A stretch of DNA of 64,000 bases from an uncultured Clostridia bacterium (GTDB lineage Bacteria > Bacillota > Clostridia > TANB77 > CAG-508): NCBI GenBank assembly GCA_947581805.1, contig CANPVM010000001.1, positions 249,712 through 313,711 of the forward strand. The letters run 5' to 3'. Under the pieces are notes generated by a model that saw nothing but the letters and a program-made list of their open reading frames with translations, ran no database searches and was not told where the DNA came from. A program made the translations under genes and the position numbers. How positions within the stretch are numbered: the first letter of the stretch is position 1; the number at the start of each line of letters is the position of its first letter. Below, one piece after another: positions 1 through 64,000 of this stretch.

Positions 1-18
1 TAAGAAAGGAGAAAAAAA

Positions 19-1467
19 GTGAAAAAATTCATAGAAATCATTAAAAGAAAATGGCTAAAAGATACTTTTTTAACGATTTTATTAATTGTTATTATATTTG
101 CCATTTATTTTGGAATTAATTATGGAGTAGAAAAATTAAATTTAGAGGATATTGATTTAACAACAGATAAAGTTTACTCTATATCAGAAAGCACAAAAAC
201 TAAGTTAGGCAACTTGGAAAAAGAAGTACAAATACAATTATTAAATTTAGGAAACTATACTTATTTACTAGACTTTACGAATAAATACACACAATTAAAT
301 TCGAATATTACTGTAGAAAGAATCGACGACTTAACAAGTAGACCAGATATCATGAATACTTATTCATTACAGTCAACAGATAGTCTTATTATTATCAAGT
401 CAGGAGAAAGAGAAACCGTATTATCATTATATGATTTATATACTTATGACTATACAACTTATGAACAAATTGATATTACAGAAGAGGCAATTACTAATGC
501 TATTATAGAGGTTACGATTGAAGAAAAGCCAAAAGTATATTTCTTAACAGGTCATAATTATTATGATGATAGTTATTTTCAATTAGTGCAACAAGATATT
601 ACAGCAGAAGCAAATGAAATAGCAAGTTTAAACCTTTTAACAACAGGAAGTGTACCAGAAGATTGTGATTGTTTAGTAATTACCACTTTAAAAGAAGATT
701 TAACAGAGATGGAAAGAGACCAATTAATAGACTATAGTAATAAAGGTGGAAAAATTTTATTACTTGCAGATAGTAATATTTTAGGTATTGATACGCCAAA
801 CTTTAATCAATTATTAGATTTATATGGATTTTCTATTTCAGAAGGAATTTTAATGGAACAAAATCAAAACCAAATGGTATATGGTTCACCTGAATTCATT
901 ATCTCTGAAATTGATAGTAGTATTCTAAGCCAAAACCTTAACATGAATATGAATATTTGTGTTATTGACAGTGGTAAAATTAATTTTAAAGATGAAGAAG
1001 CATTAGAAAGTTTAGGAGTTACTTATCGTACTTTGGCACAAACTAGTGATACTGCATTTTTAAGAACAAATTTAAATATTTCTACAATGTCAAAAACAAA
1101 TCAAGATACCGATGCAGGAAATAGTATCATAGGAGCTTTAGTAGCAAGAACTCTAGAAAATGGTACACAAGCAGAAATGATAGTATATGCTAATGCGGTT
1201 TTTGCAACTAATCAACAAATTAATATGAATAATGCTTATGCTATTTATGCAAATAAAATCTGCAACAATGATGATGTTGTAATTAACAGTGTTTCTTATT
1301 TAACACAAAGAACAGATACTATTACCATTAGAAAAGATACAGATAGTGTTAGCTATACTGTTACAGAAACACAACACAATATTATTGTAGCAATTATTTT
1401 CATAGTACCAGTTGTTATTATTGTTATTGGTATTGTAGTATGGCAAGTTCGTAGAAGAAAAAAATAG
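19..1467 (+). CDS. GldG-like ABC-transporter auxiliary membrane protein (N- and C-terminal TM anchors)
   Basis: GTG start with RBS aaaggag upstream; TM helix at both ends; N-terminal segment 'IDLTTDKVYSISESTKTKL' and 'VYFLTGHNYYDD' resemble GldG/ABC_transp_aux motifs (DLTxxxxYxLS, FLxGHGE). Confidence 0.4.
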   Translation: MKKFIEIIKRKWLKDTFLTILLIVIIFAIYFGINYGVEKLNLEDIDLTTDKVYSISESTKTKLGNLEKEVQIQLLNLGNYTYLLDFTNKYTQLNSNITVERIDDLTSRPDIMNTYSLQSTDSLIIIKSGERETVLSLYDLYTYDYTTYEQIDITEEAITNAIIEVTIEEKPKVYFLTGHNYYDDSYFQLVQQDITAEANEIASLNLLTTGSVPEDCDCLVITTLKEDLTEMERDQLIDYSNKGGKILLLADSNILGIDTPNFNQLLDLYGFSISEGILMEQNQNQMVYGSPEFIISEIDSSILSQNLNMNMNICVIDSGKINFKDEEALESLGVTYRTLAQTSDTAFLRTNLNISTMSKTNQDTDAGNSIIGALVARTLENGTQAEMIVYANAVFATNQQINMNNAYAIYANKICNNDDVVINSVSYLTQRTDTITIRKDTDSVSYTVTETQHNIIVAIIFIVPVVIIVIGIVVWQVRRRKK

Positions 1468-1481
1468 AATAAACACCGAAA

Positions 1482-1513
1482 AACTCTCATAATATTAAAT
1501 GAGAGTTTTTTTG
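1482..1513 (+). terminator. rho-independent terminator (aactctcat/atgagagtt stem + T-run)
   Basis: 9-bp inverted repeat followed by tttttt immediately after stop of upstream gene. Confidence 0.7.
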
Positions 1514-1543
1514 TGTTTAACTATAATAATAAGGAGTTGTATT

Positions 1544-2560
1544 TTGAAGAACATTAGCAAAGTTGTAATGGTAATTATGGGAACGCTAATAGGAGCAGGT
1601 TTTGCTTCTGGAAGAGAAATTTATGTGTTCTTTAGCCAGTTTGGCTACCTAGGGCTCATCGGTATTATTTTATCCAGTGGATTTACTGCTTATATTATTT
1701 ATTTAGTCCTAAAACAGGTAAAAGAAAAAGATATTAACAATTATGCAAGTTTATTAAACTGTATTCATTCTAGTAATTCTAAAATAAATACATATCTTCA
1801 TACCATTGTAAATAGTTTTTTACTTATTTCTTTCTTTATTATGATAGCAGGTTTTAGTGCTTATATGCAACAAGCCTATGAATTTCCTATTTATATTTCT
1901 AGTATCATTTTTATTTTTCTTTGTGATACTGTATTTTTCAAAAGTTTACAAGGAATCATGAAAATAAATAGTTACTTAGTTCCAATTTTATTATTATTTA
2001 TTTTCTATTTAGGAATTAAAAATGTCCCTTATTTAATAGAAAGTAAGGTGAGCATAGAGATAGAAACAAAACAAGTAGGTTTTTTTATTAATAGTATTTT
2101 ATATACAAGCTATAATAGTATTGTTTTAATTCCTATTTTAATTACAATGAAATCGTATTGCCAAACAAAAAAAGACATACTAAGGGTTGCTTTTATTTGT
2201 GGTATTATACTTATCTTACTCTCTTTTAGCATTTATGGTTTATTATTAAAAGGACAATTTTTTGTAAAAGATTTAGAAATGCCATTATTAGAAATCACAT
2301 TAGAATTTGGTAAAATATTTCAATATATTTATGGATTTGTTATTATTTGTTCTATTTTTACATCAGCCATAGCCACTGGTTATAGTTTTCTAGAAAATGT
2401 TAGTAAAAATAAAAAGGTTTATTATAGAAATTTAATTTTAATCAGCATTATTGGGGTTCTTGTTTCTTATATTGGCTTTTCAAAATTAGTACAAATTTTA
2501 TATCCAGTTTTTGGCATGTTAGGACTGATACAGCTTGGAATGATTTTTCAAAAAAAATAA
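1544..2560 (+). CDS. YkvI-family polytopic membrane protein (putative transporter)
   Basis: Motif 'GTLIGAGFASGREI' typical of YkvI family; about 10 TM helices; ORF-track start 1499 lies inside the upstream terminator hairpin, so a TTG at 1544 with RBS aaggag 7 nt upstream is the likelier start. Confidence 0.6.
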   Translation: MKNISKVVMVIMGTLIGAGFASGREIYVFFSQFGYLGLIGIILSSGFTAYIIYLVLKQVKEKDINNYASLLNCIHSSNSKINTYLHTIVNSFLLISFFIMIAGFSAYMQQAYEFPIYISSIIFIFLCDTVFFKSLQGIMKINSYLVPILLLFIFYLGIKNVPYLIESKVSIEIETKQVGFFINSILYTSYNSIVLIPILITMKSYCQTKKDILRVAFICGIILILLSFSIYGLLLKGQFFVKDLEMPLLEITLEFGKIFQYIYGFVIICSIFTSAIATGYSFLENVSKNKKVYYRNLILISIIGVLVSYIGFSKLVQILYPVFGMLGLIQLGMIFQKK

Positions 2561-2702
2561 ATATGTTACCGTATTTTTAATAATTGTAAAACAAGAATTA
2601 TTATGTAATAATCTTAAAAGAAGAAATGTATAAAATGTACTTGAAAAAAAACGTAAAAACTGATATAAAAAAGAAAAAGAAGTAATAAAATAGGAGTTAT
2701 AA

Positions 2703-3899
2703 ATGAAAATAATTGGAATAGAAAACCAAGAAGAACAAGCAAAACAACTAAATCGAAAAAAAATGATTATAACTATTATTATCTCTATTATATTAATGAT
2801 ATTTCTTGTATTGTTTTGTTTTTATATAGGAAATAAATCCTTTCGTGACTTTATGGACAAATATGTATTAATGAAAAATGTAGTAGAAAATCACGTTAAT
2901 TCTATTAACATAGAGGAGACAGAAGGCTATGAGGTATATGCTTATGATAAATATATTAGCATCCTTCGTCAAAACACACTAACTGGTTATAATAGCTCTG
3001 GAAAAAAAGAATATGAATTAACTATTGAAATATCGAACCCTATTGTAGATACCAATAACCGATTTTTACTAATTGCAGAAAAGGGAAAACAAAAAATTTA
3101 CTTAATTTCTGGAAGTAACATTGTTTGGGAGAAAGAATTAGAAGGAAACATTAGTCGCGTTTCTGTTAACAAAAATGGATATGTATCTGTAGTGTTAACA
3201 GGAACCACGCATAAATCTGTTGTTCAAACTTTTGATGCACAAGGAAATCAAATGTTTAAAACATTCTTATCAAGTTCAATTGCTATGGACACCGATATTT
3301 CTTATGACAATAAGTATTTAAGTATTGCAGAAATAAGCACAAATGGTACTGCTACACAATCTATGATAAAAACCATTTCTATTCAAAAAGCACAAATGCA
3401 AGAAACAGTATCAGAAGCGATTATTTCTACAATAACTTCACCAAATGATAGTACAATTCTAAATCTAAAATATCAAGAAGGAAATAGACTAGTTTGTATG
3501 TATAATAATTCAATTCATGTTATTCAAAATGGAAAAGATGAGGAGTTATTAAACTTACAGGAAAAGCAAACAAAAATTGTTTTTGCAGATGCGGAATTAA
3601 CAAACTTTGCATTTCGAATCATAGAAAAAAGTGTACTATTAAGTACACAAAGTAGTGTGGAATTAGTAAACATTGCAAGCAAAAAAACAAATATTTATAC
3701 AGTAGATAGTGTTATAAAAGAGGTTTATACTTATGATAATTGTGTTGCATTAAATTTAGGGTCAGAAGTTCATTTTATTGGAACCAATGGATGGCTTAGC
3801 AAAAAATATATTTCATCACAAGAAGTAAGAAAAATTGTAATGAATTCTCATTTTGCAGGTATTATTTATCGTGACAAAATAGAAATTGTAGAATTCTAA
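2703..3899 (+). CDS. hypothetical membrane-anchored protein (single N-terminal TM, large extracytoplasmic domain)
   Basis: ORF with RBS taggag; N-terminal TM 'IITIIISIILMIFLVLFCFYIG'; no recognisable catalytic motif. Confidence 0.5.
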   Translation: MKIIGIENQEEQAKQLNRKKMIITIIISIILMIFLVLFCFYIGNKSFRDFMDKYVLMKNVVENHVNSINIEETEGYEVYAYDKYISILRQNTLTGYNSSGKKEYELTIEISNPIVDTNNRFLLIAEKGKQKIYLISGSNIVWEKELEGNISRVSVNKNGYVSVVLTGTTHKSVVQTFDAQGNQMFKTFLSSSIAMDTDISYDNKYLSIAEISTNGTATQSMIKTISIQKAQMQETVSEAIISTITSPNDSTILNLKYQEGNRLVCMYNNSIHVIQNGKDEELLNLQEKQTKIVFADAELTNFAFRIIEKSVLLSTQSSVELVNIASKKTNIYTVDSVIKEVYTYDNCVALNLGSEVHFIGTNGWLSKKYISSQEVRKIVMNSHFAGIIYRDKIEIVEF

Positions 3900-3912
3900 A
3901 AGGAGGAAAAAA

Positions 3913-4569
3913 ATGTCTATTATTATTGATTTAATCATTGTAGCAATTTTTGCTTTATGTATCTTTTTTGGATACCAAAAGGGATTAACAAAATGTATGA
4001 TAAAAATATTATCTTTTTTTATAGCTATTGTAGTGGCAGCCATTCTATTTAAACCAGTAAGCAATTTTATGATTCAAAATACACAAATAGATGATACCAT
4101 AAAAGAGGCAGTAGTTAATTTAGTTAGTGATGATATAGAAGATAATGGAGAAGTAAAAGAAGACACCAATCTTCCACAGGCAATGATAAATTATATTAAT
4201 GAAGCCGTAAAAAATGCAACTGAGGAAACCAAAAATAATGTTATCCAAGTAGCTGCAGAAGAAATTGCCACAACTACAGTCAATCTTGGAGTAGCTATTC
4301 TTTTATTTATTATAGTAAGAATTGGATTAATTTTTGTCAGCGCTTTATCAAAACTAATTACGGATTTACCAATTATTAAGCAATTTGATAAAACAGGTGG
4401 AATCTTATATGGAGCCTTAAAAGCATTGGTTATTGTATTTGTTATTTTAGCACTTATTTCTTTTATTAGCCCAATGATAGAGCAAACAGGTATTATTGTA
4501 GCAATTAATAAATCTTTTATTGGAAGTGCTTTATACAATCATAATATTTTATTAAATATAGTATTATAA
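3913..4569 (+). CDS. cvpA: CvpA-family membrane protein
   Basis: N-terminus 'MSIIIDLIIVAIFALCIFFGYQKGLTK' and overall 4-TM architecture characteristic of CvpA; RBS aaggagg. Confidence 0.6.
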   Translation: MSIIIDLIIVAIFALCIFFGYQKGLTKCMIKILSFFIAIVVAAILFKPVSNFMIQNTQIDDTIKEAVVNLVSDDIEDNGEVKEDTNLPQAMINYINEAVKNATEETKNNVIQVAAEEIATTTVNLGVAILLFIIVRIGLIFVSALSKLITDLPIIKQFDKTGGILYGALKALVIVFVILALISFISPMIEQTGIIVAINKSFIGSALYNHNILLNIVL

Positions 4570-4645
4570 AAAATTCAATAAAGTTATTGCTATTTTTGAC
4601 ATATTTTGATATACTTCTTTTACGTGAAAAATAGGAGTGAAAAAA

Positions 4646-6022
4646 TTGAAGAAACAAATCGATAAAAAAGAAAAAAACAAAGAAAATAATAAAGAAAAAA
4701 ATAAAACAAAGAAAAAAACAAGTAAAATAAGAAAAGTATTCAAAATAATTCTTTTAATTTTATGTATTCTTCTTATTGGATATGGATGTTACTTTGGATA
4801 TCAATATTATAAACATACAAGTGGAATGCAAGGAAAAGAGTATGACCCTCTATCTGCAACAGCACTTGGAATTGATCCACAAAAATTAAAATCAATTGGT
4901 AGAATTAACATTTTAATTTTAGGTGAAAGTGGAATAGGAGATGGTTACAAATTAACTGATAGCATTATGATTGCATCTTATAACCCACAAACACAACAAG
5001 CCTCTTTATTATCTATTCCAAGAGATACATATGTGGGTAAAAAAGATAAGAATTCTGCTTCCCAAAATTATTTAGCAAGTTATAAAATGAATGCAGTTTA
5101 TCGTAATGGAACTAATATTGATGAAACCATAGAATGCGTTAGCAATTTAACAGGTCTAGATTTACCATATTATATTTTAGTAGATACGGATGCTATTATT
5201 GAAATTGTAGATGCAATTGGTGGAGTTTGGTTCAATGTGCCAATTGATATGGATTATGAAGATAGAAAACAAGATTTATACATTCATTTAAAAGCAGGAG
5301 AACAATTAATTGATGGAGCAAAAGCAGAACAACTACTTCGTTTCCGTCATAATCAAGATATGACTAGTTATCCTGTAGAATATGGTGATAATGATATTGG
5401 ACGAATGAGAACACAAAGAGAATTTCTTCAAGAAACAGCAAAGCAATTATTAAAAATAGAAAATGTAACTAAAGTATTAAATTTATTAGATATTGTTAAA
5501 AATAATGTAAAAAGCAATTTAGATTTTGAAACATTAAAATATTATATTCCATATGCTTTTAAGTTTAATACATCTAATATTCTTTCTGATACATTACCAG
5601 GAAAATCAGAGCAATGCAATGGAATTTGGATTTATACAGCAAATAAGACAAAAACCGCACAAGTAGTGCAAGATTTATTTACAGATAAAGTAATAGTAGA
5701 AGAAGAGGATACAAATTCTACTACAAATACAGTGGAAAGTGAAAATGCAAAAGAAAATGGAATTACTATAGAACTATTAGATGGAACAGAAAATAGTGGA
5801 ATTTTTACAAAGGCAAAAGAACAATTAAAAGCACAAGGTTATGAAATTAGTAAAAGTGGAAGTACATCTTCTACTGCCAAAACAATGATTATTAATCGAA
5901 CCAATCAAGCAAGTAGTGTTTCTAAAGATATTCAATCTATTTTAGGGGTAGGAACATTAACAAGTGGTTCAGATAATGCAAAAGTAGACTATACTATTAT
6001 TATTGGAAAAGATTATGAATAA
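4646..6022 (+). CDS. LytR-CpsA-Psr (LCP) family cell-wall polymer transferase with C-terminal LytR_C-like domain
   Basis: TM anchor then 'NILILGESG...DSIMIASYNP...SIPRDTYV' LCP core motifs; Lys-rich cytoplasmic N-terminus; start TTG 4646 (or GTG 4637) after RBS aggag. Confidence 0.8.
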   Translation: MKKQIDKKEKNKENNKEKNKTKKKTSKIRKVFKIILLILCILLIGYGCYFGYQYYKHTSGMQGKEYDPLSATALGIDPQKLKSIGRINILILGESGIGDGYKLTDSIMIASYNPQTQQASLLSIPRDTYVGKKDKNSASQNYLASYKMNAVYRNGTNIDETIECVSNLTGLDLPYYILVDTDAIIEIVDAIGGVWFNVPIDMDYEDRKQDLYIHLKAGEQLIDGAKAEQLLRFRHNQDMTSYPVEYGDNDIGRMRTQREFLQETAKQLLKIENVTKVLNLLDIVKNNVKSNLDFETLKYYIPYAFKFNTSNILSDTLPGKSEQCNGIWIYTANKTKTAQVVQDLFTDKVIVEEEDTNSTTNTVESENAKENGITIELLDGTENSGIFTKAKEQLKAQGYEISKSGSTSSTAKTMIINRTNQASSVSKDIQSILGVGTLTSGSDNAKVDYTIIIGKDYE

Positions 6023-6026
6023 AAAA

Positions 6027-6060
6027 ATAGGGCTTAGATAAATTCTATGCCCTATTTTTA
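6027..6060. terminator. bidirectional terminator between convergent genes (atagggc/gccctat stem + T-run)
   Basis: 7-bp GC-containing inverted repeat flanked by A-run and T-run between + gene end 6022 and - gene end 6063. Confidence 0.7.
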
Positions 6061-6062
6061 TT

Positions 6063-7409
6063 TTACCAATATAAATAATTATCTTTATCACGCATGTGTT
6101 TTTTCGCTCTATTTGTTTTCTTAAAAGATTTTTTTCTCTTTCCTTTTTTCTTATTATTAATCGTTAGTAAGCGATATAAAAGGAATAATACAATAACAAT
6201 AGAAACAATAGTTAAAAAATCATGAAATGCATTAGATTGTACTACATCTGCTCCAGCTAGTAATTCAGAAGTATAAGTGTTTCCATCAACATCATAAGTA
6301 ATGGTTCCAATTACAGTATTTTGAGCAATAGGAGCTACTAGCTCGGAAGATATATCAATTGTTGGTGTAATGGTAGTAACATTAGTGTCTTTCTTTAGTA
6401 ATAAAGTTATATTGTCTTTCACAACAAGATTTAAATTTTTAGTTGTACCTGTTGCTTTTGAAACTTTCACTTGCTTTAAAACAGAATTTTCTTCATGCAT
6501 AGTATAGGTTTTATAATTATCAAAGGCATAATTAAATAAATTGATACAATCAAGGTATCGACCACTTAATCCATTTTCTGTTTTATCGGCTCCTAAAATC
6601 ACGACAATATATTCTACACCATCTTTTTTACTACTAGCCACAATACAATTTTTAGCAGCGTTAGTGTAGCCGGTTTTAATTCCAGTTGTATAAGGATAAT
6701 AGTAATTATCAACACTATCTCGTTCATCTGGAACTAAAAGTTCATTGGTAGTTTTAAAATAACGGTCCGATTTATCATATTGATTTGTAGCAGGAAGTGT
6801 ATATTTAGTGGTAGAAACGATTTTACGAAATGTTTCATTTTGCATTGCATAACGCCCTAATAATGCTAAATCATAGGCACTAGAATAATGATTTTCGTTT
6901 TGAACACCATTTGGATTTACAAAATTAGTATCCTGCATACCAAGCTCTAAAGCTTTTGTATTCATCATAGTAGCAAAGCTTTCTACAGAGCCGGCAATAT
7001 GCTCTGCCAAAACATTGGCTGCATCATTAGCAGAAGGAATTAATAAAATATGCAACAATTGATCAATAGTAAGAACTTCTCCTTCTACTAGGGAAGCATG
7101 GGTATAGCCAACAGGAACACTATAAATTGCGTTATGGCTAACCGTTGCAGTATCAGTTAAGGCACAATTTTCTAATGTTAAAATCGCTGTCATAATTTTT
7201 GTAGTACTAGCTGGTGGTACTTTAGCATGTGCATCTTTTTCGTAAATAATTTTCCCTGTAGAGGCTTCCATTAAAATGCAGTAAGGAGAATAAGTAGTAA
7301 TAGAAGAAGTCTCCGCTAAGGAGGTGGTAGAAAACAAAGGGAATATAAAAGCTAGTATAACCATGAAAGTTAAAAACGCAGTACTTTTCTTTTTCATTTT
7401 TTTCCTCAT
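6063..7409 (-). CDS. dacB: D-alanyl-D-alanine carboxypeptidase (S11, PBP5/DacB-type) with C-terminal TM and basic tail
   Basis: Signal peptide; active-site SxxK 'ASTTKIMTAIL'; SxN and KTG motifs ('IKTGYT'); C-terminal PBP5_C-like domain. Confidence 0.8.
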   Translation of the reverse strand: MRKKMKKKSTAFLTFMVILAFIFPLFSTTSLAETSSITTYSPYCILMEASTGKIIYEKDAHAKVPPASTTKIMTAILTLENCALTDTATVSHNAIYSVPVGYTHASLVEGEVLTIDQLLHILLIPSANDAANVLAEHIAGSVESFATMMNTKALELGMQDTNFVNPNGVQNENHYSSAYDLALLGRYAMQNETFRKIVSTTKYTLPATNQYDKSDRYFKTTNELLVPDERDSVDNYYYPYTTGIKTGYTNAAKNCIVASSKKDGVEYIVVILGADKTENGLSGRYLDCINLFNYAFDNYKTYTMHEENSVLKQVKVSKATGTTKNLNLVVKDNITLLLKKDTNVTTITPTIDISSELVAPIAQNTVIGTITYDVDGNTYTSELLAGADVVQSNAFHDFLTIVSIVIVLFLLYRLLTINNKKKGKRKKSFKKTNRAKKHMRDKDNYLYW

Positions 7410-7545
7410 TTCTTATTTTAAAATTGTTAATTATATTTTATGTTTTATTTTTCTCTTTTATGTTAGTTATCATATCGTAGTTCATATAGAAATTCAAGTA
7501 TTTTAAGTAGAATTAAGAAAAAAATCATTTTTATAAGGAGGTTTT

Positions 7546-8202
7546 ATGCAAGAAAGCAAAAAGAAATTTTTTACGATAGGGGCAATTATTGTTATTTTAG
7601 GGATAGGGGGAATGGCATATTATATTTTTCAAAGTCAAAACGAAGATATCGATTTTGAAGAATTAGATATTACGGTTCAAAGTAATGTAGAAAATAGTGT
7701 AGAAAGCAGTGTAGAGAATGAGGTAGAAAAAGAAATTGTTGTTCATATTTCTGGACAAGTAGTAAATGCAGGTGTCATCTCTTTAAAGGAAGGTGCAAGA
7801 ATTATTGATGCAATCAATAAAGCAGGAGGATTAACAAAAGAAGCGGACATTAATAAAGTAAATTTAGCTTATGTACTAGCAGATGCACAAAAAATTTATA
7901 TTCCCAGTGTGAATGATAAAGAAGAAGTATCTTTCGTTTCAGAAGGAAATGAAGATAGTAAAATAGTAACTAGTGGAAGCAATCAAAGTAAAGAAAAAGA
8001 AGAAGCATTGATGATAAATATCAATACAGCAAGTGCAGAAGAATTGCAAAAATTGCCTGGTATTGGTAGTAGTATTGCAGCTAAAATAGTTGCTTATAGA
8101 AAAGAAAATGGGAAATTTAATACCATAGAAGATATTCAAAATGTAAGTGGAATAGGAACAAGCAAATATAATAGTATAAAAAATAATATTTGTATAAAAT
8201 AA
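7546..8202 (+). CDS. comEA: competence protein ComEA (SLBB + tandem helix-hairpin-helix DNA-binding domain)
   Basis: N-terminal TM; C-terminal 'ININTASAEELQKLPGIGSSIAAKIVAYRKENGKFNTIEDIQNVSGIG' HhH motif. Confidence 0.85.
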   Translation: MQESKKKFFTIGAIIVILGIGGMAYYIFQSQNEDIDFEELDITVQSNVENSVESSVENEVEKEIVVHISGQVVNAGVISLKEGARIIDAINKAGGLTKEADINKVNLAYVLADAQKIYIPSVNDKEEVSFVSEGNEDSKIVTSGSNQSKEKEEALMININTASAEELQKLPGIGSSIAAKIVAYRKENGKFNTIEDIQNVSGIGTSKYNSIKNNICIK

Positions 8203-8265
8203 TTTAAAATAGGTGACAAAGTTCGACAAACAAAAGTAACATAATATGTTATACTAATAATCGAG

Positions 8266-8451
8266 GTGATGAGTATGAAGGAGATGTACCAAAAATCACT
8301 ACAAATGATAAAAGATTTACAAAGGATTCCAACACAGGAAGAATGGAATAGTATAGCCAAAGAAAAGTGTTTAATGAGCTATACAACTTTGGAATATATA
8401 GAAAACAAAAGATTTCACACCTTGTGTAAAAAGTTAAGAAAAGCTAGCTAA
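8266..8451 (+). CDS. small hypothetical protein (61 aa)
   Basis: ORF preceded by RBS gaggtg; no recognisable domain. Confidence 0.3.
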   Translation: MMSMKEMYQKSLQMIKDLQRIPTQEEWNSIAKEKCLMSYTTLEYIENKRFHTLCKKLRKAS

Positions 8452-8663
8452 ATAGGCTGGCTTTTCTTAAAATTCTTAATATCAATAAAAAAAGGTTGTT
8501 TATAAAAAATAACAAAGCTATTTCATTCAAGAAATTGCATAAATTTCAAAATTTTACATATATTAAAAAGAGTAGTTAAGATGAAATGTAGAAAAATAAT
8601 AATCAATTATTACAGAAAAAATAAGAAAAAGGGATATAAATACGAAAATATTTTGCCAAAGGG

Positions 8664-8692
8664 TTGACTTTTTTGCTATTTGGCGTTATACT
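8664..8692 (+). promoter_or_regulatory. sigma-A promoter of tRNA gene (TTGACT-17-TATACT)
   Basis: Near-consensus -35 (8664-8669) and -10 (8687-8692) with 17-nt spacer, 44 nt upstream of tRNA 5' end. Confidence 0.7.
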
Positions 8693-8736
8693 AAAAAAGC
8701 AGTTGAAATTATGTAACACAAATTTATATTATACAT

Positions 8737-8812
<76 letters not shown>

Positions 8813-8821
8813 AATATTTAA

Positions 8822-8862
8822 AGCCTAGTAGATTACAAAAATCTACTAGGCTCTATTTTTTT
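8822..8862 (+). terminator. rho-independent terminator after tRNA (gcctagtagat/atctactaggc + T-run)
   Basis: 11-bp perfect inverted repeat followed by ttttttt. Confidence 0.8.
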
Positions 8863-8934
8863 AATGCAAAATATACTTTTCATATATACAGCTAAGTGAT
8901 ATAATAGTAAAAAAATGTAAAAAAAGAGGGAAAA

Positions 8935-10734
8935 ATGTCAGAAATCAAAGAAGAAATATTACAGCAATATGGTATCTATCAAAAAAGAAAATTAAAAGAA
9001 AATGAAAAGATGCAATTGCTAAAAATCAAACAAGAGATAGAAAAAATAATAAAAATACCAATAGAGAAATTATACTTAGCAGAAGAAGCGGCATGGGGAA
9101 AAGAGCCAGAGAAATCTGCTTATAGTATCTGTGTATTAGTAGATAAAAGGACCAAAGACTTAAGAGAAAAAATAGATTTACTAATTCCTTATGCAAAAAA
9201 TAAAAAAATAGATATTGCATTAAGAGCAATGTGCCAATTTGAAAAAAGAAAAATGATACCAACAGAAAAAGATTATTATATTCATCAATATGGTATTAAA
9301 GTATATGATAGTGGAAAAGAGCCAGAAATTAATGAAAGTTTAGGAGCTACGCAATACGGAAGATATATGGAATATCATAGGGAATTCAGAAACTTTCTTC
9401 ATACAAATGTAGACTATTGGATGAATGAAACTGTTAGAATATATACTTTAAAAATGGGATATGCACTTATTAGTCGAAATGCAGAATTAGAAAGAGATTG
9501 TAATTTTGCAAAATTAATAACAAAAGATAAAAAAATTATTAGCATGATAGACTCTTATTTAGAGCAAACTGAGCAGAAAGCAAAAGAAAAAATATTAGAT
9601 GAGTTTGAAGAATATGTAACTAGTTTAAAACAAGTAAAATTTTCAGCAAAATTAGAAGAAAAACCAACCATGAAGGTATACGAAAAATTATTAAAAAGAA
9701 AACAGAAGCAAGGAACATTAGATATAAAAACCCTAACAAAAGACGATTTATATACTATGTATATTATACAGGATATTGATACTAGCCTAATAGCAGAATT
9801 ATATGGAGTAGAAAATAAAAAAATAGCAGAGAAAAGAAATTCTTGGCAAATCAAGAGAAGAGAAGCGGCCTTTACCAATACAGATGAAATAATAAAGAAA
9901 ACAATAGAATCCGCAGAAATGCAAAGCTCTATATATGCTTATGCTTTACTAAAGAAAAGTGGAATTATGGGCTTCGAAAAATGTACATTACCAATTCTAA
10001 AATATATGCTAGATAATGAAGTTTATTTATTAAAAGAATTTTGGCAATTTACTAAAAATGAAAAAAATAAAGAAGAAAAATTAATTTTTGGAGACACAAA
10101 ATATTCCTATTGTCAAGCAAGTATGGCTGTAGAACTATTATTACAAAACAACTTAATAAAAGAGGTAGATTTTAAACAATATCAAATTACAAAAGAAGGG
10201 AAGGAGTTAGTTTGGTATTGCATACAAAATGATATAGAAGAGATTACTATTCCAATTATTAATAAAAAATTTAAAAATGTTCAATATTATGAATTATATT
10301 ACACAGAAGAGTATCCTACTGATATCGAAGAAGTTACATGGGAAAAATTGTACCATAAATGGAATGAATATTGTCATGAAAACTTCCCTGAATTATTAAG
10401 AGAAGAAAATTTACCAATTGAAAATGAAGTAAAAAATGAAGAAGAGATTGCATTAGTTTGGATGTACTTATTCTTTTCTAATTTAGAATGGAGAAATCTT
10501 TTTCCAAAGCAATGGGAAAAAACAATCTTTATAGGTATCAATGATATTTTAAATCCAATTCGCCAACAAATAAAAGAAAAGTCAATTTCAGTTGTTATGA
10601 AAGAGGATTTTCAATTAACTCAATTTTTAGATATTTCAAATGTAACAAAATATATAGAAATAGAAAAAGTAGAAGATATGGTAGAATATGCAGCAGTTTC
10701 CTGTGCGTATTTAATAAAAATAAGAGAAAGGTAA
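8935..10734 (+). CDS. hypothetical protein, island operon gene 1 (599 aa); central ~190-aa module paralogous to N-terminus of gene 2
   Basis: RBS agaggg; residues ~245-440 ('KVYEKLLKRKQKQGTLDIKTLTKDDLYTMYI...IAELYGVENKKIAEKRNSWQIK...LLKEFWQF...AVELLLQNNLIKEVDFKQYQITKEGKEL') align with residues 1-195 of the next ORF; HTH-like character. Confidence 0.6.
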   Translation: MSEIKEEILQQYGIYQKRKLKENEKMQLLKIKQEIEKIIKIPIEKLYLAEEAAWGKEPEKSAYSICVLVDKRTKDLREKIDLLIPYAKNKKIDIALRAMCQFEKRKMIPTEKDYYIHQYGIKVYDSGKEPEINESLGATQYGRYMEYHREFRNFLHTNVDYWMNETVRIYTLKMGYALISRNAELERDCNFAKLITKDKKIISMIDSYLEQTEQKAKEKILDEFEEYVTSLKQVKFSAKLEEKPTMKVYEKLLKRKQKQGTLDIKTLTKDDLYTMYIIQDIDTSLIAELYGVENKKIAEKRNSWQIKRREAAFTNTDEIIKKTIESAEMQSSIYAYALLKKSGIMGFEKCTLPILKYMLDNEVYLLKEFWQFTKNEKNKEEKLIFGDTKYSYCQASMAVELLLQNNLIKEVDFKQYQITKEGKELVWYCIQNDIEEITIPIINKKFKNVQYYELYYTEEYPTDIEEVTWEKLYHKWNEYCHENFPELLREENLPIENEVKNEEEIALVWMYLFFSNLEWRNLFPKQWEKTIFIGINDILNPIRQQIKEKSISVVMKEDFQLTQFLDISNVTKYIEIEKVEDMVEYAAVSCAYLIKIRER

Positions 10735-10737
10735 AAC

Positions 10738-12000
10738 ATGGAGATATATCAAAAATTATTAAAGAAAAAGCAAGCAGGTGAAAAAATAGAATTAAGTAAT
10801 TTAACAAAAGATGAGCTTTATTTTATTTATATAGAAGAAGGTCATATTGTTAAGGATATTGCAAATTTATTTAACACATCGCAAAACGAAATAAATAAGT
10901 TAAGAAATAAGTGGAATATAAAGGTAACCCAAGAATTCATGACAGATCGTGAAACAATGAAATATGTTTATGAAAAATTTGGAAGCGGTTATGAGTATGA
11001 TTATCATTTATATTTATTAAAAGAACATATGGGACTTCCTACATTCGAAGACTTATTTATTCCATCTTTAATGCTGTTAAAAGATGAAAAAGTTCATAAT
11101 ATAAAAGAATTTTGGCATTTGACAGATAAAAACTATAAAATAAGCGAAGCAGAATTACAATATTGTGTATCATATGAAAATCCAACGTTATTTTATAGAG
11201 CTGATTGGTGTTTAGAAGCTATGTTAAAAGCAAACTTAGTAGAAGAAATCGCCTTTCGAGAATATAAAATAACGAAGCAAGGAGAAAAATTTTTAGAAGA
11301 CTGTATTAAAGAAGAAGTCAATCAATTTGGCTTAGGATATTTATTAAAGAAGTGCTCTAATTCTAATTTATCTTTATCAAATAATGTAAAAGAAACACAA
11401 CAAAAAACAAAAAAGGAAGAAAGTATTGTAAGTTCTAAGGTAGAAGAAACAAAAGAGGAACAAGAAAAAACAATCAAAGAGCAAGTTTCTAACTTAAAAC
11501 AAATTGATTATGTAGAAAATATAACAAAGAAGAAATCTTCAAGTAAAAGTACAAATAAATCAAAAGCAGTAAAAACTAATTTTACAAAAATGAATGAAAT
11601 AAAAACAGACTTTGGAAAAAAATGTGAAAGAATTATTTACGAACATGAAAAAGAAAGACTAAGGCAAGAAGGACAAGCAGAAAAAGCAGAACAAGTAATT
11701 TGGGCTTCCGAAGAAAAAGGAGACGGATTAGGTTATGATATTGAATCCTTTAAAAAAATAAATGGCAAATATGAAAAAATATACATTGAAGTAAAAGGAA
11801 CCGATAAAGATTGTTCAGAACCATTTGATGTTAGTATTAATGAAGTGATGGTATCAGAACAATTAAAAAATTCTTATTATATATATCGTATTGCAAAAGC
11901 AAATACAAAGAAACCTATTTTTTATAAAGTAAAGGGAAGCATAGCAGAAAACTTTGATTTAACAGCAATTAAATTTAGAGCTTCTAGGAGGAGTAAATGA
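10738..12000 (+). CDS. DUF3883 (NO VEIN C-terminal-like, restriction-endonuclease-fold) domain protein with N-terminal HTH-like module
   Basis: 4-nt gap after gene 1. C-terminal 'GKKCERIIYEHEKERL...VIWASEEKGDGLGYDIESF...IYIEVKGTD...SINEVMVSEQLKNSYYIYRI' matches NOV_C/DUF3883 pattern (GE..E..L...V.WVS...GYDI.S...IEVK.T...S.NE...A...Y.IYRV); Lys/Ser-rich linker. Confidence 0.7.
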   Translation: MEIYQKLLKKKQAGEKIELSNLTKDELYFIYIEEGHIVKDIANLFNTSQNEINKLRNKWNIKVTQEFMTDRETMKYVYEKFGSGYEYDYHLYLLKEHMGLPTFEDLFIPSLMLLKDEKVHNIKEFWHLTDKNYKISEAELQYCVSYENPTLFYRADWCLEAMLKANLVEEIAFREYKITKQGEKFLEDCIKEEVNQFGLGYLLKKCSNSNLSLSNNVKETQQKTKKEESIVSSKVEETKEEQEKTIKEQVSNLKQIDYVENITKKKSSSKSTNKSKAVKTNFTKMNEIKTDFGKKCERIIYEHEKERLRQEGQAEKAEQVIWASEEKGDGLGYDIESFKKINGKYEKIYIEVKGTDKDCSEPFDVSINEVMVSEQLKNSYYIYRIAKANTKKPIFYKVKGSIAENFDLTAIKFRASRRSK

Positions 12001-13013
12001 AAAAATTTGAAAATCATTATCATGAACCATTAAATTATTTGAGAGAACAAAATATAGAATCTCCAACATGGTATGAAATTAGAGATAATTTATTAGAATG
12101 GTATATACAAGACTTTGCAGGAGACAGCATAGGAATGGATATGCTAGTAGAATATGTAAGAAAGCAAAAGAAAATAGAGAGCAATACCTTTTTTGAAAAT
12201 ATGGTAAATTCAGTATTATTCCCTAAACTTTCTAAAAAAGATAAAAAAGAAGTTTATCAAATAGCAAAAAATACTTTTATGGATGGACTATTTTATTTTG
12301 AAGAATCTTACCTATTAAATTTAGTAGAAAAAGAATCTTTAGAAAAATATATTGAAAATAATATATTAATACAAGACGAGGAAAAACTTAGATTTCAAAA
12401 TATATTACTTCAGTCTTATTTAGCTGCTTGTAAAATTTATGAAGAAAAAATAGAAATAAATGATTCTGTATTTCAAAAATGGTTAGACGAAGATGGATAT
12501 GAATATTTGAATCATCAAATTGAGATTTTTTATATATTTTCTATGATTCATTTGGAACTATTTAACCAGCAATATTTAAAACCAAAAATAGAAAAATTTT
12601 TATCAAAAATAGATACAAAAAACGATTTTACCATTGCACAATCAATCATAGATATGTATGAAATTGCAGAAGAGTTTGGAGAAGAATATCCAAGGCTTTT
12701 TCTTTCAACAGAGGAAGATTATTGCTTTATTAAATTTTTAGGGTTAGACATAGAAGGAGATATTATAGAACACGATTATGAGCCATATGAAAGTATGTTA
12801 AATATTAGATATACTGACGAAAATGGCATCATGAAAATTGATTATACGAAGATGAAAGAAGATAAATTTTTAATGAAATGGCTAGATGAAGATGGAACTA
12901 TAGAAAAGTTAGTAGAAGATTATAAAATTTTAAAGAGAATATTGAAAAAAATGCAAAAGGAATTAGATAAAGATTATTGTGATGATTGGGAGATAAAGGG
13001 ATTGGTTAGATAA
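11997..13013 (+). CDS. hypothetical protein, island operon gene 3 (338 aa)
   Basis: ATGA start/stop overlap with gene 2 indicates translational coupling; no recognisable motif. Confidence 0.55.
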   Translation: MKKFENHYHEPLNYLREQNIESPTWYEIRDNLLEWYIQDFAGDSIGMDMLVEYVRKQKKIESNTFFENMVNSVLFPKLSKKDKKEVYQIAKNTFMDGLFYFEESYLLNLVEKESLEKYIENNILIQDEEKLRFQNILLQSYLAACKIYEEKIEINDSVFQKWLDEDGYEYLNHQIEIFYIFSMIHLELFNQQYLKPKIEKFLSKIDTKNDFTIAQSIIDMYEIAEEFGEEYPRLFLSTEEDYCFIKFLGLDIEGDIIEHDYEPYESMLNIRYTDENGIMKIDYTKMKEDKFLMKWLDEDGTIEKLVEDYKILKRILKKMQKELDKDYCDDWEIKGLVR

Positions 13014-13164
13014 TGGTTTAACATATTTATGAAGGTAAATAAAAATAAAGTGCAGGAATTGAACTTTAAGTGTTGATAGAAATTAATAAAACAAATTTTA
13101 TTGTAAACAAAAATCATTTATGGTAGAATATTATCAAATATTATAATTAATAGGAGAAAATATT

Positions 13165-13482
13165 ATGGAAGAATTAATGAAAGAAATAAAACAATTTAAC
13201 GAAGAAAGAGATTGGGATAAGTTTCACTCACCAGAAAATTTAGCTAAATCAATATCAATAGAGGCAGGAGAACTTTTAGAATGTTTTCAATGGGATAGTA
13301 TAAATTATAATAAAGATGAAGTTTGTGAAGAACTTGCAGATGTATTTACATATTGTATTCAAATGGCCATGAAATTGGATGTAAATCCAAAAGAAATTAT
13401 TTTAAATAAACTAGAAAAAACAAAGAAAAAGTATCCAGTAGAAAAAGCAAAAGGAGTAAGTACGAAATATAATAAATTATAA
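13165..13482 (+). CDS. MazG-like nucleotide pyrophosphohydrolase (small all-alpha NTP-PPase, YpjD-like)
   Basis: 'EERDWDKFHSPENLAKSISIEAGELLECFQW' and 'CEELADVFTYCIQMA' give the ExxE...ExxD metal-binding pattern of the MazG/HisE-like fold; RBS taggag. Confidence 0.65.
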   Translation: MEELMKEIKQFNEERDWDKFHSPENLAKSISIEAGELLECFQWDSINYNKDEVCEELADVFTYCIQMAMKLDVNPKEIILNKLEKTKKKYPVEKAKGVSTKYNKL

Positions 13483-13501
13483 AGTATAGGGAGAAACTAA
13501 T

Positions 13502-14293
13502 ATGTTAAATGAATTTAATATAGATATTTTTGATTTTATTTTTTCATCAAATATAGAATTAAAAAATGGAGAAAAAAATTCAAATGACTTATGTCAAGAA
13601 CTTGATAAAAAAATAAGTGAAATATGTAAACAGTATGATTTTTGGAATGAATACAAATATTATTTTAATGATAACTGTGTTATTGATGCAAGTACTTTAA
13701 GTGAGTATCAATATATTTATAATGGCTTTCCAAAATTAAAAATTGCAACTAAAAAAGAATATTTCGAATATAAAAAGAATCAAATAAAAGAAAGTATAAA
13801 TAATAATGGCGAATTTGAATGCGAAGAATTTAAAAAGATTACTAAAGGTATATGCAACGAAGGCAAAAAAGAAATCTTAGATTATTGTGAAGTTGTAGGG
13901 ATAATAAAATATAAAGGAAAAGTCTTTATAGCTGCAGGTGATAGTCCTGTATATGCTATAAGATATGATAATATATCGGCTATATTATATAAAGAAGATG
14001 AAGTAAAAAGTTTAAGGGCTGAAAATATGATAATAGTTCAGGGAAATGGTAATTACATTAGTGAAATTAAACAAAATAGTAGTTCATATGATGAAGAATT
14101 TTTTGAAACCGTTATGAGTAAATTGCAATTATTAATACAAGAAGGAGTTACAAAAGATAAAGTAGAATTAATTGAAGAAGCCTGTAAAGAGAAAAATAAA
14201 AATAAAGTGGTAGGTTTTTTAAAAGATGTTGCTTCAGGGACAATAAGTAGTTTGATAGCAACAGGAATATTATGTAAATTTGGAATAAAATAG
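13502..14293 (+). CDS. hypothetical protein (263 aa)
   Basis: ORF with RBS agggag; Cys-containing, no recognisable motif. Confidence 0.45.
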   Translation: MLNEFNIDIFDFIFSSNIELKNGEKNSNDLCQELDKKISEICKQYDFWNEYKYYFNDNCVIDASTLSEYQYIYNGFPKLKIATKKEYFEYKKNQIKESINNNGEFECEEFKKITKGICNEGKKEILDYCEVVGIIKYKGKVFIAAGDSPVYAIRYDNISAILYKEDEVKSLRAENMIIVQGNGNYISEIKQNSSSYDEEFFETVMSKLQLLIQEGVTKDKVELIEEACKEKNKNKVVGFLKDVASGTISSLIATGILCKFGIK

Positions 14294-14320
14294 TTTTAAA
14301 ATAATATGGGGGCAATTATT

Positions 14321-16276
14321 ATGATAGTATATGACAATGTGAAAAGCGGATTTATCGAAGATTTAAGAAAAGATATATTGATTACAAAAATTGAAGAAAA
14401 TTTTAAACAAAAAATAGGTGGAGTTAAAACAGGGGAAAAAACAGCTTGGGAAAATTCTTTAAATAGAGTTGTTAAAATAATAAATAATAAAGATATTCCA
14501 GAAGATGCAGGAATTGCTGTGGAATATAAAGTACCAGAGACAGATCGTAGAATTGATTTTATGATTTCAGGATATAGCGAAGAAGGAAAAGGTGTAATAA
14601 TAATCATTGAACTAAAGCAATGGAGTAAGGTTGATGCAGTGCCTAATAGTTTGTTAGTAAGAGCTTTGGTTAGTAAAAATAATGTTAAAGAAACATCACA
14701 TCCTTCAAGACAAGCATTAAACTACGCTGGCTATTTAAGTAATTTAATTGAGCCAGTCATAAAAAATAAAATCATATTACATCCCTGCTCATATTTACAT
14801 AATTATACTATAAAAGAAAATGATCCATTACTGGATGATAAATTTGATGCACTATTTAAACAATCACCTGTTTTTACAATGGATAATGAAGATGAACTTA
14901 GAGATTTCATCAAAAAATATATTAAAAAGGGAGATAGAGAAAAAGTTTTATTTGAACTTGACAATGGAAATATAGTACCCTCAATAAGATTGCAAGATGA
15001 TATTGCAAATATGATAGAGGGGAAAAAGCAATTTTATTTATTAGAGACACAACAAGATGTATATGAAAAGGCATTAAATATGGCAGAAGAGACATTTAAA
15101 ACTAATGAAAAACATGTATTAATAGTAAAGGGAGGACCAGGTACTGGAAAATCAGCTGTAGCAATACAATTATTTGCAGAATTATACCAAAGAAAAATAA
15201 TTGCACATTATACAACAATGAATGGGGCTCCAAGAAATGTATATTTCAAAGAATTAAAAAATACAGAAGATCAAGAATATATAAGAAATTTATTTACTGG
15301 AGCATATTCATATGATGTTGCAAAAACTAATGAGATTCCTGTTATCATAGTAGATGAAGCACACAGATTAAAACAACAAACATATGTAGGAAGAGTTAGA
15401 GGAAATAATCAAATTAGAGAAATAATAAATGCAGCTAATTTTTCTATATTTTTCATTGATGAAGACCAAATGGTTACTGATAATGATATAGGAACTATAG
15501 AGGAAATTAAAAGATGTTGTGACATTAATGGAGTAAAAACTGTTAATATAGAACAAATGGAATTAGAGAGCCAATTTAGATGTAAAGGATCTACTAGCTA
15601 CATTGCATGGTTGGATAATGTTTTACAAATAAGAAAGACTGCAAACAATATATTAGATACAAAGGAATATGAGTTTAAAGTAGTAGACACACCTGATGAA
15701 TTAGATAAACTAATAACTGAAAGAAATGGTGAAAATAAATCTAGACTTGTTGCGGGATATTATAAAGAATGGATTTCTAGAAACGATTCTACAAAATTTG
15801 ACTTTGAATTATCAGAAACATTTAGAAAAAAGTGGAATTTAGCTAAAAGAAAGACTTGGGCAATTGATAAAGATTCTATAAATGAGATTGGATGTATACA
15901 TACCTGTCAAGGCTTGGAGTTTGATTATATAGGGGTTATAATTGGAACAGATTTAAGGTATAAAAATGGTAAAGTTATAACATATTTAACCCAAAATGCA
16001 GATTCAGATAAAACATCATTAGTACATACAAAGGCTTTGTACAAAAAAAATCCAGAAAAAGCAAAAAAAATAGCAGACAGAATTATAAAAAATACATATA
16101 AGGTACTAATGACACGAGGATTAAGAGGATGTTACATTTATTGTGAAGACAAGCCTTTAGCAGAATATATTAAAGGGAAAATAAAATCAATTGATGATTA
16201 CCAATATAAAGTTGAAGAAGAACAAGTAGAATACTTACAGGTAGCTGAAGAAAGTGAAGAATATAAATATGAATAA
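14321..16276 (+). CDS. DUF2075-family protein: N-terminal PD-(D/E)xK nuclease-like domain + SF1-type P-loop ATPase/helicase-like domain
   Basis: 'RRIDFMISGY...VIIIIELKQW' gives D...E-L-K; Walker A 'VKGGPGTGKSAV'; Walker B 'VIIVDEAHRL'; UvrD-C-like 'CIHTCQGLEFDYIGVIIG'. Start ambiguous: ATG 14306 or ATG 14321 after GGGGG. Confidence 0.75.
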   Translation: MIVYDNVKSGFIEDLRKDILITKIEENFKQKIGGVKTGEKTAWENSLNRVVKIINNKDIPEDAGIAVEYKVPETDRRIDFMISGYSEEGKGVIIIIELKQWSKVDAVPNSLLVRALVSKNNVKETSHPSRQALNYAGYLSNLIEPVIKNKIILHPCSYLHNYTIKENDPLLDDKFDALFKQSPVFTMDNEDELRDFIKKYIKKGDREKVLFELDNGNIVPSIRLQDDIANMIEGKKQFYLLETQQDVYEKALNMAEETFKTNEKHVLIVKGGPGTGKSAVAIQLFAELYQRKIIAHYTTMNGAPRNVYFKELKNTEDQEYIRNLFTGAYSYDVAKTNEIPVIIVDEAHRLKQQTYVGRVRGNNQIREIINAANFSIFFIDEDQMVTDNDIGTIEEIKRCCDINGVKTVNIEQMELESQFRCKGSTSYIAWLDNVLQIRKTANNILDTKEYEFKVVDTPDELDKLITERNGENKSRLVAGYYKEWISRNDSTKFDFELSETFRKKWNLAKRKTWAIDKDSINEIGCIHTCQGLEFDYIGVIIGTDLRYKNGKVITYLTQNADSDKTSLVHTKALYKKNPEKAKKIADRIIKNTYKVLMTRGLRGCYIYCEDKPLAEYIKGKIKSIDDYQYKVEEEQVEYLQVAEESEEYKYE

Positions 16277-16295
16277 AGACAGAAAGGGAAATAGT

Positions 16296-16673
16296 ATGAA
16301 TAAAATAAACAAGATATTAATTTATGTTTTAATTGCATTAATTTCAGGGGTCACTGGCTTTATAATTGGAATTAATATAAATACTAATGTGCAAAATGAT
16401 AAAGAACTTGTTGGAACATATAAAACAAATACTTGGAATGATAAAGAAGAAATTATTGCACTTCAAAAAGATAAAACGATGATATGCCCAAATGGTAGTG
16501 GAACATGGTCATTAGAAGACGGAAAACTTTATATTGAATATGATTACGAAATTTCGACAATTAGTGAAACAGGAGAACAAGAATATAAAAAATCACATGA
16601 AAAACAAGAGGTCATGATTGTTGAAGGTGGATTGATGCTTAGTGGAAATTTCTTTGAAAAAATCAACAAATAA
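16296..16673 (+). CDS. small membrane-anchored protein (125 aa)
   Basis: ATG 16296 with RBS aagggaaa; N-terminal TM 'ILIYVLIALISGVTGFIIGI'; ORF-track start 16254 overlaps upstream gene. Confidence 0.45.
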   Translation: MNKINKILIYVLIALISGVTGFIIGININTNVQNDKELVGTYKTNTWNDKEEIIALQKDKTMICPNGSGTWSLEDGKLYIEYDYEISTISETGEQEYKKSHEKQEVMIVEGGLMLSGNFFEKINK

Positions 16674-17268
16674 GAAATATAGGTAAGCGTTTTATAGTAA
16701 TTTATTGTTACAATTTAGTTTTATAACAAATTTTAATAAGAATTGCTTGTGGCAACGGAAAGTTTAGCATATAATCTTTTTTAAAAGTATGTATTTAATA
16801 TATTAAAAGATAATATTAAATCAATTAGAAAATCAAAAGAGCTTTCACAAGAAAAATGAACTGTTAAATTAAATGTTGTTAGATAAACAATATTTAAATG
16901 AGAGTAAGGATTATATATTCTGAATTCTGAATTGCTAGTTTCATTATCTGAAGCACTAGACACATATGTAAGTACGCTGCTTGGAAAAAATATTCATGAA
17001 GAAAGAGCAGATAATTTAAAAAAATTGTTGAAAAACTAAAAATAATAAATTCACAATATCTAGGGGAAAATAAAGAGTGTGATAAGCCAAAAGTGGGATT
17101 CATACTCTTAAATTTTGTGTCAAATGTAATTAAATAGTGCAAAATATAAAATAAATAACCTAATAAATATTTTATACATTATGAAAAAAGTATTGACTTA
17201 TATATGTATTCATGGTACAATAAAAATGCCATCAAAAAATGGCACATCAATAAAGGAGATGGCATATA

Positions 17269-17625
17269 ATGGATACTATAGGAGGTCAAATACAAAGTCA
17301 GAATTTACTGAAAATTAAAAAAATTGTAGATAAAGATAATAATGGAGATAAATTCATTATTATCAGGACTGAAAAAAATAAAGAGTTTATGAGGGAGTAT
17401 AACTTAAATCGAGAAGACATTAAAGATATTATAAGAAGACTCTCAGTAGATGATTGCTTCGCTGGTCCAGAGAAAGACAGAAATCCACAATATGAAGGGT
17501 GGATATTTAAATTTAATCCTTTATTCGAAGACACTAAGCTTTATATTAAGATTAGAGTTGAGAGTACGGAAAAATCAGTTTGTTTGTCAGTACATGAATT
17601 TGGTAAATATGATGAGGTGAATTAA
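17269..17625 (+). CDS. MqsR-like toxin (putative RNase toxin of a type II TA pair)
   Basis: 118 aa; 'DIKDIIRRLSVDDCFAGPEKDRN...GWIFKF...LYIKIRV...VCLSVHEF' parallels MqsR 'CNVIIGLSESDFYKSM...WQDVYRP...VYLKITV...LIVSFKEK'; 1-nt gap to Zn-finger/HTH partner, same order as mqsRA. Confidence 0.55.
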   Translation: MDTIGGQIQSQNLLKIKKIVDKDNNGDKFIIIRTEKNKEFMREYNLNREDIKDIIRRLSVDDCFAGPEKDRNPQYEGWIFKFNPLFEDTKLYIKIRVESTEKSVCLSVHEFGKYDEVN

Positions 17626-17626
17626 A

Positions 17627-18643
17627 ATGAGAGAATATTGTCCATATTGTAAAAAAGAAGTAGATTATAAAATAGAAAAAAGGGACGTAAAAGAATTTAG
17701 AGGAATAGAAATAAATACCTATGAAAATGTAGCTGTATGCAAAGAATGCCATCAAGATTTATATGTAAATGAAATTGAAGAAAAGAATAATGAAAGAATA
17801 TATGAACTCTATAGAAAAAAAGCAAACATAATAAAACCACAAGATATAGTTAATTTAAGAAAAAAATATGATATATCACAAAGAGAATTAACGGCTATTC
17901 TTGGATTTGGAAAAATGACTATTAATAGATATGAAAGAGGCGGAGTTCCAACAAAATCTCAAAGTGATTATATAAGATTATTGATTGATAATGATAATAA
18001 GTTTGTAGAAAAAGTAAAAGAAGCATACAAAAATGGTAGTATTAATGATAAAACATACGAAAAAATAGTGGCTCAAGAATTAAATATTAGTGTTAATAAA
18101 GAAGAAATTCAAGATAATATAAGAAGATATTTAAAATATGCATTAAGTAGGAAACCTGATATATATAACGGTTATAAATCATTAGATATAGAAAAAGTTG
18201 AAAATATTATATCTTATATTGCTAGCAAAGTAAAAAATCTAACTATTACTAGTTTAAATAAATATTTATGGTTTATAGATATATTATCTTTTAATCAAAG
18301 AAGTGTATCTATTACTGGTTTAACATATCAAAATCAAAAATTTGGACCTACCATAATAGATAAGAAATATGATGAAATATCATTATTAGATGATAAATAT
18401 ATTAGAGAAGATATTGAAACTGAAAATGGTAATACAACAAAAATTATAAGTAATGGTAATTATAATTTAGACAAAATAAGTGATACTGAAAAAGAAATAA
18501 TTGATATAATAATAAAAATACTAAAGAATAAAACTGTGACAGAGATATCTGAATTGTCACATAGAGAGGAAGGATGGAAAAAAACTAAAAGATTTGAAAA
18601 GATACCATTTGATTATTCTATGAATTTAAATATAATTAAATAA
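17627..18643 (+). CDS. MqsA-like antitoxin: N-terminal CxxC...CxxC zinc finger + XRE-type HTH, fused to C-terminal Panacea (DUF4065) domain
   Basis: 'CPYCKK...CKEC' zinc ribbon; HTH 'ISQRELTAILGFGKMTINRYERG'; C-terminal 'LNKYLWFIDILSFNQRSVSITGLTYQNQKFGPTI' fits DUF4065 core (L.KL.Y.D......ITG..Y.....GP). Confidence 0.65.
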   Translation: MREYCPYCKKEVDYKIEKRDVKEFRGIEINTYENVAVCKECHQDLYVNEIEEKNNERIYELYRKKANIIKPQDIVNLRKKYDISQRELTAILGFGKMTINRYERGGVPTKSQSDYIRLLIDNDNKFVEKVKEAYKNGSINDKTYEKIVAQELNISVNKEEIQDNIRRYLKYALSRKPDIYNGYKSLDIEKVENIISYIASKVKNLTITSLNKYLWFIDILSFNQRSVSITGLTYQNQKFGPTIIDKKYDEISLLDDKYIREDIETENGNTTKIISNGNYNLDKISDTEKEIIDIIIKILKNKTVTEISELSHREEGWKKTKRFEKIPFDYSMNLNIIK

Positions 18644-18711
18644 ATAATCAAAAGCAAAATATTTTAGTTTTTTTACTAAATATTTTGCTTTTTTGTTTTA
18701 AAAGGAGGTAA

Positions 18712-19074
18712 ATGATGTACCAATTAGTAAGTTCATTTAATAGTTTCATAAGAAATGAAATAATAACTAATCCTTTTGAATATATGTTTCAAAATCCAAT
18801 TATAGCAATATTATTTTTTTCTCTATTTGGGAGCAAAGTATTAAACAATATTGCCTATACAATGTGTGGAATATTTTATAAAAGTAGAAGTAATAAGGTT
18901 TTAGGAAGTATTGGTTATATGATTTTTTATTGTATAAATGTACAAGTACTTATAAAACTATGTCAATGGTTTCAAAATATCACTTTAATAATGTTTATAT
19001 ATATGGTATTTGTAATAGTAATGTTTATTGTGTTAAGTAAAGTGAAAAGTGTAATAAAACAAAATATAATATAA
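18712..19074 (+). CDS. small polytopic membrane protein (120 aa)
   Basis: RBS aaggagg; 3-4 hydrophobic helices. Confidence 0.4.
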   Translation: MMYQLVSSFNSFIRNEIITNPFEYMFQNPIIAILFFSLFGSKVLNNIAYTMCGIFYKSRSNKVLGSIGYMIFYCINVQVLIKLCQWFQNITLIMFIYMVFVIVMFIVLSKVKSVIKQNII

Positions 19075-19158
19075 AATATAATGATAGTACAAGGTTCGAC
19101 AGACTTCGACAAAAATAATATGATATACTTTTTATAAAAAAGAGAAGGAGGAATAAAA

Positions 19159-19809
19159 ATGGGTATATCATCATTAATTTTAGGAATTATAGGACTACTT
19201 GTATCACTATCATGGTTTAAAGATTTAAGTTTAATAGTGTCAATTGTTGGATTAGTTTTAGGTATTGTTTCTCTAGTAAAGAAGCAGAATAAAGGACTAA
19301 GCATTGCAGGTATTATATTAACAGTTTTAAGCATAATCATATTATTTGCAACTCCAAGTGAAACTAATATTACATCAACTACTAGCACAGGCGAAGACAA
19401 TATTCAAGAAGCAAAAACATATGGACTAAATGACATAGTTACTATTACTACTAAGTCAGGAGAAAAATATGAAATGCAAATTACAGCTATAAAAGAAATG
19501 TCAGAAAGAAATCAATTTTCAGATATAAATCCAGCACAAGTATTTTTGATAGACTATACATATAAAAATATAATAGGAGAGGACTTATATATATCTGATA
19601 TGAATTTTCAAATCATTGATGAGCAAGGAGAAATGGGAGGTACATATCCTAATACTATAACTAATTATCCACAATCAACGCCAGAAGGGGCTACATGTAG
19701 AGCACAAATGATTTTATATACAAATAATAAAAGTAACTATATTACATTAATTTATAAAGACAATATGTTTAATGATAAAGCTGATTTAAAATTTATTATA
19801 AATATCTAA
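19159..19809 (+). CDS. membrane-anchored protein with DUF4352-like extracytoplasmic domain
   Basis: RBS gaaggagg; two N-terminal TM helices; Thr/Ser linker then beta-rich domain ('YEMQITAIKEM...DLYISDMNFQIIDEQGEMGG'). Confidence 0.4.
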   Translation: MGISSLILGIIGLLVSLSWFKDLSLIVSIVGLVLGIVSLVKKQNKGLSIAGIILTVLSIIILFATPSETNITSTTSTGEDNIQEAKTYGLNDIVTITTKSGEKYEMQITAIKEMSERNQFSDINPAQVFLIDYTYKNIIGEDLYISDMNFQIIDEQGEMGGTYPNTITNYPQSTPEGATCRAQMILYTNNKSNYITLIYKDNMFNDKADLKFIINI

Positions 19810-19816
19810 AGTTAGA

Positions 19817-19852
19817 AAAGAGTATCTTAATAAATAGGATACTCTTTTATTA
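19817..19852 (+). terminator. rho-independent terminator (aagagtatc/gatactctt + T-run)
   Basis: 9-bp inverted repeat then ttttatt right after stop at 19809. Confidence 0.65.
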
Positions 19853-19892
19853 ATCAAAGTATTACAAAATTTCTCAAAATCACTTGTCAAGC

Positions 19893-19910
19893 GCTCATAA
19901 CCCGAAGGTC
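19893..19910 (+). repeat. attR-like 18-bp direct repeat of tRNA-Met anticodon arm (identical to 8767-8784)
   Basis: Exact 18/18 'gctcataacccgaaggtc' in non-coding DNA 11.1 kb downstream of the tRNA. Confidence 0.7.
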
Positions 19911-20205
19911 ATCAGTTTAAGATTTATCCTCGTAACTAGCAAAATAAAAGGTTATATTAATTAACTAAAACCAAATTTTATAATTTATTCCGAAACTACC
20001 ATTATATCCTGAAGGTATAGAAATCTTGTTTTATCTTCAATAATTCTTCCATATTCAATTAATTTAGTATCATATATACACATAATAAATACAATGTATT
20101 TTTAATTAATATTTTCAAAATATAACAAGAATTGACAAGAAAACACAAATTTATATTTTAATAATCAAAAATATATGATAGAATATAACAAAGGAGGAGA
20201 TAGAA

Positions 20206-20961
20206 ATGGTAACACACATTCAAAAAGGGCACCCAGAAGAAGTAAAAAACAAAAGAACAATGAGAATAAAAGAAGCAATCAGCTTCTCAACTGGAACAAA
20301 AGAAAAGCCAGATATGCATATTATTGGAGAAGTAAATGGTAATAAAATATTTTTCTTAAAGCCAGGGAAAGAATTCTTTAGAGAGAAAAAAAGAAATATA
20401 AATGACATGACTCCTTGTGTAGGAAATTTATATGAAAAATACTCTTTTGGAGATATATGGAAAGATATGTTAAACCTTTCTGTCCACATAAATGAAGAAA
20501 CGTATAAACAATTAAATGTCTTAATATATAGATTAGCATATTTAATGGATTGTACAATAATAGATAAAAAAGTAAGATACCAACCAGAAGGTGAGGTTCT
20601 TGAAACAATAAATAAAATACAAAATGAAATTGATACTGTTGGATATCAATTTAAAGTATTAGAATTTTTGAACTTTATAGATATTTTAAGTTGGAATGAA
20701 GATGTAAAATACCAACCAGATTGCCTATTTGAAAAAGAAAGAGAAAAGGTAGGAAGAATCAACACCATCTTAAGTTTAATTTCAATACCATTAATATTTA
20801 AACAATTTGTTGATGAAATTATCAAAAACAAGCAATCTTTAGAAAAATTAAATTATTCATTATTAGTAGATGTTGCGCAAAACTTTTCTAGAACTAGAGG
20901 AGTCCATCCAATATCAAATAAGCAACTAATTCAATATTTAAGTCCATATTTAACTGAATAA
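20206..20961 (+). CDS. hypothetical protein, candidate type II restriction endonuclease partner of adjacent methyltransferase
   Basis: 251 aa, RBS aaggagg, directly upstream and co-directional with the C5-MTase; no recognisable motif, so assignment is positional only. Confidence 0.3.
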   Translation: MVTHIQKGHPEEVKNKRTMRIKEAISFSTGTKEKPDMHIIGEVNGNKIFFLKPGKEFFREKKRNINDMTPCVGNLYEKYSFGDIWKDMLNLSVHINEETYKQLNVLIYRLAYLMDCTIIDKKVRYQPEGEVLETINKIQNEIDTVGYQFKVLEFLNFIDILSWNEDVKYQPDCLFEKEREKVGRINTILSLISIPLIFKQFVDEIIKNKQSLEKLNYSLLVDVAQNFSRTRGVHPISNKQLIQYLSPYLTE

Positions 20962-21060
20962 AAGAAGAAAACTATTGACAACAAACAAATGTTTATATAT
21001 AATAAAAACAAAAGAATAATATAAAATAATAACAAGAAAACAAAAAGGAGTACTACATAA

Positions 21061-22260
21061 ATGATAGAAAAAACAGTTTGTGAATTATTTGCAGGAGTTG
21101 GAGGATTTAGATTAGGACTAGAAAAAGAAAATCCAGAATGGAATACCGTATGGGCCAATCAATGGGAACCAGGAAAGAAAAACCAATATGCCTTCGATTG
21201 CTATGTATCACATTTTGGTGAAAGCGAAAACTATGTTAATGAAGATATTGCAAATGTAGATAAAAATATTATTCCAGAACACAATCTATTAGTAGGCGGA
21301 TTTCCTTGCCAAGACTATTCAGTAGCAAGAACAGGGGCAGAAGGAATCGATGGAAAAAAGGGAGTACTATGGTGGCAAATTAGAGATATATTAGAAAAAA
21401 AGCAACCTAAATTTGTACTATTAGAAAATGTTGATAGACTATTGAAATCACCAACAAAACAGAGAGGAAGAGACTTTGGTGTTATATTAGCATGCTTTAA
21501 TGATTTAGGATATAGTGTGGAATGGAGAGTAATCAATGCAGCAGATTATGGATTTGCCCAAAAAAGAAGAAGAACATTCATATATGCAACGAAAAATAGC
21601 ACTACTTATTACAATTCAATAAAAAATAAAAGCTTTGAAGAAATTATCCATAAAGATGGTTTTTTTGCCAAAGAATTTAAAATACAAGAGAATACAAAAG
21701 GAATTGCGCAAGAATTCAAATATAAAGATATATATGAAGTATCAGACAATTTTAAAATGGCATTTGAAAACGCAGGAATTATGAAAGATAATCAGATATA
21801 TATAGAAAAAGTAGAACCTAAATATATTGAGCCAACAAAATTAAGAGAAGTACTGGAAGAAGATGCAGATAAAAAATATTATGTAGTAGGAAATATAGAA
21901 AAATGGAAAGAATTAAAAGGTCCTAAAAAAATTGATAGAGTAAGCAAAACAGGATTTAAATATGTCTTTTCAGAAGGTGGCATGTTATTTCCAGATGCAT
22001 TAGATAGGCCAGCTAGAACTATGCTAACAAGTGAATCTAGCGTTAATAGAAGCTCTCATATAATAGAAGATCCAAAGAAAAAAGAATTAAGAATATTAAC
22101 TCCAATAGAAGCAGAAAGGATAAATGGATTTGATGACAACTGGACAAATACAGGAATGCCAGAAAAATTTAGATATTTCTGTATGGGAAATGCCTTAGTA
22201 GTTGGATTAATAGAAAAAATGGCAAATAGATTAGATGATATATTTGCACAAGAAAATTAA
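21061..22260 (+). CDS. DNA (cytosine-5)-methyltransferase (Dcm/type II m5C MTase)
   Basis: Motif I 'FAGVGGFRLGL', motif IV 'GGFPCQDYS', motif VI 'LLENVDRLL', motif VIII 'FIYAT' region, C-terminal 'GNALVVGL'; RBS aaaggag. Confidence 0.9.
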   Translation: MIEKTVCELFAGVGGFRLGLEKENPEWNTVWANQWEPGKKNQYAFDCYVSHFGESENYVNEDIANVDKNIIPEHNLLVGGFPCQDYSVARTGAEGIDGKKGVLWWQIRDILEKKQPKFVLLENVDRLLKSPTKQRGRDFGVILACFNDLGYSVEWRVINAADYGFAQKRRRTFIYATKNSTTYYNSIKNKSFEEIIHKDGFFAKEFKIQENTKGIAQEFKYKDIYEVSDNFKMAFENAGIMKDNQIYIEKVEPKYIEPTKLREVLEEDADKKYYVVGNIEKWKELKGPKKIDRVSKTGFKYVFSEGGMLFPDALDRPARTMLTSESSVNRSSHIIEDPKKKELRILTPIEAERINGFDDNWTNTGMPEKFRYFCMGNALVVGLIEKMANRLDDIFAQEN

Positions 22261-22319
22261 GTAGGAACATTTGCTAAAAATACAAATTCTATTTCATAAA
22301 TTAAAGCAAGGAGGCTTTC

Positions 22320-22889
22320 ATGAAAATAATATTAGCATCAAAATCGCCAAGAAGAAAAGAATTATTAGACTTATTAAACCTAGAATATGAAATAAAAGTA
22401 AGCGATATCGACGAAACATTAGAACCAAACTTGAGTGTACAAGAGCAAGCCAAAAGGCTATCATACATAAAAGCCAAAACAGTCTTTGAACAAACCTCAG
22501 GTGATAGAATTGTAATAGGTTCAGATACCATGGTAATCAAAAACAACAAAATATATGGAAAGCCTAAAAATGAAGAAGATGCATTTCATATGCTAGAACA
22601 ACTAAAAAATACAAAACATGATGTCATTACAGGGTTAACAATATTGGTAGAAAAGGATGGAAAATATGAAGAATATATTACCTATGACATGGCAGAAGTT
22701 TATTTTAAAGATATGACAAAAGAAGAAATAGAAAAATGGCTCAAAACAGGAAAAGCAATGGACAAAGCAGGAGCTTATGCCATTCAAGGGGAATTTATGG
22801 TATTCATTGAAAAAATAAATGGAAATTATTCTACGGTAATGGGACTTCCAATACATAAAGTGTATGATATTCTAAAGAAAATAATATAA
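22320..22889 (+). CDS. maf: Maf-family nucleoside triphosphate pyrophosphatase (septum formation protein Maf)
   Basis: 'MKIILASKSPRRKELLDLLNL...VIGSDTMV...GKP...A...GAYAIQG' typical Maf motifs. Confidence 0.85.
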   Translation: MKIILASKSPRRKELLDLLNLEYEIKVSDIDETLEPNLSVQEQAKRLSYIKAKTVFEQTSGDRIVIGSDTMVIKNNKIYGKPKNEEDAFHMLEQLKNTKHDVITGLTILVEKDGKYEEYITYDMAEVYFKDMTKEEIEKWLKTGKAMDKAGAYAIQGEFMVFIEKINGNYSTVMGLPIHKVYDILKKII

Positions 22890-22944
22890 AAAAGAAGGCA
22901 TAGTTTGAAAAAAGATGTATGCCTTTAAGTGAAGTAAGAAAGGA

Positions 22945-23727
22945 ATGAAATTTATTATGAACTACGAAAGAGCATGTGGATGCATTATCATTCATGAAAA
23001 TAAAGTGCTATTAGTTCAACACAATGCAGGGCATTGGGATTTCCCAAAAGGTCATATAGAGGAAAATGAAACAGAAATACAAACAGCCATAAGAGAAGTA
23101 AAAGAAGAAACAAATATTGACGCTATAGTACAAGAGAATAAAAGATATGTAAGTGAATATTACTCAAAAGAAGATACTTTGAAACAAGTTATTTTCTTTC
23201 TTGCTACTTGCAAAGAAACAGAAACGAAAAAGCAGGAAGCGGAAATACAAAATATAGAATGGCTTCCATTTGAAGAAGCATTAGAAAGAATTACTTACTC
23301 TAATTCAAAGAAAATATTAAAGCAAGTAATGGAAGATATTAAAATAGATCAACAAAATACAAACAGCCATTTATATGAAAAAGAAGAAAATGCAAACTAT
23401 GAATATATAGGAAAACTAGTAACAGCAAAAATTGATAGACCACTTGGTAGTAAGCACCCAAAGCATGGCTTCATTTATCCAGTTAATTACGGTTATATTC
23501 CTAATACTATCAGTAGTGATGGAGAAGAATTAGATTGTTACATTTTAGGTGTATTTGAACCATTAGAGGAATTTACAGGAAAATGTATAGCAATTATTCA
23601 TAGGTTAAATGACCAAGATGATAAACTAATTTTAGTACCAGAAGGAAAAAAATATACAAAAGAGCAAATAATAGCATTAACAGAATTTCAAGAACAATAT
23701 TTTAAAAGTAAAATAATAGAAGAATAG
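22945..23727 (+). CDS. NUDIX hydrolase fused to a C-terminal domain resembling inorganic pyrophosphatase-like fold
   Basis: NUDIX box 'GHWDFPKGHIEENETEIQTAIREVKEETNI'; C-terminal 'KIDRPLGSKHP...YPVNYGYIPNTISSDGEELDCYILG'. Confidence 0.6.
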   Translation: MKFIMNYERACGCIIIHENKVLLVQHNAGHWDFPKGHIEENETEIQTAIREVKEETNIDAIVQENKRYVSEYYSKEDTLKQVIFFLATCKETETKKQEAEIQNIEWLPFEEALERITYSNSKKILKQVMEDIKIDQQNTNSHLYEKEENANYEYIGKLVTAKIDRPLGSKHPKHGFIYPVNYGYIPNTISSDGEELDCYILGVFEPLEEFTGKCIAIIHRLNDQDDKLILVPEGKKYTKEQIIALTEFQEQYFKSKIIEE

Positions 23728-23930
23728 AAAATGTCGGAAAATTAAAATTTGATTGGTTTACCAACATTTTTTATTCTATTATTGCCAATTTTGTAGAACA
23801 AAGTCGATATTTGACGATGAAAAATGCTTGCAATACGAAACAAAACATGATATACATAATATAACTTTTATCAAAGTAAATTAAGTCAAAAAATTAAATC
23901 TATTTTATTCCAAAAAGAAAAGAGGAAATC

Positions 23931-25472
23931 ATGTTATCAATTGTAAAAAGTATGTCACTAAGTGGTCTAGATGGCTATCTTGTTTCTGTGCAAGTAGATG
24001 TTTCCGCAGGTATTCCTGCATGGGAAATCGTGCGGACTTCCTGATACTAGTGTCAGAGAATCCAAAGAAAGAGTAAAAACAGCTATTAAAAATTCTGGCT
24101 ATGAATTATTAAGTAGAAAAATTGTAGTGAATTTAGCTCCAGCCGATACCAAAAAAGAAGGTTCTTTCTTTGATTTACCAATTGCCATTGGAATCTTAAC
24201 CTGTCTTGGAGAAATTAGGCAAAGTAAACTAGAAAACATAGCGTTTCTAGGCGAGTTATCTTTAGACGGAAGTTTAAATCAAATCAATGGAATTTTACCT
24301 ATGTGTATTGAAGCAAAAAAGTTAGGAATTGAAAAAATGGTAGTGCCAATACAAAATGCCAAAGAAGCGGCAGTGGTAAAGGGTATTCAAATTATTGGCG
24401 CAAATACTCTGAGCCAAGCAGTAGAATATTTAAATGAAAGAGAAGATATTAAGCCATATGAAATAAATATGGAAGAATTATACCAAGAGGCAGAAGAGGA
24501 GAAATTTGACTTTTGCGAAGTAAAAGGTCAAGAAAATATTAAAAGGGCAATTGAAGTAGCAGCAGCTGGTGGTCACAATATTCTACTAATTGGAAATCCA
24601 CGGCTCACGGAAAAACCATGATGGCAAGAAGAATTCCATCTATTTTACCAGATTTAAGTTTTGAAGAAGCCTTAGAAACAACAAAAATACATAGTGTGGC
24701 AGGTCTTTTAAGCAAAGAGATCCCATTTATTATGGCAAGGCCATTTCGTGCGCCACACCATACTATTTCTACCACCTCTTTAGTAGGTGGAGGCAGAATT
24801 CCAAAACCAGGAGAAATTAGTTTAGCTCATCATGGAGTTTTATTTTTAGATGAACTGCCAGAATTCCAAAAAAGTACTTTAGAAGTAATGCGTGGACCAT
24901 TAGAAGATAAATTAGTAACAATAGCAAGAGTAAATAGTACACTAACATACCCTTGTAATTTTATGCTAGTTGCTTCTATGAATCCGTGCCCTTGTGGCTT
25001 TTATGGCTCCAAGCAAAAAGAATGTACTTGTCAGCCACAAGCTATTAATAAATATTTAGCTAAAATTAGTGGTCCATTATTAGATAGAATAGACATTCAA
25101 ATTGAAGTATCTTCAGTAAGTTATCATCATTTAAAAAAAGATACACCAGAAGAAACTTCAATGCAAATAAAGAAAAGAGTAAATGAGGCAAGAAAAATAC
25201 AATTAGAAAGGTATAAAGAAGAAGGTATTTATTCTAATAGCGAATTAACACCTAAATTACAAGAAAAATACTGTGCTTTAGGAAAAGAAGAAAGCATGCT
25301 TTTAAAGCAAGCATTTGATAGTTTAAATTTAAGTGCAAGAGCTTATGGCAGAATTCTAAAAGTAGCAAGGACTATTGCAGATTTAGACAGAAAAGAAAAT
25401 ATAGAAGTTTCCCATATTGCAGAAGCTATTCAATATAGAAGTTTAGATAAAAAATATAGGAAAGTTATATAA
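23931..25472 (+). pseudogene. comM: comM/yifB (Mg-chelatase-like AAA+ competence protein) split by three single-C insertions (24033, 24601, 24608)
   Basis: Frame 1 'MLSIVKSMSLSGLDGYLVSVQVDVSAGIPAWEIV' then stop. Deleting c24033 restores '...EIVGLPDTSVRESKERV'. Walker A reads 'GNPRLTEKP*' but is 'GNPGSGKTMMARR' after removing c24601 and c24608. C-terminal half 24618-25472 carries 'GVLFLDELPEF' sensor region. Confidence 0.8.
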
Positions 25473-25529
25473 CTGAATGATTGTAAAATAAGAAAAGGAG
25501 AAATAACAATAGAAATAAAACAAATAAAA

Positions 25530-26417
25530 TTGACAGATAAAAAATATCCAGAAAAATTAAGAACAATTAAAAATCCACCTCAAAAATTATATGTAATGGG
25601 AGATGCAAATTTATTAAATAAGCAAAGTATTGCCATTGTAGGAAGTAGAGATGCAAGTGAATATGGAAAGAAATATGCTGCCCTGTTTTCTAATAGCATT
25701 GCTCATTCTAATATTGCAGTGGTAAGTGGTCTAGCCGTAGGAATTGATTCTATTGCACATCAAAATGCAATGAAAGAAAAAGGGAAAACAATTGCAGCAA
25801 TTGCGTCTGGTTTTTCACATATGTATCCAAAAGAAAATATTCCATTATATCAAGCAATATTAAAAAATGGAGGTTGTATTGTTAGCGAATATCCACCAGA
25901 AACAAAACCAAATATGCAGGCATTTCCTATGCGAAACCGTATTATTGCAGGGTTATCTATGGCAGTGATTGTTATAGAAGCTAAACACCGAAGTGGTAGT
26001 AGTATTACAGCAAGGCATGCATTACAACAGAAAAAACAAGTATTTTGTCTTCCTCACAGTATAGAAGATAAGAATGGTGTAGGTTGTAACCGCTTACTAA
26101 AAAATGGAGCAAAAATAATTACTAAGGCATCTGAATTACAAAATTACCTAAGTATTACCATTAAAGACACAAATCCTTTCAAAGAAAGTACGCAGTCTTT
26201 TTTACCAATTACGTCAGTAGAACAAGATTATCAGCCAATTTATCAAGTATTATTAAATGGGCCAATGGACAATAACCAATTAGCTCAAACATTAAAATGT
26301 TCTATCTCTCATGTTAACCAGATGCTTACTATCATGGAATTAAAAGGTTATATTGAAGCAATACCAGGAAATGAATTTCAAATAAAGCAATATACGAAAG
26401 GAATAGAACAAAAATGA
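25530..26417 (+). CDS. dprA: DNA-processing protein DprA (Smf), short form lacking N-terminal SAM-like domain
   Basis: 'YPEKLRTIKNPPQKLYVMGD...SIAIVGSRDASEYGKKYAALFSNSIAHSNIAVVSGLAVGIDSIAHQ' Rossmann-like DprA core; C-terminal winged-helix-like tail; in-frame stop upstream of TTG start. Confidence 0.85.
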   Translation: MTDKKYPEKLRTIKNPPQKLYVMGDANLLNKQSIAIVGSRDASEYGKKYAALFSNSIAHSNIAVVSGLAVGIDSIAHQNAMKEKGKTIAAIASGFSHMYPKENIPLYQAILKNGGCIVSEYPPETKPNMQAFPMRNRIIAGLSMAVIVIEAKHRSGSSITARHALQQKKQVFCLPHSIEDKNGVGCNRLLKNGAKIITKASELQNYLSITIKDTNPFKESTQSFLPITSVEQDYQPIYQVLLNGPMDNNQLAQTLKCSISHVNQMLTIMELKGYIEAIPGNEFQIKQYTKGIEQK

Positions 26418-26459
26418 AATTGGGCAAACAAAAAATAAAATAAAGGAGAAATCAAAAGC

Positions 26460-26816
26460 ATGTATAAAAGGCATGTAACGGGAAAAGAAGGCGAGCAAGT
26501 GGCAACAGAATTTCTAAAATACCTTGGTTATGAAATAATAGAGCGAAATTTCCAAACAAGACAAGGGGAAATTGATATTATTGCAAAAGATAAAGAAGAA
26601 TATGTTTTTATTGAAGTAAAAACAAGAAAAAATAAAAACTATGGAGAGCCTATTGATGCCATAGATAAGAGGAAAATTGAGCATATGAAAGGGGCAATTC
26701 GTTATTACTTATATATTCATCAACTAGAAAATGAGTTAATTCGCATAGATGTCATAGAAGTTTTATACCAAGCAAGTACTTTCCAAATTCATCACATTAA
26801 ACAAGCAATCGAATAG
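26460..26816 (+). CDS. yraN: YraN-family (UPF0102) endonuclease-like protein
   Basis: 'GEQVATEFLKYLGYEIIERNFQTRQGEIDIIAKDKEEYVFIEVKTR' PD-(D/E)xK-like YraN signature. Confidence 0.8.
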   Translation: MYKRHVTGKEGEQVATEFLKYLGYEIIERNFQTRQGEIDIIAKDKEEYVFIEVKTRKNKNYGEPIDAIDKRKIEHMKGAIRYYLYIHQLENELIRIDVIEVLYQASTFQIHHIKQAIE

Positions 26817-27251
26817 AGGTTAAAAATGTAAAGCCTTTTTATTTATGTTGGAAAAACATATACATCATTCAAAAATAAGAGAAAACAAAATTGTATGAAC
26901 AAGCATAAAATAAAAGCTAAAAGAACAGTAGCTTTTATTTTATTTCAAGTAAATACGTTTTGTTGCTAGAAAAAAATCTTTAAGAATAAAAATAAAATAT
27001 AAAAAATATGGCAGAACGAATTTGATTGAAAAATGTGTGTATTTACTAATTATTTTAAGTATAACACAAGATAAGTGTCGAAAAATATCAAAAATTGTCA
27101 AACAGACAAAAACAAGTAATAAATTTTATTATTTATTACCTGTTTTAAAAACACATTAATATAATTTAATGATTAACTTCTATAAAATAACACTATATTT
27201 ATTCTATTTGGCTAATATATAGTCATATCACAAATAGCATAATGACAAAAT

Positions 27252-28541
27252 TTATTTCAAACAATATTTTTTCTCATAAAGTTCTTTTGCAATCTCAGGG
27301 TTGTGAGCACCATTAAAATCTTTAATAGGTGCAAATTCTTCATTTTCCTCAACTCTTAAAAGTTCAATTTCATCAAATAAAGAAAAAGCATCAAAAATAA
27401 ATGTCTCAAATTTAAAAGTATTAGGACTTTCGGGAACTTGCTTCATGCCTTCTTCGTTTACAAAAGTATTTTTCTTAAAAGCTCTATGATAAGGAAGGAA
27501 AACTTTCACGATTTTTTCTAAAGCAGAAATATTAAATAGGTGAGCAAGTAGATTAATTTCGCGGTATAAGTAATGTCCATTTTCATCTATGGCTATTTTC
27601 ATTTCAGGGGTTAAATGACAACTATTGATAATAGCAGGTTTTCCATCCCTTCTTGCAAAAATCCAATCTTTATCTTCTATATTCTTTTTAAATAAAGTTT
27701 TAGAAGCAATAACTTTATTATTAGCAATAGTCAAACCTAAAAGTAAAGGGTCTACAATATCCAAAATAACATTGTCTACACCGGAAAAGAAAATCCACTC
27801 GATTTGTTTTTGTTTCATGTCCTTTAAAATACCATGTCGCTTCATAGAAAGAAATACATCACCATTGCCATTAGAAGCTTCTTTAATTTTATAAGGTTCT
27901 TCTAAAATTAAATTTCCAGAAAGATTAATTAAAGGAAGTTCTGATTGTTCAAAGAAGTAAATACTATCTTTAGGATAATCAAAGAAATTCTTTTCCTCAA
28001 AAAATTTTTTTGTTTGTTCGTCATTATAAATACTAGTCATTATATACCAAGGAATGGTAATATTGTATTTTTCATTTGCTTCTTTTAAATGCTCACATAA
28101 AATTTCAAAAAGAGATTTTTTAGGTTCTGTATCAAGTTCAAAAGTACCTTTTGGACCTTTATAACCAAGCCTGGTACCTTGACCACCTGCTAAGGTTACA
28201 ACTGCATATTTACCATTTACAATGGCATTTTCTCCAATAGAACAATAATACATGAATTCTTCTGTTGTTAAATCTTTTTTAATTGTATAAGGCAAAGGCG
28301 CGATACTACGATGAGGAATAAGCTCATCTTTTTTAGAAGCCTCATACAAAGAAAAAATTTGCTCAAAATTAATTTGGCATATTTGGCTAATTAATTGCTC
28401 TTTTTCATCATTATTTAATTCATCATAGAAATTTAGCAAATGTTCCTGCTTATATTTAGCAAGAATTCTTTTTGCCATTTCATAATTTTGCATCATATCG
28501 ACCATCAAATCCTTTATTATATCATATACAACAAAGCACAA
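27252..28541 (-). CDS. UDP-sugar pyrophosphorylase (UDPGP family, UAP1/USP-like nucleotidyltransferase)
   Basis: 'VVTLAGGQGTRLGYKGPKGTFEL' nucleotide-binding loop of the eukaryotic-type UDPGP family; N-terminus of ORF probably over-extended. Confidence 0.7.
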   Translation of the reverse strand: MCFVVYDIIKDLMVDMMQNYEMAKRILAKYKQEHLLNFYDELNNDEKEQLISQICQINFEQIFSLYEASKKDELIPHRSIAPLPYTIKKDLTTEEFMYYCSIGENAIVNGKYAVVTLAGGQGTRLGYKGPKGTFELDTEPKKSLFEILCEHLKEANEKYNITIPWYIMTSIYNDEQTKKFFEEKNFFDYPKDSIYFFEQSELPLINLSGNLILEEPYKIKEASNGNGDVFLSMKRHGILKDMKQKQIEWIFFSGVDNVILDIVDPLLLGLTIANNKVIASKTLFKKNIEDKDWIFARRDGKPAIINSCHLTPEMKIAIDENGHYLYREINLLAHLFNISALEKIVKVFLPYHRAFKKNTFVNEEGMKQVPESPNTFKFETFIFDAFSLFDEIELLRVEENEEFAPIKDFNGAHNPEIAKELYEKKYCLK

Positions 28542-28607
28542 ATCAGTGATTTACTAAACATAACATTTTATAAAAATTTTCGCAATGTACAATACATAAT
28601 AATACAA

Positions 28608-29402
28608 TTAGTGATTTGCTGTAATTAAAGATTTCATAATAATTTCCTTATTAGGCATGTCAGATTCTTTCAAATACGCAAGCTCTTTTTCAATAGAATA
28701 AGGAAGACGAACAAGCGTAAAGGAAATAGAAGAAAGAACGCTGCTATTTAATTCTCCCTCTAAAATCATATAAGAAGACATAGTAGAATATTTTGAAGTA
28801 GCAGTCTCTTCCCCCTCATTCATCATTTCAACAGGAACGCCAACACTACCTACATTAAAAATAGTTTTATTCCCAAAGCGATAAATATTAGGAGTATGCA
28901 AATGACCATAACCAACAATATCAGGAACAGAATCATTCTCTCCCTTTCCTATAAATTCTGTATTTTTAAACAAATCATATGGGTCAGTAATAATTTTATT
29001 AAAGTAAATGCTATCAGAATTAGGAAACATAGGATTAAAAATATGTTCTAAACTAATAGGAGAAGCATGAAAAAGACGAATTAAATGTCCACTCATAGTA
29101 AATTCATAAGAAACAGGTAAGTTATAAATAAACTTAGCTCTCTCTTCACCAATTTTATCTCTGCTCCAAAAACGTCCTTCTTCAATATTAGGACGGCAAA
29201 TAATCTCATCACAATTTCCCAAAAGCATCACTTCACACTTTTGGCGCAATAAATCAATTACTTTATCAGGATTTGCACACTTAATAACGCTATCACCTAA
29301 GCAATAGATTTTTGAGATACCTCTTTTTTCTATGTCAGCTATCACATTTTCAAGTGCTGTAATATTTCCATGAACATCAGATAAAATTGCAATTCTTTCC
29401 AT
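28608..29402 (-). CDS. calcineurin-like metallophosphoesterase
   Basis: 'IAILSDVHGN...IYCLGD...GHLH' metal-binding motifs. Confidence 0.7.
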   Translation of the reverse strand: MERIAILSDVHGNITALENVIADIEKRGISKIYCLGDSVIKCANPDKVIDLLRQKCEVMLLGNCDEIICRPNIEEGRFWSRDKIGEERAKFIYNLPVSYEFTMSGHLIRLFHASPISLEHIFNPMFPNSDSIYFNKIITDPYDLFKNTEFIGKGENDSVPDIVGYGHLHTPNIYRFGNKTIFNVGSVGVPVEMMNEGEETATSKYSTMSSYMILEGELNSSVLSSISFTLVRLPYSIEKELAYLKESDMPNKEIIMKSLITANH

Positions 29403-29578
29403 AAACTTAACTCCTTCTCAATTCATATTCATTATAATATAAAACAAAACAATTTACAATATACTTGTCATAAGAAAAAAGTATGGTATGAAATAAAGAA
29501 AAAATGAATAAAGTAATTAGAGGAAAGAAATATATGTTAAAAGAAAATCTTTAAAAATTAAGATAGGGGGAAAAACAA

Positions 29579-30166
29579 ATGTTAGAAATGATTGCATTAC
29601 CATACAATTTCAATGCATTAGAGCCATACTATTCAGAAGAAACATTAAAATTGCATTACAATATTTTATACAAGGGTTATGTAGATAATACTAATAAAAC
29701 ACAAGAACAACTGAAAGAAGCAAGAGAAAAAGGGGATTTTTCAAATATCAAATGTTTAGAAAAAAACTTAAGCTTCTTTGGTTCAGGAGCTATTTTACAT
29801 GAACTTTTCTTTGAAAATATGGGACCAAAAAAGAATACTTCACCTAGTTTATTACTAACAGAGCAAATTACAAAAGATTTTGGAAGTATAGAAACATTTA
29901 AAGCACAATTTGAAGCAGCATCAGCAAGCGTAGAAGCTTCTGGTTGGTGTCTATTAGTGTGGGTTCCAAAATGGAATAAATTAGAAATATTGCAATGTGA
30001 AAAACACCAAAACTTAACCTTATGGGGCTGTGTTCCTATTCTAGTGCTAGATATGTGGGAGCATTCTTACTATTTACAATATAAAACAGAAAGACCAAAA
30101 TATATTCGTGCTTTTTGGAATATTGTGAATTGGGATGTAGTAAACAAAAGATGGAATTTAATTTAA
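29579..30166 (+). CDS. sodA: Fe/Mn-family superoxide dismutase
   Basis: 'LPYNFNALEPYYSEETLKLHYNILYKGYV' N-terminal motif with His ligand; 'ILHELFFENM'; C-terminal 'DMWEHSYYLQY' carries the Asp/His ligands. Confidence 0.7.
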   Translation: MLEMIALPYNFNALEPYYSEETLKLHYNILYKGYVDNTNKTQEQLKEAREKGDFSNIKCLEKNLSFFGSGAILHELFFENMGPKKNTSPSLLLTEQITKDFGSIETFKAQFEAASASVEASGWCLLVWVPKWNKLEILQCEKHQNLTLWGCVPILVLDMWEHSYYLQYKTERPKYIRAFWNIVNWDVVNKRWNLI

Positions 30167-30175
30167 ATTTTAGCG

Positions 30176-30232
30176 AACAGGAGGGACGCCCCTTTTCGTT
30201 CCATTTTGGAACGCCGGGGACACCCCTTGTTT
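30176..30232 (+). repeat. GC-rich palindromic intergenic repeat family 1, copy 1 (GGGACGCCCC-TTTTCGTTCC-A(A/T)TTTGGAACG-C(C/T)GGGGACACCCC)
   Basis: About 50-nt element 10 nt after stop codon; copies also at 38854-38905 and 44338-44390, each directly 3' of a + strand stop and followed by a T-run. Confidence 0.75.
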
Positions 30233-30354
30233 TATTTTTTACAAATGTGGATAAAACAAAAATTTCTTACTAATCTTGCATTATGTTAAATTTTATGATA
30301 TGATTTTATGCAGTAACTATTGTTGAAGAAAACAACTTTAAAAGGAGGAACATT

Positions 30355-30954
30355 ATGAAATACGACACAATGAACGAATACACATTGCAAAGTTATTTTA
30401 AAAGTTTATGCAATAGCTATATTATTGCATATTCGGAGGTAGGGCGGTTAGAAAGAGAGAAAAAAGAAGAAGATTTTCCTCGCGAGGAACTGAAACTGGT
30501 AGAAAGCTTGCTTGCACTCTCTCAACTTTCCACCTCTGCTACATTAAAGGAAAAGTATGTAGAGCAAAAATTCTCGCAGGAGGAACTGGAAAAAAGGAAA
30601 GAAGAACTAAAGATACAGAAAGAAGTCTACGAAGCAGAAAAAGAAAAAATAGAAAAGCAGATGAAATTCTGGAGTGACAAAATGTGGGATATAGTGGAAA
30701 ATATAACAGCGCTGTTATACAGAATGAGAGCGGAAGGCTTTTCTATTATCATTACCAGTGAAGCAGAAATCGTAGTACTTATGGCAGTATTTAACTTTAG
30801 GTCAAATGCAATGAAGGAATTTGCAAGCATCATTAACACCAAAGAGGAATATTTAAAAAGTTTCCCTATAAGTGAACTCTGCCAGGCATTTTTTAGAGCA
30901 TATCAACTAAAAAATGAAAAAGAAATGAAACAGGTAATTCAAAAATACTTCTAA
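30355..30954 (+). CDS. hypothetical coiled-coil protein (199 aa)
   Basis: ORF with RBS aaaggagga; Glu/Lys-rich, no TM. Confidence 0.45.
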   Translation: MKYDTMNEYTLQSYFKSLCNSYIIAYSEVGRLEREKKEEDFPREELKLVESLLALSQLSTSATLKEKYVEQKFSQEELEKRKEELKIQKEVYEAEKEKIEKQMKFWSDKMWDIVENITALLYRMRAEGFSIIITSEAEIVVLMAVFNFRSNAMKEFASIINTKEEYLKSFPISELCQAFFRAYQLKNEKEMKQVIQKYF

Positions 30955-31151
30955 CCATTAACACTAACGCCCAAAAGACACACCAACCTTACTTAAATAA
31001 GTAGGTTGGTGTTTTTTATGTTTAAGTATTTACATAACTAAAAAATTATGTTAAAATATTACAAGAGTTTTATTACTAGTTCTATAAAAAGTAAGTTAGT
31101 GATAAGTGTTTGTGAAACCATTAAACTATTTCATTTTAGGAGGGCAATGAT

Positions 31152-32849
31152 ATGGATTTCATTATCAGTCATATTGGTATTATTGCGATTATTGTCGCAG
31201 TCATCTTGCTGCTTATATTTTTAGCAGCAATCTACAGAGTTGCAGACATTGATAAGGCACTCATTGTTACTGGTGGCAAACAGCCTGTAATTAAAGTTTC
31301 TGGCGGTTCATTCGTAATACCAATTTTCCGCAAGGCAAGTTACTTTGACTTATGTATGCTTACAGTAAAGGCAGATAAAGACGAAATAAAAACGTCTACA
31401 GCAGTACCAATCATTGCAGATTGGACTGCTCAAATTCGGCCATCTGTTTCGGATGAAGCAAAGTTGCGCACAGCCATCATTTCCTTTAAGGAACGTGGAA
31501 AAGAGGGTATTATTGCAGATGTTAAGTTAACGCTGATGGGTGCAGTACGTGATGTTGTTGCTTCTATGACTCCTGAAGCAATTTTGAAGGATAAAGAAGC
31601 GTTTAAGCAAGAAATTCAGAAAAGTGTGGCGGATGAAATGGATAATATGGGCCTTGAGCTTGTATCTCTTAATATCCAAGATGTTTCTGACAGCAATGGC
31701 TATTACAACAACATTGCAGCACTGGATTCGGCAGAAAAAGACAAGGCAGCCCAGATTAAGCAAGCAGAGGTGAATCAGGCAACTCGCCAAAAGAAAGCAG
31801 AAGCAAGCAAGACAGCTGAAATTGCTGAAGCAACTGCAATGAAAGAAACCAGAATTGCACAAATGGAAGCAGAACTGGCTGAAAAGGAAAAACGTAAGGA
31901 CACTGACATGAAATTGGCAGAGTTCAAAATCCAAACAGAAACAGCCAATGCAGATGCAGCCGTAGCAGGACAACTTCAAGAAACACTTCGACTTCGCGAG
32001 GTTGAGGAACGTAAGGGTGCTGTTGAAGTTATGAAAGCGGAACAGGAAAATTTGGCAGCGCAGAAGCAACGTGAAGTTATGGTTACTCGTGCTGAAGCAG
32101 AAAAGGAAAAAATGCGTGTTGATGCGGAGGCTGAGGCAAACGTTAAAACTATCGAAGCTGAAGCCACCATAAAAGTTGCTGAACGTAATGCAGATGCAGC
32201 ACGTAAAGAAGCACAGGGTAGTGCTGATGTTGAAACAACCAAAGCTCAGGCCCGTGTCAAAGTTGCTGAAAGTGATGCGGAAGCTATGAAAAAATCTGCA
32301 GCAGCGCAAGCTGAAAAGACTCGTGCAGAAGGTCTTGCAGAAGCAGAGGTTACTAAGGCAAAGGCAGAAGCTGCAGCTGAAGGTAAGAAAGCAGATTTAC
32401 TTGCTGATGCAGAGGGTATAAAGGCACAACAGCTTGCAGAAGCAGAAGGTATCAAAGCCAAAAAATTAGCAGAAGCAGAAGGTGAAAGAGCTCTGGCAGA
32501 AGCTCGTGCAGCAAACGAGAAAGTGAATTTCGAGATTGAAAAACTGCAAATTCAGACAGAGGCTCAAATCAAGATTGCAACTGCAACTGCTGAAATTATG
32601 GCAAACCTTGGTCAAAATGCTGAGTTCGTAAACATTAATGGTGGAAACATTCCGGGTAATGTAGGCGGTAATGGAACAGGGAATGTTCTATTTGATTCTA
32701 TTATGCAACTGCCTACTTTAATGAAAGTGTTAAACACGCAGAATGAGGCACTGAACGACCGCCCTGTAACAGAAGAAGTTAGCCAAATCTCAGAAGCAGT
32801 GCTTTCCGGACTGAAAGCACTGAAAAAAGACGATAGTTCATCCAATTAA
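31152..32849 (+). CDS. floT: flotillin-like SPFH/band-7 membrane protein with long Ala/Glu-rich repeat region
   Basis: N-terminal hairpin TM 'IIAIIVAVILLLIFLAAIY', SPFH core, about 280 aa of 'AEAEA/KAEA'-type flotillin repeats; locally GC-rich because of GCN/GAR codons. Confidence 0.8.
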   Translation: MDFIISHIGIIAIIVAVILLLIFLAAIYRVADIDKALIVTGGKQPVIKVSGGSFVIPIFRKASYFDLCMLTVKADKDEIKTSTAVPIIADWTAQIRPSVSDEAKLRTAIISFKERGKEGIIADVKLTLMGAVRDVVASMTPEAILKDKEAFKQEIQKSVADEMDNMGLELVSLNIQDVSDSNGYYNNIAALDSAEKDKAAQIKQAEVNQATRQKKAEASKTAEIAEATAMKETRIAQMEAELAEKEKRKDTDMKLAEFKIQTETANADAAVAGQLQETLRLREVEERKGAVEVMKAEQENLAAQKQREVMVTRAEAEKEKMRVDAEAEANVKTIEAEATIKVAERNADAARKEAQGSADVETTKAQARVKVAESDAEAMKKSAAAQAEKTRAEGLAEAEVTKAKAEAAAEGKKADLLADAEGIKAQQLAEAEGIKAKKLAEAEGERALAEARAANEKVNFEIEKLQIQTEAQIKIATATAEIMANLGQNAEFVNINGGNIPGNVGGNGTGNVLFDSIMQLPTLMKVLNTQNEALNDRPVTEEVSQISEAVLSGLKALKKDDSSSN

Positions 32850-32913
32850 AACTCTAATGCACTAAAACAAACACAACTATTATCACAAACTTTACCTTTT
32901 AAAGGGTATCCTT

Positions 32914-34533
32914 TTACTTTAGGATACCCTTTTTTTCAACTTTCACAAACGTTCCAAACAAAACCAATAAAACAAAATAAAGAAAAATAAAAATACCACC
33001 ATAAACTAAAAACTCTGCAAAGGAATCAGTTGTAAAAAAAGAAGAAAAAATAATATTTAAAAAGAAAATACTAAGAAAAGGCTTAATTAGCCAATCCATA
33101 AAATTAATTTTAAAATGAGTATGCTTAATAAGAAGGCATAAACTCAATAGACCATTAACAATCTCACTTACAAATAAAACTATAATATACCCTTTTATAC
33201 CTTGCATAGGAAGTAAAAAATAAATTAGGCAAATACTAGAAATTAAATCAATAATGTTAATACCCATAACACTTACTTGTTTATCAAGCCCCTTTAAAAT
33301 ATTATCCACAATATTATCAATATACATAAACACAATCAACGGGCACAAAAGTTTAATATAAAAAGCAACATTAATATTAGGATAAATATATGTATTTAAA
33401 TCCTTAGCAAAGCACCAAAAAAAGCCCATAATCAAAAAAGAAAAAATAAAACAATACTTAAATATCTTGTGAAAAGCAAAATGCATCTTTTGCTCATCTT
33501 TCCTCGCATTAAGATAAGAAAACTCTGGAATAAGAAGTGAGCTGAAAGAAGAAATAAACGTACAAGGAAAAAGAATAAGCGGCATAACCATACCATGAAT
33601 TATTCCATAAGAGGAAAGAGCCCCTTCACAAGAAAGCCCAGACTTTTCCAACTGAGTTGGAATAAGCAGTTGTTTTAAAGTAGAAAGCCCAGAGCGAATA
33701 TAAGAAGTAAAAGAAATAGGTAAAGAAATCTTTAATATTTGTTTGGTATAATTCGTATCCTTAAAACTAGGGGCAGTTAATTTTCGCTTATCTCTTATAA
33801 ACAAAAATAGTAAAAATAAAAAAGAAAGAAATTCAGAAATTAAGCTACCAAGCACTAAAGAGATACAAGCATATTCTAAACCAGAAGGGAAAAAAGAATT
33901 TAGAAAAAAGGAAATAAACGTAATTTTACAAAATTCCTCTAAAACTTGAGTATATACAGTTTTTTTTACTTTTCTTAATGCAGAAAAATATCCATTCATA
34001 CAAGAAGAAAGAGCAAGAAAAGGGAGAGAAAAAGCTAAAATACGTAAAGAAACAGGAGAAACTTTATCATGTAAGCAAGCAGTCGTAAGAAAAGGAGCAC
34101 AAGTAAATAATAAAAAGCATGCAAAGCAACCCATAACAAGGCTATAAGATAAACACTTCTTCATAGCCTTTTTAATGCCAGCCTCCATACCAAAAGCCTC
34201 TTGCTCAGAAACAATACGAGTAGTAGCCAAATGAATACCAGAATTAGCAAGAACAGTAGCAAAAAGATAAACAGACATCATAAGTTGATAAACACCAATA
34301 GCTTCACTACCAATCTTATTCGAAATATAAACATTAAAAAACATACCAATACTGCGCATCACAAGCCCAGTAATAGTAAGCAAAATCCCATTAAATAAAA
34401 AAACTTGAATACGTCTCAAAATATCACCTATCCAAATATATGTAGGAGAAAATGAAAAAATGTTATATTTTAGGGACGGGGTAAAAAATATAAAATCTAT
34501 TCTAAAAATATATAAGGTGAAAGGGTCAAACAC
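32914..34533 (-). CDS. MOP-superfamily flippase (SpoVB / polysaccharide biosynthesis protein type); true start probably TTG near 34420
   Basis: 14-TM protein. 'ILLTITGLVMRSIGMFFNVYISNKIGSEAIGVYQLMMSVYLFATVLANSGIHLATTRIVSE' matches the SpoVB/MurJ-like N-terminus. The first ~38 codons of the ORF read through an intergenic repeat, so the start is likely internal. Confidence 0.65.
   Translation of the reverse strand: MFDPFTLYIFRIDFIFFTPSLKYNIFSFSPTYIWIGDILRRIQVFLFNGILLTITGLVMRSIGMFFNVYISNKIGSEAIGVYQLMMSVYLFATVLANSGIHLATTRIVSEQEAFGMEAGIKKAMKKCLSYSLVMGCFACFLLFTCAPFLTTACLHDKVSPVSLRILAFSLPFLALSSCMNGYFSALRKVKKTVYTQVLEEFCKITFISFFLNSFFPSGLEYACISLVLGSLISEFLSFLFLLFLFIRDKRKLTAPSFKDTNYTKQILKISLPISFTSYIRSGLSTLKQLLIPTQLEKSGLSCEGALSSYGIIHGMVMPLILFPCTFISSFSSLLIPEFSYLNARKDEQKMHFAFHKIFKYCFIFSFLIMGFFWCFAKDLNTYIYPNINVAFYIKLLCPLIVFMYIDNIVDNILKGLDKQVSVMGINIIDLISSICLIYFLLPMQGIKGYIIVLFVSEIVNGLLSLCLLIKHTHFKINFMDWLIKPFLSIFFLNIIFSSFFTTDSFAEFLVYGGIFIFLYFVLLVLFGTFVKVEKKGILK
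34471..34496. repeat. repeat family 3 copy (TAGGGACGGGGTAAAAAATATAAA); second copy at 63021-63046
   Basis: 24-nt near-identical (2 mismatches) GC-rich box in two intergenic or leader locations. Confidence 0.55.
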
Positions 34534-34654
34534 ACATTTTACTTTCTTTCATATGATATTTTAAGTCAAAAAATAAAACAACAATTATTTCAAATATATA
34601 TTGCATACCGCAAAATATAAAACATTGAAATAGTGAGAAGTAAGGAGTGAAAAC

Positions 34655-35881
34655 ATGAAAAAAGTAAAATGGCTCATATGTCTTATCATATTTATTTTTC
34701 CAATGTACATATTAACAGGACCTGTTTATGCCTTTAGTCCATCCAGTCCTACTTTATATCAAGGAATTGATGTCAGTGGTTGGCAAGAAAATATTAATTA
34801 TGCACAAGTAGCAGAAAGTGGCATTCAAATTGTGTATATGAAAGCAAGTGAAGGGAGCAATTTTGTCGACCCATATTTTGAACAAAATTATACAAATGCC
34901 AAGGCTAATGGATTAAAAGTAGGATTTTACCATTACTTAACAGCAAGAAGTCAACAAGAAGCGGTGCTAGAGGCAAACTTCTTTGTATCTACAATTGCAG
35001 GAAAAATACCAGACTGCAGGCTAGCTATGGACTTTGAAAGTTTTGGAAGCTTAAGCATAGAAGAAATCAATCAAATTGGACTTACATTTGTAAGAACAGT
35101 AGAAACTTTAAGTGGAAAAGAAGTAGTTATATATAGCGACACAAGCAATGCTTCTAGTGTATTTGGAGGGGAGCTAACCAATTATCCTTTATGGGTAGCG
35201 CAATATGAAGTAGAAGAACCTACTCCGAACGGAAATTGGAATTCATGGGTAGGCTGGCAATATACAGATTTAGGAGAAATTGCAGGAATTAACGGTTATG
35301 TAGATAGAGATGAATTTACAGAAGAAATTTTTTTAAACACATCATCTGAAATTCCACTTCCAGAAAACACAAATAAACCAACAGCAGGAAAAACAATGGA
35401 AATTATTATACAAAGGGGAGACACCTTAACAGAACTTGCCATCAAATATAATACAACAGTAGCAAGGCTAGTAGAACTTAATAACATAGCAAATCCAAAC
35501 TTAATATATGCAGGAGCAACACTTATTGTACCAAGTGGAGAAACAGCCATGGATAGTGATGGAAATTCAACTTCTGGTCAAACAATTTACATTGTACAAA
35601 GAGGTGACACTTTAGACCAAATAGCGGCAGAATTTGGAACAACAGCAATTGCCATTGCAAAAGAAAACAATATCAGAAATATCAATCTTATATATGTAGG
35701 TCAAAGACTAATAATTCCAACAAATCGCTATGACTTAAATCATATCATTTATAAGATACAATATGGAGATACCCTATATTCTATTTCAAGAAGATATGGC
35801 GTTAGCATTGCAACAATTGTAAGACTAAATAGAATTAAAAATCCAAACCTAATTTATGCAGGGCAAACATTAAGAATATAA
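34655..35881 (+). CDS. GH25 muramidase (lysozyme) with three C-terminal LysM domains, secreted
   Basis: Signal peptide; 'GIDVSGWQENINYAQVAESGIQIVYMKASEGSNFVDPYFEQNYTNAKANGLKVGFYHY' GH25 motifs; three LysM repeats ('IIQRGDTLTELA...', 'YIVQRGDTLDQIA...', 'YKIQYGDTLYSIS...'). Confidence 0.85.
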   Translation: MKKVKWLICLIIFIFPMYILTGPVYAFSPSSPTLYQGIDVSGWQENINYAQVAESGIQIVYMKASEGSNFVDPYFEQNYTNAKANGLKVGFYHYLTARSQQEAVLEANFFVSTIAGKIPDCRLAMDFESFGSLSIEEINQIGLTFVRTVETLSGKEVVIYSDTSNASSVFGGELTNYPLWVAQYEVEEPTPNGNWNSWVGWQYTDLGEIAGINGYVDRDEFTEEIFLNTSSEIPLPENTNKPTAGKTMEIIIQRGDTLTELAIKYNTTVARLVELNNIANPNLIYAGATLIVPSGETAMDSDGNSTSGQTIYIVQRGDTLDQIAAEFGTTAIAIAKENNIRNINLIYVGQRLIIPTNRYDLNHIIYKIQYGDTLYSISRRYGVSIATIVRLNRIKNPNLIYAGQTLRI

Positions 35882-35934
35882 AAGAAAAAGATTGGCACCA
35901 AACCACATAAGTTTTCATAAAATGTAATAAAAGA

Positions 35935-36022
35935 TGTCTCTTTGGGGACGTTTTCCAAAGGGACATTTTTTCAAAATGTCTCATTAAGAAACGTCCTCCA
36001 AAGGGACATTACAAAAGAGACA
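35935..36022. repeat. repeat family 2: composite element with two direct copies of ACGTYYTCCAAAGGGACATT flanked by 9-bp inverted ends TGTCTCTTT/AAAGAGACA
   Basis: Read directly; lies 15 nt upstream of the ABC ATPase start; related single box 'AACGTCCCCAAAGGGACACTT' at 44793-44813. Confidence 0.6.
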
Positions 36023-36036
36023 AAGGTAGGTGCAAG

Positions 36037-36780
36037 ATGAAAGAAGTTTTAAAAGTAAAAAACATAAGCAAAAAATATCAAGCAGAAAATGGAGAGGTAG
36101 AAGCATTAAAAGATATTAGTTTTTCAATTAAAGAAGGTGAATTTGTAAGTTTAATAGGACCAAGTGGATGTGGAAAATCAACAGTATTATCAATTATTGC
36201 AGGGTTAGAAGAAAAAAGCTCTGGTAGTATAGAAATAGATGGAGAAATTGGCTATATGCTACAAAAAGACAGTCTTTTAGAATGGCTTACAATTTATAAA
36301 AATGCGCTTTTTGGATTAGAAATACGAAACCAAAAAACAAAGGAAAATGTGGAATATGTGGATAACTTACTAAAAAAATATAACTTATATGAATTTAAAG
36401 ACAAATATCCAAACCAATTATCTGGAGGAATGAGGCAAAGAGCAGCGCTTATTCGTACTTTAGCCATAAAGCCCAAAATTCTACTATTAGATGAAGCCTT
36501 TTCTGCACTAGATTATCAAACAAGAATAATGGTAACAAAAGATATTTATGACATTCTAAAAAATGAACACATTACAACATTAATGGTAACACATGATATT
36601 TCAGAAGCAATAAGTATGTCAGATAGAGTAATTGTGTTAAGTAATAGACCAGCAGTAGTAAAAGAAATTCATAAAATAGAGTTTGAAATAGAAAATAGAA
36701 CTCCACTAAACTGTAGAGAAAGTCCAAAATTTAGTAAATACTTTGATACCATTTGGAAAGGACTAGATGTACATGGATAA
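36037..36780 (+). CDS. ABC transporter ATP-binding protein (NitT/TauT family)
   Basis: Walker A 'GPSGCGKST', signature 'LSGGMRQR', Walker B 'LLLDEAFSALD'. Confidence 0.85.
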   Translation: MKEVLKVKNISKKYQAENGEVEALKDISFSIKEGEFVSLIGPSGCGKSTVLSIIAGLEEKSSGSIEIDGEIGYMLQKDSLLEWLTIYKNALFGLEIRNQKTKENVEYVDNLLKKYNLYEFKDKYPNQLSGGMRQRAALIRTLAIKPKILLLDEAFSALDYQTRIMVTKDIYDILKNEHITTLMVTHDISEAISMSDRVIVLSNRPAVVKEIHKIEFEIENRTPLNCRESPKFSKYFDTIWKGLDVHG

Positions 36781-37574
36781 AGAAATAAAGATATCAGAAG
36801 ATAGAAAAAAATATTTACAAAAGAGGAAAAGGGAAAAAATACTCATCAAAATAGTACAATTTAGTATTATTATAGGCATAATTGTATTGTGGGAAGTACT
36901 TGCAAACCAAGGAATTATTGATAGTTTCATTATGAGCCAACCATCTCGTATGGTAAAAACATTTTTTAATTTGTCTAGCAATAATTTATTGGAACATTTA
37001 AAAGTAACCTGTTTAGAAACCTTAATTGGATTTTTACTTGGAACCTTTTTAGGAGCCATTATTGCTATTTTCTTATGGTGGTCAAGGTTCTTATCGAAAG
37101 TAGCAGAACCATTTTTAGTAGTATTAAATAGCCTTCCAAAAGTAGCACTTCGGACCAGTCATAATTATTTGGGTAGGAGCAGGAATGCCAGCCATTATTG
37201 TAATGGCATTAGCAATTTCCTTAGTTGTTACCATACTAGAAATTTTAAACGGCTTTTTAAATACCGATAAAGAACTAATAAAAATGGCAAAAACCTTCCA
37301 TGCCAACAAATTTCAAATATTAACAAGGATTATCATTCCTGCTAACAAACACACTTTCTTTAACTCTTTAAAAGTCAACATTGGACTATCACTAGTAGGT
37401 GTTATTACAGGAGAATTCCTAGTATCAAAAGCAGGACTTGGTTACCTAATCGTCTATGGTGGGCAGGTATTCCAATTAGACCTAGTAATGACAAGTGTTG
37501 TCATACTTGCCGTAGTTGCTTATATTATGTACCAAGCAGTAGTTTTGTTAGAAAAGTTAGTCGTAAAAAGGTAA
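36767..37574 (+). pseudogene. ABC transporter permease (NitT/TauT family) split by single-C insertion at 37151
   Basis: Two overlapping ORFs (36767-37270, 37185-37574). Removing c37151 ('ctt c gga') gives continuous '...LNSLPKVALGPVIIIWVGAGMPAIIVMALAIS...'. Confidence 0.8.
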
Positions 37575-37581
37575 AACTAAA

Positions 37582-37648
37582 AAAGAGATGCAATGAAATG
37601 AAGTAAACATTTTGAAGTTCACTTCATTTCATTGCATCTCTTTTTAAT
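37582..37648 (+). terminator. very long hairpin (23-bp perfect stem, 16-nt loop) + T-run between permease and substrate-binding genes
   Basis: 'aaagagatgcaatgaaatgaagt' 37582-37604 pairs with 37621-37643, followed by ttttt. Confidence 0.65.
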
Positions 37649-37842
37649 TATATGATTTGTAAAAAAACTTAGGTTATTATTGAGCTTTATAAATTATTCC
37701 TATAAAACATAAATGTCAAACATTTTCAAAATTTGTTAATTCTCACTTTTCTTTCAAAACCAAGTTACCATCATAAGGAAAACCGAATACAATATACAAG
37801 AATGATTTTTAACATTCAAAAAATAAGAAAGGAGAAAGAAAA

Positions 37843-38853
37843 GTGAAAAAATACTTAATAATAGCACTTATTGTTGTACTTATTATAGTAGGGGTAATCG
37901 TTTACTTCGTAACAAGAGAAGACACACAAACTAGCTCACTAACCAAAATACGTCTAAACGAGGTAACCCGTTCCGTCTTTTATGCACCACAATACGTTGC
38001 AATAGCTAAAGGCTTTATGGAAGAAGAAGGATTAGAAATTGAAATGACTACAGGGCAAGGTGCAGACAAAGTAATGACAGCAGTCTTAGCAGGCCAAAGC
38101 GACATAGGATTTGCAGGACCAGAAGCATCAATTTATGTGTATAATGAAGGAAAAGAAGACTACTGCGAAGTCTTTGCACAATTAACACAAAAAGATGGTT
38201 CATTCTTAGTAAGTAGAGAGCCAACAGACAACTTCAGCTGGCAAGACTTAAAAGGAAAAACAGTAATTCCAGGAAGAAAAGGTGGAGTTCCATACATGAC
38301 CTTTGAATATGTACTAAAACAAAATGGAATTAACCCACAAACAGACTTGATTTTAGATGATAGCATCAAATTTGACTTAATGGCAGGAGCCTTTTCCGGA
38401 GGAACCGCAGACTATGTTACATTATTTGAGCCAACTGCAACCATGACAGAGCAAGCAGGAAAAGGCTATGTAGTAGCATCAGTAGGAGAGGCTTCTGGTG
38501 AAATACCATACACAGCCTACTTTGCAAGTAAAAGTTATATAGAAAAAAACAGTGACATCATTCAAAAATTCACCAATGCCATATATAAAGGACAAAAATG
38601 GGTAGCAGAACATACCATGAAAGAAGTAGCAGAAGCAATACAAAGCTTCTTCCCAGATACTGATGTTGAATTATTAGCACAAGTATTACAAAGCTATAAA
38701 GATATAGACGCATGGAAAACGACTCCAGTAATGAAAGAAGAATCATATAACCTATTACAAACAGTTATGGAAGAAGCAGGAGAATTAGAACAAAAAGCAC
38801 CATTTGATAAAGTAATTAACAATAGCTATGCCCAAAAAGCAATAGAACAATAA
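37843..38853 (+). CDS. ABC transporter substrate-binding lipoprotein-like protein (NMT1/THI5-like, SsuA/ThiY family)
   Basis: GTG start after RBS aaaggag; N-terminal TM/signal anchor; 'FYAPQYVAIAKGFMEEEGLEIEM...GQSDIGFAG' NMT1-type SBP pattern. Confidence 0.7.
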   Translation: MKKYLIIALIVVLIIVGVIVYFVTREDTQTSSLTKIRLNEVTRSVFYAPQYVAIAKGFMEEEGLEIEMTTGQGADKVMTAVLAGQSDIGFAGPEASIYVYNEGKEDYCEVFAQLTQKDGSFLVSREPTDNFSWQDLKGKTVIPGRKGGVPYMTFEYVLKQNGINPQTDLILDDSIKFDLMAGAFSGGTADYVTLFEPTATMTEQAGKGYVVASVGEASGEIPYTAYFASKSYIEKNSDIIQKFTNAIYKGQKWVAEHTMKEVAEAIQSFFPDTDVELLAQVLQSYKDIDAWKTTPVMKEESYNLLQTVMEEAGELEQKAPFDKVINNSYAQKAIEQ

Positions 38854-38905
38854 ACAGGAGGGACGCCCCTTTTCGTTCCAAAATGGAACGCTGGGGACAC
38901 CCCCT
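38854..38905 (+). repeat. repeat family 1, copy 2
   Basis: 'aggagggacgccccttttcgttccaaaatggaacgctggggacaccccc' immediately after stop at 38853. Confidence 0.75.
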
Positions 38906-39060
38906 TTTTCTTTTTTCTATGCTTTTTTTACAAGTTTGTTACAGTTTTATGATAAATAGTTAGTAAATATTGACAAAGAAATATAAATAAAATATACTAA
39001 AATAGTAACAACTATAAACATAAAATTATAACAAAAAACAATATTAGGAGGAAGAAAAAA

Positions 39061-40413
39061 ATGAAATTTACAAAGGAAAAAGGAATTACACTAATAACTT
39101 TAGTTATAACAATAGTTGTACTAATCATTTTAGCAGGAATTAGTATTAGTCTAGTATTAGGAGAAAATGGACTATTTAACAAAGCTAAAAGTGCTGCAAC
39201 AGAAACAGCAAAAGCAAGATTTGTAGAGGATGCAGGTTTTGCATATTCAGAAGCATATATAGAAAAGTTAGAAGCATCTAATTCTAAAGAAATAACAATA
39301 GGAGATGTGGTATCAAAATTAAAGTCAAGTTATGGCTATACAGATAATCAAATAAAAACTGTTACAAGTGGCGTATCTGATATCACACTAAGCGATTACG
39401 AAGTAACTTTAAAGCCAGGTGAAACAAAAGAGGTAACAGTAACCTTAGAGAATGAAACCTATTATGCATTAGTAGAAGGCTTATATTATACAATGACATT
39501 GTCAAATGGAGAAGTAGCATTAGGGAAAGAAGGAGTAGAAAGTTTGCCAGAAGGAGATGAAACAACAGATACAATTCATGCAACAGTAGCAGAAGAAAGT
39601 GGTATAGAGATATCAGTAGAAGGAGACAAAATTAAAATAACAGTAAATAAAGAACAAGAACAAGCAGGGGAAGCAACAGTAACAGTAACATACGGAGAAA
39701 GTATAACAGAAACAATAACAGTAAAAATAAAAGTTGTACCAAAGCAAGGAGATGTATTACCATTAGGTGATGTAAACGTAGGTAATATAAAACTTGCACA
39801 TGGATGGAAATACTTTTATAATGACGAAAAGGAAAATAAAGTGTGGCTAATATATGATGGAATATTAGAAGCAGGAGCTCATCAAATTAGTAGTGATGGA
39901 ACAATAAAACTAAGAGGAAACGAGGTGAATTCATCAATCAATAGAGATGATTTAATTAGTTACTTAAATGGAACAGACAGTTACGCAGGAAAATGGGACC
40001 ATATAAAAACAGGAATAAAGGAAGCATTAGATGCAAAAAAAATAACTGTACAAGATAGCGAAATAGAAGTGAAAGGTTCTCCAGATATCGAGTTATTTCA
40101 AAAAGCATACAATCAGATGTATCCAAATGAAAAACTTGAAGTGCAGGGAAACAATACAGAAGGTTGGAAATATAGATTTGGGGGAACTGGAAATTTTGAA
40201 AATTACGTTAATGTTTCAGATTATCATAGTAAAACATTATTCTTTATAGAAAGTCATTATTGGTTGTCTAGTCCATCAGGTTATAATGGTCTTAAGATGT
40301 GCTATGTGAACTATAGCGGATATTTTTGGTATAACAACTTTAACGTTACTAGCATTTGCGCTCGCCCCGTAGTTTCCATTCCAAAAACTGCATTCGACAA
40401 ATTAGTAAGTTAA
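39061..40413 (+). CDS. large pilin-like protein: prepilin-type N-terminal cleavage/methylation segment + Ig-like (Big) domain + C-terminal globular domain
   Basis: 'KGITLITLVITIVVLIILAGISISLV' parallels class III signal 'KGFTLIELLVVIAIIGILAA'; 'VTLKPGETKEVTVTLEN' Ig-like strand pattern. Confidence 0.55.
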   Translation: MKFTKEKGITLITLVITIVVLIILAGISISLVLGENGLFNKAKSAATETAKARFVEDAGFAYSEAYIEKLEASNSKEITIGDVVSKLKSSYGYTDNQIKTVTSGVSDITLSDYEVTLKPGETKEVTVTLENETYYALVEGLYYTMTLSNGEVALGKEGVESLPEGDETTDTIHATVAEESGIEISVEGDKIKITVNKEQEQAGEATVTVTYGESITETITVKIKVVPKQGDVLPLGDVNVGNIKLAHGWKYFYNDEKENKVWLIYDGILEAGAHQISSDGTIKLRGNEVNSSINRDDLISYLNGTDSYAGKWDHIKTGIKEALDAKKITVQDSEIEVKGSPDIELFQKAYNQMYPNEKLEVQGNNTEGWKYRFGGTGNFENYVNVSDYHSKTLFFIESHYWLSSPSGYNGLKMCYVNYSGYFWYNNFNVTSICARPVVSIPKTAFDKLVS

Positions 40414-40591
40414 ATTCATTTAAAAATATAAAATTAAAAATTGGAATATAGGATTTCTCAAGCGAGTGCAAGTCCGCTTAAGAAAAAATATATAAATAAA
40501 AATGTGAATAATAATTAGAAAAAATGCCAAAAATTATGCAATTTTGGCATTTTTTAAATTTTATAAAAATATGAAAATAATTTTTTCTCAC

Positions 40592-41209
40592 CTAATACAA
40601 CAACTTAATCTTATTACCATTTTTAGAAATAAAACCTTCATCAATCAAACTCTTAATCTCTCTCATCATAGCACTTCTATCTACACTTAAATAATCGGCA
40701 AGAGTAGTTAAAGAAAAAGGAACAGTAATATTTTTACTAAAACTTTTTACCGATAAAATAGAAAAATAGCTAAGTAATTTTTCTCTAATCGTCCTTTTAG
40801 ATAAAATTTCTATTCTGGCATTCTGATGAACAACATTATTTAGAATTAACTCTAAAAGAAGTGAAACCAAATTAGAGTGAAATTTACAATTATTTTTACA
40901 TTTTACTTGTATATCATCATATAAAAATAGAAGAACTTCGCAATCCTCCGTTGCTAAAACAAATAGTTCATTGTTGGTATTTACAGGGTAAAAAGCTTCT
41001 CCGAAAATATCATTGGCATTGAAGCGGTCAATAATATCTTTATTTCCATTGAAATCATAACGAATTAAGTCTGCTTTCCCAGAAAGTAAAATACAAATTT
41101 GTCTTCTCTTTTCAATATAAGTAGTAATAATACTTCCTTTTGAAAAGACTTTTTTTTGCATCTTAATACAATTATCAGCCATATCGTTTATTAAAATTAA
41201 ATCATCCAT
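40592..41209 (-). CDS. Crp/Fnr-family transcriptional regulator (cNMP-binding fold + C-terminal HTH)
   Basis: C-terminal HTH 'TLADYLSVDRSAMMREIKSLIDEGFI'; N-terminal beta-roll region. Confidence 0.75.
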   Translation of the reverse strand: MDDLILINDMADNCIKMQKKVFSKGSIITTYIEKRRQICILLSGKADLIRYDFNGNKDIIDRFNANDIFGEAFYPVNTNNELFVLATEDCEVLLFLYDDIQVKCKNNCKFHSNLVSLLLELILNNVVHQNARIEILSKRTIREKLLSYFSILSVKSFSKNITVPFSLTTLADYLSVDRSAMMREIKSLIDEGFISKNGNKIKLLY

Positions 41210-41597
41210 ATCCTATTTCACTCTCTCCTATACAAATAAAAACATATTTGCCAAGCATTAAAAAGAATTAGCAAGCAAAAAAACTGTTTCAACTGCATTT
41301 TTTATAAAAGTAAAAATTAAAATTTAACTCTATTATTGCAAAAAGCTAAAAGTTTGTCAAAAAATAACGATTTTCATTATGTTAAGATTATACCTTAAAA
41401 AGCTTGCTATTGCAACAAAAATCGACAAAAAAAATTTGTAACCAAAATGTAATATTCCGTCTTTGCTTAGAAACACATAGTTTACAAATTTTAAAAAAAT
41501 ATTTTTTTAAAATTGTTGCAAATGCAACAGAAATTAAAAAATATTTTTATATAATAAAGTCATAACAAACAGAAAATGAGAAGGGAGAACTAAAGCA

Positions 41598-43724
41598 ATG
41601 AAGGTAATAAAAAGAGATGGAAGAGCAGTAGATTATAATAGAGAAAAAATTGCAACAGCTATTCAAAAAGCAAATAATGAAGTAAAACCAAGAGAAAGAG
41701 TAACAAAAGAAGAAATTAAAGAAATTATAAAATATATAGAAGACCTTGACAAGAAAAGAATTTTAGTAGAAGATATTCAAGACATTATCGAGCAACAACT
41801 AATGGATAGAAAAAAATTCGAACTTGCAAAAAAATATATGATTTATCGTTATACAAGAGCATTAGTAAGAAAAGCAAATACAACAGATGAATCTATTTTA
41901 GGCTTAATAAAAAATCAAAACAAAGAACTATTAGAAGAAAATTCAAACAAAAATGCAGTTCTTGCTTCTACGCAAAGAGATTACATTGCAGGAGAAGTTT
42001 CAAAAGATTTAACCAAAAGAATTTTATTACCAGAAAAAATTACGAAAGCACATGAAGACGGAATTCTTCATTTTCACGATATGGATTATTTCTTACAACC
42101 AATTTTCAACTGCTGTCTAATCAATATAGGAGACATGTTAGATAATGGAACCGTTATGAATGGAAAACTAATTGAATCTCCAAAAAGTTTCCAAGTAGCT
42201 TGTACCATTATGACACAAGTTATTGCAGCAGTTGCTTCTAACCAATATGGTGGACAATCTGTAGACATTAGCCACTTAGGAAAATATGTAAGAAAAAGCT
42301 ATGAAAAATTCAAAAAAAGTTTGGAAAAAGAATTTGGTGACGAACTATCAGAAGATATGATAGAAAGATTAACACAACAAAGATTGAAAAAAGAAATTGC
42401 TGCAGGTGTACAAACCATTCAATACCAAATCAACACATTAATGACCACAAATGGACAATCACCATTTGTAACCCTATTCTTAAACTTAAAGAAAGATGAC
42501 CCATACATTAAAGAAAATGCAATGGTCATTGAAGAAATTATAAAACAAAGATATGAAGGAATTAAAAACGAAAAAGGTGTATATATTACACCAGCATTCC
42601 CAAAATTAGTTTATGTACTAGATGAGCATAACTGCTTAAAAGGTGGAGAATACGACTACCTAACGAAACTTGCAGTAAAATGTTCAGCAAAAAGACTATA
42701 TCCAGATTATATCTCAGCAAAGAAAATGCGTGAAAATTACGAAGGAAACGTATTTAGCCCAATGGGTTGTAGAAGTTTCTTATCACCATGGAAAGATGAA
42801 AACGGCGAATACAAATTTGAAGGAAGATTTAACCAAGGTGTAGTTAGTATCAATTTACCTCAAATTGGTATCATTGCAGATGGCGATGAAGAAAAGTTCT
42901 GGAAATTATTAGATGAAAGACTAGAACTATGCAAAGAAGCTTTAATGTGCAGACACTATGCTTTACTTGGAACATTAAGTAATACAAGCCCAATTCACTG
43001 GAGATATGGAGCAATTGCTCGTATGGAACCAGGAGAAAAAATAGATAAACTATTAAAAGATGGCTATTCAACACTTTCATTAGGTTACATTGGAATCTAT
43101 GAAGTAACCAAAGCAATGAAAGGGGTATCACATACAACAGAAGAAGGACATGAATTTGCAATAAAAGTTATGAAACGTCTAAAAGAAGCAACGCAACAGT
43201 GGAAAAAAGAAACAGGACTTGGCTTTGCTCTATATGGAACACCAGCAGAAAGCTTATGCTATCGTTTCGCTAGAATAGACAAAGAAAAATTTGGCGAAAT
43301 CAAAGACATTACAGATAAAGGTTACTATACAAACTCTTATCATGTAGACGTAAGAGAAAAAATAGATGCATTTAAAAAATTATCTTTTGAAAGTGAATTC
43401 CAAACACTATCTACAGGTGGAGCAATTTCATACATAGAAATACCAAACATGAGACATAACCTAAAAGCACTAGAAGATGTTGTTAAATTCATTTACGATA
43501 ACATTCAATATGCAGAATTCAATACAAAATCAGATTACTGTCATGTTTGTGGATTTGATGGAGAAATTATCATTAATGATAACTTAGAATGGGAATGTCC
43601 AAACTGTGGAAACAAAGATAAAAATAAAATGAACGTAACAAGACGTACTTGTGGTTACTTAGGAGAAAACTTCTGGAATGAGGGAAAAACAAAAGAAATA
43701 AAAGCAAGAGTATTACATTTATAA
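41598..43724 (+). CDS. nrdD: anaerobic ribonucleoside-triphosphate reductase NrdD (ATP-cone + glycyl-radical domain)
   Basis: ATP-cone 'MKVIKRDGRAVDYNREKIATAIQKA'; C-terminal Zn ribbon 'CHVCGF...CPNCG' and glycyl-radical motif 'RTCGYLG'. Confidence 0.9.
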   Translation: MKVIKRDGRAVDYNREKIATAIQKANNEVKPRERVTKEEIKEIIKYIEDLDKKRILVEDIQDIIEQQLMDRKKFELAKKYMIYRYTRALVRKANTTDESILGLIKNQNKELLEENSNKNAVLASTQRDYIAGEVSKDLTKRILLPEKITKAHEDGILHFHDMDYFLQPIFNCCLINIGDMLDNGTVMNGKLIESPKSFQVACTIMTQVIAAVASNQYGGQSVDISHLGKYVRKSYEKFKKSLEKEFGDELSEDMIERLTQQRLKKEIAAGVQTIQYQINTLMTTNGQSPFVTLFLNLKKDDPYIKENAMVIEEIIKQRYEGIKNEKGVYITPAFPKLVYVLDEHNCLKGGEYDYLTKLAVKCSAKRLYPDYISAKKMRENYEGNVFSPMGCRSFLSPWKDENGEYKFEGRFNQGVVSINLPQIGIIADGDEEKFWKLLDERLELCKEALMCRHYALLGTLSNTSPIHWRYGAIARMEPGEKIDKLLKDGYSTLSLGYIGIYEVTKAMKGVSHTTEEGHEFAIKVMKRLKEATQQWKKETGLGFALYGTPAESLCYRFARIDKEKFGEIKDITDKGYYTNSYHVDVREKIDAFKKLSFESEFQTLSTGGAISYIEIPNMRHNLKALEDVVKFIYDNIQYAEFNTKSDYCHVCGFDGEIIINDNLEWECPNCGNKDKNKMNVTRRTCGYLGENFWNEGKTKEIKARVLHL

Positions 43725-43792
43725 AACAATCAATTTGGCAAGAGTCATCTTCCTTATAAGAGGATGCTCTTACCAAAAGCGAGGAGTAAACC

Positions 43793-44338
43793 ATGAATTA
43801 TGCAAAAATAAAAAATTGCGATGTTGCAAACGGCCCAGGAGTTAGAGTATCATTATTTGTAAGTGGATGTAACCATCATTGCAAAAATTGCTTCAACCGT
43901 GAAGCATGGGACTTTAACTATGGAGATGAATTCACAAGTAAACAAGAACAAGAAATTATAGAAGATTTAAAACCAGATTATATTACAGGGCTAAGTCTTT
44001 TAGGAGGCGAACCTTTCGAACAAGTAAATCAAGAAGGGTTAGTACCACTAATCAAAAAAGTAAAAGAAACATACCCAAACAAAAAAATATGGTGTTATAC
44101 AGGTTTTACATTCGACAAACAAATTCTAGGTCAAATGATACAAGAAGAACATAGAGAAACCACAAAAGAAATGCTAGAAAACATAGATTACATCGTAGAT
44201 GGAAGATTTGTAGAAGAATTAAAAGACCCAAAACTAAGATTTAGAGGTTCAAGCAACCAAAGAATAATAGACGTAAAAAAGAGCCTAGAGCAACATGACA
44301 TCGTCATTTGGGATGGCTTAAACAAAGATGTAGGTTAA
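43793..44338 (+). CDS. nrdG: anaerobic ribonucleotide reductase activating protein NrdG (radical SAM)
   Basis: 'VSGCNHHCKNCFN' CxxxCxxC radical-SAM cluster motif; size and adjacency to nrdD. Confidence 0.85.
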   Translation: MNYAKIKNCDVANGPGVRVSLFVSGCNHHCKNCFNREAWDFNYGDEFTSKQEQEIIEDLKPDYITGLSLLGGEPFEQVNQEGLVPLIKKVKETYPNKKIWCYTGFTFDKQILGQMIQEEHRETTKEMLENIDYIVDGRFVEELKDPKLRFRGSSNQRIIDVKKSLEQHDIVIWDGLNKDVG

Positions 44339-44390
44339 ACAAGAGGGACGCCCCTTTTCGTTCCAAAATGGAACGGTAGGGACACCCTTT
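44338..44390 (+). repeat. repeat family 1, copy 3
   Basis: 'aacaagagggacgccccttttcgttccaaaatggaacggtagggacaccc' + T-run directly after nrdG stop. Confidence 0.75.
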
Positions 44391-44434
44391 TTATTATTGT
44401 TTTCCAAATCTTTCCTAAAAATAGCAAACAACTA

Positions 44435-44464
44435 TTGACAAAAAACTATATTTTAAGATATAAT
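44435..44464 (+). promoter_or_regulatory. consensus sigma-A promoter (TTGACA-18-TATAAT) of rpsU
   Basis: Perfect -35 at 44435-44440 and perfect -10 at 44459-44464. Confidence 0.7.
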
Positions 44465-44535
44465 ACGTACGTATCAAGAAAAATACATATCCCGCACAAA
44501 AAAAGTGTAGTTACCGGAAGGAGGGGAATATTTAA

Positions 44536-44706
44536 ATGTCAGAGATAAAAGTTAATAATGGAAATATAGAAGATGCCTTAAAAAGATTTAAAAGACAATG
44601 CGCAAGAAATGGCGTATTGCAAGAGGTACGTAAAAGAGAGCACTATGAAAAACCAAGCGTAAAAAGAAAGAAAAAATCAGAGGCAGCAAGAAAAAGAAAA
44701 TTTTAA
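44536..44706 (+). CDS. rpsU: 30S ribosomal protein S21
   Basis: '[56 protein letters not shown]' (56 aa, below ORF-track cutoff); RBS ggaaggagggg. Confidence 0.9.
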
Positions 44707-44836
44707 AGTAAGAAAAGAGGTTGTAAGTTAAAGGTTAGAAATAAGCTATAATTTTCAATCTCTTTATTTTTTATTTAGGTGCCTATTTAGGCAACGTCCC
44801 CAAAGGGACACTTAAGAAAAAAAGGAGGAAACAAAA

Positions 44837-45277
44837 ATGTTAAAAGAAAAATTATTAGAAGATATGAAAGTATCAATGAGAGACAAAAATGTTATAAGAA
44901 AAAATGTAATTCAAATGGTGAGAGCAGCCATATTACAAGTAGAAAAAGATAAGCAAGTAGAATTGAACGATGACCAAATTTTAGAAATCATTGCAAAAGA
45001 ATCAAAAAAAAGAAAAGATGCTTTAACAGAATATGAAAAAAGTGGAAGAGAAGATTTAATTCAAGGAATCAATAAAGAAATTGATATTTTAGCAGAATAT
45101 TTGCCAAAACCATTATCTAAGGAAGAAATTGAAAAAATAGTAGAAGACATAATTACTAGTACAGGTGCAACTTCTATGAAAGAAATGGGTATCGTTATGA
45201 AAGAAGCAAAAGCAAAAATAGGGCCTGCAGCTGACGGAAAAACGATTAATGAAATTGTAAAAGAAAAATTAAGTTAA
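44837..45277 (+). CDS. yqeY: GatB/YqeY domain protein
   Basis: 'MLKEKLLEDMKVSMRDKNVIRKNVIQMVRAAILQVEKDK' typical YqeY start; lies next to rpsU as in Bacillus. Confidence 0.8.
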   Translation: MLKEKLLEDMKVSMRDKNVIRKNVIQMVRAAILQVEKDKQVELNDDQILEIIAKESKKRKDALTEYEKSGREDLIQGINKEIDILAEYLPKPLSKEEIEKIVEDIITSTGATSMKEMGIVMKEAKAKIGPAADGKTINEIVKEKLS

Positions 45278-45554
45278 AATGATTTGAAAATTATTTAAAT
45301 AAAGTATTATAAATCTTAAAAGTGTTCGTTTCAGTTTATTTTTTAAATTAAATTACTTTCTAATAACACTTTTTAAATTTATAATACTTTATTTTTTAAT
45401 AATCCAATTAATATCTTGTATAATTTTTCCATTTTGTATTATAATATGAAAAGAATATGAAAAAATACAAGAATAATACTAGAAAAAAATATATCATAAT
45501 AAAAGTAGAATTTCTGATTAAATAAATTTGTAGCTTAGAAGGGAAGGAAAAACT

Positions 45555-46817
45555 ATGAAAAATCAAAAAAGAGAAATTAAAGAAGGAATTCAGTTTCATG
45601 AAATTACAACAAATAAATTTAAAACCAATTTATTTGCTATATTTTTAAGTGTTCCATTAACAAAAGAAGAAGTAACGAAAAATGCATTATTAACTGCAGT
45701 ATTGAGAAGGGGAACGAAAGATTTGCCATCTCAAGAGGAAATTAGTAAAAATTTAGAGGAAATGTATGGAGCAGGTTTTGACTGTGGAATAGAAAAGTCA
45801 GGCGATTATCATACCATAAAATTCTACTTAGAAATTATCAACGAGCAATTTTTACCGGAAAAAGAAAATCTAAGTAAAAAAGGGTTAGAATTACTACTTT
45901 CTATTGCTTTTAACCCATATACAGAAAATAATGCTTTTAAAGAAGAATATGTAGAACAAGAAAAAGAAAAACTAAAACAAATTATTGAAGGAAAAATTGA
46001 TAACAAAGCAAATTATGCATTAGAAAGATGCATCGAAGAAATGTACCCAAACAGTCCATATGGACTTTATAAATATGGTTATATTGAAGATTTAAAAACA
46101 ATTACAGCAAAAGATTTGTATGAGCATTACCTAAAAATTCTACAAAATAGTAAAATTGATATCTTTGCCTCTGGACAGTTCCAAGAAAAAGTAGAAGAAA
46201 TTGTAAAAGAAAATGAAAACATAAAAAAACTACAACCAAGAAATGCAAATATGGAACTAGAAAACAAAAAAGAGGAAAGGCAAGAACCAAAAGTAGTAAC
46301 TGACCACATGCAAGTAACGCAAGGCAAATTAGTCATTGGATTAGACGTATTAGCAGAAATGCCAAATATGACTTACATTACTATGCTATATAATACGATA
46401 CTAGGAGTAGACTCTAATTCAAAGTTATTTCAAAATGTAAGAGAAAAGGCAAGTTTAGCCTATGTGTGTAGTTCCAACTACATTAAAAGAAAGCAAATTA
46501 TCATGATAAGAGCTGGAATTGAAATAGAAAATTACGAAAAAGCGCTAGATATTATCAAAGAACAATTAGAAGATATGAAACAAGGGAAATTTAATGAACA
46601 AGAGATAGAAAGTGCTAAAAACTTAATTTACGCTACAATAGCTAATATAGAAGAAGAACAAGATACAGAAATTAGTTATTATTTTGGGCAAGAACTTGCA
46701 AAAAGTAATGTTACAATTGAACAATATAAGCAAAAAATAGAAGAAATTACGAAAGAACAAGTAGTGGAAATAGCAAATAAAATAAAAATAAATACAATTT
46801 ATTTCTTAAGAGATTAA
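45555..46817 (+). CDS. M16-family peptidase-like protein, non-catalytic subunit type (no HxxEH)
   Basis: Insulinase-fold pattern; lacks the inverted zinc motif; paired with downstream M16 protein. Confidence 0.65.
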   Translation: MKNQKREIKEGIQFHEITTNKFKTNLFAIFLSVPLTKEEVTKNALLTAVLRRGTKDLPSQEEISKNLEEMYGAGFDCGIEKSGDYHTIKFYLEIINEQFLPEKENLSKKGLELLLSIAFNPYTENNAFKEEYVEQEKEKLKQIIEGKIDNKANYALERCIEEMYPNSPYGLYKYGYIEDLKTITAKDLYEHYLKILQNSKIDIFASGQFQEKVEEIVKENENIKKLQPRNANMELENKKEERQEPKVVTDHMQVTQGKLVIGLDVLAEMPNMTYITMLYNTILGVDSNSKLFQNVREKASLAYVCSSNYIKRKQIIMIRAGIEIENYEKALDIIKEQLEDMKQGKFNEQEIESAKNLIYATIANIEEEQDTEISYYFGQELAKSNVTIEQYKQKIEEITKEQVVEIANKIKINTIYFLRD

Positions 46818-46876
46818 TATTTTTATAAAACTAGAAGTTAAAATCTGACTTCTGACATTTGAAAAAGGAGAGGAAC

Positions 46877-48145
46877 ATGAAAGTCATAGAAAGTCTTAAA
46901 ATAAAAGAAAAAGTATATATAGAACAACTAGAAAATGGACTAACCATTATGTTGGTTCCAAAAGCAACTACGAATAAAAAATATGTTATGTGGGCAACCC
47001 ACTTTGGTTCGGTAGATAACCACTTTATTATGCCAGAAACAAAAGAAGAAGTCTATGTGCCAGACGGAGTTGCACACTTTCTAGAACATAAAATGTTTGA
47101 ACAAGAAAGTGGAAAAAATAGTTTAGATACCTTAATGGCACTAGGCGTAGATGCCAATGCCTACACCACAAATAACCATACAGCTTATCTTTTTGAAACC
47201 ACTGAGCATTTTATGGAAGCTTTAGACGAATTAATGGACTATGTACAACATCCATATTTTACTGATGAAAATGTAGAAAAAGAAAAAGGAATCATTGGGC
47301 AAGAAATAGGAATGTATGACGATGACCCAGGCTGGCAATTATACATGAATGCACTAGATTGCTTATATGAAAAAAATGCAATAAAAATAGATATTGCAGG
47401 AACAGTAGAGTCAATTAGTAAAATTGATAAAGATGTTTTATATAAATGTTATAACACATTTTATCACCCTTCCAATATGGTAATGGTACTATGTGGCAAT
47501 TTTGAAGTAGAAAAGATGCTAGAAGAAATAAAAGCCAGATTAATAAAAAGACCAAAACAAGGGGAAATTAAAAGGATTTATGCACCAGAAGAAAAAGGTA
47601 TTCATCAAGAATACAAAGAAGCATATATGGAAGTTAGTCAACCAGCATTTATGATAGGATTTAAAGATGAAGTAAAAAAAGAAAATAAAGTGCAAAGACA
47701 TATTGCAATTGAAATTTTAATGAACATGTTAATTGGAAAAAGCTCTCCGTTATACCAAAAACTATACCAAGAAGGAATTCTATTATCACAACCAGATTTA
47801 GATTATGAATTTACTGATTACTATGCTCATGTTTTATTAACTGGGCAATCCAAAAATCCAAACAAGGTAAAGGAAGAATTATTAAAAGAGATTCAAAAAC
47901 AAAAAGAAAATTTTGATGAAACACATTTTGAAAGAATTAAAAAGAAAGTATATGGCGATTATGTAGTAGAATATAATAATATTTCTGACATTGCACGCAT
48001 GTTATTATCTGATTATTTTAAAGGAATTAATTCTTTCGACTATATTGAACAATTTCAAACAGTAACAGCAGAATATACTAAGCAAATCTTACAAGAAGTA
48101 TTTGACGAAAAACAATGTATTTTGTCGGTTGTGAAAATAAAATAA
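46877..48145 (+). CDS. M16-family zinc metallopeptidase (insulinase/pitrilysin type)
   Basis: Inverted zinc-binding motif 'GVAHFLEHKMFE' (HxxEH) plus downstream Glu region; start ATG 46877 after RBS aaaggagagg. Confidence 0.8.
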   Translation: MKVIESLKIKEKVYIEQLENGLTIMLVPKATTNKKYVMWATHFGSVDNHFIMPETKEEVYVPDGVAHFLEHKMFEQESGKNSLDTLMALGVDANAYTTNNHTAYLFETTEHFMEALDELMDYVQHPYFTDENVEKEKGIIGQEIGMYDDDPGWQLYMNALDCLYEKNAIKIDIAGTVESISKIDKDVLYKCYNTFYHPSNMVMVLCGNFEVEKMLEEIKARLIKRPKQGEIKRIYAPEEKGIHQEYKEAYMEVSQPAFMIGFKDEVKKENKVQRHIAIEILMNMLIGKSSPLYQKLYQEGILLSQPDLDYEFTDYYAHVLLTGQSKNPNKVKEELLKEIQKQKENFDETHFERIKKKVYGDYVVEYNNISDIARMLLSDYFKGINSFDYIEQFQTVTAEYTKQILQEVFDEKQCILSVVKIK

Positions 48146-48206
48146 AAAATAATGTCGAAAATACAAAGAAAACATAAAAAAATGACATACGAAAGTTTAA
48201 AAAAAT

Positions 48207-48229
48207 ACCGAAAATTCGGTGTTTTTTTA
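48207..48229 (+). terminator. rho-independent terminator (accgaa/ttcggt + T-run)
   Basis: 'ataccgaaaattcggtgtttttttatt' after M16 operon. Confidence 0.7.
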
Positions 48230-48303
48230 TTGACTAAAATGTAAAAATATGGTAGTTTATAATTAATACAAAAGAAAAAAGAGAGAAAAAAGGGAGGGGT
48301 TAT

Positions 48304-48483
48304 ATGTTAAATGAAGAAATTTGTAAGTTAAGAGAAAAATTAAATGAAAGTATAATTACAGGGCAAGACTACATGATAACATATAAGCTTAGTATAGAAT
48401 TAGATGAATTAATTGCGGAATATTACAGAAATAATAAAAATGCAGAAAAGAAAAAAGAAAAAAATTGTGTTTTAGTAAAGTAA
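48304..48483 (+). CDS. Spo0E-like sporulation regulatory protein (aspartyl-phosphate phosphatase family)
   Basis: 59 aa 'MLNEEICKLREKLNESIITGQDYMITYKLSIELDELIAEYY' fits the Spo0E-like pattern (I...R..L.......S.E.D.LI..YY); RBS aagggagggg. Confidence 0.65.
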   Translation: MLNEEICKLREKLNESIITGQDYMITYKLSIELDELIAEYYRNNKNAEKKKEKNCVLVK

Positions 48484-48627
48484 ATATGGTGAGCCTAAGA
48501 TTTTCTTAAAATTTATATTTTATAGAAAAATCTTAGGCTTGCTTTTTTCTTTTGAAAAAAGTTGAAAAAAAAAAGCAAATAGAGTATAATGAAAATAGAT
48601 AGTTCATAAAATGAATGGAGGCTTATA

Positions 48628-48978
48628 ATGAAACTAAAAAAAATAGTAACAATCATTACAATTTTATTTTTATTATTAAATACAATTTGCCTGGCAAAAG
48701 TAGATACAGATGCATATAAACCAAATGATTTAACAAATAATGATTATGAAAAAGCATTTGCAATGACAGGAAAAATTGTAAATGGACTTACTTTAATAGG
48801 AACTGTAATTGCAATTATAGGCATTATGATATTAGGAATTAAATACATGATTGGAAGTGTAGAAGAAAAAGCAGAGTATAAAAAAACAATGATACCTTAT
48901 TTAGTAGGATGTATTTTTATTTTTGCAATTACACGAATTGTTTCTATTATCTATAGTTTAGTGGTACAAATACAATAA
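48628..48978 (+). CDS. VirB2/TrbC-like pilin paralog 1 (signal peptide + two hydrophobic helices separated by EEKAEYKKTMIPY loop)
   Basis: 116 aa. Conserved C-terminal block 'G(I/L)xxMGIKYMIGSxEEKAEYKKTMIPYxVGxIxIFAxT' shared by all three paralogs. Topology matches conjugative pilins. Confidence 0.55.
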   Translation: MKLKKIVTIITILFLLLNTICLAKVDTDAYKPNDLTNNDYEKAFAMTGKIVNGLTLIGTVIAIIGIMILGIKYMIGSVEEKAEYKKTMIPYLVGCIFIFAITRIVSIIYSLVVQIQ

Positions 48979-49007
48979 AAAGTAGTAAAATACGGGGAAG
49001 TGATAAA

Positions 49008-49493
49008 ATGAAAAAATACATAAAACTAATTTATATTTTATTTATTGTAATAACAATGGTTATGATTTCTAGTCAGGTATATGCAGCACAATGTCCTGTA
49101 TGTAACGGAACAGGACATCCGCCAGGTTCTTCTGGAGTTAAATGCCCAAGATGCAATGGAACAGGAACCATAGCAATATCTGAGCATACAGCAGGAGAAA
49201 TTATAGACGAAGCAGGAACATTTATTCAAAAAGGAGAAAGTGGAGCAGAAGGTAAAATTTCACAAAGTGACTTACAAGATTTATCCAATACTATATATAA
49301 CATACTTCTAGTAGTAGGAATTGTGGTAGCAGTTATAGCAGGGTTGATTATGGGTATCAAATTTATTATGGGAGGCATAGAAGAAAAGGCAGAAATAAAA
49401 AATATGCTTATTCCATATATTATAGGATGTATCGTTGTATTTGGAGCTTTTACAATTTGGAAAATTGTAGTAGAACTATTACAATCTATGTAA
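49008..49493 (+). CDS. VirB2/TrbC-like pilin paralog 2 with DnaJ-type CxxCxGxG double zinc-finger insertion
   Basis: 161 aa; 'CPVCNGTGHPPGSSGVKCPRCNGTGT' in the variable mature N-terminal region; same conserved C-terminal two-helix block. Confidence 0.55.
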   Translation: MKKYIKLIYILFIVITMVMISSQVYAAQCPVCNGTGHPPGSSGVKCPRCNGTGTIAISEHTAGEIIDEAGTFIQKGESGAEGKISQSDLQDLSNTIYNILLVVGIVVAVIAGLIMGIKFIMGGIEEKAEIKNMLIPYIIGCIVVFGAFTIWKIVVELLQSM

Positions 49494-49582
49494 AAAAATG
49501 AAAAAATAACTAAAAAATGGTTGAAAAATAAAAAAAAGTATTGTATAATAAAAATTAGTAAATAAAGAGGAGGAAAATTTAT

Positions 49583-49960
49583 ATGAAAAAACAAGTAAAA
49601 GTAGTATCTATTATATTAATGGTAATAATGGTATTAACATCATTAACTAGCATAGTATTAGCAGCACCAGATCTTTCTGGCAAAATAGATGAAATAGGAC
49701 AAGGAAATGCAAATGCAAATACTGGTAAAATTATAACACTTGGTCAAACAGTTGTTACCATTATGCAAACAGTAGGTATTGTAGTAGCAGTAGTAGTATT
49801 ATTAGTATTAGGTATTAAATACATGATGGGTAGTGCAGAAGAAAAAGCAGAATATAAGAAAACAATGATTCCATATGTAGTAGGTGCTATTCTAATTTTC
49901 GCAGCTACAACTATCGTAAATGTTGTTTATCAATTAGCTAATGGATTAAATGTACAATAA
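49583..49960 (+). CDS. VirB2/TrbC-like pilin paralog 3
   Basis: 125 aa; signal peptide 'MKKQVKVVSIILMVIMVLTSLTSIVLAAP'; conserved C-terminal block 'LGIKYMMGSAEEKAEYKKTMIPYVVGAILIFAATT'. Confidence 0.55.
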   Translation: MKKQVKVVSIILMVIMVLTSLTSIVLAAPDLSGKIDEIGQGNANANTGKIITLGQTVVTIMQTVGIVVAVVVLLVLGIKYMMGSAEEKAEYKKTMIPYVVGAILIFAATTIVNVVYQLANGLNVQ

Positions 49961-49999
49961 TTCATTACAATAAAATTACAAACATATTACAAAAATATT

Positions 50000-50027
50000 A
50001 AAAATGCACAAAAAGTGCATTTTTTTT
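50000..50027 (+). terminator. weak terminator/attenuator after pilin genes (atgcac/gtgcat + T8)
   Basis: 6-bp stem plus long T-run; followed by TTGTAA...TATATA promoter-like sequence. Confidence 0.4.
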
Positions 50028-50117
50028 ATGTTTTTTGGTGCATTTTGTAACACTTTCTGTTATAATATATATAAGTGTAATTATATACCTATACAAATGA
50101 GAGGAGAAACCATAATA

Positions 50118-50465
50118 ATGGGAACTTATAATATACCAAGAAATGTAAAAGGAGAAGGTAGAATACTATTTGTTTTTTCTACAAAAAGTTTAATTTATAG
50201 TGCAATAGGAGCAGTAATAGGATTACCATTTTACTTTTTATTTTCGGCTTTGAATTTAACAATAGTAGGAATGGGGGTTATGGCTATTATAGCTTTTATT
50301 GGTTTTATCATTGGTACCTTTAAATTTCCAGAAATAGCCGCATTACCATTCACAAAAAAAATAGGTGGCGAAAATATTGATGATATTATTATGAGAGCAA
50401 TTAAGTTTAAACGAAAAGGCAATAGAGTGTACATATATACTAAGGAGGAAGAAAAAAATGGATAG
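50118..50465 (+). CDS. VirB3-like small two-TM T4SS protein (PrgI/TcpE-like)
   Basis: ATG 50118 after RBS gagaggag; 115 aa with two adjacent TM helices; immediately upstream of VirB4 region. Confidence 0.45.
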   Translation: MGTYNIPRNVKGEGRILFVFSTKSLIYSAIGAVIGLPFYFLFSALNLTIVGMGVMAIIAFIGFIIGTFKFPEIAALPFTKKIGGENIDDIIMRAIKFKRKGNRVYIYTKEEEKNG

Positions 50466-51660
50466 TATTGAATTATTAACAGTTATTTTAACAGTGATTT
50501 TGGGCATTATGGTAATGCTACTAATAATTTTAGGAGTAGTTTACTTCACTTCCAAAACAAAATCAAATACTATAAAAGAAGAGAATAAAAACAAAGAACA
50601 AAAGAAAAAAGTAAAAAAGTGTAAAGAATATACAACAGAGTCAATCATGAATTTTATGGAATTTGATACCGTAGTAGACAATATGATTTCTCAAAAAGAT
50701 GGAATGCGTTATATTATGGTAGTAGAATGTCAAGGAATTAACTATGATTTAATGTCAGAAGTAGAAAAAAATTCAGTAGAAGAGGGATTTGTTCAATTTT
50801 TAAATACTTTAAGGCATCCAGTACAAATTTATACTCAAACAAGAACTATTAATTTAAATAGTAGTATTCAAACTTATAAAGATAAAATAAAAGATATTCA
50901 ATACGCATTAGAAAAACAAGAAATGCAATATAATCAAATGGTACGTTCTGAAAATTATACACAAGAAGAGCTAAATAAAGCTTATTTTGAATTAACAAAG
51001 CAAAGAAATTTATATGAATATGGTAAAGATATTATATATAATACAGAGAAAATGAGTTTAAATAAAAATGTATTGAATAAAAAATATTATGTTGTCATTC
51101 CATACTTTGTAGAAGAATTAGAAGATAGTAATTTTGATAAAGAAGAAGAAAGAAATATGGCATTTTCTGAATTGTATACAAGGGCACAATCTGTAGTAAG
51201 GACTTTAGGCGTTTGTGGAATCAATGCAAGAGTTATGACTTCTAATGAATTAGTAGAATTATTATATATGGCTTATAATAGAGACGAAGCAGAAGTATAT
51301 GGACTAGATAAAGCACTAAAAGCAGGATATGATGAATTATATACAACAGCACCAGATGTAATAGACAAACAGATGAAAGCATTAGATAAAGAAATAGAAG
51401 AACAAGCACTAGCCAAAGCAAAAGAAAAAGTAAGTCAAGCAAAATCTGAAAAACAAAAAGCATTACAGGGAAAGAAAGAAAAGAAAAGAGATTTAATTGA
51501 TGAATTGGCTAAGCTAATGATACAAGAAAATGTGCAAATATTAGGAACTGATATTGCAGAAAATGCAATTCAAAAAATTGAACAAGAGAAAAAAGGAGGA
51601 ACAAAAGAAGATGGCAAAAAAACTAGACAAACAAGAGCTAGAAAAACAAAGACAGCTTAA
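50458..51660 (+). CDS. T4SS-associated membrane-anchored protein (400 aa) with VirB4-N-terminal-like segment and coiled-coil C-terminus
   Basis: N-terminal TM; 'DGMRYIMVVECQGINYDLMSEVEKNSVEEGFVQFLNTLRHPVQIYTQTR' resembles the CagE/TrbE/VirB4 N-terminal motif (DG.l...w..G.D..a..e.....l...L...); overlaps VirB4 gene by 50 nt. Confidence 0.4.
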   Translation: MDSIELLTVILTVILGIMVMLLIILGVVYFTSKTKSNTIKEENKNKEQKKKVKKCKEYTTESIMNFMEFDTVVDNMISQKDGMRYIMVVECQGINYDLMSEVEKNSVEEGFVQFLNTLRHPVQIYTQTRTINLNSSIQTYKDKIKDIQYALEKQEMQYNQMVRSENYTQEELNKAYFELTKQRNLYEYGKDIIYNTEKMSLNKNVLNKKYYVVIPYFVEELEDSNFDKEEERNMAFSELYTRAQSVVRTLGVCGINARVMTSNELVELLYMAYNRDEAEVYGLDKALKAGYDELYTTAPDVIDKQMKALDKEIEEQALAKAKEKVSQAKSEKQKALQGKKEKKRDLIDELAKLMIQENVQILGTDIAENAIQKIEQEKKGGTKEDGKKTRQTRARKTKTA

Positions 51661-53584
51661 TAATGATTATTCTAATCCAGATGAATATCAAATTTTAAAA
51701 AGAAAAACCATTAAAGAGTTAATTGCTCCTTCTGGAATAGATGCAAGTAATATTGACCATTTAGAAATTATTTCTAATGTCACTAGATATGCAAGAAGTT
51801 TCTTTGTATCTACACTTCCAAGAATGGCAACTTTCCCAGAATTATTTAGAGATATGTACTTATTTGGAGATATTAATACTTCTATTTATATTAACCCAAT
51901 TGCAGAATCAAAATCACAAAACGAACTAAATAGAACAATTAATGAACTAGAAACAGAAAGAATTGTAGCAGCAGATAAAGGAAATATTAATAGGGAAAGT
52001 ACATTAGGACAAAAAAGATGGGAAGCGGAGCAATTAAGAGATGAAATTGCAGCAGGTTATAACAAATTATATGAAGCATCCATTGTATCTACTCTGTTTG
52101 CTTATAGTCTAGAAGATTTAAATAGATATACAAAATTATTAGCCTCTGAAATGTCAAAGTCATTAGTTGGAGTAAAAAGTGCTTGGGGAATGCAAGAAGA
52201 AGCTTTTCAAAGTAATTTACCATTAATGCAAGATAAAATGAAAAAAATCCATACTTTTGATAGACGTTCTATGGCAACTGTATTTCCATTTACTACTTCA
52301 GAAGTAGGACATCCAACAGGAATTCCACTAGGTTTTAATAAACAAACAGGAGTACCAATTTTATTTGATAACTTTCATTCTTCTTTAACTAATTATAATA
52401 TGGTTATCTTTGCAAAATCTGGTGCTGGTAAATCAGTTACAATGAAAACTTTAATTTCACGTTCTGCTGTATTAATGGGAATTCAAAGTTTAGCGCTAGA
52501 TGCTGAAGGTGAATATTCTATTGTAGCAGAAAGCTTAGGCGGAATTAATGTAGTAATTAGCCCAACTTCAAAAACAGTTATTAACTTATTTGATATTGAA
52601 CCAGAAATGATTAGAGATGAAATTACAGGAAAATCAAGAACAATTATAAATGTAGAAAATAAAGTAGAAGACGTAACGCAAGCTTTACTTACAATGGCAA
52701 GAGGTAGTACAAGATCACAAGAGGTAAATGAACTTACTAAACAGATTATATCAGAAGCTGTTGCAGAAGAATATGAAGCAATTCAAATTACCAGTGACCC
52801 ATCTAGTTTATATCAATCTGACACAATGAGTGGTGACATTTTAGGAAGACAAAAAAAGGATATGCCAACGATTGGTTCATGGTATAAAAGAATTTTAAAA
52901 AAAGCAGAAGAAAATACAAATGAAGATTATCAATTCCATTATAGCTATTTAATTAAAGTCATGAAACAATACATTCGTGAATATAATGGGCAAATGGCTT
53001 ATTTTGATGGACAATCCACCTTTGATTTATTAGATGGAACATTATTTATCAACTTAGATATTTCTCAACTAGAAGAAAGATTTGCAAGACCACTTGCACA
53101 ACAAATCTTACTTTCTTGGATTTGGGAAAAATACGTAAAAAAGAACAGTGAAGATAGAACAAAAGCTTCCAAAAAAAGAGTATTAGTAGATGAAGCATGG
53201 ATGTTACTTCCATACCCAGAAGCTGTAGACTTTTTAAACACAATGGCACGTCGTGCTAGAAAGAGAAATGTATCTTTAGCAATTATTTCTCAAAGATTCC
53301 AAGATTTCTATGAAAAGCCAGAAGCACAAGCAGTTTTAACTTCATCTGATACGAAGTTATTCTTAGCACAAGATAAATCCGAAATAGAATACTTAAAAGA
53401 AGTATTTAAATTAAGTTCTGGAGAAGCAAACTTTTTAGTAACTTGCTTTAAAGGAGAGGGACTTTTAAAAGTAGGAGCAGATACAGCTATTATTCAGATA
53501 AGACCAACGGCAAAAGAATTTGAATTTGTGGAAACAAATATCAACAAGTTGGTGCAAATGAACAAAAAAAGAGAGGAATACTAA
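51611..53584 (+). CDS. VirB4-family T4SS ATPase (TcpF/PrgJ/Orf16-type)
   Basis: Start ATG 51611 after RBS aaaggagga; N-terminus 'ELIAPSGIDASNIDHLEI...YARSFFVSTLPRMATFPELF'; Walker A 'FAKSGAGKSVT'; signature 'VLVDEAWMLL' (DEAW box). Confidence 0.85.
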   Translation: MAKKLDKQELEKQRQLNNDYSNPDEYQILKRKTIKELIAPSGIDASNIDHLEIISNVTRYARSFFVSTLPRMATFPELFRDMYLFGDINTSIYINPIAESKSQNELNRTINELETERIVAADKGNINRESTLGQKRWEAEQLRDEIAAGYNKLYEASIVSTLFAYSLEDLNRYTKLLASEMSKSLVGVKSAWGMQEEAFQSNLPLMQDKMKKIHTFDRRSMATVFPFTTSEVGHPTGIPLGFNKQTGVPILFDNFHSSLTNYNMVIFAKSGAGKSVTMKTLISRSAVLMGIQSLALDAEGEYSIVAESLGGINVVISPTSKTVINLFDIEPEMIRDEITGKSRTIINVENKVEDVTQALLTMARGSTRSQEVNELTKQIISEAVAEEYEAIQITSDPSSLYQSDTMSGDILGRQKKDMPTIGSWYKRILKKAEENTNEDYQFHYSYLIKVMKQYIREYNGQMAYFDGQSTFDLLDGTLFINLDISQLEERFARPLAQQILLSWIWEKYVKKNSEDRTKASKKRVLVDEAWMLLPYPEAVDFLNTMARRARKRNVSLAIISQRFQDFYEKPEAQAVLTSSDTKLFLAQDKSEIEYLKEVFKLSSGEANFLVTCFKGEGLLKVGADTAIIQIRPTAKEFEFVETNINKLVQMNKKREEY

Positions 53585-53602
53585 AAGAAAGGAAAAATTA
53601 GT

Positions 53603-56272
53603 ATGAAAAATATTGCAAAAAAAAGCATACTACAAAAGATAACAATAACAATATTAACAGTTTTATTACTTTCTAATTTCATAGTTCCAACTTATTCTCA
53701 TGCCGATTGGGGAGGAGCATTAATGAGTCCTATAGTAGATTTACTTTGTTCTGTTGGAGACGTTGTGGTTAATTTACTACAAAAGTGTATGACAGGACAT
53801 TTTGCTAGTGTAGGTGCACCAGATTTTTCTTTTAATATGTTTATGGTAGAAGATGATGAGTTTTGGGCAAATGGGAGCGGGAGATATTCAGACTATATTA
53901 TAGATTCTGGAGAAGCTAAAAATATAGCTATTACAGAAACTATAAACGTAGATGCAAAAGATGCAAATGGAAAAGATATTGGTTTTGAAAAGGGATGGCT
54001 TAATGGATCAGATAAATATCATATTCCAATAGCAACTTATAGTCCAGAGCAAATATTTACAGGAAATGTATCAGGATTAGATATAAATTTCATTAACCCT
54101 GATAAATCTAAATTTGGAGAAACAACAGATAAAGAAGGAAATAAAATTGTAGATAGCTCAGCAGGAAGATTACAATCTACTATTGCCACATGGTATGTTG
54201 CATTACGTAACCTAACAGTAGTAGGTTTATTATCTGTATTAGTATATGTAGGAATTCGTATTATTCTATCAAGTACAGCTTCTGATAAAGCAAAATATAA
54301 GCAAATGTTAGTAGATTGGTTAATTGCATTATGCTTAGTCTTTTTCCTACATTATATTATGTCTTTTGTTTTAACAATGACAGAATCAATTTGTACGGCA
54401 ATAGGGCATGGTGCAACTGATATTTATGTACAAGTTCAATCAACAGATAATGGAGAAGGAATATTTAAAACAAATCTATTAGGTTTAGCAAGGTTTAAAA
54501 CGCAATATGCAGACTTTGGCCAAAAAATGGCTTATCTAATTATGTACTTAGCATTAGTAATATATACTTTAATTTTTACATGGTTTTACTTAAAAAGGTT
54601 ACTTATGATGGCATTTTTAACTCTAATAGCGCCAGTAGTTGCTCTTACATACCCAATAGATAAAATGAACGATGGAAAGGCACAAGCTTTTAATTCATGG
54701 TTAAAAGAATATGTATTTAATGCATTAATACAACCATTTCATTTAATTATTTATATGGTATTTGTAGGAAGTGCTATGGATTTAGCAACTACCAATATTA
54801 TTTATATGATTGCTGCTCTAGGCTTTATCCTATCAGCTGAAAAAATATTAAGAAAATTCTTCGGATTTGAAAAAGCAGGAGCAGGAACTTTAGGTGCATT
54901 AGCTAGTGGAGCAGCCATAGGTTCACTTGCGAAAAAGGCAATTGGAGGTGCAGGAAAGGCAGTCTCAGGAAAATCATCTGGAGGAAAAACAACAGAAGAA
55001 GGAGATAAACCACCAAGATTCGAAAGACGACATGATGTTTCTCAAATTGAAGCAAATAATAATATAGGCAGTGAAGATAATCAAATAGAAGAATCTAGTA
55101 TTCCTAATTCAGAATTAACTTCTCATGCTGATGAATTTGCAACACTATCTGGTGCTAGCCCAAGTGAAACTAATGCAGAATATGGAATAAATGAGAATAA
55201 TACTACTCCTTCTGGAATTATTTTACCAGATAGTTACATACAAAGACAACAACAAGAACAAGCAAGAAGAAATAGAGAACAGCAAGCACAAGAAGAAGCA
55301 GAAAGAATACAAAGAGCACAACAACAACCACAAGAACAACCACAACAACAGAATAGTAGACTTGCAAATTGGACACGAGCACATAATATTAATGGTCGTT
55401 CAGCAATGAAGTTAGTTGGAAGAGCGGCTAGATTTGCAACAAGGACTACATTTAAAGCAGGAGCAGGAACCTTAGCAGCGGCAGTAACATTAGCTAGTGG
55501 TGGAGGACTTGCAGGAGCAGCAGGTGCATTTGCTGTTGGATCAAGCGTTGGAGGAAGATTAGGAAATCGTGTTGCTGATGCAGGAGTAGCAATAGGAAGA
55601 GGAGCAGAAAGAGTAGTAAGAGCAGGAGAGATATATGCCCAAGCATCAACAGATGAAGAAGCTATAGAGGGAGCAAAAGATGCACTTTTTGCTGGAACAA
55701 GATTAGGACGAGAACTAGATTTAGCAAATGGAAATACAAGATATCAAACAGCAGGTGAAACGAGAGAATGGAAAAATAATCAAGATAATTTGAACTATCT
55801 AAGAGATCAAATGGCGGCTCAAAATGGTGGAGTTGTTCCATCAGCAAGAGATGTAAAAAATCAAATGAATTCTTTCGACCCATATTTAGCAGAAGGCTTA
55901 ACGGATATTAAACAAATGCTAAAAGCTCAAAAAGCAGAACAATTTGGAATTAGTGGTAAACAATCTGCTATTATTGCCGCAATAGGAAAAGAAAAGGGAA
56001 TTACAGCAGACGTATTAAATGATAATAAAAAAGCAGCAGCACAACAAGCAAATCTAAAACAAGACTTTATGAATAAGGGTTATTCAGCAGCGGATGCTGC
56101 AAGACAAGCAGACTATACCATGAATGTGCTAAAAGTACAAAATGGAGTAGCGCATAATTTACAGAAAGTTGAAAAACCAGCAGAAGCAAAGCCACAACAG
56201 TTACAACAGTCAAGTCAACCACAACAGGCAAGACAACCAAGACAACCAAGACAACCAAGACAAACTAAATAA
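53603..56272 (+). CDS. VirB6-like polytopic membrane protein (TcpH/PrgH-type) with Gly/Ala-rich and Gln/Pro-rich C-terminal tail
   Basis: 889 aa; signal peptide; block of about 6 TM helices (aa ~195-420); tail with 'QQQEQARRNREQQAQEEAERIQRAQQQPQEQPQQQ' and 'QQSSQPQQARQPRQPRQPRQTK'. Confidence 0.55.
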   Translation: MKNIAKKSILQKITITILTVLLLSNFIVPTYSHADWGGALMSPIVDLLCSVGDVVVNLLQKCMTGHFASVGAPDFSFNMFMVEDDEFWANGSGRYSDYIIDSGEAKNIAITETINVDAKDANGKDIGFEKGWLNGSDKYHIPIATYSPEQIFTGNVSGLDINFINPDKSKFGETTDKEGNKIVDSSAGRLQSTIATWYVALRNLTVVGLLSVLVYVGIRIILSSTASDKAKYKQMLVDWLIALCLVFFLHYIMSFVLTMTESICTAIGHGATDIYVQVQSTDNGEGIFKTNLLGLARFKTQYADFGQKMAYLIMYLALVIYTLIFTWFYLKRLLMMAFLTLIAPVVALTYPIDKMNDGKAQAFNSWLKEYVFNALIQPFHLIIYMVFVGSAMDLATTNIIYMIAALGFILSAEKILRKFFGFEKAGAGTLGALASGAAIGSLAKKAIGGAGKAVSGKSSGGKTTEEGDKPPRFERRHDVSQIEANNNIGSEDNQIEESSIPNSELTSHADEFATLSGASPSETNAEYGINENNTTPSGIILPDSYIQRQQQEQARRNREQQAQEEAERIQRAQQQPQEQPQQQNSRLANWTRAHNINGRSAMKLVGRAARFATRTTFKAGAGTLAAAVTLASGGGLAGAAGAFAVGSSVGGRLGNRVADAGVAIGRGAERVVRAGEIYAQASTDEEAIEGAKDALFAGTRLGRELDLANGNTRYQTAGETREWKNNQDNLNYLRDQMAAQNGGVVPSARDVKNQMNSFDPYLAEGLTDIKQMLKAQKAEQFGISGKQSAIIAAIGKEKGITADVLNDNKKAAAQQANLKQDFMNKGYSAADAARQADYTMNVLKVQNGVAHNLQKVEKPAEAKPQQLQQSSQPQQARQPRQPRQPRQTK

Positions 56273-56353
56273 TTAAAAGAAAAAGCCTAAACACAAAAGA
56301 AAATAAAGAAATAAGCAAAAATATGTTAAAAAAGTAAGGGGGCTATTATCGTT

Positions 56354-57286
56354 ATGAATAAAATAATTAGGTACTTTAATCAAAATAGAAAAAAAATTAT
56401 TTTAGGAGTAGCGATAATAGTCTCTATTATTATTTTCATTCAAATATTAAACCAAATGGCAAAAAATCAGAAGGAAAAAAATAATACCATGATACCTCAA
56501 GAGGATTTATCTGATTTACCAATACAATCAATGATAACAGCAGAAACAGTAGATAAAGAAACAACACAGGAAAATGTAAACTTAGTAGAGCAATTTATTA
56601 ACTTATGTAATCAAGGTAATTCCAAAGAAGCATACAATATGCTATCAGAGGAATGCAAAACTGCATTATTTTCTACAGAAGAACAGTTTTTAAAAGGATA
56701 TTATAATATTATATTTACACAAACAAAATTATATGGAATACAAAACTTTCGTAATACATCTGGTTATTATACATATCAAGTTAAATTTTATAATGATGCT
56801 CTAGCAACAGGTAAAATGCAAGAGTCAGGTATATATCAAGACTATATTACAATTGATAAAAAACAAAATAAATTAAATATTAATAGTTTTATTCGAAAAC
56901 AAGAATGTAATAAAACAGTGGAAGAAAACGGAATACAAATTACAGTATTAAGTAAAGAAGTGTATAAAGAACATGAAAAGTATAATATTTTAGTAAAAAA
57001 TAATACCCAAAAGACAATTTTAATTGATACTAAAAAATCTACGCAAAGTGTATATGCTATTGGAAGTGACAATGGCAGATATGATTCTTTTATGTCTGAA
57101 ATTGCAGATAATTGGTTACGTATAGAGAAAGGTTTTACAAAAAATTATCAATTAAAAATTAATAAAATTTATAACCCTTCTGTTACCATAAGGGCAATCT
57201 GTTTTAGTGATATTGTAACAGACGAAGAAATGTATAAAAATGAAGTAGAAAGTAAAGAAAGGCTAAAAATAACAATAAATCTATAA
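56354..57286 (+). CDS. membrane-anchored extracytoplasmic protein, candidate VirB8-like (NTF2-like) T4SS component
   Basis: Single N-terminal TM followed by 280-aa soluble domain; position between VirB6-like and hydrolase genes as in Gram-positive T4SS loci. Confidence 0.35.
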   Translation: MNKIIRYFNQNRKKIILGVAIIVSIIIFIQILNQMAKNQKEKNNTMIPQEDLSDLPIQSMITAETVDKETTQENVNLVEQFINLCNQGNSKEAYNMLSEECKTALFSTEEQFLKGYYNIIFTQTKLYGIQNFRNTSGYYTYQVKFYNDALATGKMQESGIYQDYITIDKKQNKLNINSFIRKQECNKTVEENGIQITVLSKEVYKEHEKYNILVKNNTQKTILIDTKKSTQSVYAIGSDNGRYDSFMSEIADNWLRIEKGFTKNYQLKINKIYNPSVTIRAICFSDIVTDEEMYKNEVESKERLKITINL

Positions 57287-57300
57287 ATTAGGTGGTGAAT

Positions 57301-60021
57301 ATGGAAGATAACCAAAATAACGAAACAACACAAGAAAAGATAGAAGAAACTGTAAATGCGGCAAAAGATGCAAGTAAATTAGCAGCTAATGTAGCCTCAG
57401 GTAACGTGGCTGGAATAGCTAAAAATGCAATCAATCTTCTAAAAAACAAACAATTTCAAAAACAACTAAAAAAAGCATTAATTTTAGGTATGCTAAAAAT
57501 TATATTGTTATTTGTAGTTATAGCATCTATAGCGGGTATTTTATTTAGTATCTTTAATACAGTTACTGAAAAGCTAGCTGATATTGCTTCTCAAATAGGA
57601 GATTTTGCAAGTAATACATGGAGATGGATTACAGATAATTATTGGATTGATATTAATAAAGAGATTTTGATTACAGCAGAAGATGGAACACAAAAGACAC
57701 AAACAATTGTGGACCACTATATGGAACAATTAGAAACATTGGGAATTTCTTTACAAGACTTAAAATTACTTGGAGAGGCAGATTATAGTAATCCTAATTT
57801 ACTAGAAGATGAAAAAAGCAAAGCAATAGTACAAAAATATCTTTCTGAATTTGTTAAAGCAGATATCATATCACAAGAAATTCATCGTCAACATAGTGGC
57901 AATGATTTAGTTAATCCTTCTGATGAAGACGGAAGTGAAATAGACGGAGGAGTATATTTATATCGTACAATGAATGAAGTAACAACGGAAGGAACAATTG
58001 GCTTAGATAATTCAACCCTTGTCAGAATGGAATATACAGATTATAATACATTCAAAAAATATCTAACAGAGGTAGAATCATACAATAGAGATTATGATAA
58101 AGCAAAAAAAATGTTTACTATTGATGATCAAACAGGGAAACTATTATATTATCAAGTAAGTAGAAATTATGAAGATGATTCTGAAGATGTTAATATTACG
58201 GTTTCTCATCCAGAAGTAAATATAGAAGAGGTAACAGTAGATTATAAGCCACTAATTCAAAAATATGCTATGCCTTTTGAATTTTTAGTTAACTTATGTA
58301 TGATTACACAAAACCCAGAATATGTATATCATGTAGCACATTTAGCAAGAAATACAAATATTCAATTAGTAATATTAGATAGTATATATCAAGAAGATGT
58401 AGAAGAGAAAATCATAGGAGATTATGCAGAATACCAAAAAATAATACATTTAGATTCCGATGAAGAATCAGAAGGTGAAGAAGAATGGGAACAACTTGGA
58501 AGTCAACAAGATAGAGAATTTGAAAGCAAGGTAAAGTATAAAGTAAGCAGTACATCAGAAATAAAGGTTTTGAAAGTAGATACATGGTCTTATACACAAT
58601 TAAATACATTTACTAACCAAATCATTCCAGGCGCTAATGAAGGTACAAATAGTGAAACATTACCTGATGAAATAGAAAGTACAAGAGAACCTTTTGGACC
58701 AGCTTATCCAGATCTTTTATTAGAACAAAGGAAAGAAAAAACAAATCTTAAAAAAGAAACTACAATAACTAGTAAATCAAATGAGTATAGGGAAAATATT
58801 GTTGTAGATGAGATTATAAAAACAAAGCAATTTCTAGGATTACTTAGAAATGATACTGGCAAATGTTATAATGAAACATGTTATGCTAATAAAGAATCTG
58901 TACAAAGCTGTGTAGACCACGCAGTTTTCAATAAAAATGGATATAATGTAAGTTATAGAATACCAGGAAGTACACGTCAAGAAATGCCATTAAGTAAATT
59001 GCAAAGTGGAGCAGAAATGTTGTATGCATTATTAGAAATGCAGAATAATGACAATACAGACGAATTAAATAATTATAATCAAAAAATGCAAGGATTAAAA
59101 GAATATATTCAATATGTGCTAACATTCCCAGAAAATGAATCCGTTGACCTAAATGATGATGAGTTTAATGACTTCTTAAATAATTATGAGTATGGTAATG
59201 TTACCTATGGTATGTTTTGGTGGCCACTAGATCCAAATGCCGATGTAAGAATTTCATCTTTCTTTGGACCTCGTAGAGCACCAACTCCAACAGCATCTAC
59301 AAACCATGGAGCAATTGATATTGCAGTTGCAACAGGAACGGATGTCCTTGCTTCTGCTGATGGCGTAGTAGAATATGTTGGTTATGATCCAGATGGTTAT
59401 GGTAATTATGTGACAATTAATCATCAAAATGGCTATAAAACTAGATATGCACATAATAGTGAAATATTAGTTCAAACAAACGACATTGTAACAAGAGGGC
59501 AAGTGATTGCAAAATCTGGTTCAACAGGAAATTCAACAGGGCCACATCTACATTTTGAAATTCACTTAAATGGAACAAAGATAGACCCACTGGACTATGT
59601 TAGTATTACAAATAAACAGCCTATGGCAAGTACTTATACTGCTAATAGTTCAGAACAATTGGATATTATTTATGCAGTAGTAGCACAAGAATGTGCATCA
59701 AGTTATGAAGGAGCATTAGCTGTTATTAGTTGTGTATTAAATCGTTGTGAATCTCCTGCATGGCAAGCATATGGTGGACATGACCCATATAGACAAATTA
59801 CTTTTTCTGGACAATTTGCTTATTCAGAATTAGTAGATAGCGGGCAACACTATAAGCAATATTTAGGGGGAAAAGCACCAGACTATGTTAAACAAGCAGT
59901 AGATGATGCACTAACAAAAGGTATTCGAAACCATACTTATACAAGATTCAGAACTAATACAGAACAATGTAGAAAAGACCATCCAATTGGAACAGATATA
60001 GGTGGAAATTGGTATTTCTAA
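57301..60021 (+). CDS. T4SS-type peptidoglycan hydrolase (VirB1/PrgK/TcpG-like): N-terminal TM, M23 (LytM) peptidase domain + C-terminal SleB-like (Hydrolase_2) domain
   Basis: M23: 'HGAIDIAVATGTDVLASADGVVEYVG...YGNYVTINH...YAHNSE...GSTGNSTGPHLHFEI'. SleB-like: 'AVVAQECASSYEGALAVISCVLNRCESPAW...ITFSGQFAY'. Start ATG 57301 after RBS aggtgg. Confidence 0.75.
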   Translation: MEDNQNNETTQEKIEETVNAAKDASKLAANVASGNVAGIAKNAINLLKNKQFQKQLKKALILGMLKIILLFVVIASIAGILFSIFNTVTEKLADIASQIGDFASNTWRWITDNYWIDINKEILITAEDGTQKTQTIVDHYMEQLETLGISLQDLKLLGEADYSNPNLLEDEKSKAIVQKYLSEFVKADIISQEIHRQHSGNDLVNPSDEDGSEIDGGVYLYRTMNEVTTEGTIGLDNSTLVRMEYTDYNTFKKYLTEVESYNRDYDKAKKMFTIDDQTGKLLYYQVSRNYEDDSEDVNITVSHPEVNIEEVTVDYKPLIQKYAMPFEFLVNLCMITQNPEYVYHVAHLARNTNIQLVILDSIYQEDVEEKIIGDYAEYQKIIHLDSDEESEGEEEWEQLGSQQDREFESKVKYKVSSTSEIKVLKVDTWSYTQLNTFTNQIIPGANEGTNSETLPDEIESTREPFGPAYPDLLLEQRKEKTNLKKETTITSKSNEYRENIVVDEIIKTKQFLGLLRNDTGKCYNETCYANKESVQSCVDHAVFNKNGYNVSYRIPGSTRQEMPLSKLQSGAEMLYALLEMQNNDNTDELNNYNQKMQGLKEYIQYVLTFPENESVDLNDDEFNDFLNNYEYGNVTYGMFWWPLDPNADVRISSFFGPRRAPTPTASTNHGAIDIAVATGTDVLASADGVVEYVGYDPDGYGNYVTINHQNGYKTRYAHNSEILVQTNDIVTRGQVIAKSGSTGNSTGPHLHFEIHLNGTKIDPLDYVSITNKQPMASTYTANSSEQLDIIYAVVAQECASSYEGALAVISCVLNRCESPAWQAYGGHDPYRQITFSGQFAYSELVDSGQHYKQYLGGKAPDYVKQAVDDALTKGIRNHTYTRFRTNTEQCRKDHPIGTDIGGNWYF

Positions 60022-60034
60022 AAGGAGGTAAAAA

Positions 60035-61315
60035 GTGAATTTAAAAAAAGGAATGCTTATTATCCTTAGTATAATTATTATTTTAATTGTAATATTAATG
60101 GTTATCCTCACTTTGCCAAAAAAAGAAAAGTTGCAACAATCAGAACAAAGACAAGATGGTGCAGAAAATGTAATAATAGAATATGAAAAAATAGCAAAAG
60201 TAAAAGACAGAAATACTTTCTTTACAATAGCATCTTGCATTGATCAATATTTAATCAAAGTTCTTAGCAAAGATACACAAAGTATTTATAATTTGCTATC
60301 TGTGGAGTATATTACAAAAAATCAAATTACGTTAGATAATGTATTAAGTAAGGTAGAAAGTTATAGCAAACCACAAATCTTTTCTGGCAAAGCAATGTAT
60401 GAAGTAAATAACACAGACAGGTTATCTACTTACTATGTAGAAGGAACCATTCGAGATGATGTATTTGGAGAGCAATATTCAAAAGGAACACCAATAAAAA
60501 TAGCGGTACAAATAGACAAAGTAAATAAAACATATGCAATTTTACCGAACGAAACTGTACCAGTTTCATTTAACGAAATACCAAAAACTACAATTACTAA
60601 TATAGAGCCAAAAGGAGTAAATATTTATTACAGCACAAATATGTTAGATACGCAAATGGCAAGCATGTATTTAAAAGATTATGCTAAACTTTTAAATACA
60701 AATATTGAAGAAGCTTATAGTAAATTACAAGAAGAATATAGACAAAAAAGATTTCCAACAAAAGAATCTTTAGAAGAATATGTAAAAATAAAAAAAGACT
60801 ATGTATTAGAGCCACAAGCTAAATCAGTTAGTGTGTCAAAAACAGAGCAAGAAACAATCTATACTATAAGAGATTATTATGGAAATAGATATATTATAAA
60901 AGAAACTGCAGTATTAGATTATACAATAGAATTAGATGACTATACTTTAGAAAATACTACATTTGAAGAAACCTATGCAAAATCCAATAATAGGGATAAA
61001 GGTTTATTGAATGCAGATAAATTCTTTGAAATGATTAATATGCAAGATTTTGAAAGTGCATACTCTTTATTAGATAGTAACTTTAAACAAAATCAGTTTA
61101 AAACCCAACAAGCTTTTGAAACTTATATAAAAGAAAATTTATTTATGCTAAATACAGTAAATTATATAGAATATAATAGTCAAATTGTAGGGATTCATAC
61201 ATACAAGGCTATTGTAACAGATGCAACAGAACAAAGCAAAAAAGAAGTTACATTGAATATAGTTATAAAATTGTTAGAAGGAACAGATTTTGTTATGTCA
61301 TTTTCAATCAATTAA
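60035..61315 (+). CDS. membrane-anchored extracytoplasmic protein (426 aa), T4SS cluster-associated
   Basis: GTG start after RBS aaggagg; N-terminal TM; soluble remainder; followed by terminator. Confidence 0.4.
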   Translation: MNLKKGMLIILSIIIILIVILMVILTLPKKEKLQQSEQRQDGAENVIIEYEKIAKVKDRNTFFTIASCIDQYLIKVLSKDTQSIYNLLSVEYITKNQITLDNVLSKVESYSKPQIFSGKAMYEVNNTDRLSTYYVEGTIRDDVFGEQYSKGTPIKIAVQIDKVNKTYAILPNETVPVSFNEIPKTTITNIEPKGVNIYYSTNMLDTQMASMYLKDYAKLLNTNIEEAYSKLQEEYRQKRFPTKESLEEYVKIKKDYVLEPQAKSVSVSKTEQETIYTIRDYYGNRYIIKETAVLDYTIELDDYTLENTTFEETYAKSNNRDKGLLNADKFFEMINMQDFESAYSLLDSNFKQNQFKTQQAFETYIKENLFMLNTVNYIEYNSQIVGIHTYKAIVTDATEQSKKEVTLNIVIKLLEGTDFVMSFSIN

Positions 61316-61320
61316 TAAAA

Positions 61321-61352
61321 AGCGAGCTGAAAATTTTAGGCTCGCTATATTT
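61321..61352 (+). terminator. rho-independent terminator (agcgagc/gctcgct + T-rich)
   Basis: 7-bp GC-rich stem with 11-nt loop then 'atatttattt'. Confidence 0.6.
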
Positions 61353-61431
61353 ATTTAGTAGTAAATAAGATAGAGCTTATTTCTATTTACACTAAACTAA
61401 CATATATGATAGAATAATAATAGGTGATGAT

Positions 61432-64000: not shown

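Follow-up and report, generated by a model that had tools for sequence, protein, structure and literature searches.

A three-gene cassette in an uncultured Clostridia bacterium (gut Clostridia) probably encodes an island-borne, three-component nuclease that serves to protect against phages or other mobile DNA and that descends from a single-chain enzyme. The gene products, here called P1, P2 and P3, are encoded within a 64,000-nt window, which is the whole stretch of DNA that was analysed, and all positions below are window coordinates.

Three coupled genes on a tRNA-bounded island

The three tightly coupled ORFs of 599, 420 and 338 aa that the original prediction placed at 8935-13013 are all present on the plus strand, as P1 (8935..10734), P2 (10738..12000) and P3 (11997..13013). 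P2 and P3 are joined by the ATGA overlap that had been described, and AGGAGG precedes this overlap. The gap between P1 and P2, previously given as 4 nt, measures 3 nt because the junction reads TAA-AAC-ATG. Consensus scans found a promoter-like site with a TG (TTTTCA-17-TATAAT; 8877..8905, plus strand; 10/12 matches, a consensus match only) 30 nt 5' of the P1 start, as well as a terminator-like hairpin (8822..8852, plus strand) with a 13-bp stem and a T-run, which would separate the tRNA transcript from the operon. A small upstream ORF (8266-8451) was rejected as a fourth conserved component, since it bears no relation to the 59-aa ORF found 5' of the L002 trio.

The predicted island location was borne out. 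A tRNA-Met (CAT) gene at 8737..8812 (plus strand; ARAGORN, and Rfam tRNA at 63.8 bits) marks the left boundary and the probable integration site, and a degenerate direct copy of its 3' half at 19893..19936 (plus strand; 35/44 nt; repeat search and fuzzy match) marks the right boundary of an island of ~11.1 kb. An Rfam scan for RNA elements returned tRNA only. tRNA-Met copies or remnants also adjoin family genes at loci L020-L025. The island in the window contains no integrase, and across the trio loci the cassette has no integrase, transposase or relaxase as a regular companion.

Genes neighbouring the trio in the window include the MazG-like, DUF2075 and toxin-antitoxin genes that had been noted, the latter two being a DUF2075/SLFN-g3 helicase and an MqsR/MqsA-SocA pair. 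Across the trio loci the neighbours vary: besides toxin-antitoxin genes they comprise CBASS remnants and restriction-modification (RM) genes of types I, III-like and IV; for example, Type I RM genes occur at L031, an Eco57I-like methylase with ResIII at L033, AspBHI_N-Mrr_cat at L002 and CBASS remnants at L029. Genes near the fused relatives described below match RM, Lamassu, MADS, Hachiman, AbiO and Nhi models. At L012, at L014 and in the window, MazG-like and DUF2075 genes lie downstream of the trio; they were rejected as obligatory partners, as L031 and L033 carry the genes named above in their place.

Domain composition of P1, P2 and P3

The C-terminal part of P2 (residues 291-420; 11608..12000, plus strand) is a NOV_C/DUF3883 PD-(D/E)xK nuclease domain (Pfam NOV_C 2e-18). 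This domain and its IEVK signature had been proposed from the sequence, and both were upheld: NOV_C (PF13020) matches residues 297-395 at 66.6 bits against a gathering cut-off of 22.1, and the intact D334, E351 and K353 (D...E-x-K) are 100% conserved among 68 aligned homologs. DUF3883 has been placed in the PD-(D/E)XK superfamily (PMC3424549), and in the modification-dependent enzyme YenY4I, for which nuclease activity has been reported, it serves as the catalytic domain (PMC6765204). No Mrr_cat (PF04471) match was found for P2 in Pfam, the catalytic domain being NOV_C. In PADLOC, residues 205-416 align to positions 76-278 of 280 of PDC-S36 (E 7.1e-35); other matches were to PD-T4-1 (2e-14) and TmtA (1.7e-14), and mREase_IV reached just E 0.0084. 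A literature search for NOV_C/Mrr_N recovered Vibrio 'NOVC' papers only, and none of the papers searched mentions PDC-S36. In NOV_C homologs the N-terminal DNA reader can be of another kind, for instance MrcB_N or RE_AlwI, and one standalone protein (P0072) consists of the module plus NOV_C.

The nuclease domain is preceded by a K/S/E-rich low-complexity linker (residues 206-290; 11353..11607, plus strand; K18, S13 and E11 among 85 residues) and by a module that is also found in P1. The module spans residues 246-445 of P1 (9670..10269, plus strand) and residues 1-205 of P2 (10738..11352, plus strand), and the paralogy of the two copies, as originally claimed, is real given 31% identity over 206 aa (BLASTP E 3e-24). 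In each copy a winged helix of the Mrr_N type comes after a small helical, HTH-like part; in P2, Pfam Mrr_N matches residues 103-187 (E 1.1e-9; 38.8 bits against a cut-off of 29.5). Of the earlier suggestion of a sigma-70 region 4 or winged-helix module, only the winged helix survives. The P2 module is nearest to that of a second fused lineage, P0073/74.

Residues 1-245 of P1 (8935..9669, plus strand) form a nucleotidyltransferase-fold domain with a helical subdomain (ANT/MNT-like), without the canonical catalytic acids. The domain has the alpha/beta nucleotidyltransferase fold of the aminoglycoside/MNT type and resembles the MNT antitoxins MntA (6m6u), 7ae9 and 8xeo. The catalytic motif hG[GS]...[DE]h[DE]...[DE] is not conserved in our alignment A1, in which, with motif positions assigned by eye via the secondary-structure register, position 50 is G in just 10/31 sequences, S/T/A and C occupy positions 64 and 66, [ST]-I-C stands at the DxD position, and position 93, that of the third acidic residue, is variable. 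The entire motif loop is deleted in the L029 homolog. There is a conserved polar cluster (D70, R72, E103, R105, E111, D125 and E134), which could represent a non-canonical active site instead of a sensor pocket. Ten diverse N-domains searched against Pfam gave no NTP_transf_2-type match at E<=10.

The remainder of P1 (residues 446-599; 10270..10734, plus strand) is a helical C-terminal domain found in split (trio) loci only. It replaces the nuclease domain of the fused relatives, with similarity of P1 to the fused proteins stopping near residue 475, and it is kept in 5/5 trio lineages at 21-61% identity. Comparison by hhalign (prob <1%) spoke against a degenerate NOV_C domain and against kinship with P3 or STAND proteins, and we rejected both.

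P3 is a mostly helical protein and a putative sensor or adaptor. Its homologs lie in the C-terminal, non-NTPase part of nSTAND3 defence-candidate proteins. The P3 profile had only 14 matches among 1.84e9 proteins, including the Mrr_cat+nSTAND3 proteins P0059 and P0060 (library-wide hmmsearch E 6e-8 and 3e-7), and hhalign comparison with the C-terminal region of Mrr_cat-nSTAND3 proteins gave probabilities of 96.8 (E 3e-10) and 95.6. P0060 corresponds to the PADLOC candidate PDC-S73 (5e-85), and a P3-like gene overlaps an nSTAND3 gene at L036-38. The AF2 model of P3 is poor (pLDDT 59), and a Foldseek search with it returned nothing below E 0.8, its top NLRP matches not being significant. The original prediction held that P3 and both ends of P1 match nothing recognisable. 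This is true of sequence libraries, in that the N- and C-terminal parts of P1 and P3 gave no significant family match in Pfam, NCBIfam, PHROGs or PADLOC, and PDB sequence/profile searches with P1 and P3 gave no match; it does not hold for the fold of the P1 N-domain or for the nSTAND3 homology of P3.

Split and fused forms of the family

We found 40 relatives of P1, most of which are single chains of 650-740 aa with NOV_C fused, arranged as P1 N-domain, HTH/winged-helix module and NOV_C. The NOV_C domain of P2 is 70% identical to the nuclease domain of one such protein, P0012, which itself matches PDC-S36 (E 1.8e-35). Judging from these architectures, the trio derives from a single-chain protein by splitting. 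Every complete split locus has a P3 gene and the fused loci, more than 12 of them, have none, and the P1 C-domain and P3 are the fastest-diverging parts of the trio. The single-chain origin did not feature in the original prediction.

Conserved co-occurrence of the three genes had been set in advance as a test, and the trio was found in five diverged lineages, which are 36-63% identical and come without exception from uncultured gut Clostridia, with gene order and tight coupling retained. The P1-P2/P2-P3 spacings are 3/-4 nt in the window lineage (with L001, L014 and L031) and in L033, 3/-14 in L002, 1/0 in L012 and 23/33 in L029. We also looked for membership of a housekeeping pathway and found none among the three proteins. 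The family is very rare, and the statistics are therefore limited: 15 loci came from 185,579 species genomes and 4 from the metagenomes of the JGI collection, gut Clostridia in every case. The four metagenome loci, all fused, were recovered with the P1 profile, and the P3 profile had no match in the metagenome scans. Phage, plasmid and IMG/VR collections contained no relatives, and a phage or plasmid origin of the trio was rejected on this basis.

Candidate function and comparison with known systems

We favour the reading in which the trio is a defensive nuclease cassette. Its single-chain ancestor would have combined a dead nucleotidyltransferase-like domain, an HTH/winged-helix DNA reader and a NOV_C PD-(D/E)xK nuclease. 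After the split, P1, P2 and P3 would assemble, with P1 and P2 joined via their paralogous modules and the P1 C-domain contacting P3; these contacts are suggested by co-occurrence and co-divergence only. P2 would be the sole DNA cutter, with P3 and the pseudo-enzyme domain of P1 setting the timing or the DNA target of cutting in response to a cue (a phage protein, a ligand or a modification of the DNA), such that invading DNA is cleaved. More tentatively, the trio may be a three-protein immune system not described before, in which a dead nucleotidyltransferase domain that senses a ligand or a modification and a trans-acting, STAND-derived sensor without an NTPase license a NOV_C nuclease via hetero-oligomers of two diverged DNA-reading modules. 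If so, it would be a natural case of an immune nuclease that began as one chain and now works as separate sensor, adaptor and effector subunits.

Should the cassette protect against phages or plasmids, it would extend the poorly sampled immune repertoire of gut Clostridia by a defence cassette specific to this group. Comparison of the one-piece and three-piece natural designs of the same nuclease could show how sensing and regulation are divided among subunits. Two questions would become testable: which part a dead nucleotidyltransferase fold plays in immune systems, and whether the C-terminal domain of a STAND protein can function without its NTPase. If P2 reads DNA modification, it could become a new modification-dependent restriction reagent.

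A rather unlikely alternative is a toxin-antitoxin or abortive infection module, in which the toxic nuclease P2 is restrained by its nuclease-less paralog P1 until P3 senses infection and frees P2 to act on host and phage DNA. P1 could poison P2 oligomers or mask DNA binding in a manner recalling MNT antitoxins, three of which its N-domain resembles in fold, and it has the DNA-binding module of P2 without the nuclease. The tight coupling of the three genes and the relationship of P3 to STAND proteins and PDC-S73 fit this scheme as well; many STAND proteins work via abortive infection. However, the residues required for MNT-type AMPylation are absent from P1 and there is no HEPN partner. The fused relatives also join the N-domain and the nuclease on one chain, and therefore the N-domain is no separable antitoxin there.

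It is less probable still that P2 is a plain type IV enzyme that reads modified DNA by Mrr_N and cuts it alone, with P1 and P3 as dispensable passengers or decaying duplicates. The Mrr-like arrangement of Mrr_N and a PD-(D/E)xK domain, the NOV_C homologs with other DNA-reader N-domains, the standalone P0072 and the cleavage of modified cytosine DNA by DUF3883 enzymes such as YenY4I (PMC6765204) are all compatible with such an enzyme. Yet five lineages keep P1 and P3 intact, tightly coupled and in one order, even where identity falls to 36-47%, which argues against passengers or pseudogenes, and P3 never accompanies the fused form, which argues for a functional tie to the split; the mREase_IV match is also marginal in E-value (0.0084). 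We consider it very improbable that the cassette serves island maintenance, homing or addiction, or encodes DNA-binding regulators, with no part in defence: it does lie in a tRNA-bounded island, has two HTH/winged-helix modules and belongs to a family that adjoins tRNA-Met at several loci, but no mobility gene co-travels consistently, phage, plasmid and IMG/VR collections lack relatives, the neighbours are mostly defence genes and the catalytic nuclease motif is strictly conserved.

The trio as a whole is covered by no named system. The earlier statement that it matches no named family thus stands for the trio and fails for the P2 nuclease domain, which alone matches PADLOC entries (PDC-S36 at 7e-35, PD-T4-1 and TmtA); P1 and P3 have no counterpart among the PADLOC models, and both PDC-S36 and PDC-S73 have candidate status only. 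The PD-(D/E)xK motif of P2 is common to PDC-S36, the nuclease domains of PD-T4-1 and Tiamat TmtA, and the modification-dependent enzymes YenY4I and McaZI. PDC-S36 is a single-gene profile of ~280 positions, of which P2 leaves 1-75 unmatched, and P2 differs in that it begins with another module, of 205 aa, and its gene lies between two conserved partners. PD-T4-1 and Tiamat are nuclease-NTPases, whereas the trio has neither an NTPase family match nor a Walker A motif. McaZI has a DUF2075 NTPase nearby (PMC6765204), as in the window, but DUF2075 is missing at other trio loci.

Mrr-type type IV enzymes share with P2 an N-terminal Mrr_N winged helix and a C-terminal PD-(D/E)xK nuclease, and a position on an island beside RM genes is a further likeness. 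They differ in that P2 has NOV_C as its catalytic domain in place of Mrr_cat and an additional HTH-like segment ahead of the winged helix, and there are three genes here, or an added 245-aa nucleotidyltransferase-fold domain in the fused form. In comparison with MNT antitoxins, ANT(4'), AAD(9) and AadA, the P1 N-domain lacks both a sequence-profile match and the catalytic motif, and the HEPN partner of MNT-HEPN pairs is absent from the trio. Unlike nSTAND3 (PDC-S73, Avs-like) proteins, the trio lacks a P-loop NTPase; P3 is free-standing and the nuclease partner is NOV_C, not Mrr_cat. The two nevertheless have in common the homology of P3 to the nSTAND3 C-terminal region and the pairing with a restriction-type nuclease, and in related Clostridia they share a hotspot downstream of spo0A.

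Anatomy of the three-gene cassette

The three genes lie on the plus strand of an AT-rich window (GC ~27%) and encode P1 (8935..10734, 599 aa), P2 (10738..12000, 420 aa) and P3 (11997..13013, 338 aa). The original prediction was right that the P2 and P3 ORFs share an ATGA overlap, which is preceded by an AGGAGG ribosome-binding site, but its 4-nt gap between the P1 and P2 genes reads as 3 nt (TAA stop, AAC, then the ATG of P2). A tRNA-Met gene (8737-8812) is found directly upstream, separated from P1 by a terminator-like hairpin and a promoter-like site. The 151-nt spacer after P3 has its own promoter-like match, and no terminator-like site was found in it before the next gene. The contigs of four independent assemblies with related loci (L032-L035) end ~175 nt upstream of the P1 start, which is the position of the tRNA-Met in the window; these breaks fit with a repeated tRNA sequence terminating contigs.

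P1 (246-445) and P2 (1-205) share an HTH-like and winged-helix module (31% identity in a 206-residue alignment, E 3e-24), as had been suspected from the sequence alone, and the second half of this module corresponds to the Pfam Mrr_N winged helix (P2 103-187, 38.8 bits, above cut-off). The predicted NOV_C/DUF3883 domain with its "IEVK" signature was likewise recovered at the C-terminus of P2 (297-395, 66.6 bits in Pfam), where D334, E351 and K353, together with E297 and E304, are invariant among 68 aligned NOV_C homologs; both profile and motif place P2 in this family. DUF3883 has been placed in the PD-(D/E)XK superfamily (Steczkiewicz et al., PMC3424549), and the modification-dependent endonuclease YenY4I has it as catalytic domain (PMC6765204). 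The PADLOC matches of P2 (PDC-S36 at 7e-35, PD-T4-1 and TmtA at ~1e-14) are restricted to its nuclease part. Judged by its sequence, P2 combines an intact nuclease motif with a predicted Mrr-type DNA reader.

P1, the paralog of P2, has no nuclease domain and begins with a putative pseudo-nucleotidyltransferase domain. Its AlphaFold2 model was confident (pLDDT 88, pTM 0.80), and Foldseek aligned residues ~1-250 with the aminoglycoside nucleotidyltransferases AAD(9), ANT(4') and AadA and with the MNT antitoxins MntA, 7ae9 and 8xeo, at probabilities of 0.9-1.0 and weak E-values (from 7.5e-3). The nucleotidyltransferase fold is present, but the catalytic motif and the sequence profile are not: S/T/A and C occupy the positions of the two strand 2 acids (64 and 66 by secondary-structure register), the residue at the third acidic position (93) varies, only 10 of 31 sequences keep the G of the hG[GS] motif, and Pfam nucleotidyltransferase families gave no match to the domain even at E<=10. 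Nucleotidyltransferases bear nucleotide- and metal-binding motifs at a site where the window protein has a 12-residue loop (AWGKEPEKSAYS), and this loop is missing from the P1 homolog of locus L029 (2562-4445). The invariant or near-invariant residues are instead W54, G55, D70, R72, E103, R105, K106, E111, Y114, D125, E134, Y141, Y170 and K173. We read the domain as a putative pseudo-enzyme in which a site for binding or for an interface is conserved; that this polar set forms a non-canonical catalytic site is conceivable.

P3 is helical and STAND-derived. The expectation that it would match nothing held for Pfam, PADLOC, NCBIfam and PHROGs, in which neither P1 nor P3 has a significant match, and failed in profile searches, which found relatives at the C-terminus of nSTAND3 proteins. 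There are only 13 close P3 clusters, and a profile search of all 1.84 billion representative proteins returned 14 matches. The distant matches include short stand-alone proteins, which are the third gene of the distant trios L012 and L029, as well as P0059 (1182 aa) and P0060 (771 aa), in which a Mrr_cat nuclease is followed by an nSTAND3 NTPase and a P3-like C-terminal region; P0060 matches the PADLOC candidate PDC-S73 (5e-85) and, weakly, Avs2. In loci L036-38, a 409-aa P3-like gene overlaps the 3' end of a 750-aa nSTAND3 gene. Because of the P0059/P0060 matches and this gene pair, we take P3 to be a stand-alone protein related to the part of STAND-type defence candidates that lies on the sensor side, outside the NTPase. 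Its structure model was unreliable (pLDDT 59), and a fold search with that model gave nothing significant.

Conservation of the trio and its single-chain relatives

The three-gene order, whose co-occurrence in other genomes had been proposed as a check on the prediction, was found again in five lineages. The first comprises the window, L001, L014, L031 and L032 (P1 87-100% identical to that of the window; 599, 420-421 and 338 aa), followed by L033-35 (~61%; 598, 418 and 335 aa), L002-5 and L016 (~47%; 602, 407 and 338 aa), L012-13 (~40%; 583, 358 and 274 aa) and L029 (41%, E 5e-100; 627, 354 and 293 aa). The respective P1-P2/P2-P3 spacings are 3/-4, 3/-4, 3/-14, 1/0 and 23/33 nt. Across lineages, divergence is fastest in the P1 C-domain (21-61% identity) and in P3 (22-63%), and slower in the P1 N-domain (37-62%), the module (46-67%) and P2 (36-57%). 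Since the P1 C-domain and P3 diverge fastest and in parallel, we infer that the former may be a docking site for the latter.

A search of 5.8 billion proteins returned only 40 P1-related clusters, most of which are 650-740 aa long and bear NOV_C. Their order in the alignment of P1 relatives is P1 N-domain, module, linker and NOV_C, and the trio derives from such a single-chain protein by splitting. The NOV_C of P2 shares 70% identity with that of the fused protein P0012, and the N-domain and module of P1 share 55-57%. The similarity of P1 to fused proteins stops near residue 475; residues 476-599 form a helical domain of their own, for which no relationship to NOV_C, P3 or STAND proteins was detected. 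All complete split loci gave a match to the P3 HMM, and no fused locus did. In a second fused lineage (P0073, P0074), the module is closer to that of P2 (36-38%) than to that of P1 (29-33%), and the cassette therefore appears to be a mosaic of diverged paralogs, not a simple recent tandem duplication. The 621-aa P0026 (L007 7001-8866), which is found on >40 contigs and has a 59-aa ORF after it, stops inside NOV_C without reaching the ExK motif; this form probably arose by decay of the fused gene.

Predicted function and rival readings

With its conserved coupling and its setting in a defence island, the trio is probably a defence nuclease cassette that acts as a three-part unit. P1, P2 and P3 would assemble into a complex in which P2 could be the DNA-cutting subunit and P1 and P3 may govern specificity or activation. 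That P1 is the inhibitor in a toxin-antitoxin or abortive-infection scheme is unlikely. We are more doubtful that P2 is a self-sufficient type IV enzyme with P1 and P3 dispensable, since both partners are conserved. A role in island maintenance or regulation is very improbable.

We class the trio as a predicted restriction-like PD-(D/E)xK defence nuclease with accessory subunits. It differs from PDC-S36, to which the match of P2 is limited to the nuclease domain, and from PD-T4-1, Tiamat and STAND systems, which are defined by an NTPase that the trio lacks. P2 is similar in layout to Mrr-type type IV enzymes but has no Mrr_cat. No description of the trio or the fused family was found in the searched libraries and literature. 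The family is rare, and its anatomy and evolutionary split are informative.

Genomic setting

All 15 genome loci come from uncultured gut Clostridia MAGs, and no relatives were found in phage, plasmid and IMG/VR collections. In the window, a degenerate direct copy of the tRNA-Met 3' half (8767-8810) lies at 19893-19936 (35/44 nt), 11.1 kb downstream of the intact gene. The two delimit an 11.1 kb island, and such a pair is the hallmark of an island integrated at a tRNA gene; in the interval, no integrase ORF was seen. Family genes in L020-25 are also adjoined by tRNA-Met copies or remnants.

The flanking genes vary by locus. The window trio is followed by a MazG-like gene, a 263-aa unknown, a DUF2075 helicase and MqsR/MqsA-SocA, while L031, with the same ComEA-tRNA flank, has Type I HsdM/S/R. 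L033 has an Eco57I-like methylase with a ResIII helicase, T5orf172 and IS200; L002 has an AspBHI_N-Mrr_cat type IV enzyme; and L029 has Prok-JAB and Cap15 (CBASS remnants). PADLOC matches among 103 ORFs around fused-family genes and four downstream of the L014 trio include type I and II RM, Lamassu LmuB, MADS, Hachiman HamB, AbiO, Nhi, PDC-S18 and PDC-S46.

MazG-like and DUF2075 genes are frequent but not obligatory neighbours. Loci whose trio proteins share only 40-47% identity encode a 105-aa MazG-like protein (window 13165-13482; L002 4555-4884; L012 4637-4954; L014 14231-14548) that is conserved at 85-97% identity. A DUF2075 helicase of one type or another usually comes next, and the MazG-like gene may represent a conserved module of its own or anchor the hotspot. 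At window 13502-16276, the 263-aa unknown (weak PADLOC AbiTi match, 5e-4) precedes a 656-aa DUF2075/SLFN-g3 helicase (PDC-S41, 7e-14) whose 265-aa N-terminal region is uncharacterised; L002 has a relative of this region as a free-standing 206-aa ORF. An MqsR-like toxin gene at 17269-18643 is followed by an antitoxin in which MqsA (HTH) is fused to a SocA/Panacea domain.

A 251-aa ORF without a family match adjoins a C5 cytosine methyltransferase (20206-22260; PADLOC MTase_II, 1.6e-169) a short way beyond the tRNA-bounded island. They probably form a type II restriction-modification pair, which would be relevant if P2 reads methylated DNA. At 23998-25472, the Mg-chelatase-like competence gene comM is broken into two ORFs (207 and 284 aa) that overlap by ATGA; its Pfam profile runs on across the junction (position 31 to 37), and the break could reflect a frameshift, a pseudogene or an error in sequencing.

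In related Clostridia (L006, L007-L010, L018, L019, L036-L038), the same site downstream of spo0A carries one of three cargoes, namely a fused P1-NOV_C gene, its truncated form, or nSTAND3 and P3-like genes, and acts like a defence hotspot in which cargoes can be exchanged.

What the first reader, a model, noticed from the sequence alone, without database searches (positions are those of the whole stretch)
14306..16276. Stand-alone DUF2075-type nuclease-helicase, a candidate single-gene defence protein
The protein combines an N-terminal PD-(D/E)xK-like motif (RRIDFMISGY...IIIIELKQW), a full Walker A/B P-loop core and a UvrD-C-like CIHTCQGLEFDYIGVIIG motif. This is the DUF2075 / Schlafen-like group architecture, a family repeatedly found in defence islands. 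I recall the Nhi family as similar but cannot verify that here. It sits in the tRNA island next to the three-gene operon, preceded by a MazG-like gene and a 263-aa unknown gene. Its stop also overlaps the ORF of a small membrane protein.
Basis: partly seen in the sequence, partly recalled or inferred. Interest (0 to 1): 0.6.

Follow-up and report, generated by a model that had tools for sequence, protein, structure and literature searches.

The report
Nuclease-helicase defence gene with MazG partner
The gene encodes a nuclease fused to a helicase, a distant relative of known anti-phage proteins, but in most relatives it is not stand-alone because it travels with a small nucleotide-hydrolysing enzyme, a pairing I could not find described.

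Summary
The ORF is real (14306..16276; likely true start 14321, 651 aa). It has an N-terminal PD-(D/E)xK nuclease fold with invariant E68/D79/E97-x-K99. The helicase core is a full-length DUF2075/SLFN-g3 SF1B domain (Pfam E 1.7e-91).

It is not a sequence member of Nhi: it misses the PADLOC Nhi and AbiO models that true Nhi hits at 1e-157. It is a distant relative of the verified "Nhi-like" protein of Millman 2022, which corresponds to PADLOC PDC-S41 (hhalign 97%, PDC-S41 E 7e-14).

"Stand-alone" is only partly right. The upstream MazG-like gene (13165..13482), a homolog of dCTP pyrophosphatase DCTPP1, lies beside the DUF2075 gene on the same strand in 50 of 80 genome loci across several bacterial phyla, in either gene order. 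A haloarchaeal plasmid and a cyanophage record also carry the pair. In the reverse test, 67 of 78 loci with a close MazG relative have a DUF2075 gene within three genes.

A variable slot between the two genes holds different cargo: the window's 263-aa gene, ApeA, an S24 peptidase and others. The overlapping 139-aa ORF is not conserved.

The mechanism is inferred: Nhi-style degradation of phage DNA, with a facultative partner that may hydrolyse (modified) dNTPs.

The parts
13165..13482 (+). MazG-like all-alpha NTP pyrophosphohydrolase (105 aa), a DCTPP1/RS21-C6 homolog. It is the conserved but facultative partner of the nuclease-helicase.
   Evidence: Pfam PF12643 E 2.7e-20. PDB sequence hits: 4qgp pyrophosphatase 7e-20, DCTPP1 6sqw 2e-15. 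The EXXE...EXXD residues E33, E36, E56 and D59 are at least 95% conserved in 45 partners. It is on the same strand beside DUF2075 in 50 of 80 genome loci, and 67 of 78 loci in the reciprocal test. No PADLOC model matches it.
13502..14293 (+). 263-aa gene of unknown function occupying the variable slot between MazG and DUF2075.
   Evidence: No Pfam or PHROGs hit. Only a weak PADLOC AbiTi hit, E 5e-4, to aa 185-257. Homologs occur only in L001, L140 and L143 (plus the identical contigs L081 and L082), always in this slot. Other loci hold unrelated genes in the same slot.
14321..16276 (+). Nuclease-helicase gene (651 aa from the likely true start; the longest ORF begins at 14306).
14321..15025 (+). 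N-terminal PD-(D/E)xK nuclease domain (aa 1 to about 235). Predicted catalytic residues: E68, D79 (14555-14557) and E97-L-K99 (14609-14617).
15110..16150 (+). DUF2075/SLFN-g3 SF1B helicase core. Walker A GGPGTGKS at 15131-15154, Walker B DEAH at 15353-15364, CIHTCQGLEFD motif at 15893-15925.
   Evidence: PF09848 E 1.7e-91 over the full profile. Foldseek hits: DSH9, RecD2, Dda, Upf1, Dna2, SLFN11 and SLFN14, E 3e-9 to 1e-5. The motif residues are invariant.
16190..16273 (+). Acidic C-terminal tail (aa 624-651), predicted to be disordered.
   Evidence: pLDDT below 50. This region is not conserved in alignment A1. Other family members carry a Peptidase_S24 domain at this end instead.
16254..16673 (+). 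139-aa ORF with one predicted membrane helix, overlapping the stop codon. Probably not part of the system.
   Evidence: No homolog in any of the 80 genome loci, including L001 whose DUF2075 is 93% identical. Found only in L143 and L118 of the metagenome set and in the identical contigs L081 and L082.
13101..13129 (+). Promoter-like site (TTGTAA, 17 nt, TAGAAT, with TG) upstream of MazG. No terminator-like site on the + strand before 16673, so co-transcription of MazG, the 263-aa gene and DUF2075 is plausible.
   Evidence: This is a consensus match only, and the number of such sites in the region is no higher than in shuffled sequence. Gene gaps are 19 and about 27 nt.
8737..8812 (+). tRNA-Met, marking the left edge of the island.
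   Evidence: ARAGORN.
19891..19938 (+). Degenerate direct repeat of the 3' two-thirds of tRNA-Met, an att-like remnant. It marks the probable right edge of an island of about 11 kb.
   Evidence: An 18-nt exact match within a 48-nt imperfect match. No integrase ORF was seen in between.

Best explanation
The gene encodes an Nhi-type anti-phage effector. An N-terminal metal-dependent PD-(D/E)xK nuclease is fused to an ATP-driven SF1B (DUF2075) helicase. It belongs to a large, horizontally mobile subfamily that is distantly related to the verified Nhi-like (PDC-S41) protein.

In this subfamily the effector usually forms a two-gene module with a small DCTPP1-like MazG NTP pyrophosphohydrolase. A cassette slot between the two genes accepts other defence cargo; in the window that slot holds the 263-aa gene.

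Proposed working (inferred, not shown): the helicase loads on phage DNA or replication intermediates and the nuclease degrades them, as shown for Nhi. The MazG-like partner hydrolyses (d)NTPs, most plausibly 5-modified dCTP or other non-canonical dNTPs. That would either starve phages that build modified DNA, or stop modified nucleotides released from degraded phage DNA from entering host DNA. The partner is helpful but not obligatory.

Shown here: the domain architecture, the conserved catalytic residues, the homology relationships, the gene linkage, and the mobility and defence-rich context. Inferred: the defence phenotype, the substrates, and any cooperation between the two proteins.
For: Architecture and catalytic residues.

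Homology to the verified Nhi-like protein: BLASTP 24% identity over 335 aa, E 8e-10. PDC-S41 scores 7e-14 for the window protein against 8.8e-76 for a fragment of the verified protein. hhalign gives 97% probability. Millman 2022 verified Nhi-like as a single-gene defence. Bari et al. showed nuclease and helicase activities for Nhi and that defence depends on both.

Linkage to MazG-like: 50 of 80 genome loci, same strand, 29 upstream and 20 downstream, gaps mostly -14 to +50 nt and often overlapping start and stop codons. The reciprocal test gives 67 of 78, and 10 of the 11 misses have under 2.7 kb of downstream sequence. The pair also occurs in a Halalkalicoccus plasmid, a Microcystis phage record and a Priestia plasmid. 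No other neighbour family occurs in more than 11 of the 80 loci.

The MazG-like protein is a DCTPP1 homolog with intact metal-binding residues.

Context: the island is tRNA-linked with an att-like repeat. Neighbours and slot genes across loci include ApeA/PDC-S58, a PD-Lambda-3_B-like HEPN protein, PDC-M36A, Mrr_cat, AAA_21, McaZI-like DUF3427-NOV_C, MrcB_N, PLD-helicase-DUF3427 with NUDIX, RM genes and integrases. Lutz 2019 showed that McaZI-group proteins bind 5mC/5hmC DNA and attenuate the 5hmC phage T4gt, and noted a DUF2075 NTPase next to McaZI.

The gene is rare in phage genomes: 4 of 50,697 records.
Against: No experiment exists on this protein or its subfamily.

About 30 of the 80 genome loci lack MazG and show no substitute partner; their neighbours are unrelated housekeeping genes. 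MazG presence is scattered across the DUF2075 tree.

Pairwise identities of the two proteins are uncorrelated (rho -0.02). Nearly identical MazG genes sit beside DUF2075 genes only 45% identical. That argues against a tightly co-adapted complex.

Independent defence genes such as ApeA sit between the two genes. MazG could therefore be just a conserved flank of a defence hotspot.

The verified Nhi-like protein and Nhi both work as single genes.

The MazG substrate is unknown. The modified-dNTP idea rests on homology to DCTPP1 and on the modified-cytosine-reader genes seen in some loci, and the window has no DUF3427 or MrcB_N reader gene.
Confidence: 0.55

Rival explanations
1. The nuclease-helicase is a self-sufficient single-gene defence protein. 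The MazG-like gene is a functionally independent neighbour. It could be a house-cleaning or separately defensive NTP pyrophosphatase, or a conserved flank where defence cassettes are exchanged by recombination.
For: About a third of the genome loci have no MazG and no replacement. MazG presence is scattered on the DUF2075 tree. The two proteins show no co-variation (rho -0.02). DNA homology between loci stops within about 6 bp after the MazG stop, and the downstream genes are swapped. Unrelated defence genes such as ApeA are inserted between the two. Nhi and Nhi-like each protect as single genes.
Against: Both gene orders occur, which a fixed hotspot flank would not predict. Overlapping start and stop codons (-4, -1) are seen in many distant taxa. 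The pairing persists across bacterial phyla, a haloarchaeon and a cyanophage record, whose other neighbours differ. The reciprocal linkage is near-complete wherever the contig extends far enough. Different NTP-PPase types (PRA-PH-like, NUDIX) recur next to DUF2075 genes in other loci.
Confidence: 0.3
2. The gene is not an immune gene. It would serve DNA replication, recombination or repair for the host or for an integrative mobile element, with MazG acting as ordinary dNTP-pool hygiene.
For: In several Clostridia loci the pair lies directly after an element's integrase, excisionase-like, replication and DnaC-like genes. SF1B helicase-nucleases such as Dna2 and RecD2 are the closest solved folds. 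S24/LexA-like fusions in relatives hint at a link to DNA damage.
Against: The distribution is patchy and crosses domains of life, in unrelated contexts. The gene is nearly absent from phage genomes. The window has no integrase or replication genes in the island. There is homology to a verified defence protein. The surroundings are rich in defence genes.
Confidence: 0.1

Closest known systems
Nhi-like (Millman et al. 2022, system SG141, Bacillus cereus FSL H8-0482), which corresponds to PADLOC PDC-S41
   Same: Same order of N-terminal PD-(D/E)xK nuclease and DUF2075 helicase, and similar length (611 vs 651 aa). Sequence homology is detectable through the nuclease motif, Walker A and Walker B. 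Both hit PDC-S41.
   Different: Only 24% identity. The PDC-S41 hit is weak and split into two stretches (7e-14 against 8.8e-76). Nhi-like was cloned and verified as a single gene, whereas this subfamily is usually paired with a MazG-like gene.
Nhi (SERP2475, Staphylococcus epidermidis; Bari et al. 2022), related to AbiO
   Same: Nuclease-helicase architecture with an ID-x(n)-ELK nuclease motif and a DUF2075 P-loop core. The proposed mode of action is taken from it: degradation of phage replication intermediates.
   Different: No hit to the Nhi or AbiO HMMs. BLASTP E is only 0.003, around Walker A, and hhalign probability is 61%. Nhi has an extra C-terminal region, and the Nhi paper's list of its ten most frequent defence-related neighbour families does not include MazG.
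McaZI-group DUF3427-DUF3883 restriction-like proteins that sit next to DUF2075 NTPases (Lutz et al. 2019)
   Same: That paper noted a DUF2075 NTPase beside McaZI. Here about 16 metagenome loci have a McaZI-like gene, a 102-aa NTP-PPase, MazG and DUF2075 in one tight array. The window's island has a related NOV_C gene (10738..12000) two genes upstream of MazG.
   Different: The window has no DUF3427 reader. Its NOV_C gene belongs to a separate three-gene operon that does not co-occur with the module. The 2019 paper did not mention the NTP pyrophosphatases.
Schlafen group III proteins (SLFN11, SLFN14 and others)
   Same: The helicase domain is homologous (PF09848 is named after it) and structurally similar.
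   Different: The N-terminal domain here is a PD-(D/E)xK nuclease, not the Schlafen AlbA_2-type RNase core. No such Pfam hit was found.
DCTPP1 / RS21-C6 (for the partner gene)
   Same: Same all-alpha MazG-like fold family, with clear sequence homology and conserved metal ligands. From established knowledge, DCTPP1 prefers 5-modified dCTP and keeps such nucleotides out of DNA.
   Different: This is a bacterial 105-aa protein encoded beside a nuclease-helicase. Its substrate has not been tested.

Membership tests
Pfam PF09848 (DUF2075 / SLFN-g3_helicase) | Profile match above the gathering score over the whole domain | tested here: met
   307.6 bits against a cutoff of 24, E 1.7e-91, profile positions 1-354 of 354.
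SF1B helicases (RecD2 / Dda / Upf1 type) | Two RecA-like domains with Walker A, Walker B and later helicase motifs, and fold similarity to SF1B members | tested here: met
   GGPGTGKS, DEAH, the QGxEFD motif and R599 are invariant. Foldseek hits: DSH9 3e-9, RecD2 3e-8, Dna2, Upf1 and Dda. Unwinding activity and its polarity cannot be tested here.
Nhi (Bari et al. 2022) | N-terminal PD-(D/E)xK nuclease followed by a DUF2075 helicase | tested here: met
Nhi (Bari et al. 2022) | Sequence membership: match to the Nhi profile (PADLOC PDLC02372, and the related AbiO PDLC02350) | tested here: not met
   No hit at E <= 0.01. As a positive control, SERP2475 and the Vibrio homolog hit these models at 1e-157 to 1e-188. 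BLASTP against SERP2475 gives E 0.003.
Nhi (Bari et al. 2022) | A single gene is sufficient for phage resistance, and resistance depends on nuclease and helicase activity | not testable with these tools
   Needs cloning and phage challenge.
Nhi-like (Millman 2022) / PADLOC PDC-S41 | Match to the PDC-S41 profile, or homology to the verified B. cereus protein | tested here: inconclusive
   PDC-S41 E 7.1e-14, but in two partial stretches. The first 399 aa of the verified protein score 8.8e-76. BLASTP gives 24% identity over 335 aa, E 8e-10, and hhalign gives 97%. The proteins are homologous, but at subfamily distance.
Nhi-like (Millman 2022) / PADLOC PDC-S41 | Single-gene system | tested here: not met
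   This subfamily is linked to a MazG-like gene in 50 of 80 loci, and 67 of 78 in the reciprocal test. About a third of the genome loci are solitary.
Schlafen family (group III) | N-terminal Schlafen (AlbA_2-type) nuclease core in addition to the helicase domain | tested here: not met
   No such Pfam hit. The N-terminal domain has a restriction-endonuclease fold.
Hna | Match to an Hna profile, and the Hna domain arrangement | tested here: inconclusive
MazG-like NTP pyrophosphohydrolases (PF12643), for the partner gene | Profile match and the EXXE...EXXD metal-binding motif | tested here: met
   72.9 bits against a cutoff of 27. E33, E36, E56 and D59 are at least 95% conserved. Homology to DCTPP1 and 4qgp.

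The most novel reading that the evidence does not exclude
The DCTPP1-like MazG enzyme and the Nhi-type nuclease-helicase would form a previously undescribed class of defence module. In many loci a modified-cytosine-reader nuclease (McaZI-like, MrcB_N or PLD-helicase-DUF3427) and a second NTP-PPase or NUDIX enzyme are also present. The module would couple destruction of phage DNA with hydrolysis of non-canonical dNTPs. That hydrolysis would either starve phages that replicate with modified bases, or prevent autoimmunity by keeping modified nucleotides released from degraded phage DNA out of the host chromosome. The gap between the two genes would serve as a recombinational slot for swapping further defence cargo.
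Probability: 0.25. Interest if true: 0.8.

Novelty: new variant of a known kind. Interest (0 to 1): 0.55.

Why it matters
Nuclease-helicase proteins of the Nhi type are catalogued as single-gene defences. Here a large, cross-domain subfamily is shown to be encoded mostly with a dCTP-pyrophosphatase-like enzyme. It is often also near proteins that read modified cytosine.

If the two genes cooperate, that would link two defence strategies that have been studied separately: cutting phage DNA and manipulating the nucleotide pool. It would also give a bacterial context for the "pool sanitising" role known for human DCTPP1.

The variable slot between the two genes is also a practical place to look for new defence genes, such as the 263-aa gene in this window.

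If the genes do not cooperate, the finding reduces to an ordinary new member of a known defence family.

Tried and rejected
- **PDB sequence search** of the whole protein found only a Walker-A match to HelD (E 0.1), which is uninformative.
- **Viral-contig scan** with the family alignment found no relatives. INPHARED tblastn found only 4 records. I therefore rejected a phage-replication role.
- **The 139-aa overlapping ORF as a partner** was rejected. It has no homolog in the 80 genome loci and appears in only 2 metagenome loci.
- **The upstream three-gene operon as part of the module** was rejected. The 599-aa and 338-aa genes never co-occur with it, and DNA homology with sister loci starts only about 30-40 bp upstream of MazG.
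- **MazG-DUF2075 fusion proteins** (Rosetta-stone evidence): none among 269 collected family proteins. The C-terminal extensions turned out to be Peptidase_S24 or PIF1 domains.
- **Co-evolution of the pair** gave no signal (rho -0.02). That weakens the idea of a tight complex but does not affect the linkage.
- **An alternative NTP-PPase in the MazG-less loci**: none found among 84 flanking genes.
- **The B. cereus plasmid homolog H18 as the verified Nhi-like clade**: it is not (24% identity, E 1e-6).
- **Literature searches** found nothing describing this pairing. "MazG + DUF2075", "pyrophosphohydrolase + DUF2075", "PDC-S41" and "MazG + modification-dependent + restriction + dNTP" returned no papers. 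"MazG-like + anti-phage + helicase" returned four papers, none apparently about this pairing judging by title and abstract. This library omits most subscription-journal papers.
- **Promoter and terminator scan**: site counts were not above the shuffled expectation, so I use it only as a weak hint.
Full report

Yes. The six-frame ORF list shows a 656-aa ORF at 14306..16276 on the + strand.

Pfam PF09848 (DUF2075, now named "SLFN-g3_helicase") matches residues 269-615 across the entire 354-position profile. The score is E 1.7e-91, 307.6 bits against a gathering score of 24.

The start should probably be moved to the ATG at 14321, for three reasons:
- A GGGGG run lies 8 nt upstream of it.
- M1 of the 651-aa form is invariant among homologs.
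- Public gene calls give 651 aa.

Residue numbers below use the 651-aa form.

**2. What is the protein?**

An alignment of 54 homologs (46-100% identity) shows these residues to be invariant:
- In the N-terminal region: E68, D79 and E97-L-K99.
- In the helicase core: Walker A (G271-K277), Walker B (D345-E-A-H348), the CIHTxQGLEF motif and R599.

AlphaFold2 models were built for the whole protein (pLDDT 78) and for residues 1-262 alone (pLDDT 87.6, pTM 0.81).
- The whole protein resembles SF1B helicases: DSH9, RecD2, Dda, Upf1 and Dna2. It also resembles the helicase domains of SLFN11 and SLFN14 (Foldseek E 3e-9 to 1e-5).

The last 28 residues are acidic and predicted to be disordered.

**3. 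Relation to Nhi and Nhi-like**

Bari et al. describe Nhi (SERP2475, 606 aa) as an N-terminal PD-(D/E)xK nuclease plus a DUF2075/SF1 helicase. It limits phage DNA accumulation, and immunity needs both activities. I took the Nhi sequences from that paper's supplement and used them as positive controls.
- SERP2475 and its Vibrio homolog hit the PADLOC Nhi and AbiO models at 1e-139 to 1e-188.
- The window protein hits neither at E <= 0.01.
- Direct BLASTP against SERP2475 gives E 0.003, around Walker A only.
- hhalign of the family profile against SERP2475 gives 61% probability. Even so, it aligns the E-x(10)-D...ExK motif with Nhi's nuclease motif, and Walker A with Walker A.

Millman et al. 2022 verified a different protein with the same architecture and "no sequence identity" to Nhi. 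They named it Nhi-like. The first 399 residues of that protein are in their supplement (B. cereus FSL H8-0482, 611 aa).
- That fragment hits PADLOC PDC-S41 at 8.8e-76.
- The window protein hits PDC-S41 at 7.1e-14, in two partial stretches.
- BLASTP between the two gives 24% identity over 335 residues (E 8e-10).
- hhalign gives 97% probability.

Conclusion: the protein works like Nhi and Nhi-like in architecture. It is homologous to Nhi-like at subfamily distance and is not a sequence member of Nhi.

The subfamily is large. There are 3,903 clusters at 50% identity with E <= 1e-3, of which 562 have E <= 1e-30.

**4. Surroundings: the gene is usually not alone**

I fetched 80 loci from species-representative genomes that carry a homolog of 33-93% identity. 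They come from Clostridia, Bacilli, Anaeroplasma and Izemoplasmatales, Bacteroidales, Flavobacterium, Ignatzschineria, Spirochaetes and a Methanomassiliicoccales archaeon.

A tblastn of all the window's island proteins against these loci gave a striking result.
- The MazG-like gene (window 13165..13482) is present in 50 loci.
- None of the other neighbours I queried is found in more than 7 loci.

In every one of the 50 loci the MazG-like gene is on the same strand as the DUF2075 gene. It lies directly upstream in 29 and directly downstream in 20. In L002 it sits between two DUF2075 genes. Gaps are mostly -14 to +50 nt and often -4 or -1. Clustering all 1,430 called genes shows that no other family occurs in more than 11 loci.

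The reciprocal test started from the MazG-like protein and used the metagenome collection (80 loci, at least 81% identity).
- 67 of 78 loci have a DUF2075 gene within three genes downstream.
- 10 of the 11 exceptions have less than 2.7 kb of downstream sequence.

The pair is also seen in annotated records far away taxonomically:
- a Halalkalicoccus jeotgali plasmid, where RefSeq annotates a "nucleotide pyrophosphohydrolase" 5 nt upstream;
- the Microcystis phage Mwe-JY31 record;
- a Priestia plasmid.

The partner is a clear homolog of DCTPP1/RS21-C6 and of the archaeal pyrophosphatase 4qgp. Its EXXE...EXXD metal ligands are conserved. No PADLOC model matches it, and no paper in the searchable library mentions MazG or a pyrophosphohydrolase together with DUF2075.

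**5. How tight is the partnership?**

Not obligate.
- About 30 of the 80 genome loci lack MazG. Some of these are truncated, but around 20 have ample flanks.
- The neighbours in those loci are unrelated housekeeping genes with no substitute NTP-PPase.
- MazG-positive and MazG-negative loci are interleaved on the DUF2075 tree. Nearest-neighbour concordance is 0.67 against 0.53 expected (p about 0.02).
- Pairwise identities of the two proteins are uncorrelated (rho -0.02).
- The window's MazG is 88-94% identical at protein level to those of L015, L018, L020, L028, L029 and L030, but the adjacent DUF2075 proteins are only 44-45% identical. At the DNA level, homology of 82-89% covers little more than the MazG ORF and stops within about 6 bp after its stop codon.

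This pattern fits a conserved gene next to a diversifying or swappable one. It argues against a finely co-adapted complex. The occurrence of both gene orders, and the cross-domain persistence of the pair, argue for a functional link and against a mere hotspot flank.

**6. A cassette slot**

One or two extra genes lie between MazG and DUF2075 in 23 of the 67 linked metagenome loci, and in several genome loci. Every gap is short. The contents differ:

| Slot content | Where | Evidence |
|---|---|---|
| 263-aa gene | window, L001, L140, L143 | |
| ApeA HEPN protein (PDC-S58) | L005, L007 | |
| Hypoth_Ymh / PD-Lambda-3_B-like protein | L085, L095 | |
| 138-aa Peptidase_S24 protein | 4 loci | |
| 91-aa + 125-aa Zn-ribbon pair | 8-10 loci | |
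| PLD-ResIII-DUF3427 enzyme with a NUDIX hydrolase | L075, L122 | |

The 263-aa protein has no Pfam or PHROGs match. Its only hit is a weak PADLOC AbiTi match, so its role is unexplained.

**7. A recurring theme of modified bases**

About 16 metagenome loci read as follows, with overlapping stop and start codons: a 337-aa gene, a 102-aa gene, MazG, an optional slot gene, then DUF2075.
- The 337-aa protein is a DUF3427 + NOV_C fusion. This is the McaZI group, which Lutz et al. showed binds 5mC/5hmC DNA and attenuates the 5hmC phage T4gt. They also remarked that McaZI lies next to a DUF2075 NTPase.
- The 102-aa protein looks like a second all-alpha NTP-PPase, but the support is weak (PRA-PH E 0.007, below the curated cutoff).

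Other loci fit the same theme.
- The Priestia plasmid has NUDIX MutT, an MrcB_N protein overlapping MazG-like, DUF2075, then a type I RM system.
- A B. cereus plasmid has a PRA-PH-type NTP-PPase, an HNH gene and a DUF2075-type helicase.

From established knowledge, DCTPP1 prefers 5-modified dCTP. These associations therefore motivate two related hypotheses, neither proven. The partner may hydrolyse non-canonical dNTPs to starve phages that use modified DNA. Or it may keep modified nucleotides salvaged from degraded phage DNA out of the host chromosome.

The window itself has no DUF3427 or MrcB_N reader. Its Mrr_N + NOV_C gene (10738..12000) belongs to a separate operon that does not travel with the module.

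**8. Island and mobility**

tRNA-Met lies at 8737..8812. A degenerate copy of its 3' two-thirds lies at about 19891-19938. Together they bracket an island of about 11 kb that has no integrase.

In related Clostridia loci the pair follows an integrase, an excisionase-like gene and a DnaC-like ATPase of an integrative element.

The gene is nearly absent from phage genomes: 4 of 50,697 records, with no hits in IMG/VR. It does occur on some plasmids, including archaeal ones.

**9. Verdict**

This is an Nhi-type nuclease-helicase and a credible defence gene, but by sequence it belongs near Nhi-like (PDC-S41), not Nhi. In this subfamily "stand-alone" is the minority state.

The best-supported reading is a facultative two-gene module (DCTPP1-like MazG plus nuclease-helicase) with a cassette slot (confidence about 0.55). 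The main rival is that MazG is an independent neighbour or a hotspot flank (about 0.3). A non-immune role is unlikely (about 0.1).

Nothing about activity, substrates or phenotype has been shown for this protein. Those steps are inferred from Nhi, Nhi-like and DCTPP1.

Noticed in passing
window 19891-19938 (compare tRNA-Met at 8765-8812): A degenerate direct repeat of the 3' two-thirds of tRNA-Met, with an 18-nt exact core. It looks like an att remnant bounding an island of about 11 kb (8813-19940) that has no integrase. The RM-like genes at 20206-22260 lie outside it.
   Followed up: partly
window 13483-14320; also L003-L007, L075 and L085-L143: The gap between MazG and DUF2075 acts as a variable cassette slot. 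Its contents differ by locus: the 263-aa gene, ApeA, a Hypoth_Ymh/HEPN-like protein, an S24 peptidase, a Zn-ribbon pair, PLD-helicase-DUF3427 with NUDIX, and others. DNA homology between loci breaks within about 6 bp after the MazG stop.
   Followed up: partly
P0123, P0125, P0127, P0129, P0133, P0206, P0258; L036, L046; slot genes in L094, L100, L113, L138: Many members of this DUF2075 subfamily have a C-terminal Peptidase_S24 (LexA-like) domain, and the same domain occurs as a separate slot gene. That hints at regulation linked to RecA/ssDNA or DNA damage. P0156 instead carries a second, PIF1-like helicase.
   Followed up: partly
L086-L115 and L138 (metagenome loci); window 10738-12000: About 16 loci have a McaZI-like DUF3427+NOV_C gene, a 102-aa putative second NTP-PPase, MazG and DUF2075 in one tightly packed array. 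The window's 420-aa Mrr_N+NOV_C gene hits PADLOC PDC-S36 (7e-35) and PD-T4-1, but it sits in a separate three-gene operon whose other two genes have no detectable family.
   Followed up: partly
window 17269-18643: An MqsR-like toxin (weak Pfam hit) is followed by a 338-aa MqsA-type antitoxin fused to a SocA/Panacea domain. This pair travels with the MazG-263-DUF2075 block in L028 and L143.
   Followed up: no
window 20206-22260: A 251-aa gene with no family hit is followed by a 399-aa protein that I read as a C5 DNA methyltransferase from its sequence, without a profile search. Together they may be a type II RM pair just outside the att-like repeat.
   Followed up: no
L002 8061-12090; L164 (Hymenobacter plasmid) 4001-7987: Two DUF2075 nuclease-helicase genes lie in tandem. 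In L002 they flank a single MazG gene.
   Followed up: no
PADLOC results for SERP2475: Genuine Nhi hits the PADLOC AbiO model almost as strongly as the Nhi model (1e-139 against 1e-157), and the Vibrio Nhi homolog hits AbiO better. Nhi and lactococcal AbiO therefore appear to be one family.
   Followed up: no
window 13502-14293: The 263-aa slot protein has no Pfam or PHROGs match. Its C-terminal 70 residues give a weak PADLOC AbiTi hit (E 5e-4) and end in a hydrophobic stretch. Function unknown.
   Followed up: partly
window 16254-16673: The 139-aa ORF that overlaps the DUF2075 stop has one predicted membrane helix and a weak lipocalin-like hit (GH43_C, E 3e-4). It recurs downstream of DUF2075 only in L118 and L143.
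   Followed up: partly

Follow-up and report, generated by a model that had tools for sequence, protein, structure and literature searches.

The window, by which we mean the whole 64-kb stretch of DNA that was analyzed, contains two co-directional open reading frames (ORFs) that together have the appearance of a toxin-antitoxin (TA) pair: a toxin-like gene encoding 118 amino acids (17269-17625, plus strand) and an antitoxin-like gene encoding 338 amino acids (17627-18643, plus strand). The first ends in TAA and is followed, after a single base, by the ATG of the second, which has GAGGTG 9 nt upstream; the toxin-first order and 1-nt gap reported in a preliminary description of this DNA are thus confirmed. 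The pair is bracketed by one promoter and one terminator. A consensus scan identified a sigma-70-type promoter (17193-17221, plus strand) comprising TTGACT, a 17-nt spacer, and a TG-extended TACAAT; it matches the consensus at ten of 12 positions, with TG preceding the -10 box, and TTGACT-17-TGnTAmAAT is present at the equivalent position in about 50 related loci. An intrinsic terminator (18650-18698, plus strand) is formed by an AT-rich hairpin (18650-18692) and the U-run behind it; RNA folding gave -15.7 kcal/mol (z -5.8), and none of 200 shuffled sequences was equally stable. DNA homology of the region between loci begins at the promoter and, in most loci, stops at the terminator, giving sharp limits at approximately 17170-18707. 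This region very probably constitutes a self-contained type II TA cassette, some 1.5 kb long and belonging to the MqsR:PanA class.

The 118-residue protein could be assigned only by way of a profile of its family and a search by fold, since comparison of the single sequence with Protein Data Bank (PDB) sequences by phmmer returned nothing relevant. The single sequence matches the Pfam family MqsR_toxin (PF15723), of the RelE/ParE superfamily, across profile positions 6-95 of 95, but with 21.6 bits (E 3e-4) it stays below the gathering score of 26.2, and a search of NCBIfam profiles gave no match. Among 95 relatives of the toxin, 75 match PF15723 (best E 8.4e-10); the top PDB match of the family profile is MqsR (3HI2_B, E 0.0065), and alignment to Escherichia coli MqsR with hhalign gave a probability of 94.3% (E 1e-7) over 86 columns. 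An AlphaFold2 (AF2) model of the toxin (pLDDT 93.9, pTM 0.86) retrieved 3HI2_D and 3HI2_B as the first Foldseek matches in the PDB (probability 1.00, target TM 0.76 and 0.73, rmsd about 3 Å), followed by HigB2 and then BrnT. Similarity to the alpha/beta fold of MqsR/RelE was found, in other words, by both profile-profile and predicted-fold comparison, and on these grounds the protein is MqsR-like, as the preliminary description had proposed, despite its sub-threshold Pfam score.

The 338-residue protein is composed of three parts. An MqsA-like head (residues 5-130; 17639-18016, plus strand) contains a zinc ribbon followed by an XRE-type helix-turn-helix (HTH; residues approximately 65-125); it matches PF15731 (MqsA_antitoxin, residues 5-111, 44.3 bits against a cut-off of 30), TIGR03830 (NCBIfam "type II TA system antitoxin MqsA family," residues 5-130, 91 bits against 61.8), and HTH_3 (residues 76-109), and phmmer recovers the E. 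coli MqsA structures 3GN5, 3O9X, 2KZ8, and 3FMY (E ~8e-5). Zinc-ribbon cysteines C5, C8, C38, and C41 and the motif SQREL..LG.GKMTINRYE.G are invariant in 28 relatives with identities down to 41%. The head is followed by a helical linker (approximately residues 131-209; 18017-18253, plus strand) for which a Pfam search returned no family match, and then by a Panacea domain (SocA_Panacea, or DUF4065; residues 210-318; 18254-18580, plus strand) that spans all 113 positions of the PF13274 profile with 68.5 bits (cut-off 25.7) and has conserved LNKYLWxID, TGLxY..GP, and SHxExxW motifs. The preliminary description had recognized the zinc ribbon, the XRE-type HTH, and a DUF4065 match within the C-terminal 200 residues, all of which hold; the peptide LNKYLWFIDILSFNQRSVSITGLTYQNQKFGPTI (residues 210-243) lies within the SocA_Panacea match. 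The AF2 model of the antitoxin (pLDDT 61.8, below 50 in the Panacea region) was built from a shallow alignment of sequences 86-94% identical, and these low values make it unsuitable for judging fold or the packing of domains.

A conserved 16-bp palindrome, with the ideal form GCCATCAATTGATGGC and a perfect copy in one locus (L071), is found beside the promoter. In the window a degenerate copy, TGCCATCAAAAAATGGCA (17227-17244), of the palindrome GCCATCAA/TTGATGGC lies immediately 3' of the -10 box and is the sole match in the 64 kb. In 68 of 84 loci the pattern GCCA-N8-NGGC is present no more than 200 nt upstream of the operon, with only about four off-target matches in 508 kb, and the palindrome follows the antitoxin gene whether this gene is first, second, or alone in its operon. 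From this distribution, the palindrome is probably the operator to which the antitoxin HTH binds. A Shine-Dalgarno GGAG (17254-17257) is overlapped by a third half-site, GATGGCAT (17258-17265; together 17254-17265, plus strand), which is complementary to ATGCCATC (17226-17233); GGAGATGGCAT is conserved in the closer clade only. An RNA hairpin formed by ATGCCATC and GATGGCAT and masking the ribosome-binding site was considered and rejected as the main reading: the pairing is broken, with no compensating changes, in L014 (GATAGCAT), L015 (GATGACAT), and L033 (GATTACAT); the distal arm is missing from more distant clades; and the core palindrome lies anywhere from -28 to -157 relative to the first gene and is also found upstream of antitoxin-first operons. 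Such variation in distance, antitoxin-first operons included, is more readily reconciled with a DNA site than with an mRNA leader.

A database search yielded 1,482 relatives of the antitoxin, the best 120 of which all carry both PF13274 and PF15731, and the NCBI annotation pipeline (PGAP) already names full-length relatives on plasmids "type II TA system antitoxin MqsA family protein." An MqsR-like gene adjoins the antitoxin gene in 70 of 80 genome loci, with the toxin first in most of these 70. Purifying selection acts on every domain of both genes: dN/dS is 0.125 for the toxin, 0.18 for the whole antitoxin, and 0.12-0.25 for each antitoxin domain, being highest (0.25) in the linker, which is also the most variable part. 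This selection on both genes, together with their adjacency, places the pairing far beyond chance. The suggestion in the preliminary description that the arrangement is an uncommon hybrid did not survive. Toxins with an MqsR-like domain are the most frequent recognized partners of Panacea antitoxins (n = 90; Kurata et al. 2022, PNAS, PMC8832971), a 2013 chapter cited in that study had already drawn attention to DUF4065 in an alternative antitoxin of MqsR, and the identical architecture has already been dissected, by truncations such as the preliminary description had proposed, in a Bacillus fungorum MqsR:PanA pair, listed as "Panacea; ZBD (MqsA); HTH," where ZBD denotes the zinc ribbon (Ernits et al. 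2023, PNAS, PMC10440598). The combination of MqsR with a zinc ribbon-HTH-Panacea antitoxin is common across gut Clostridia and does not call for a category of its own; the cassette is an ordinary further member of a described and laboratory-tested kind of TA system.

Several features are shared with E. coli MqsR/MqsA (YgiU/YgiT; PDB 3HI2, 3GN5, and 3O9X), including the toxin-first order, the toxin fold (Foldseek probability 1.00), a CxxC...CxxC zinc ribbon joined to an XRE-type HTH, and a palindrome in the antitoxin's own promoter, represented here by the predicted operator. E. coli MqsA, however, ends after the HTH (131 residues), whereas the antitoxin described here is about 200 residues longer, Panacea domain included, and the predicted operator GCCATCAA/TTGATGGC is unlike the ACCT-N(2-4)-AGGT palindromes of E. 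coli MqsA. As in PanAT systems generally, the genes for a Panacea antitoxin and a small toxin form a conserved unit of two; many PanAs consist of Panacea only, or have a simple HTH or PAD1 extension, and neutralize toxins of other folds, whereas a complete MqsA head is present here. The closest tested counterpart is B. fungorum MqsR(D2):PanA (WP_099686063.1/WP_099686064.1), which has the same toxin-first order, the same sequence of ZBD, HTH, and C-terminal Panacea domain, and a catalytic-type tyrosine near the C-terminus of the toxin. The host in the present case is an uncultured low-GC (~27%) gut member of the Clostridia, and the sequences are distant: the nearest pair used as a proxy, a possible orthologue from a plasmid of the B. 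cereus group, shares about 30% identity with the antitoxin head and 28% with part of the toxin, so the B. fungorum results are transferred over a long distance.

Judged from its counterparts, E. coli MqsRA and B. fungorum MqsR:PanA, the first gene would encode an MqsR/RelE-fold endoribonuclease that arrests growth by cleaving mRNA, and the antitoxin gene, set only 1 nt downstream, would be translationally coupled to it. The N-terminal zinc ribbon would bind and neutralize the toxin, and the HTH would dimerize on the palindrome near the -10 box (ideal form GCCATCAA/TTGATGGC) and repress the operon. The Panacea domain would then be an accessory module rather than the neutralizer; its likeliest function is that of a sensor or stability switch timing release of the toxin in response to cues such as infection by a phage or the element being lost. 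As a whole, a type II MqsR:PanA cassette with neutralization by the ZBD, autorepression by the HTH, and an accessory Panacea domain is, with good confidence, the best explanation of the locus.

The context of the cassette suggests what this module may do for its carrier. A tRNA-Met gene identified by ARAGORN (8737-8812, plus strand) forms the left border of an 11.1-kb island, and a degenerate direct repeat of its 3' half (19893-19936, plus strand; 80% over 44 nt, the first 18 nt exact) is the probable right border; the genomic-island location given in the preliminary description is accordingly upheld. The neighbors of the cassette are defense-like, with an Mrr_N/NOV_C protein matching the PADLOC models PDC-S36 and PD-T4-1, a Schlafen-group-3/DUF2075 helicase matching PDC-S41, and, just beyond the island, a type II C5 methyltransferase. 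An integrase was not suggested by Pfam, NCBIfam, or PADLOC in the ten larger island ORFs. Comparison of loci indicates that the cassette moves between contexts as a discrete unit, and full-length relatives were found on human-gut phage contigs. A role in addiction or abortive infection, as proposed earlier, is plausible from this context. The more specific proposal that the module provides phage defense by abortive infection, with the Panacea domain sensing a phage cue and freeing the RNase, is compatible with the mechanism outlined above and with the sensory role that Ernits et al. (2023; PMC10440598) propose for Panacea (a search of the literature on Panacea function from 2023 onward found nothing beyond that study), and we regard it as possible, if somewhat doubtful. 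Neither toxin nor antitoxin has a significant match in PADLOC-DB v2 (weak HTH matches only, E > 0.02), and addiction or selfish persistence also explains chromosomal TA cassettes. Orphan antitoxins lacking a toxin gene occur (loci L010, L019, L047, and L050), as would be expected too under anti-addiction or simple decay.

Which part of the antitoxin neutralizes the toxin can be addressed from published truncations and from divergence within the family. Panacea neutralizes directly in some PanAT pairs (PMC10440598, PMC8832971), and the Panacea region here is under purifying selection (residues 201-338, dN/dS 0.17), so that the domain could itself be the neutralizing surface, as in Panacea-only PanA (Bartonella PanAT), leaving the MqsA head as a DNA-binding autoregulator. 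We consider this very unlikely. In the only tested system of equal architecture, that of B. fungorum, ZBD or ZBD-HTH neutralizes whereas Panacea or HTH-Panacea does not (PMC10440598), and the zinc ligands are invariant among the relatives examined. Toxin divergence tracks the zinc ribbon best of all parts of the antitoxin (r = 0.97 between identities overall and 0.91 in the close clade, a correlation confounded by physical linkage, since the ZBD codons adjoin the toxin gene) and the Panacea domain less closely (r = 0.87 overall and 0.71 in the close clade). Mosaic antitoxins, with a breakpoint between the HTH and the linker (L020-L022, L024, L027, and L031), retain the toxin and ZBD-HTH and have a different linker-Panacea region.

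The active site of the toxin is a variant of that in E. coli MqsR. In alignment, Y81, K83, and K96 of E. coli MqsR correspond to Y92, K94, and H109, whereas the position of K56 is taken by A65 and Q68 is located in an insertion that has no counterpart; of the four catalytic residues of E. coli MqsR (K56, Q68, Y81, and K96), two are therefore without an equivalent. These losses, together with the sub-threshold Pfam score, could point to a catalytically dead MqsR relic, the pair acting only as a transcriptional regulator. Histidine, however, commonly replaces lysine as a general acid/base in RNases of the RelE superfamily. The strong purifying selection on the toxin likewise argues against a relic, as does the conservation of K94 (invariant) and of Y92, H109, S107, D70, and P67 (nearly invariant) in the 95 relatives, which extend down to 25% identity. 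The retained equivalent of Y81 would presumably also correspond to Y97 of B. fungorum MqsR, a predicted catalytic tyrosine whose substitution abolishes toxicity (Ernits et al. 2023; PMC10440598). A relic is on balance highly improbable. Given the absence of K56 and Q68 and the change of K96 to H109, the activity and cleavage specificity of the predicted RNase may differ from those of E. coli MqsR, which cleaves at GCU.

SocB, the toxin of the Caulobacter type VI system SocAB, inhibits replication and binds the sliding clamp. It is extremely improbable that the antitoxin works in the manner of SocA, a ClpXP adaptor that gave its name to the shared Pfam family (PF13274; PMC8832971), since its partner, with the fold of MqsR, bears no relation to SocB, the PanAT pairs tested by Kurata et al. 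(2022; PMC8832971) were concluded to form complexes and to be of type II, a dedicated neutralizing zinc ribbon of the MqsA type is present, and nothing here suggests a ClpXP-adaptor mechanism.

Our analysis mainly confirms the known picture of MqsR:PanA systems. What is new is the candidate operator palindrome, the boundaries of the cassette, the selection on its genes, the tracking of toxin by zinc ribbon, and the island location. To that picture are added a concrete and testable predicted operator for this clade of antitoxins and the variant active-site composition of the toxin, and the natural linker-Panacea mosaics fit the published idea that Panacea is accessory and possibly sensory. A more far-reaching combination, in which this Clostridia clade of cassettes is an abortive-infection module with a conserved but exchangeable linker-Panacea half as its phage or stress sensor and a toxin with a variant Tyr/Lys/His site and hence a different cleavage specificity, is put forward tentatively and is, taken jointly, unlikely. 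If it were true, mosaics that keep toxin and zinc ribbon and have a different Panacea domain would retarget one RNase to different triggers, and the predicted operator GCCATCAA/TTGATGGC would offer a handle on when the module is derepressed. The predicted operator, the mosaics, and the active-site variant could help to settle the role of Panacea in antitoxins that already possess a dedicated neutralizing domain.

The pair comprises two co-directional forward-strand CDSs, encoding a toxin of 118 amino acids (17269-17625, stop TAA) and an antitoxin of 338 (17627-18643), exactly where the preliminary description had placed them, toxin first, with a 1-nt gap between the toxin stop and the antitoxin ATG. 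GGAG lies 11 nt upstream of the toxin start and GAGGTG 9 nt upstream of the antitoxin ATG. The pair is bracketed on the same strand by a sigma-70-type promoter (TTGACT-17 nt-TG-TACAAT; 17193-17221) and an AT-rich hairpin followed by a U-run (18650-18698; -15.7 kcal/mol, z = -5.8) in an AT-rich window (~26-30% GC). DNA shared with other loci starts at ~17165-17216 and stops at ~18640-18710, spanning the -35 box to just beyond the terminator, and the sequence upstream varies among groups of loci; the pair therefore moves as a discrete unit of 1.5 kb. A gene immediately 3' of the terminator (18712-19074), encoding a predicted membrane protein of 120 amino acids without a family match, accompanies the cassette in 17 fetched loci, so that the shared DNA reaches ~19100 in that subset.

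The single toxin sequence covers the whole MqsR_toxin profile (PF15723), scoring 21.6 bits (E 3e-4), under the curated cut-off of 26.2; it matched no NCBIfam model, and phmmer against the PDB returned nothing relevant. An exhaustive HMMER search yielded 238 cluster representatives, 95 of which were aligned; PF15723 is matched by 75 of these (best E 8.4e-10), and E. coli MqsR (3HI2_B) is the best PDB match of the alignment profile (E 0.0065). Alignment by hhalign to the E. coli MqsR sequence, which agrees with the 3HI2_B residues in the profile match, extends over 86 columns with high probability (E 1e-7). A confident AlphaFold2 model built on the alignment, with very high pLDDT and high pTM, retrieves MqsR 3HI2 chains D and B as the top Foldseek matches in the PDB at the maximum probability (target TM 0.76 and 0.73), followed by HigB2 and BrnT, other RNases of the RelE superfamily. 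By profile and by fold the protein thus has MqsR/RelE-fold similarity, and its initial designation as MqsR-like is upheld.

E. coli MqsR residues Y81, K83, and K96 align with toxin Y92, K94, and H109, of which K94 is invariant among the relatives and the other two nearly so; K56 aligns with A65, and Q68 falls in an insertion. Given these differences, including histidine in place of K96, the active site is a variant one. Mutation of Y97, the predicted catalytic tyrosine of Bacillus fungorum MqsR, abolishes toxicity (Ernits et al. 2023, PMC10440598), and Y92 is probably its counterpart.

The domain interpretation of the antitoxin was right. The head of zinc ribbon (ZBD) and XRE-type helix-turn-helix (HTH) matches PF15731 MqsA_antitoxin (residues 5-111, 44.3 bits, cut-off 30), HTH_3 (76-109), and TIGR03830, "type II TA system antitoxin MqsA family" (5-130, 91 bits, cut-off 61.8), as well as the solved E. 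coli MqsA structures 3GN5, 3O9X, 2KZ8, and 3FMY by sequence search. The C-terminal Panacea (DUF4065) domain matches the full SocA_Panacea profile (PF13274; residues 210-318, 68.5 bits, cut-off 25.7); the peptide first quoted as its core corresponds to residues 210-243. The zinc-ribbon cysteines C5, C8, C38, and C41 do not vary among 28 relatives with identities as low as 41%, and neither does the HTH motif SQREL..LG.GKMTINRYE.G; the same relatives conserve the Panacea motifs LNKYLWxID, TGLxY...GP, and SHxExxW.

A degenerate palindrome, TGCCATCAAAAAATGGCA (17227-17244), lies directly 3' of the -10 box and is the sole match within the window; we read it as a candidate operator for the MqsA-like HTH. 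In 68 of 84 loci the 200 nt upstream of the operon contain the loose pattern GCCA-N8-NGGC (off-target matches number ~4 in 508 kb), and this pattern tracks the antitoxin gene whatever the gene order: it is found ahead of toxin-first operons, antitoxin-first operons (L066, L069, L071, L072, L080, and L083), and orphan antitoxins (L010, L047, L050, L076, and L079). It is kept in the toxin-less loci L010, L047, L050, L073, and L079, and was not found at toxin-less L019. Better palindromes occur in distant loci (GCCATCAATTGATGGC in L071; GCCATCAAATGATGGC in L046 and L075), and in the closer clade a third half-site, GATGGCAT, overlaps the ribosome-binding site. Reading these repeats as an RNA hairpin was rejected because variants disrupt the pairing with no compensating change and the placement of the site with respect to the genes varies. 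The predicted operator differs from the mqsRA palindromes of E. coli, which have the form ACCT-N(2-4)-AGGT.

In a comparison of 56 loci with the window, toxin identity correlates most highly with that of the ZBD (r = 0.97 overall, 0.91 in the close clade), compared with Panacea (0.87 and 0.71) and the linker (0.84 and 0.63). Six mosaic loci (L020, L021, L022, L024, L027, and L031; antitoxin at ~3001-4014) are close to the window in toxin (83-95%), ZBD (90-98%), and HTH (89-94%), with just 57-63% identity in the linker and 71-72% in Panacea, which implies recombination at the HTH/linker boundary. These patterns fit a ZBD that would co-evolve with the toxin and a C-terminal half that may be exchangeable, with the caveat of physical linkage, as the ZBD codons are those nearest to the toxin gene.

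The antitoxin has 1482 database relatives (E <= 0.001) and the toxin 369; the best 120 of the antitoxin relatives are 86-100% identical, and every one carries PF13274 and PF15731. Among 80 loci sampled from one-genome-per-species contigs, mostly metagenome-assembled genomes of gut Clostridia (rabbit, ruminants, humans), an MqsR-like gene adjoins the antitoxin gene in 70; L010, L019, L047, L050, L073, and L079 have antitoxin genes without one, with a transposase-like fragment upstream in L010 and L019. An identical antitoxin with the same neighbours is found on two further metagenome contigs, and more remote members (42-47%) come from Clostridium, Romboutsia, Paraclostridium, Thermoanaerobacter, Caloramator, and Syntrophomonas. 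Full-length relatives are carried by plasmids of Clostridium estertheticum and C. tagluense (named "type II TA system antitoxin MqsA family protein" by PGAP), by Bacteroidota plasmids, and by human-gut phage contigs. Median pairwise dN/dS (NG86) is 0.125 for the toxin and 0.18 for the whole antitoxin (ZBD 0.21, HTH 0.12, linker 0.25, Panacea 0.17); selection maintains every part of both proteins.

Two diverged whole cassettes lie ~6.5 kb apart in one genome (L027 and L030; CAKOXT010000001.1, 79512-86516 and 85974-92987), with antitoxins 76% and 73% identical to that of the window. A distant clade with 44-46% antitoxin identity (L066, L069, L071, L072, and L080, at ~3000-6500), to which L083 on C. 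estertheticum plasmid pCF008-B (2489-5985) also belongs, has the order antitoxin, MqsR-like gene, methylase, with the same palindrome ~135-157 nt upstream of the antitoxin. The third gene encodes an N-6 DNA methylase of 640 amino acids (PF02384, Eco57I-like similarity), forming a conserved three-gene cassette that ties the TA pair to a methylase.

The island location proposed in the preliminary description is supported by a tRNA-Met gene (8737-8812) and a degenerate partial copy, which delimit 11.1 kb enclosing the cassette; the 3' half (8767-8810) recurs at 19893-19936 over 44 nt at 80% identity, with the first 18 nt exact, a hallmark of an integrated island. Scanning the ten larger ORFs of the island revealed no recognisable integrase. 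The region 8935-16276 encodes an Mrr_N plus NOV_C/DUF3883 protein (PADLOC PDC-S36, PD-T4-1), a Schlafen-group-3/DUF2075 helicase (PDC-S41), and proteins of 599, 338, and 263 amino acids without family matches. Direct repeats ~1070 nt apart (9648-9704 and 10716-10772; 10011-10052 and 11082-11123) suggest a duplicated segment common to the island genes for 599- and 420-amino-acid proteins. Just outside the partial tRNA repeat (20206-22260) lies a type II C5 cytosine methyltransferase (PADLOC MTase_II, 562 bits), preceded by a 251-amino-acid protein without a family match that is possibly the cognate restriction endonuclease. The flanking genes have housekeeping functions (comEA-like, maf, comM, and dprA); a ComM/Mg-chelatase-like gene is broken into two ORFs that overlap (23998-24621, 24618-25472), one with ChlI N-terminal and Lon_C-like domains and the other with Mg_chelatase and its C-terminal domain, which may reflect a frameshift, a pseudogene, or a sequencing error.

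The preliminary suggestion that such a pairing would be an uncommon hybrid is not supported. Among Panacea antitoxins as defined by Kurata et al. (2022, PMC8832971), MqsR-like proteins are the commonest recognised partner toxins (n = 90) and 343 PanAs have HTH extensions; DUF4065 in an alternative MqsR antitoxin was already in a 2013 chapter that they cite. The B. fungorum MqsR:PanA pair, listed as "Panacea; ZBD (MqsA); HTH", has the same architecture and has been dissected: neutralisation is achieved by ZBD or ZBD-HTH but not by Panacea or HTH-Panacea, and the HTH is predicted to form dimers (Ernits et al. 2023). The ZBD-HTH-Panacea/MqsR architecture is therefore known and tested. A Bacillus cereus-group plasmid pair has ~30% (antitoxin head) and 28% (part of the toxin) identity to the window pair. 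Ernits et al. (2023) favour a sensory role for Panacea, and our literature search found no later paper settling the question.

The window pair is thus a new, distant member of the tested MqsR:PanA architecture. Its most likely mechanism, which we consider quite probable by analogy, is that of a type II system in which an MqsR-type RNase toxin would be neutralised by the zinc ribbon of an antitoxin translationally coupled to it; the antitoxin would autorepress through the predicted GCCATCAA/TTGATGGC-type operator, and Panacea would be an accessory module, possibly a sensory one.

What the first reader, a model, noticed from the sequence alone, without database searches (positions are those of the whole stretch)
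48628..49960. Three tandem, divergent VirB2-like pilin paralogs, one carrying a DnaJ-type CxxCxGxG double zinc finger
All three share a near-identical C-terminal two-helix block (GIKYMIGSxEEKAEYKKTMIPYxVG) but have unrelated mature N-terminal regions of 30-75 aa. Paralog 2 inserts CPVCNGTGHPPGSSGVKCPRCNGTGT, two CxxCxGxG repeats as in DnaJ Zn-fingers. A metal-binding module in the exposed part of a pilin is highly unusual. Tandem variable pilins suggest receptor or antigenic diversification, or minor-pilin roles. Pilin genes are generally not described in Firmicutes MPF-FA/FATA conjugation systems.
Basis: partly seen in the sequence, partly recalled or inferred. Interest (0 to 1): 0.6.

Follow-up and report, generated by a model that had tools for sequence, protein, structure and literature searches.

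The report
Pilin trio of a chromosomal secretion machine
Three small VirB2-type pilin-like genes, one tipped with a zinc-knuckle, head a type IV secretion machine that is a fixed, very conserved chromosomal feature of the uncultured small-genome gut order TANB77, a Gram-positive group in which reviews say such pilins do not occur.

Summary
Three tandem + strand genes (48628-48978, 49008-49493, 49583-49960) each encode a signal peptide, a variable exposed N-terminus and a two-helix core. All three pass the curated Pfam thresholds for T4SS_pilin and TrbC/VirB2. Paralog 2 carries two CxxCxGxG motifs with DnaJ repeat 1-2 spacing, most likely forming one Zn(Cys)4 knuckle rather than two fingers.

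The context changes the story. The genes are not on a mobile element. They head a VirB3, TrsD-like, VirB4, VirB6-like and cell-wall-hydrolase cluster, and no relaxase or coupling-protein family was detected by Pfam among the ORFs scanned in the 64 kb window. The cluster sits at the same chromosomal site in dozens of species genomes, and at least 533 species genomes encode the ATPase. These are uncultured, roughly 1.6 Mb gut Clostridia of GTDB order TANB77.

VirB4 is as conserved as NrdD (93-94%). The exposed pilin N-termini are hypervariable and modular, and the zinc knuckle is one interchangeable head found on two different paralog families.

The closest analogue is the relaxase-less T4SS with pilin arrays of Patescibacteria. 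I rate it a new variant of a known kind. Filament formation and the function of the machine remain inferred.

The parts
48492..48539 (+). Hairpin (20-nt arms, 8-nt loop) followed by a T-run. Likely terminator of the upstream Spo0E-like gene, and so the 5' boundary of the pilin transcription unit.
   Evidence: I10; sequence
48562..48590 (+). Promoter-like site TTGAAA-17-TATAAT upstream of P1.
   Evidence: 11 of 12 matches. Duplicated with the P3 promoter region (D4). A promoter-like pattern lies upstream of P1 in 51 of 65 loci (weak evidence in AT-rich DNA).
48628..48978 (+). P1: VirB2/TrbC-type pilin-like protein, 116 aa. Signal peptide (…CLA|K), 27-aa variable exposed N-terminus (DxYKPNDLT..DY motif family), two hydrophobic helices joined by the loop GSVEEKAEYKK.
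   Evidence: (PF18895 36.2 bits, PF04956 33.4 bits, both above cut-off).
49008..49493 (+). P2: VirB2/TrbC-type pilin-like protein, 161 aa. Signal peptide (…VYA|A), zinc-knuckle head, conserved amphipathic helix HTAGEII…, then the two-helix core.
   Evidence: AF2 model with pLDDT 82 and helices 62-77, 86-121, 124-160.
49092..49166 (+). Coding region of the zinc-knuckle module (residues 29-53, CPVCNGTG-x9-CPRCNGTG). It lies two residues after the predicted signal-peptide cleavage site. The two half-sites are a 26-nt internal duplication.
   Evidence: anti-TRAP and DnaJ_CXXCXGXG, sub-threshold. (DnaJ Cys-rich domain 1exk, E 3e-4, same spacing). (D9). All four Cys are kept in most of the 29 of 120 P2-family homologues that carry at least two CxxC, and at least two CxxC are kept in 12 P1-type pilins. 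Isolated variants have lost one Cys (P0014; P0391).
49521..49549 (+). Second promoter-like site TTGAAA-17-TATAAT, directly upstream of P3 and its strong AGGAGG ribosome-binding site.
   Evidence: (D4, 79% identical to the P1 promoter region); sequence.
49583..49960 (+). P3: VirB2/TrbC-type pilin-like protein, 125 aa. It is the best-conserved and constant-length paralog and the candidate major subunit.
   Evidence: PF18895 43.1 bits, PF04956 42.1 bits. (top 120 homologues are full length, 122-131 aa, at least 70% identical)..
50000..50024 (+). Terminator-like hairpin plus T-run between P3 and the VirB3 gene.
   Evidence: A comparable hairpin with T-run follows P3 in 62 of 65 related loci (lenient criteria).
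50118..50465 (+). PrgI family protein (VirB3 equivalent).
   Evidence: PF12666 37.2 bits, cut-off 27.
50458..51660 (+). 400-aa bitopic protein, TraC-like (PF26593). It weakly resembles the N-terminal part of a Mycoplasma ICE VirB4 and is therefore a candidate TrsD-like protein.
   Evidence: precomputed Pfam; NF045975 positions 79-410, E 2.7e-4; one N-terminal TM; definition of TrsD.
51611..53584 (+). VirB4-type ATPase, 657 aa.
   Evidence: It is 93-94% identical across loci, and at least 533 species genomes encode a relative.
53603..56272 (+). 889-aa polytopic membrane protein in the VirB6 position. It has an embedded VirB2-like helix-loop-helix (aa ~190-258, nt ~54170-54376) and a long low-complexity C-terminal region.
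   Evidence: T4SS_pilin E 6e-4; pLS20_p028, weak; BLASTP against P3, E 5e-5; orthologues hit the pilin HMM; TM segments.
56354..57286 (+). 310-aa bitopic protein of unknown family. It occupies a VirB8-like position; that assignment was not tested.
   Evidence: conserved position in 74 of 91 loci.
57292..60021 (+). 909-aa cell-wall hydrolase with an M23 peptidase domain (VirB1-type role). The enzymatic domain differs between species.
   Evidence: L005 and L009 carry Peptidase_M15_4 or Phage_lysozyme2 at this position instead.
60035..61315 (+). 426-aa bitopic protein of unknown family, conserved in position.
61432..63009 (+). 525-aa soluble, highly charged protein with no detectable family and no predicted TM segment. 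It is the last gene before the housekeeping Peptidase_S11 gene.

Best explanation
The three genes encode Sec-exported VirB2/TrbC-type pilin-like subunits of a type IV secretion machine that is a fixed, vertically inherited part of the chromosome in the uncultured, small-genome gut order TANB77. It is not part of a plasmid or ICE.

The pilin genes form their own transcription unit: a terminator, a promoter, P1-P2, a second promoter, P3, and a terminator. This unit lies directly upstream of VirB3(PrgI), a TrsD-like protein, VirB4, a VirB6-like protein, two bitopic proteins and a cell-wall hydrolase.

After signal-peptide cleavage each protein would sit in the membrane as a helical hairpin. The highly conserved charged loop (GSxEEKAEYKK) would face the cytoplasm and the free N-terminus would face outside. 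I infer that the VirB4 motor and the VirB6-like platform, which itself contains a pilin-like hairpin, extract these subunits and stack them into a surface filament or cell-wall-spanning conduit.

P3 is constant in length, best conserved, and has the strongest ribosome-binding site and its own promoter. It is the probable major subunit. P1 and P2 are accessory subunits whose exposed N-termini act as exchangeable 'heads'. In this genome the head of P2 is a roughly 25-residue Zn(Cys)4 knuckle built from two DnaJ-type CxxCxGxG half-sites. In other species the same position holds nothing, a short acidic peptide, Ser/Gly-rich linkers, or domains of 90-500 aa.

No relaxase or coupling-protein family was detected nearby, and the ATPase is conserved like a core housekeeping enzyme. 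I therefore think the machine serves a non-conjugative, fitness-critical contact function: adhesion to, or exchange with, other cells, or uptake. The heads would determine what is recognised, or would be diversified to evade phage and antibody.

Shown: homology, topology features, gene order, synteny, conservation pattern, modularity. Inferred: signal-peptide cleavage, zinc binding, filament formation, major/minor roles, and the function of the machine.
For: Pilin identity. All three exceed the Pfam gathering scores for PF18895 and PF04956. They give weak hits to the NCBIfam 'pilin-like conjugal transfer protein' family. Hydropathy shows a signal peptide plus two hydrophobic helices, and the AF2 model has a helical hairpin with pLDDT above 90.

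Machine. PrgI, TraC-like protein, VirB4, a polytopic protein with a pilin-like segment, and a hydrolase are present.

Chromosomal and vertical inheritance. The same flank (nrdD-nrdG-rpsU-yqeY-M16-M16-Spo0E) occurs in independently found contigs, and its proximal M16-M16-Spo0E part in 60-67 of 91 loci. At least 533 species genomes are positive. Pfam detected no relaxase, coupling protein or integrase among the ORFs of at least about 100 aa scanned across the 64 kb window.

Lineage. Locus L031 is isolate UMGS1663, and genus UMGS1663 is placed in TANB77. Two complete chromosomes measure 1.57 and 1.70 Mb.

Conservation contrast. VirB4 is 93-94% identical, against NrdD 94-97%, YqeY 82-85% and M16 67-89%. 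P3 is 56-74%, P2 58-76% and P1 45-72% identical (medians). The loop is 81-94% identical in P1 and P3 (50% in P2). The mature N-termini are 17-26% identical in P1 and P3, and the zinc-insert segment of P2 has a median of 0%.

Array. Exactly three pilins occur in 65 loci. Position 3 is 117-146 aa apart from two mis-started ORFs. Positions 1 and 2 range from 114 to 584 aa.

Zinc head. It is seen only in pilin ORFs among all ORFs of the 91 loci. It occurs on 29 of 120 P2-type and at least 12 P1-type pilins. Its presence is patchy on the tree of the conserved core, with at least 11 state changes. It matches DnaJ repeats 1-2 with identical spacing.

Transcription signals.
Against: No experiment shows a filament in any Firmicute. 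TraB of pIP501 has the same topology, is essential for transfer, and is not known to form a pilus.

Fold searches with the model returned only generic helical hairpins, so there is no structural confirmation of a pilin fold.

P3 has no sequence match in the PDB.

The zinc domain is below the Pfam and NCBIfam thresholds, and metal binding outside the cell is unproven.

A coupling protein or relaxase could be encoded elsewhere in the genome. Only 64 kb of this genome and +/-10 kb of the others were visible, and short ORFs were not scanned.

The top 80 loci were selected by VirB4 similarity, which inflates its median identity. The comparison in independently found loci mitigates this but covers only a few loci.

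The promoter and terminator calls are pattern matches in 27% GC DNA.
Confidence: 0.6

Rival explanations
1. The three proteins are VirB2-like membrane components of the translocation channel that never polymerise outside the cell, like TraB of pIP501. Their N-terminal heads would interact with the cell wall or with other machine parts rather than with targets.
For: TraB of pIP501 and TrsB of pUC11B are SP+2TM VirB2/CagC-family proteins in Gram-positive conjugation systems with no known pilus. No filament evidence exists here. The VirB6-like protein carries an embedded pilin-like hairpin, which suggests pilin-type helices can be static parts of the channel.
Against: Three paralogs are kept in almost every species. 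The exposed N-termini are hypervariable and carry modules of up to about 500 aa. The pilin genes have a separate promoter- and terminator-delimited unit. These features fit displayed or high-copy subunits better than fixed-stoichiometry channel parts. The closest plasmid system has only one weak pilin-like gene.
Confidence: 0.25
2. The machine is a DNA-uptake or DNA-exchange apparatus, like ComB of Helicobacter or the archaeal Ced/Ted systems. The pilins would form the DNA-capturing or conducting filament. This is a specific version of the main explanation rather than a contradiction of it.
For: The T4SS has VirB2, VirB3, VirB4 and a VirB6-like protein but no relaxase or coupling protein detected, as described for ComB and Ced in the review and. 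The window also encodes ComEA, DprA and ComM. VirB4 gives a weak hit to CedD.
Against: ComEA, DprA and ComM are widespread in Firmicutes regardless of any T4SS. ComM is split into two ORFs here. No ComEC or DNA-binding feature was examined. Hypervariable protein heads are not an obvious requirement for DNA binding.
Confidence: 0.12
3. These are ordinary pilin genes of an integrated conjugative element or plasmid.
For: VirB4 and PrgI belong to families typical of Gram-positive conjugative elements. The nearest plasmid relatives lie on Clostridium plasmids.
Against: The insertion site between the same housekeeping genes is identical in many species. No integrase, relaxase or coupling-protein family was detected among the ORFs scanned in 64 kb. 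VirB4 is only 41% identical to the best plasmid hit. P3 has no plasmid hit. GC content is no different from the flanks.
Confidence: 0.02
4. They are holins, bacteriocin-immunity proteins or other unrelated small membrane proteins.
For: They are small and have two hydrophobic helices.
Against: No holin or immunity family matched in Pfam, NCBIfam or PHROGs. The pilin families match above threshold. The genes are linked to VirB3 and VirB4 in every locus.
Confidence: 0.01

Closest known systems
Chromosomal T4SS with VirB2-like pilin arrays of Patescibacteria (Southlakia epibionticum, Nanosynbacter lyticus; PMC12102498, PMC12857230)
   Same: Monoderm host with a reduced genome. Chromosomal location and no linked relaxase. 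The same repertoire: a tandem array of sequence-divergent VirB2-like pilins, VirB3/PrgI, a TrsD-like protein, VirB4 and VirB6 (searches compared).
   Different: The host is a Firmicute (Clostridia, TANB77). The array size is almost fixed at three, against 2-11 in Patescibacteria. A cell-wall hydrolase is present. The pilins carry modular N-terminal heads, including a zinc knuckle. The phylogenetic relation of the VirB4 proteins was not tested, and essentiality is unknown.
VirB2/TrbC/TraA conjugative pilins of Gram-negative T4SS (Pfam PF04956)
   Same: Signal peptide, two hydrophobic helices joined by a short charged loop, an HMM match above threshold, and linkage to VirB3 and VirB4.
   Different: There is no outer membrane, and no VirB5, VirB7, VirB9 or VirB10. 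Long N-terminal extensions and a metal-binding head are not features I know of in characterised VirB2 pilins (own knowledge). No structural match was obtained.
TraB of pIP501 and TrsB of pMRC01-like plasmids (Gram-positive VirB2/CagC-family proteins; PMC9083827, PMC10221548)
   Same: Firmicute T4SS, cleaved signal sequence, a two-helix membrane protein with a conserved short cytoplasmic loop, encoded near VirB4.
   Different: Those are single-copy genes on conjugative plasmids with a relaxase and a coupling protein, without variable heads, and no pilus is proposed for them. Here there are three paralogs in a chromosomal system with no relaxase detected.
DnaJ cysteine-rich domain and anti-TRAP (RtpA) zinc site
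   Same: The CxxCxGxG motif, and the spacing CxxCxGxGxxPGxxxxxCxxCxGxG identical to DnaJ repeats 1-2. Anti-TRAP likewise uses just two such motifs, for one zinc (own knowledge; hits).
   Different: There are only two repeats rather than four. Scores are below the curated thresholds. The predicted location is extracytoplasmic, at the N-terminus of a pilin-like membrane protein, rather than in a cytosolic chaperone or regulator.
Tad-type pilus locus 'exclusively conserved' in TANB77 (Kim et al. 2024, PMC11680825)
   Same: The same bacterial order. It is also a conserved chromosomal surface-appendage locus with several pilin-like genes that have their own promoters.
   Different: It is a different machine, with CpaB, TadZ, CpaE, CpaF and TadB/C and type IV-pilin-like proteins with one N-terminal TM helix. 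That paper does not mention a T4SS or VirB2-like genes.
T4SS-like cluster on Clostridium botulinum and C. beijerinckii plasmids (for example p12/29, NZ_KT897275)
   Same: The same gene order: small pilin-like gene, small membrane protein, a ~330-aa protein, VirB4 (DUF87), a ~860-aa protein with an embedded pilin-like segment, and a hydrolase. It is typed non-mobilizable.
   Different: It is plasmid-borne. VirB4 is only 41% identical. There is a single pilin-like gene, which scores below the Pfam threshold. No zinc head is present.

Membership tests
VirB2/TrbC T4SS pilin (PF04956, PF18895) | Profile-HMM match above the curated gathering score | tested here: met
   P1 scores 36.2/33.4 bits, P2 31.2/32.7 bits and P3 43.1/42.1 bits, against cut-offs of 26.6 and 27.9.
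VirB2/TrbC T4SS pilin (PF04956, PF18895) | N-terminal Sec signal peptide followed by two hydrophobic helices joined by a short charged loop | tested here: met
   Hydropathy, segment map and AF2 helices. Each signal peptide has a K-rich n-region, a hydrophobic core and an A-x-A-like end (CLA|K, VYA|A, VLA|A). Actual cleavage was not testable, because no SignalP tool or experiment was available.
VirB2/TrbC T4SS pilin (PF04956, PF18895) | Encoded next to VirB3, VirB4 and VirB6 genes | tested here: met
   The order is conserved in 84-91 of 91 loci. The VirB6 assignment itself rests only on weak hits.
VirB2/TrbC T4SS pilin (PF04956, PF18895) | Three-dimensional similarity to solved conjugative pilins | tested here: inconclusive
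VirB2/TrbC T4SS pilin (PF04956, PF18895) | Polymerises into an extracellular pilus | not testable with these tools
   Needs microscopy or proteomics of an uncultured organism.
DnaJ-type cysteine-rich zinc finger / anti-TRAP | Repeated CxxCxGxG motif | tested here: met
   There are two motifs, at residues 29-36 and 46-53. All four Cys are kept in most homologues that carry the module.
DnaJ-type cysteine-rich zinc finger / anti-TRAP | Profile match above the curated threshold | tested here: not met
   DnaJ_CXXCXGXG scores 27.0 bits against 32.7. Anti-TRAP scores 27.7 against 32. RtpA scores 28.5 against 65. The PDB phmmer match to DnaJ 1exk has E 3e-4.
DnaJ-type cysteine-rich zinc finger / anti-TRAP | Four repeats forming two zinc centres (DnaJ proper) | tested here: not met
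   Only two repeats are present. One homologue, P0045, has three.
DnaJ-type cysteine-rich zinc finger / anti-TRAP | Binds zinc | not testable with these tools
   Needs metal analysis of the purified domain.
Conjugative T4SS of a mobile element (MPF-FATA/FA type) | Linked relaxase and type IV coupling protein | tested here: not met
   Pfam found no such family among the ORFs of at least about 100 aa scanned across the 64 kb window, nor in the precomputed annotation of related loci. The rest of the genome was not visible.
Conjugative T4SS of a mobile element (MPF-FATA/FA type) | Variable genomic location, with integrase or element boundaries | tested here: not met
   The same housekeeping flanks recur across species. 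No integrase was detected. GC content matches the flanks.
Conjugative T4SS of a mobile element (MPF-FATA/FA type) | VirB4-family ATPase | tested here: met
   The best NCBIfam models (CD1110 family, Mbov_0397) both score below their cut-offs, so it is a distinct subfamily.
Patescibacteria-type chromosomal T4SS with pilin array | Repertoire of a VirB2 array, VirB3, TrsD, VirB4 and VirB6 without a relaxase | tested here: met
   Searches compared with the description. The TrsD-like and VirB6-like assignments rest on weak hits.
Patescibacteria-type chromosomal T4SS with pilin array | VirB4 falls in or next to the Patescibacteria clade | not tested
   No such match in Pfam, NCBIfam or PHROGs.
Lipoprotein | Lipobox with an invariant Cys at +1 of the cleavage site | tested here: not met
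   In P2 homologues the first Cys lies 2-4 residues after the YA|A site, and the -1 residues (Q, T, V, I, R, K) do not fit a lipobox. This was judged by eye.

The most novel reading that the evidence does not exclude
TANB77 bacteria depend on this relaxase-less T4SS and its pilin filament for a contact-dependent lifestyle, in the way Patescibacteria do. That lifestyle could be attachment to, or exchange or uptake from, partner cells. The exchangeable N-terminal heads, including the extracellular zinc knuckle, would be the partner- or ligand-recognition modules. On this reading the system is the Firmicute counterpart, and possibly the evolutionary source, of the Patescibacteria pilin-bearing T4SS. 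It would also explain why this reduced-genome order has resisted cultivation.
Probability: 0.2. Interest if true: 0.85.

Novelty: new variant of a known kind. Interest (0 to 1): 0.66.

Why it matters
Two recent papers (a review and a genomic survey) state that VirB2 pilins are absent from Gram-positive T4SS, apart from the recently found Patescibacteria arrays. One of them leaves open whether those arrays were borrowed from Gram-negative systems. Here a pilin array is linked to a monoderm-type T4SS in Firmicutes. It is fixed in the chromosome of a whole order, and its motor is as conserved as ribonucleotide reductase. That gives a second, independent case of a reduced-genome monoderm lineage keeping a T4SS with pilins and no detectable relaxase, and makes the origin question testable by phylogeny.

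TANB77 is uncultured and of clinical interest, because its abundance predicts response to checkpoint immunotherapy and a Tad-type pilin from it activates dendritic cells. A second, hypervariable set of surface-exposed pilin-like proteins is therefore relevant to host recognition. These proteins could also serve as strain or species markers.

A Zn(Cys)4 knuckle used as an interchangeable extracellular head on a pilin-like scaffold is, to my knowledge, undescribed.

Tried and rejected
2. phmmer of P3 against PDB sequences gave only chance hits.
3. tblastn of P3 against 72,556 plasmids found no match, so no annotated plasmid pilin could serve as a reference. The VirB4 search gave the C. botulinum plasmid context instead.
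4. Holin or immunity-protein reading: no HMM support. Rejected.
5. Lipoprotein reading of the Cys after the signal peptide: the spacing is variable and the -1 residues are wrong. Rejected.
6. Mobile-element reading: rejected on synteny and on the absence of detectable relaxase, coupling protein or integrase.
7. Invertible promoter or shufflon-type switching: the repeat scan showed no convincing inverted repeats flanking the promoters, only AT-rich chance pairs and terminator hairpins.
8. Literature searches for 'CAG-780' found nothing, one query had invalid syntax, and the TANB77 paper has no supplements held as text. The lineage was instead tied to TANB77 through isolate UMGS1663.
9. Identity with the published 'conserved pilin of TANB77': rejected, because that is a Tad-type locus.
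10. The second structure-prediction job and the third fold search were not used, because further helical-hairpin models would not discriminate between the hypotheses.
Full report
**1. The observation**

The window holds three tandem + strand ORFs at exactly the reported coordinates: P1 48628-48978 (116 aa), P2 49008-49493 (161 aa) and P3 49583-49960 (125 aa). Each starts with a Lys-rich n-region, a hydrophobic stretch and an A-x-A-like end (CLA|K, VYA|A, VLA|A). A hydrophilic segment of 27, 70 or 30 residues follows, then two hydrophobic helices joined by a short charged loop.

- P2 contains CPVCNGTG-x9-CPRCNGTG at residues 29-53.
- The 'near-identical block' holds for P1 against P3. P2 is looser. 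The two-helix cores are 43-56% identical overall.
- The paralogy is visible in the DNA as a 165-nt repeat in all three genes.
- The promoter region is duplicated before P1 and P3.
- The two zinc half-sites are a 26-nt internal duplication.

**2. What the proteins are**

All three exceed the curated Pfam thresholds for both T4SS_pilin (PF18895) and TrbC/VirB2 (PF04956). They give weak hits to NCBI's 'pilin-like conjugal transfer protein' family of Mycoplasma ICEs. No holin, immunity-protein or phage family fits.

An AlphaFold2 model of P2, built on 55 homologues, has mean pLDDT 82. It contains a signal helix, a coil and bridge region over the Cys motifs (pLDDT about 63-80), a helix at 62-77, and a long hairpin at 86-121 and 124-160 with pLDDT above 90. 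Fold searches were uninformative, as expected for a helical hairpin.

The Cys module scores just below threshold for anti-TRAP and DnaJ_CXXCXGXG. It aligns to repeats 1-2 of the E. coli DnaJ Cys-rich domain (1exk) with identical spacing and E 3e-4. With only two half-sites, one Zn(Cys)4 centre is the sensible reading, as in anti-TRAP (own knowledge), rather than a 'double zinc finger'.

The positive-inside rule and the VirB2 topology place this module outside the cell, two residues from the predicted mature N-terminus. This is an inference.

**3. The surroundings**

Directly downstream lie the following genes:

- a PrgI-family (VirB3) gene;
- a 400-aa bitopic 'TraC-like' protein that weakly resembles the N-terminal part of a Mycoplasma ICE VirB4, the property that defines TrsD;
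- a VirB4 ATPase;
- an 889-aa polytopic protein with an embedded pilin-like helix-loop-helix (BLASTP against P3, E 5e-5);
- two bitopic proteins;
- a 909-aa M23 cell-wall hydrolase;
- a charged soluble protein.

Pfam found no relaxase, coupling protein or integrase among the ORFs of at least about 100 aa that I scanned across the 64 kb window.

Upstream lie housekeeping genes (nrdDG, rpsU, yqeY, two M16 peptidases) and a Spo0E-like gene ending in a hairpin terminator.

The pilin genes look like a separate transcription unit. A TTGAAA-17-TATAAT site lies before P1, and a duplicate lies before P3, which also has the strongest Shine-Dalgarno sequence. A terminator-like hairpin follows P3. A comparable hairpin follows P3 in 62 of 65 related loci (lenient criteria).

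**4. Related loci**

Contigs found through P2 homologues show the same genes at the same chromosomal site. A scan of one genome per species found at least 533 genomes encoding a close VirB4 relative. The best 80 are 83-94% identical, and nearly all of them, by record title, are uncultured gut 'Clostridia' or 'Clostridium sp.' MAGs. Two are complete chromosomes of 1.57 and 1.70 Mb.

One of these genomes is isolate UMGS1663, and genus UMGS1663 belongs to GTDB order TANB77. TANB77 is described as an uncultured, reduced-genome, gut-associated order.

Synteny with the M16, M16 and Spo0E flank is seen in 60-67 of 91 loci, the rest being contig ends. The locus is therefore a vertically inherited core feature, not a mobile element.

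**5. Conservation pattern**

In loci found independently of VirB4:

| Protein | Identity to the window |
|---|---|
| VirB4 | 93-94% |
| NrdD | 94-97% |
| NrdG | 86-89% |
| YqeY | 82-85% |
| M16 peptidases | 67-89% |
| P3 | 56-74% |
| P2 | 58-76% |
| P1 | 45-72% |
| VirB6-like | 48-71% |
| Hydrolase | about 32% |

Medians over 80 loci are, with the caveat that those loci were selected on VirB4 similarity.

Within the pilins, the cytoplasmic loop is the conserved part in P1 and P3 (81-94% identical to the window; 50% in P2). The exposed mature N-terminus is only 17-26% identical in P1 and P3, and the zinc-insert segment of P2 has a median of 0%. So the motor is under very strong constraint, while everything exposed outside the membrane evolves fast.

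**6. The array and its heads**

Sixty-five loci have exactly three pilin genes. A few have two, four or six.

- Position 3 is almost constant in size, and its family is full length and at least 70% identical over the top 120 database hits.
- Positions 1 and 2 range from 114 to 584 aa because of different N-terminal inserts: nothing, a short acidic peptide, Ser/Gly/Thr-rich linkers, domains of 90-500 aa, or the zinc knuckle.
- Among all ORFs of the 91 loci, the double CxxCxGxG occurs only in pilins.
- It is present in 29 of 120 P2-family proteins, patchily on a tree of the conserved core (at least 11 gains or losses). Core identity is the same with or without it.
- It also occurs on at least 12 P1-type pilins.

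The zinc knuckle is thus a shuffled module, one of several alternative heads.

**7. How it most likely works**

Shown: homology to VirB2 pilins, VirB2-like topology features, linkage to a T4SS core, a fixed chromosomal position, extreme motor conservation, a three-gene array, and modular hypervariable exposed N-termini.

Inferred:

- The signal peptides are cleaved.
- The hairpins are extracted from the membrane by the VirB4 and VirB6-like machinery and stacked into a filament or wall-spanning conduit.
- The conserved loop would line the inside and the N-termini would point outward. This is my reading of how the solved F-type and T pili are built (own knowledge).
- P3 is the major subunit, and P1 and P2 are accessory subunits presenting heads.
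- The zinc knuckle is a small rigid head for binding, or for stability in the gut lumen.
- The machine does something other than conjugation.

I commit to a contact or adhesion and exchange function, at moderate confidence. DNA uptake is a specific alternative: ComEA, DprA and a split ComM are in the window, but these genes are common. The main rival is that the proteins are static channel components like TraB of pIP501.

**8. Comparison with what is known**

A 2025 review and a 2025 genomic survey say VirB2 and VirB5 are absent from Gram-positive T4SS except in Patescibacteria. There, arrays of 2-11 divergent VirB2-like pilins accompany a relaxase-less, chromosomal VirB3, TrsD, VirB4 and VirB6 system that is essential in Southlakia. 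The present system has the same repertoire in a Firmicute order.

VirB2-family SP+2TM proteins do exist on Gram-positive plasmids (TraB, TrsB), but as single genes in true conjugation systems.

The nearest annotated relatives are unannotated clusters on C. botulinum and C. beijerinckii plasmids. Their VirB4 is 41% identical, they carry one weak pilin-like gene, and they are typed non-mobilizable.

The published 'conserved pilin' of TANB77 belongs to a different, Tad-type locus, and that paper does not mention a T4SS. No paper in the searchable library links TANB77 to a T4SS.

**9. Verdict**

I rate it a new variant of a known kind: a VirB2-type pilin array in a monoderm, non-mobile T4SS. Two points appear undescribed. 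The first is its status as a core, highly conserved locus of TANB77. The second is the use of a DnaJ-type zinc knuckle as an interchangeable extracellular head.

What remains open is whether a filament forms, whether zinc is bound, and what the machine transports or touches.

Noticed in passing
window 53603-56272 (pilin-like part about 54170-54376): The 889-aa polytopic protein after VirB4 contains an embedded VirB2-like helix-loop-helix (GIRIILSSTASDKAKYKQMLVDW compared with GIKYMMGSAEEKAEYKKTMIPY). It matches P3 by BLASTP at E 5e-5. Its orthologues in about 45 loci, and in a C. botulinum plasmid, also hit pilin HMMs. It may be a built-in pilin mimic at the assembly platform.
   Followed up: partly
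window 50458-51660 and 51611-53584: The 400-aa 'TraC-like' protein overlapping the start of VirB4 weakly matches positions 79-410 of a Mycoplasma ICE VirB4 model. VirB4 therefore appears split into a TrsD-like N-terminal protein and the ATPase, as described for Patescibacteria and pGO1-type systems.
   Followed up: partly
proteins P0241, P0242, P0369 (library hits): Single ORFs made of 4 to 11 tandem VirB2-like hairpin units behind one signal peptide ('poly-pilins', 362-1147 aa) exist in public metagenomes. Their origin and context were not examined.
   Followed up: no
L087 322-3144; L015 5660-8325; L076/L077; L085 426-1154: There are exceptions to the three-pilin rule. L087 has six tandem pilin genes, and L015, L076 and L077 have four. 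L085 has one 242-aa ORF that looks like two fused pilins.
   Followed up: no
L051 5590-7344; L037 6012-7265; L078 438-1598; L015 6605-7744: Some position-1 or position-2 pilins carry N-terminal domains of 250-500 aa, mostly helical-looking, and some are related to each other (L037 and L051). The domain families were not identified.
   Followed up: no
window 57292-60021 compared with L005 18176-, L009 18015-: The large cell-wall hydrolase of the cluster keeps its position but swaps catalytic domains between species: M23 here, Peptidase_M15_4 and/or Phage_lysozyme2 elsewhere.
   Followed up: no
window 7546-8199; 23998-25469; 25530-26414: Competence-type genes are present: ComEA (SLBB + HHH_3), ComM/YifB (Mg-chelatase-like) split into two adjoining ORFs (possible frameshift or pseudogene), and DprA.
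   Followed up: no
window about 8935-22260: A low-GC (25-27%) stretch that looks like a defence island. It holds an Mrr_N/NOV_C protein, a MazG-like protein, a Schlafen-group-3-type helicase, a MqsA-SocA/Panacea antitoxin-like protein, a C-5 cytosine methylase and several ORFs with no family.
   Followed up: no
window 48304-48483: A 59-aa Spo0E-like phosphatase gene sits immediately upstream of the pilin unit, and a Spo0E-like homologue lies upstream of the pilin genes in about 60 of 91 loci. Whether this is regulatory linkage or mere synteny is unknown.
   Followed up: no
L091 (C. botulinum plasmid p12/29, NZ_KT897275) 7060-15536: A plasmid typed 'non-mobilizable' carries a T4SS-like cluster with the same gene order. 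All its genes are annotated hypothetical or DUF87. An actin-like ALP/ParM-type gene and a tyrosine recombinase lie upstream.
   Followed up: partly
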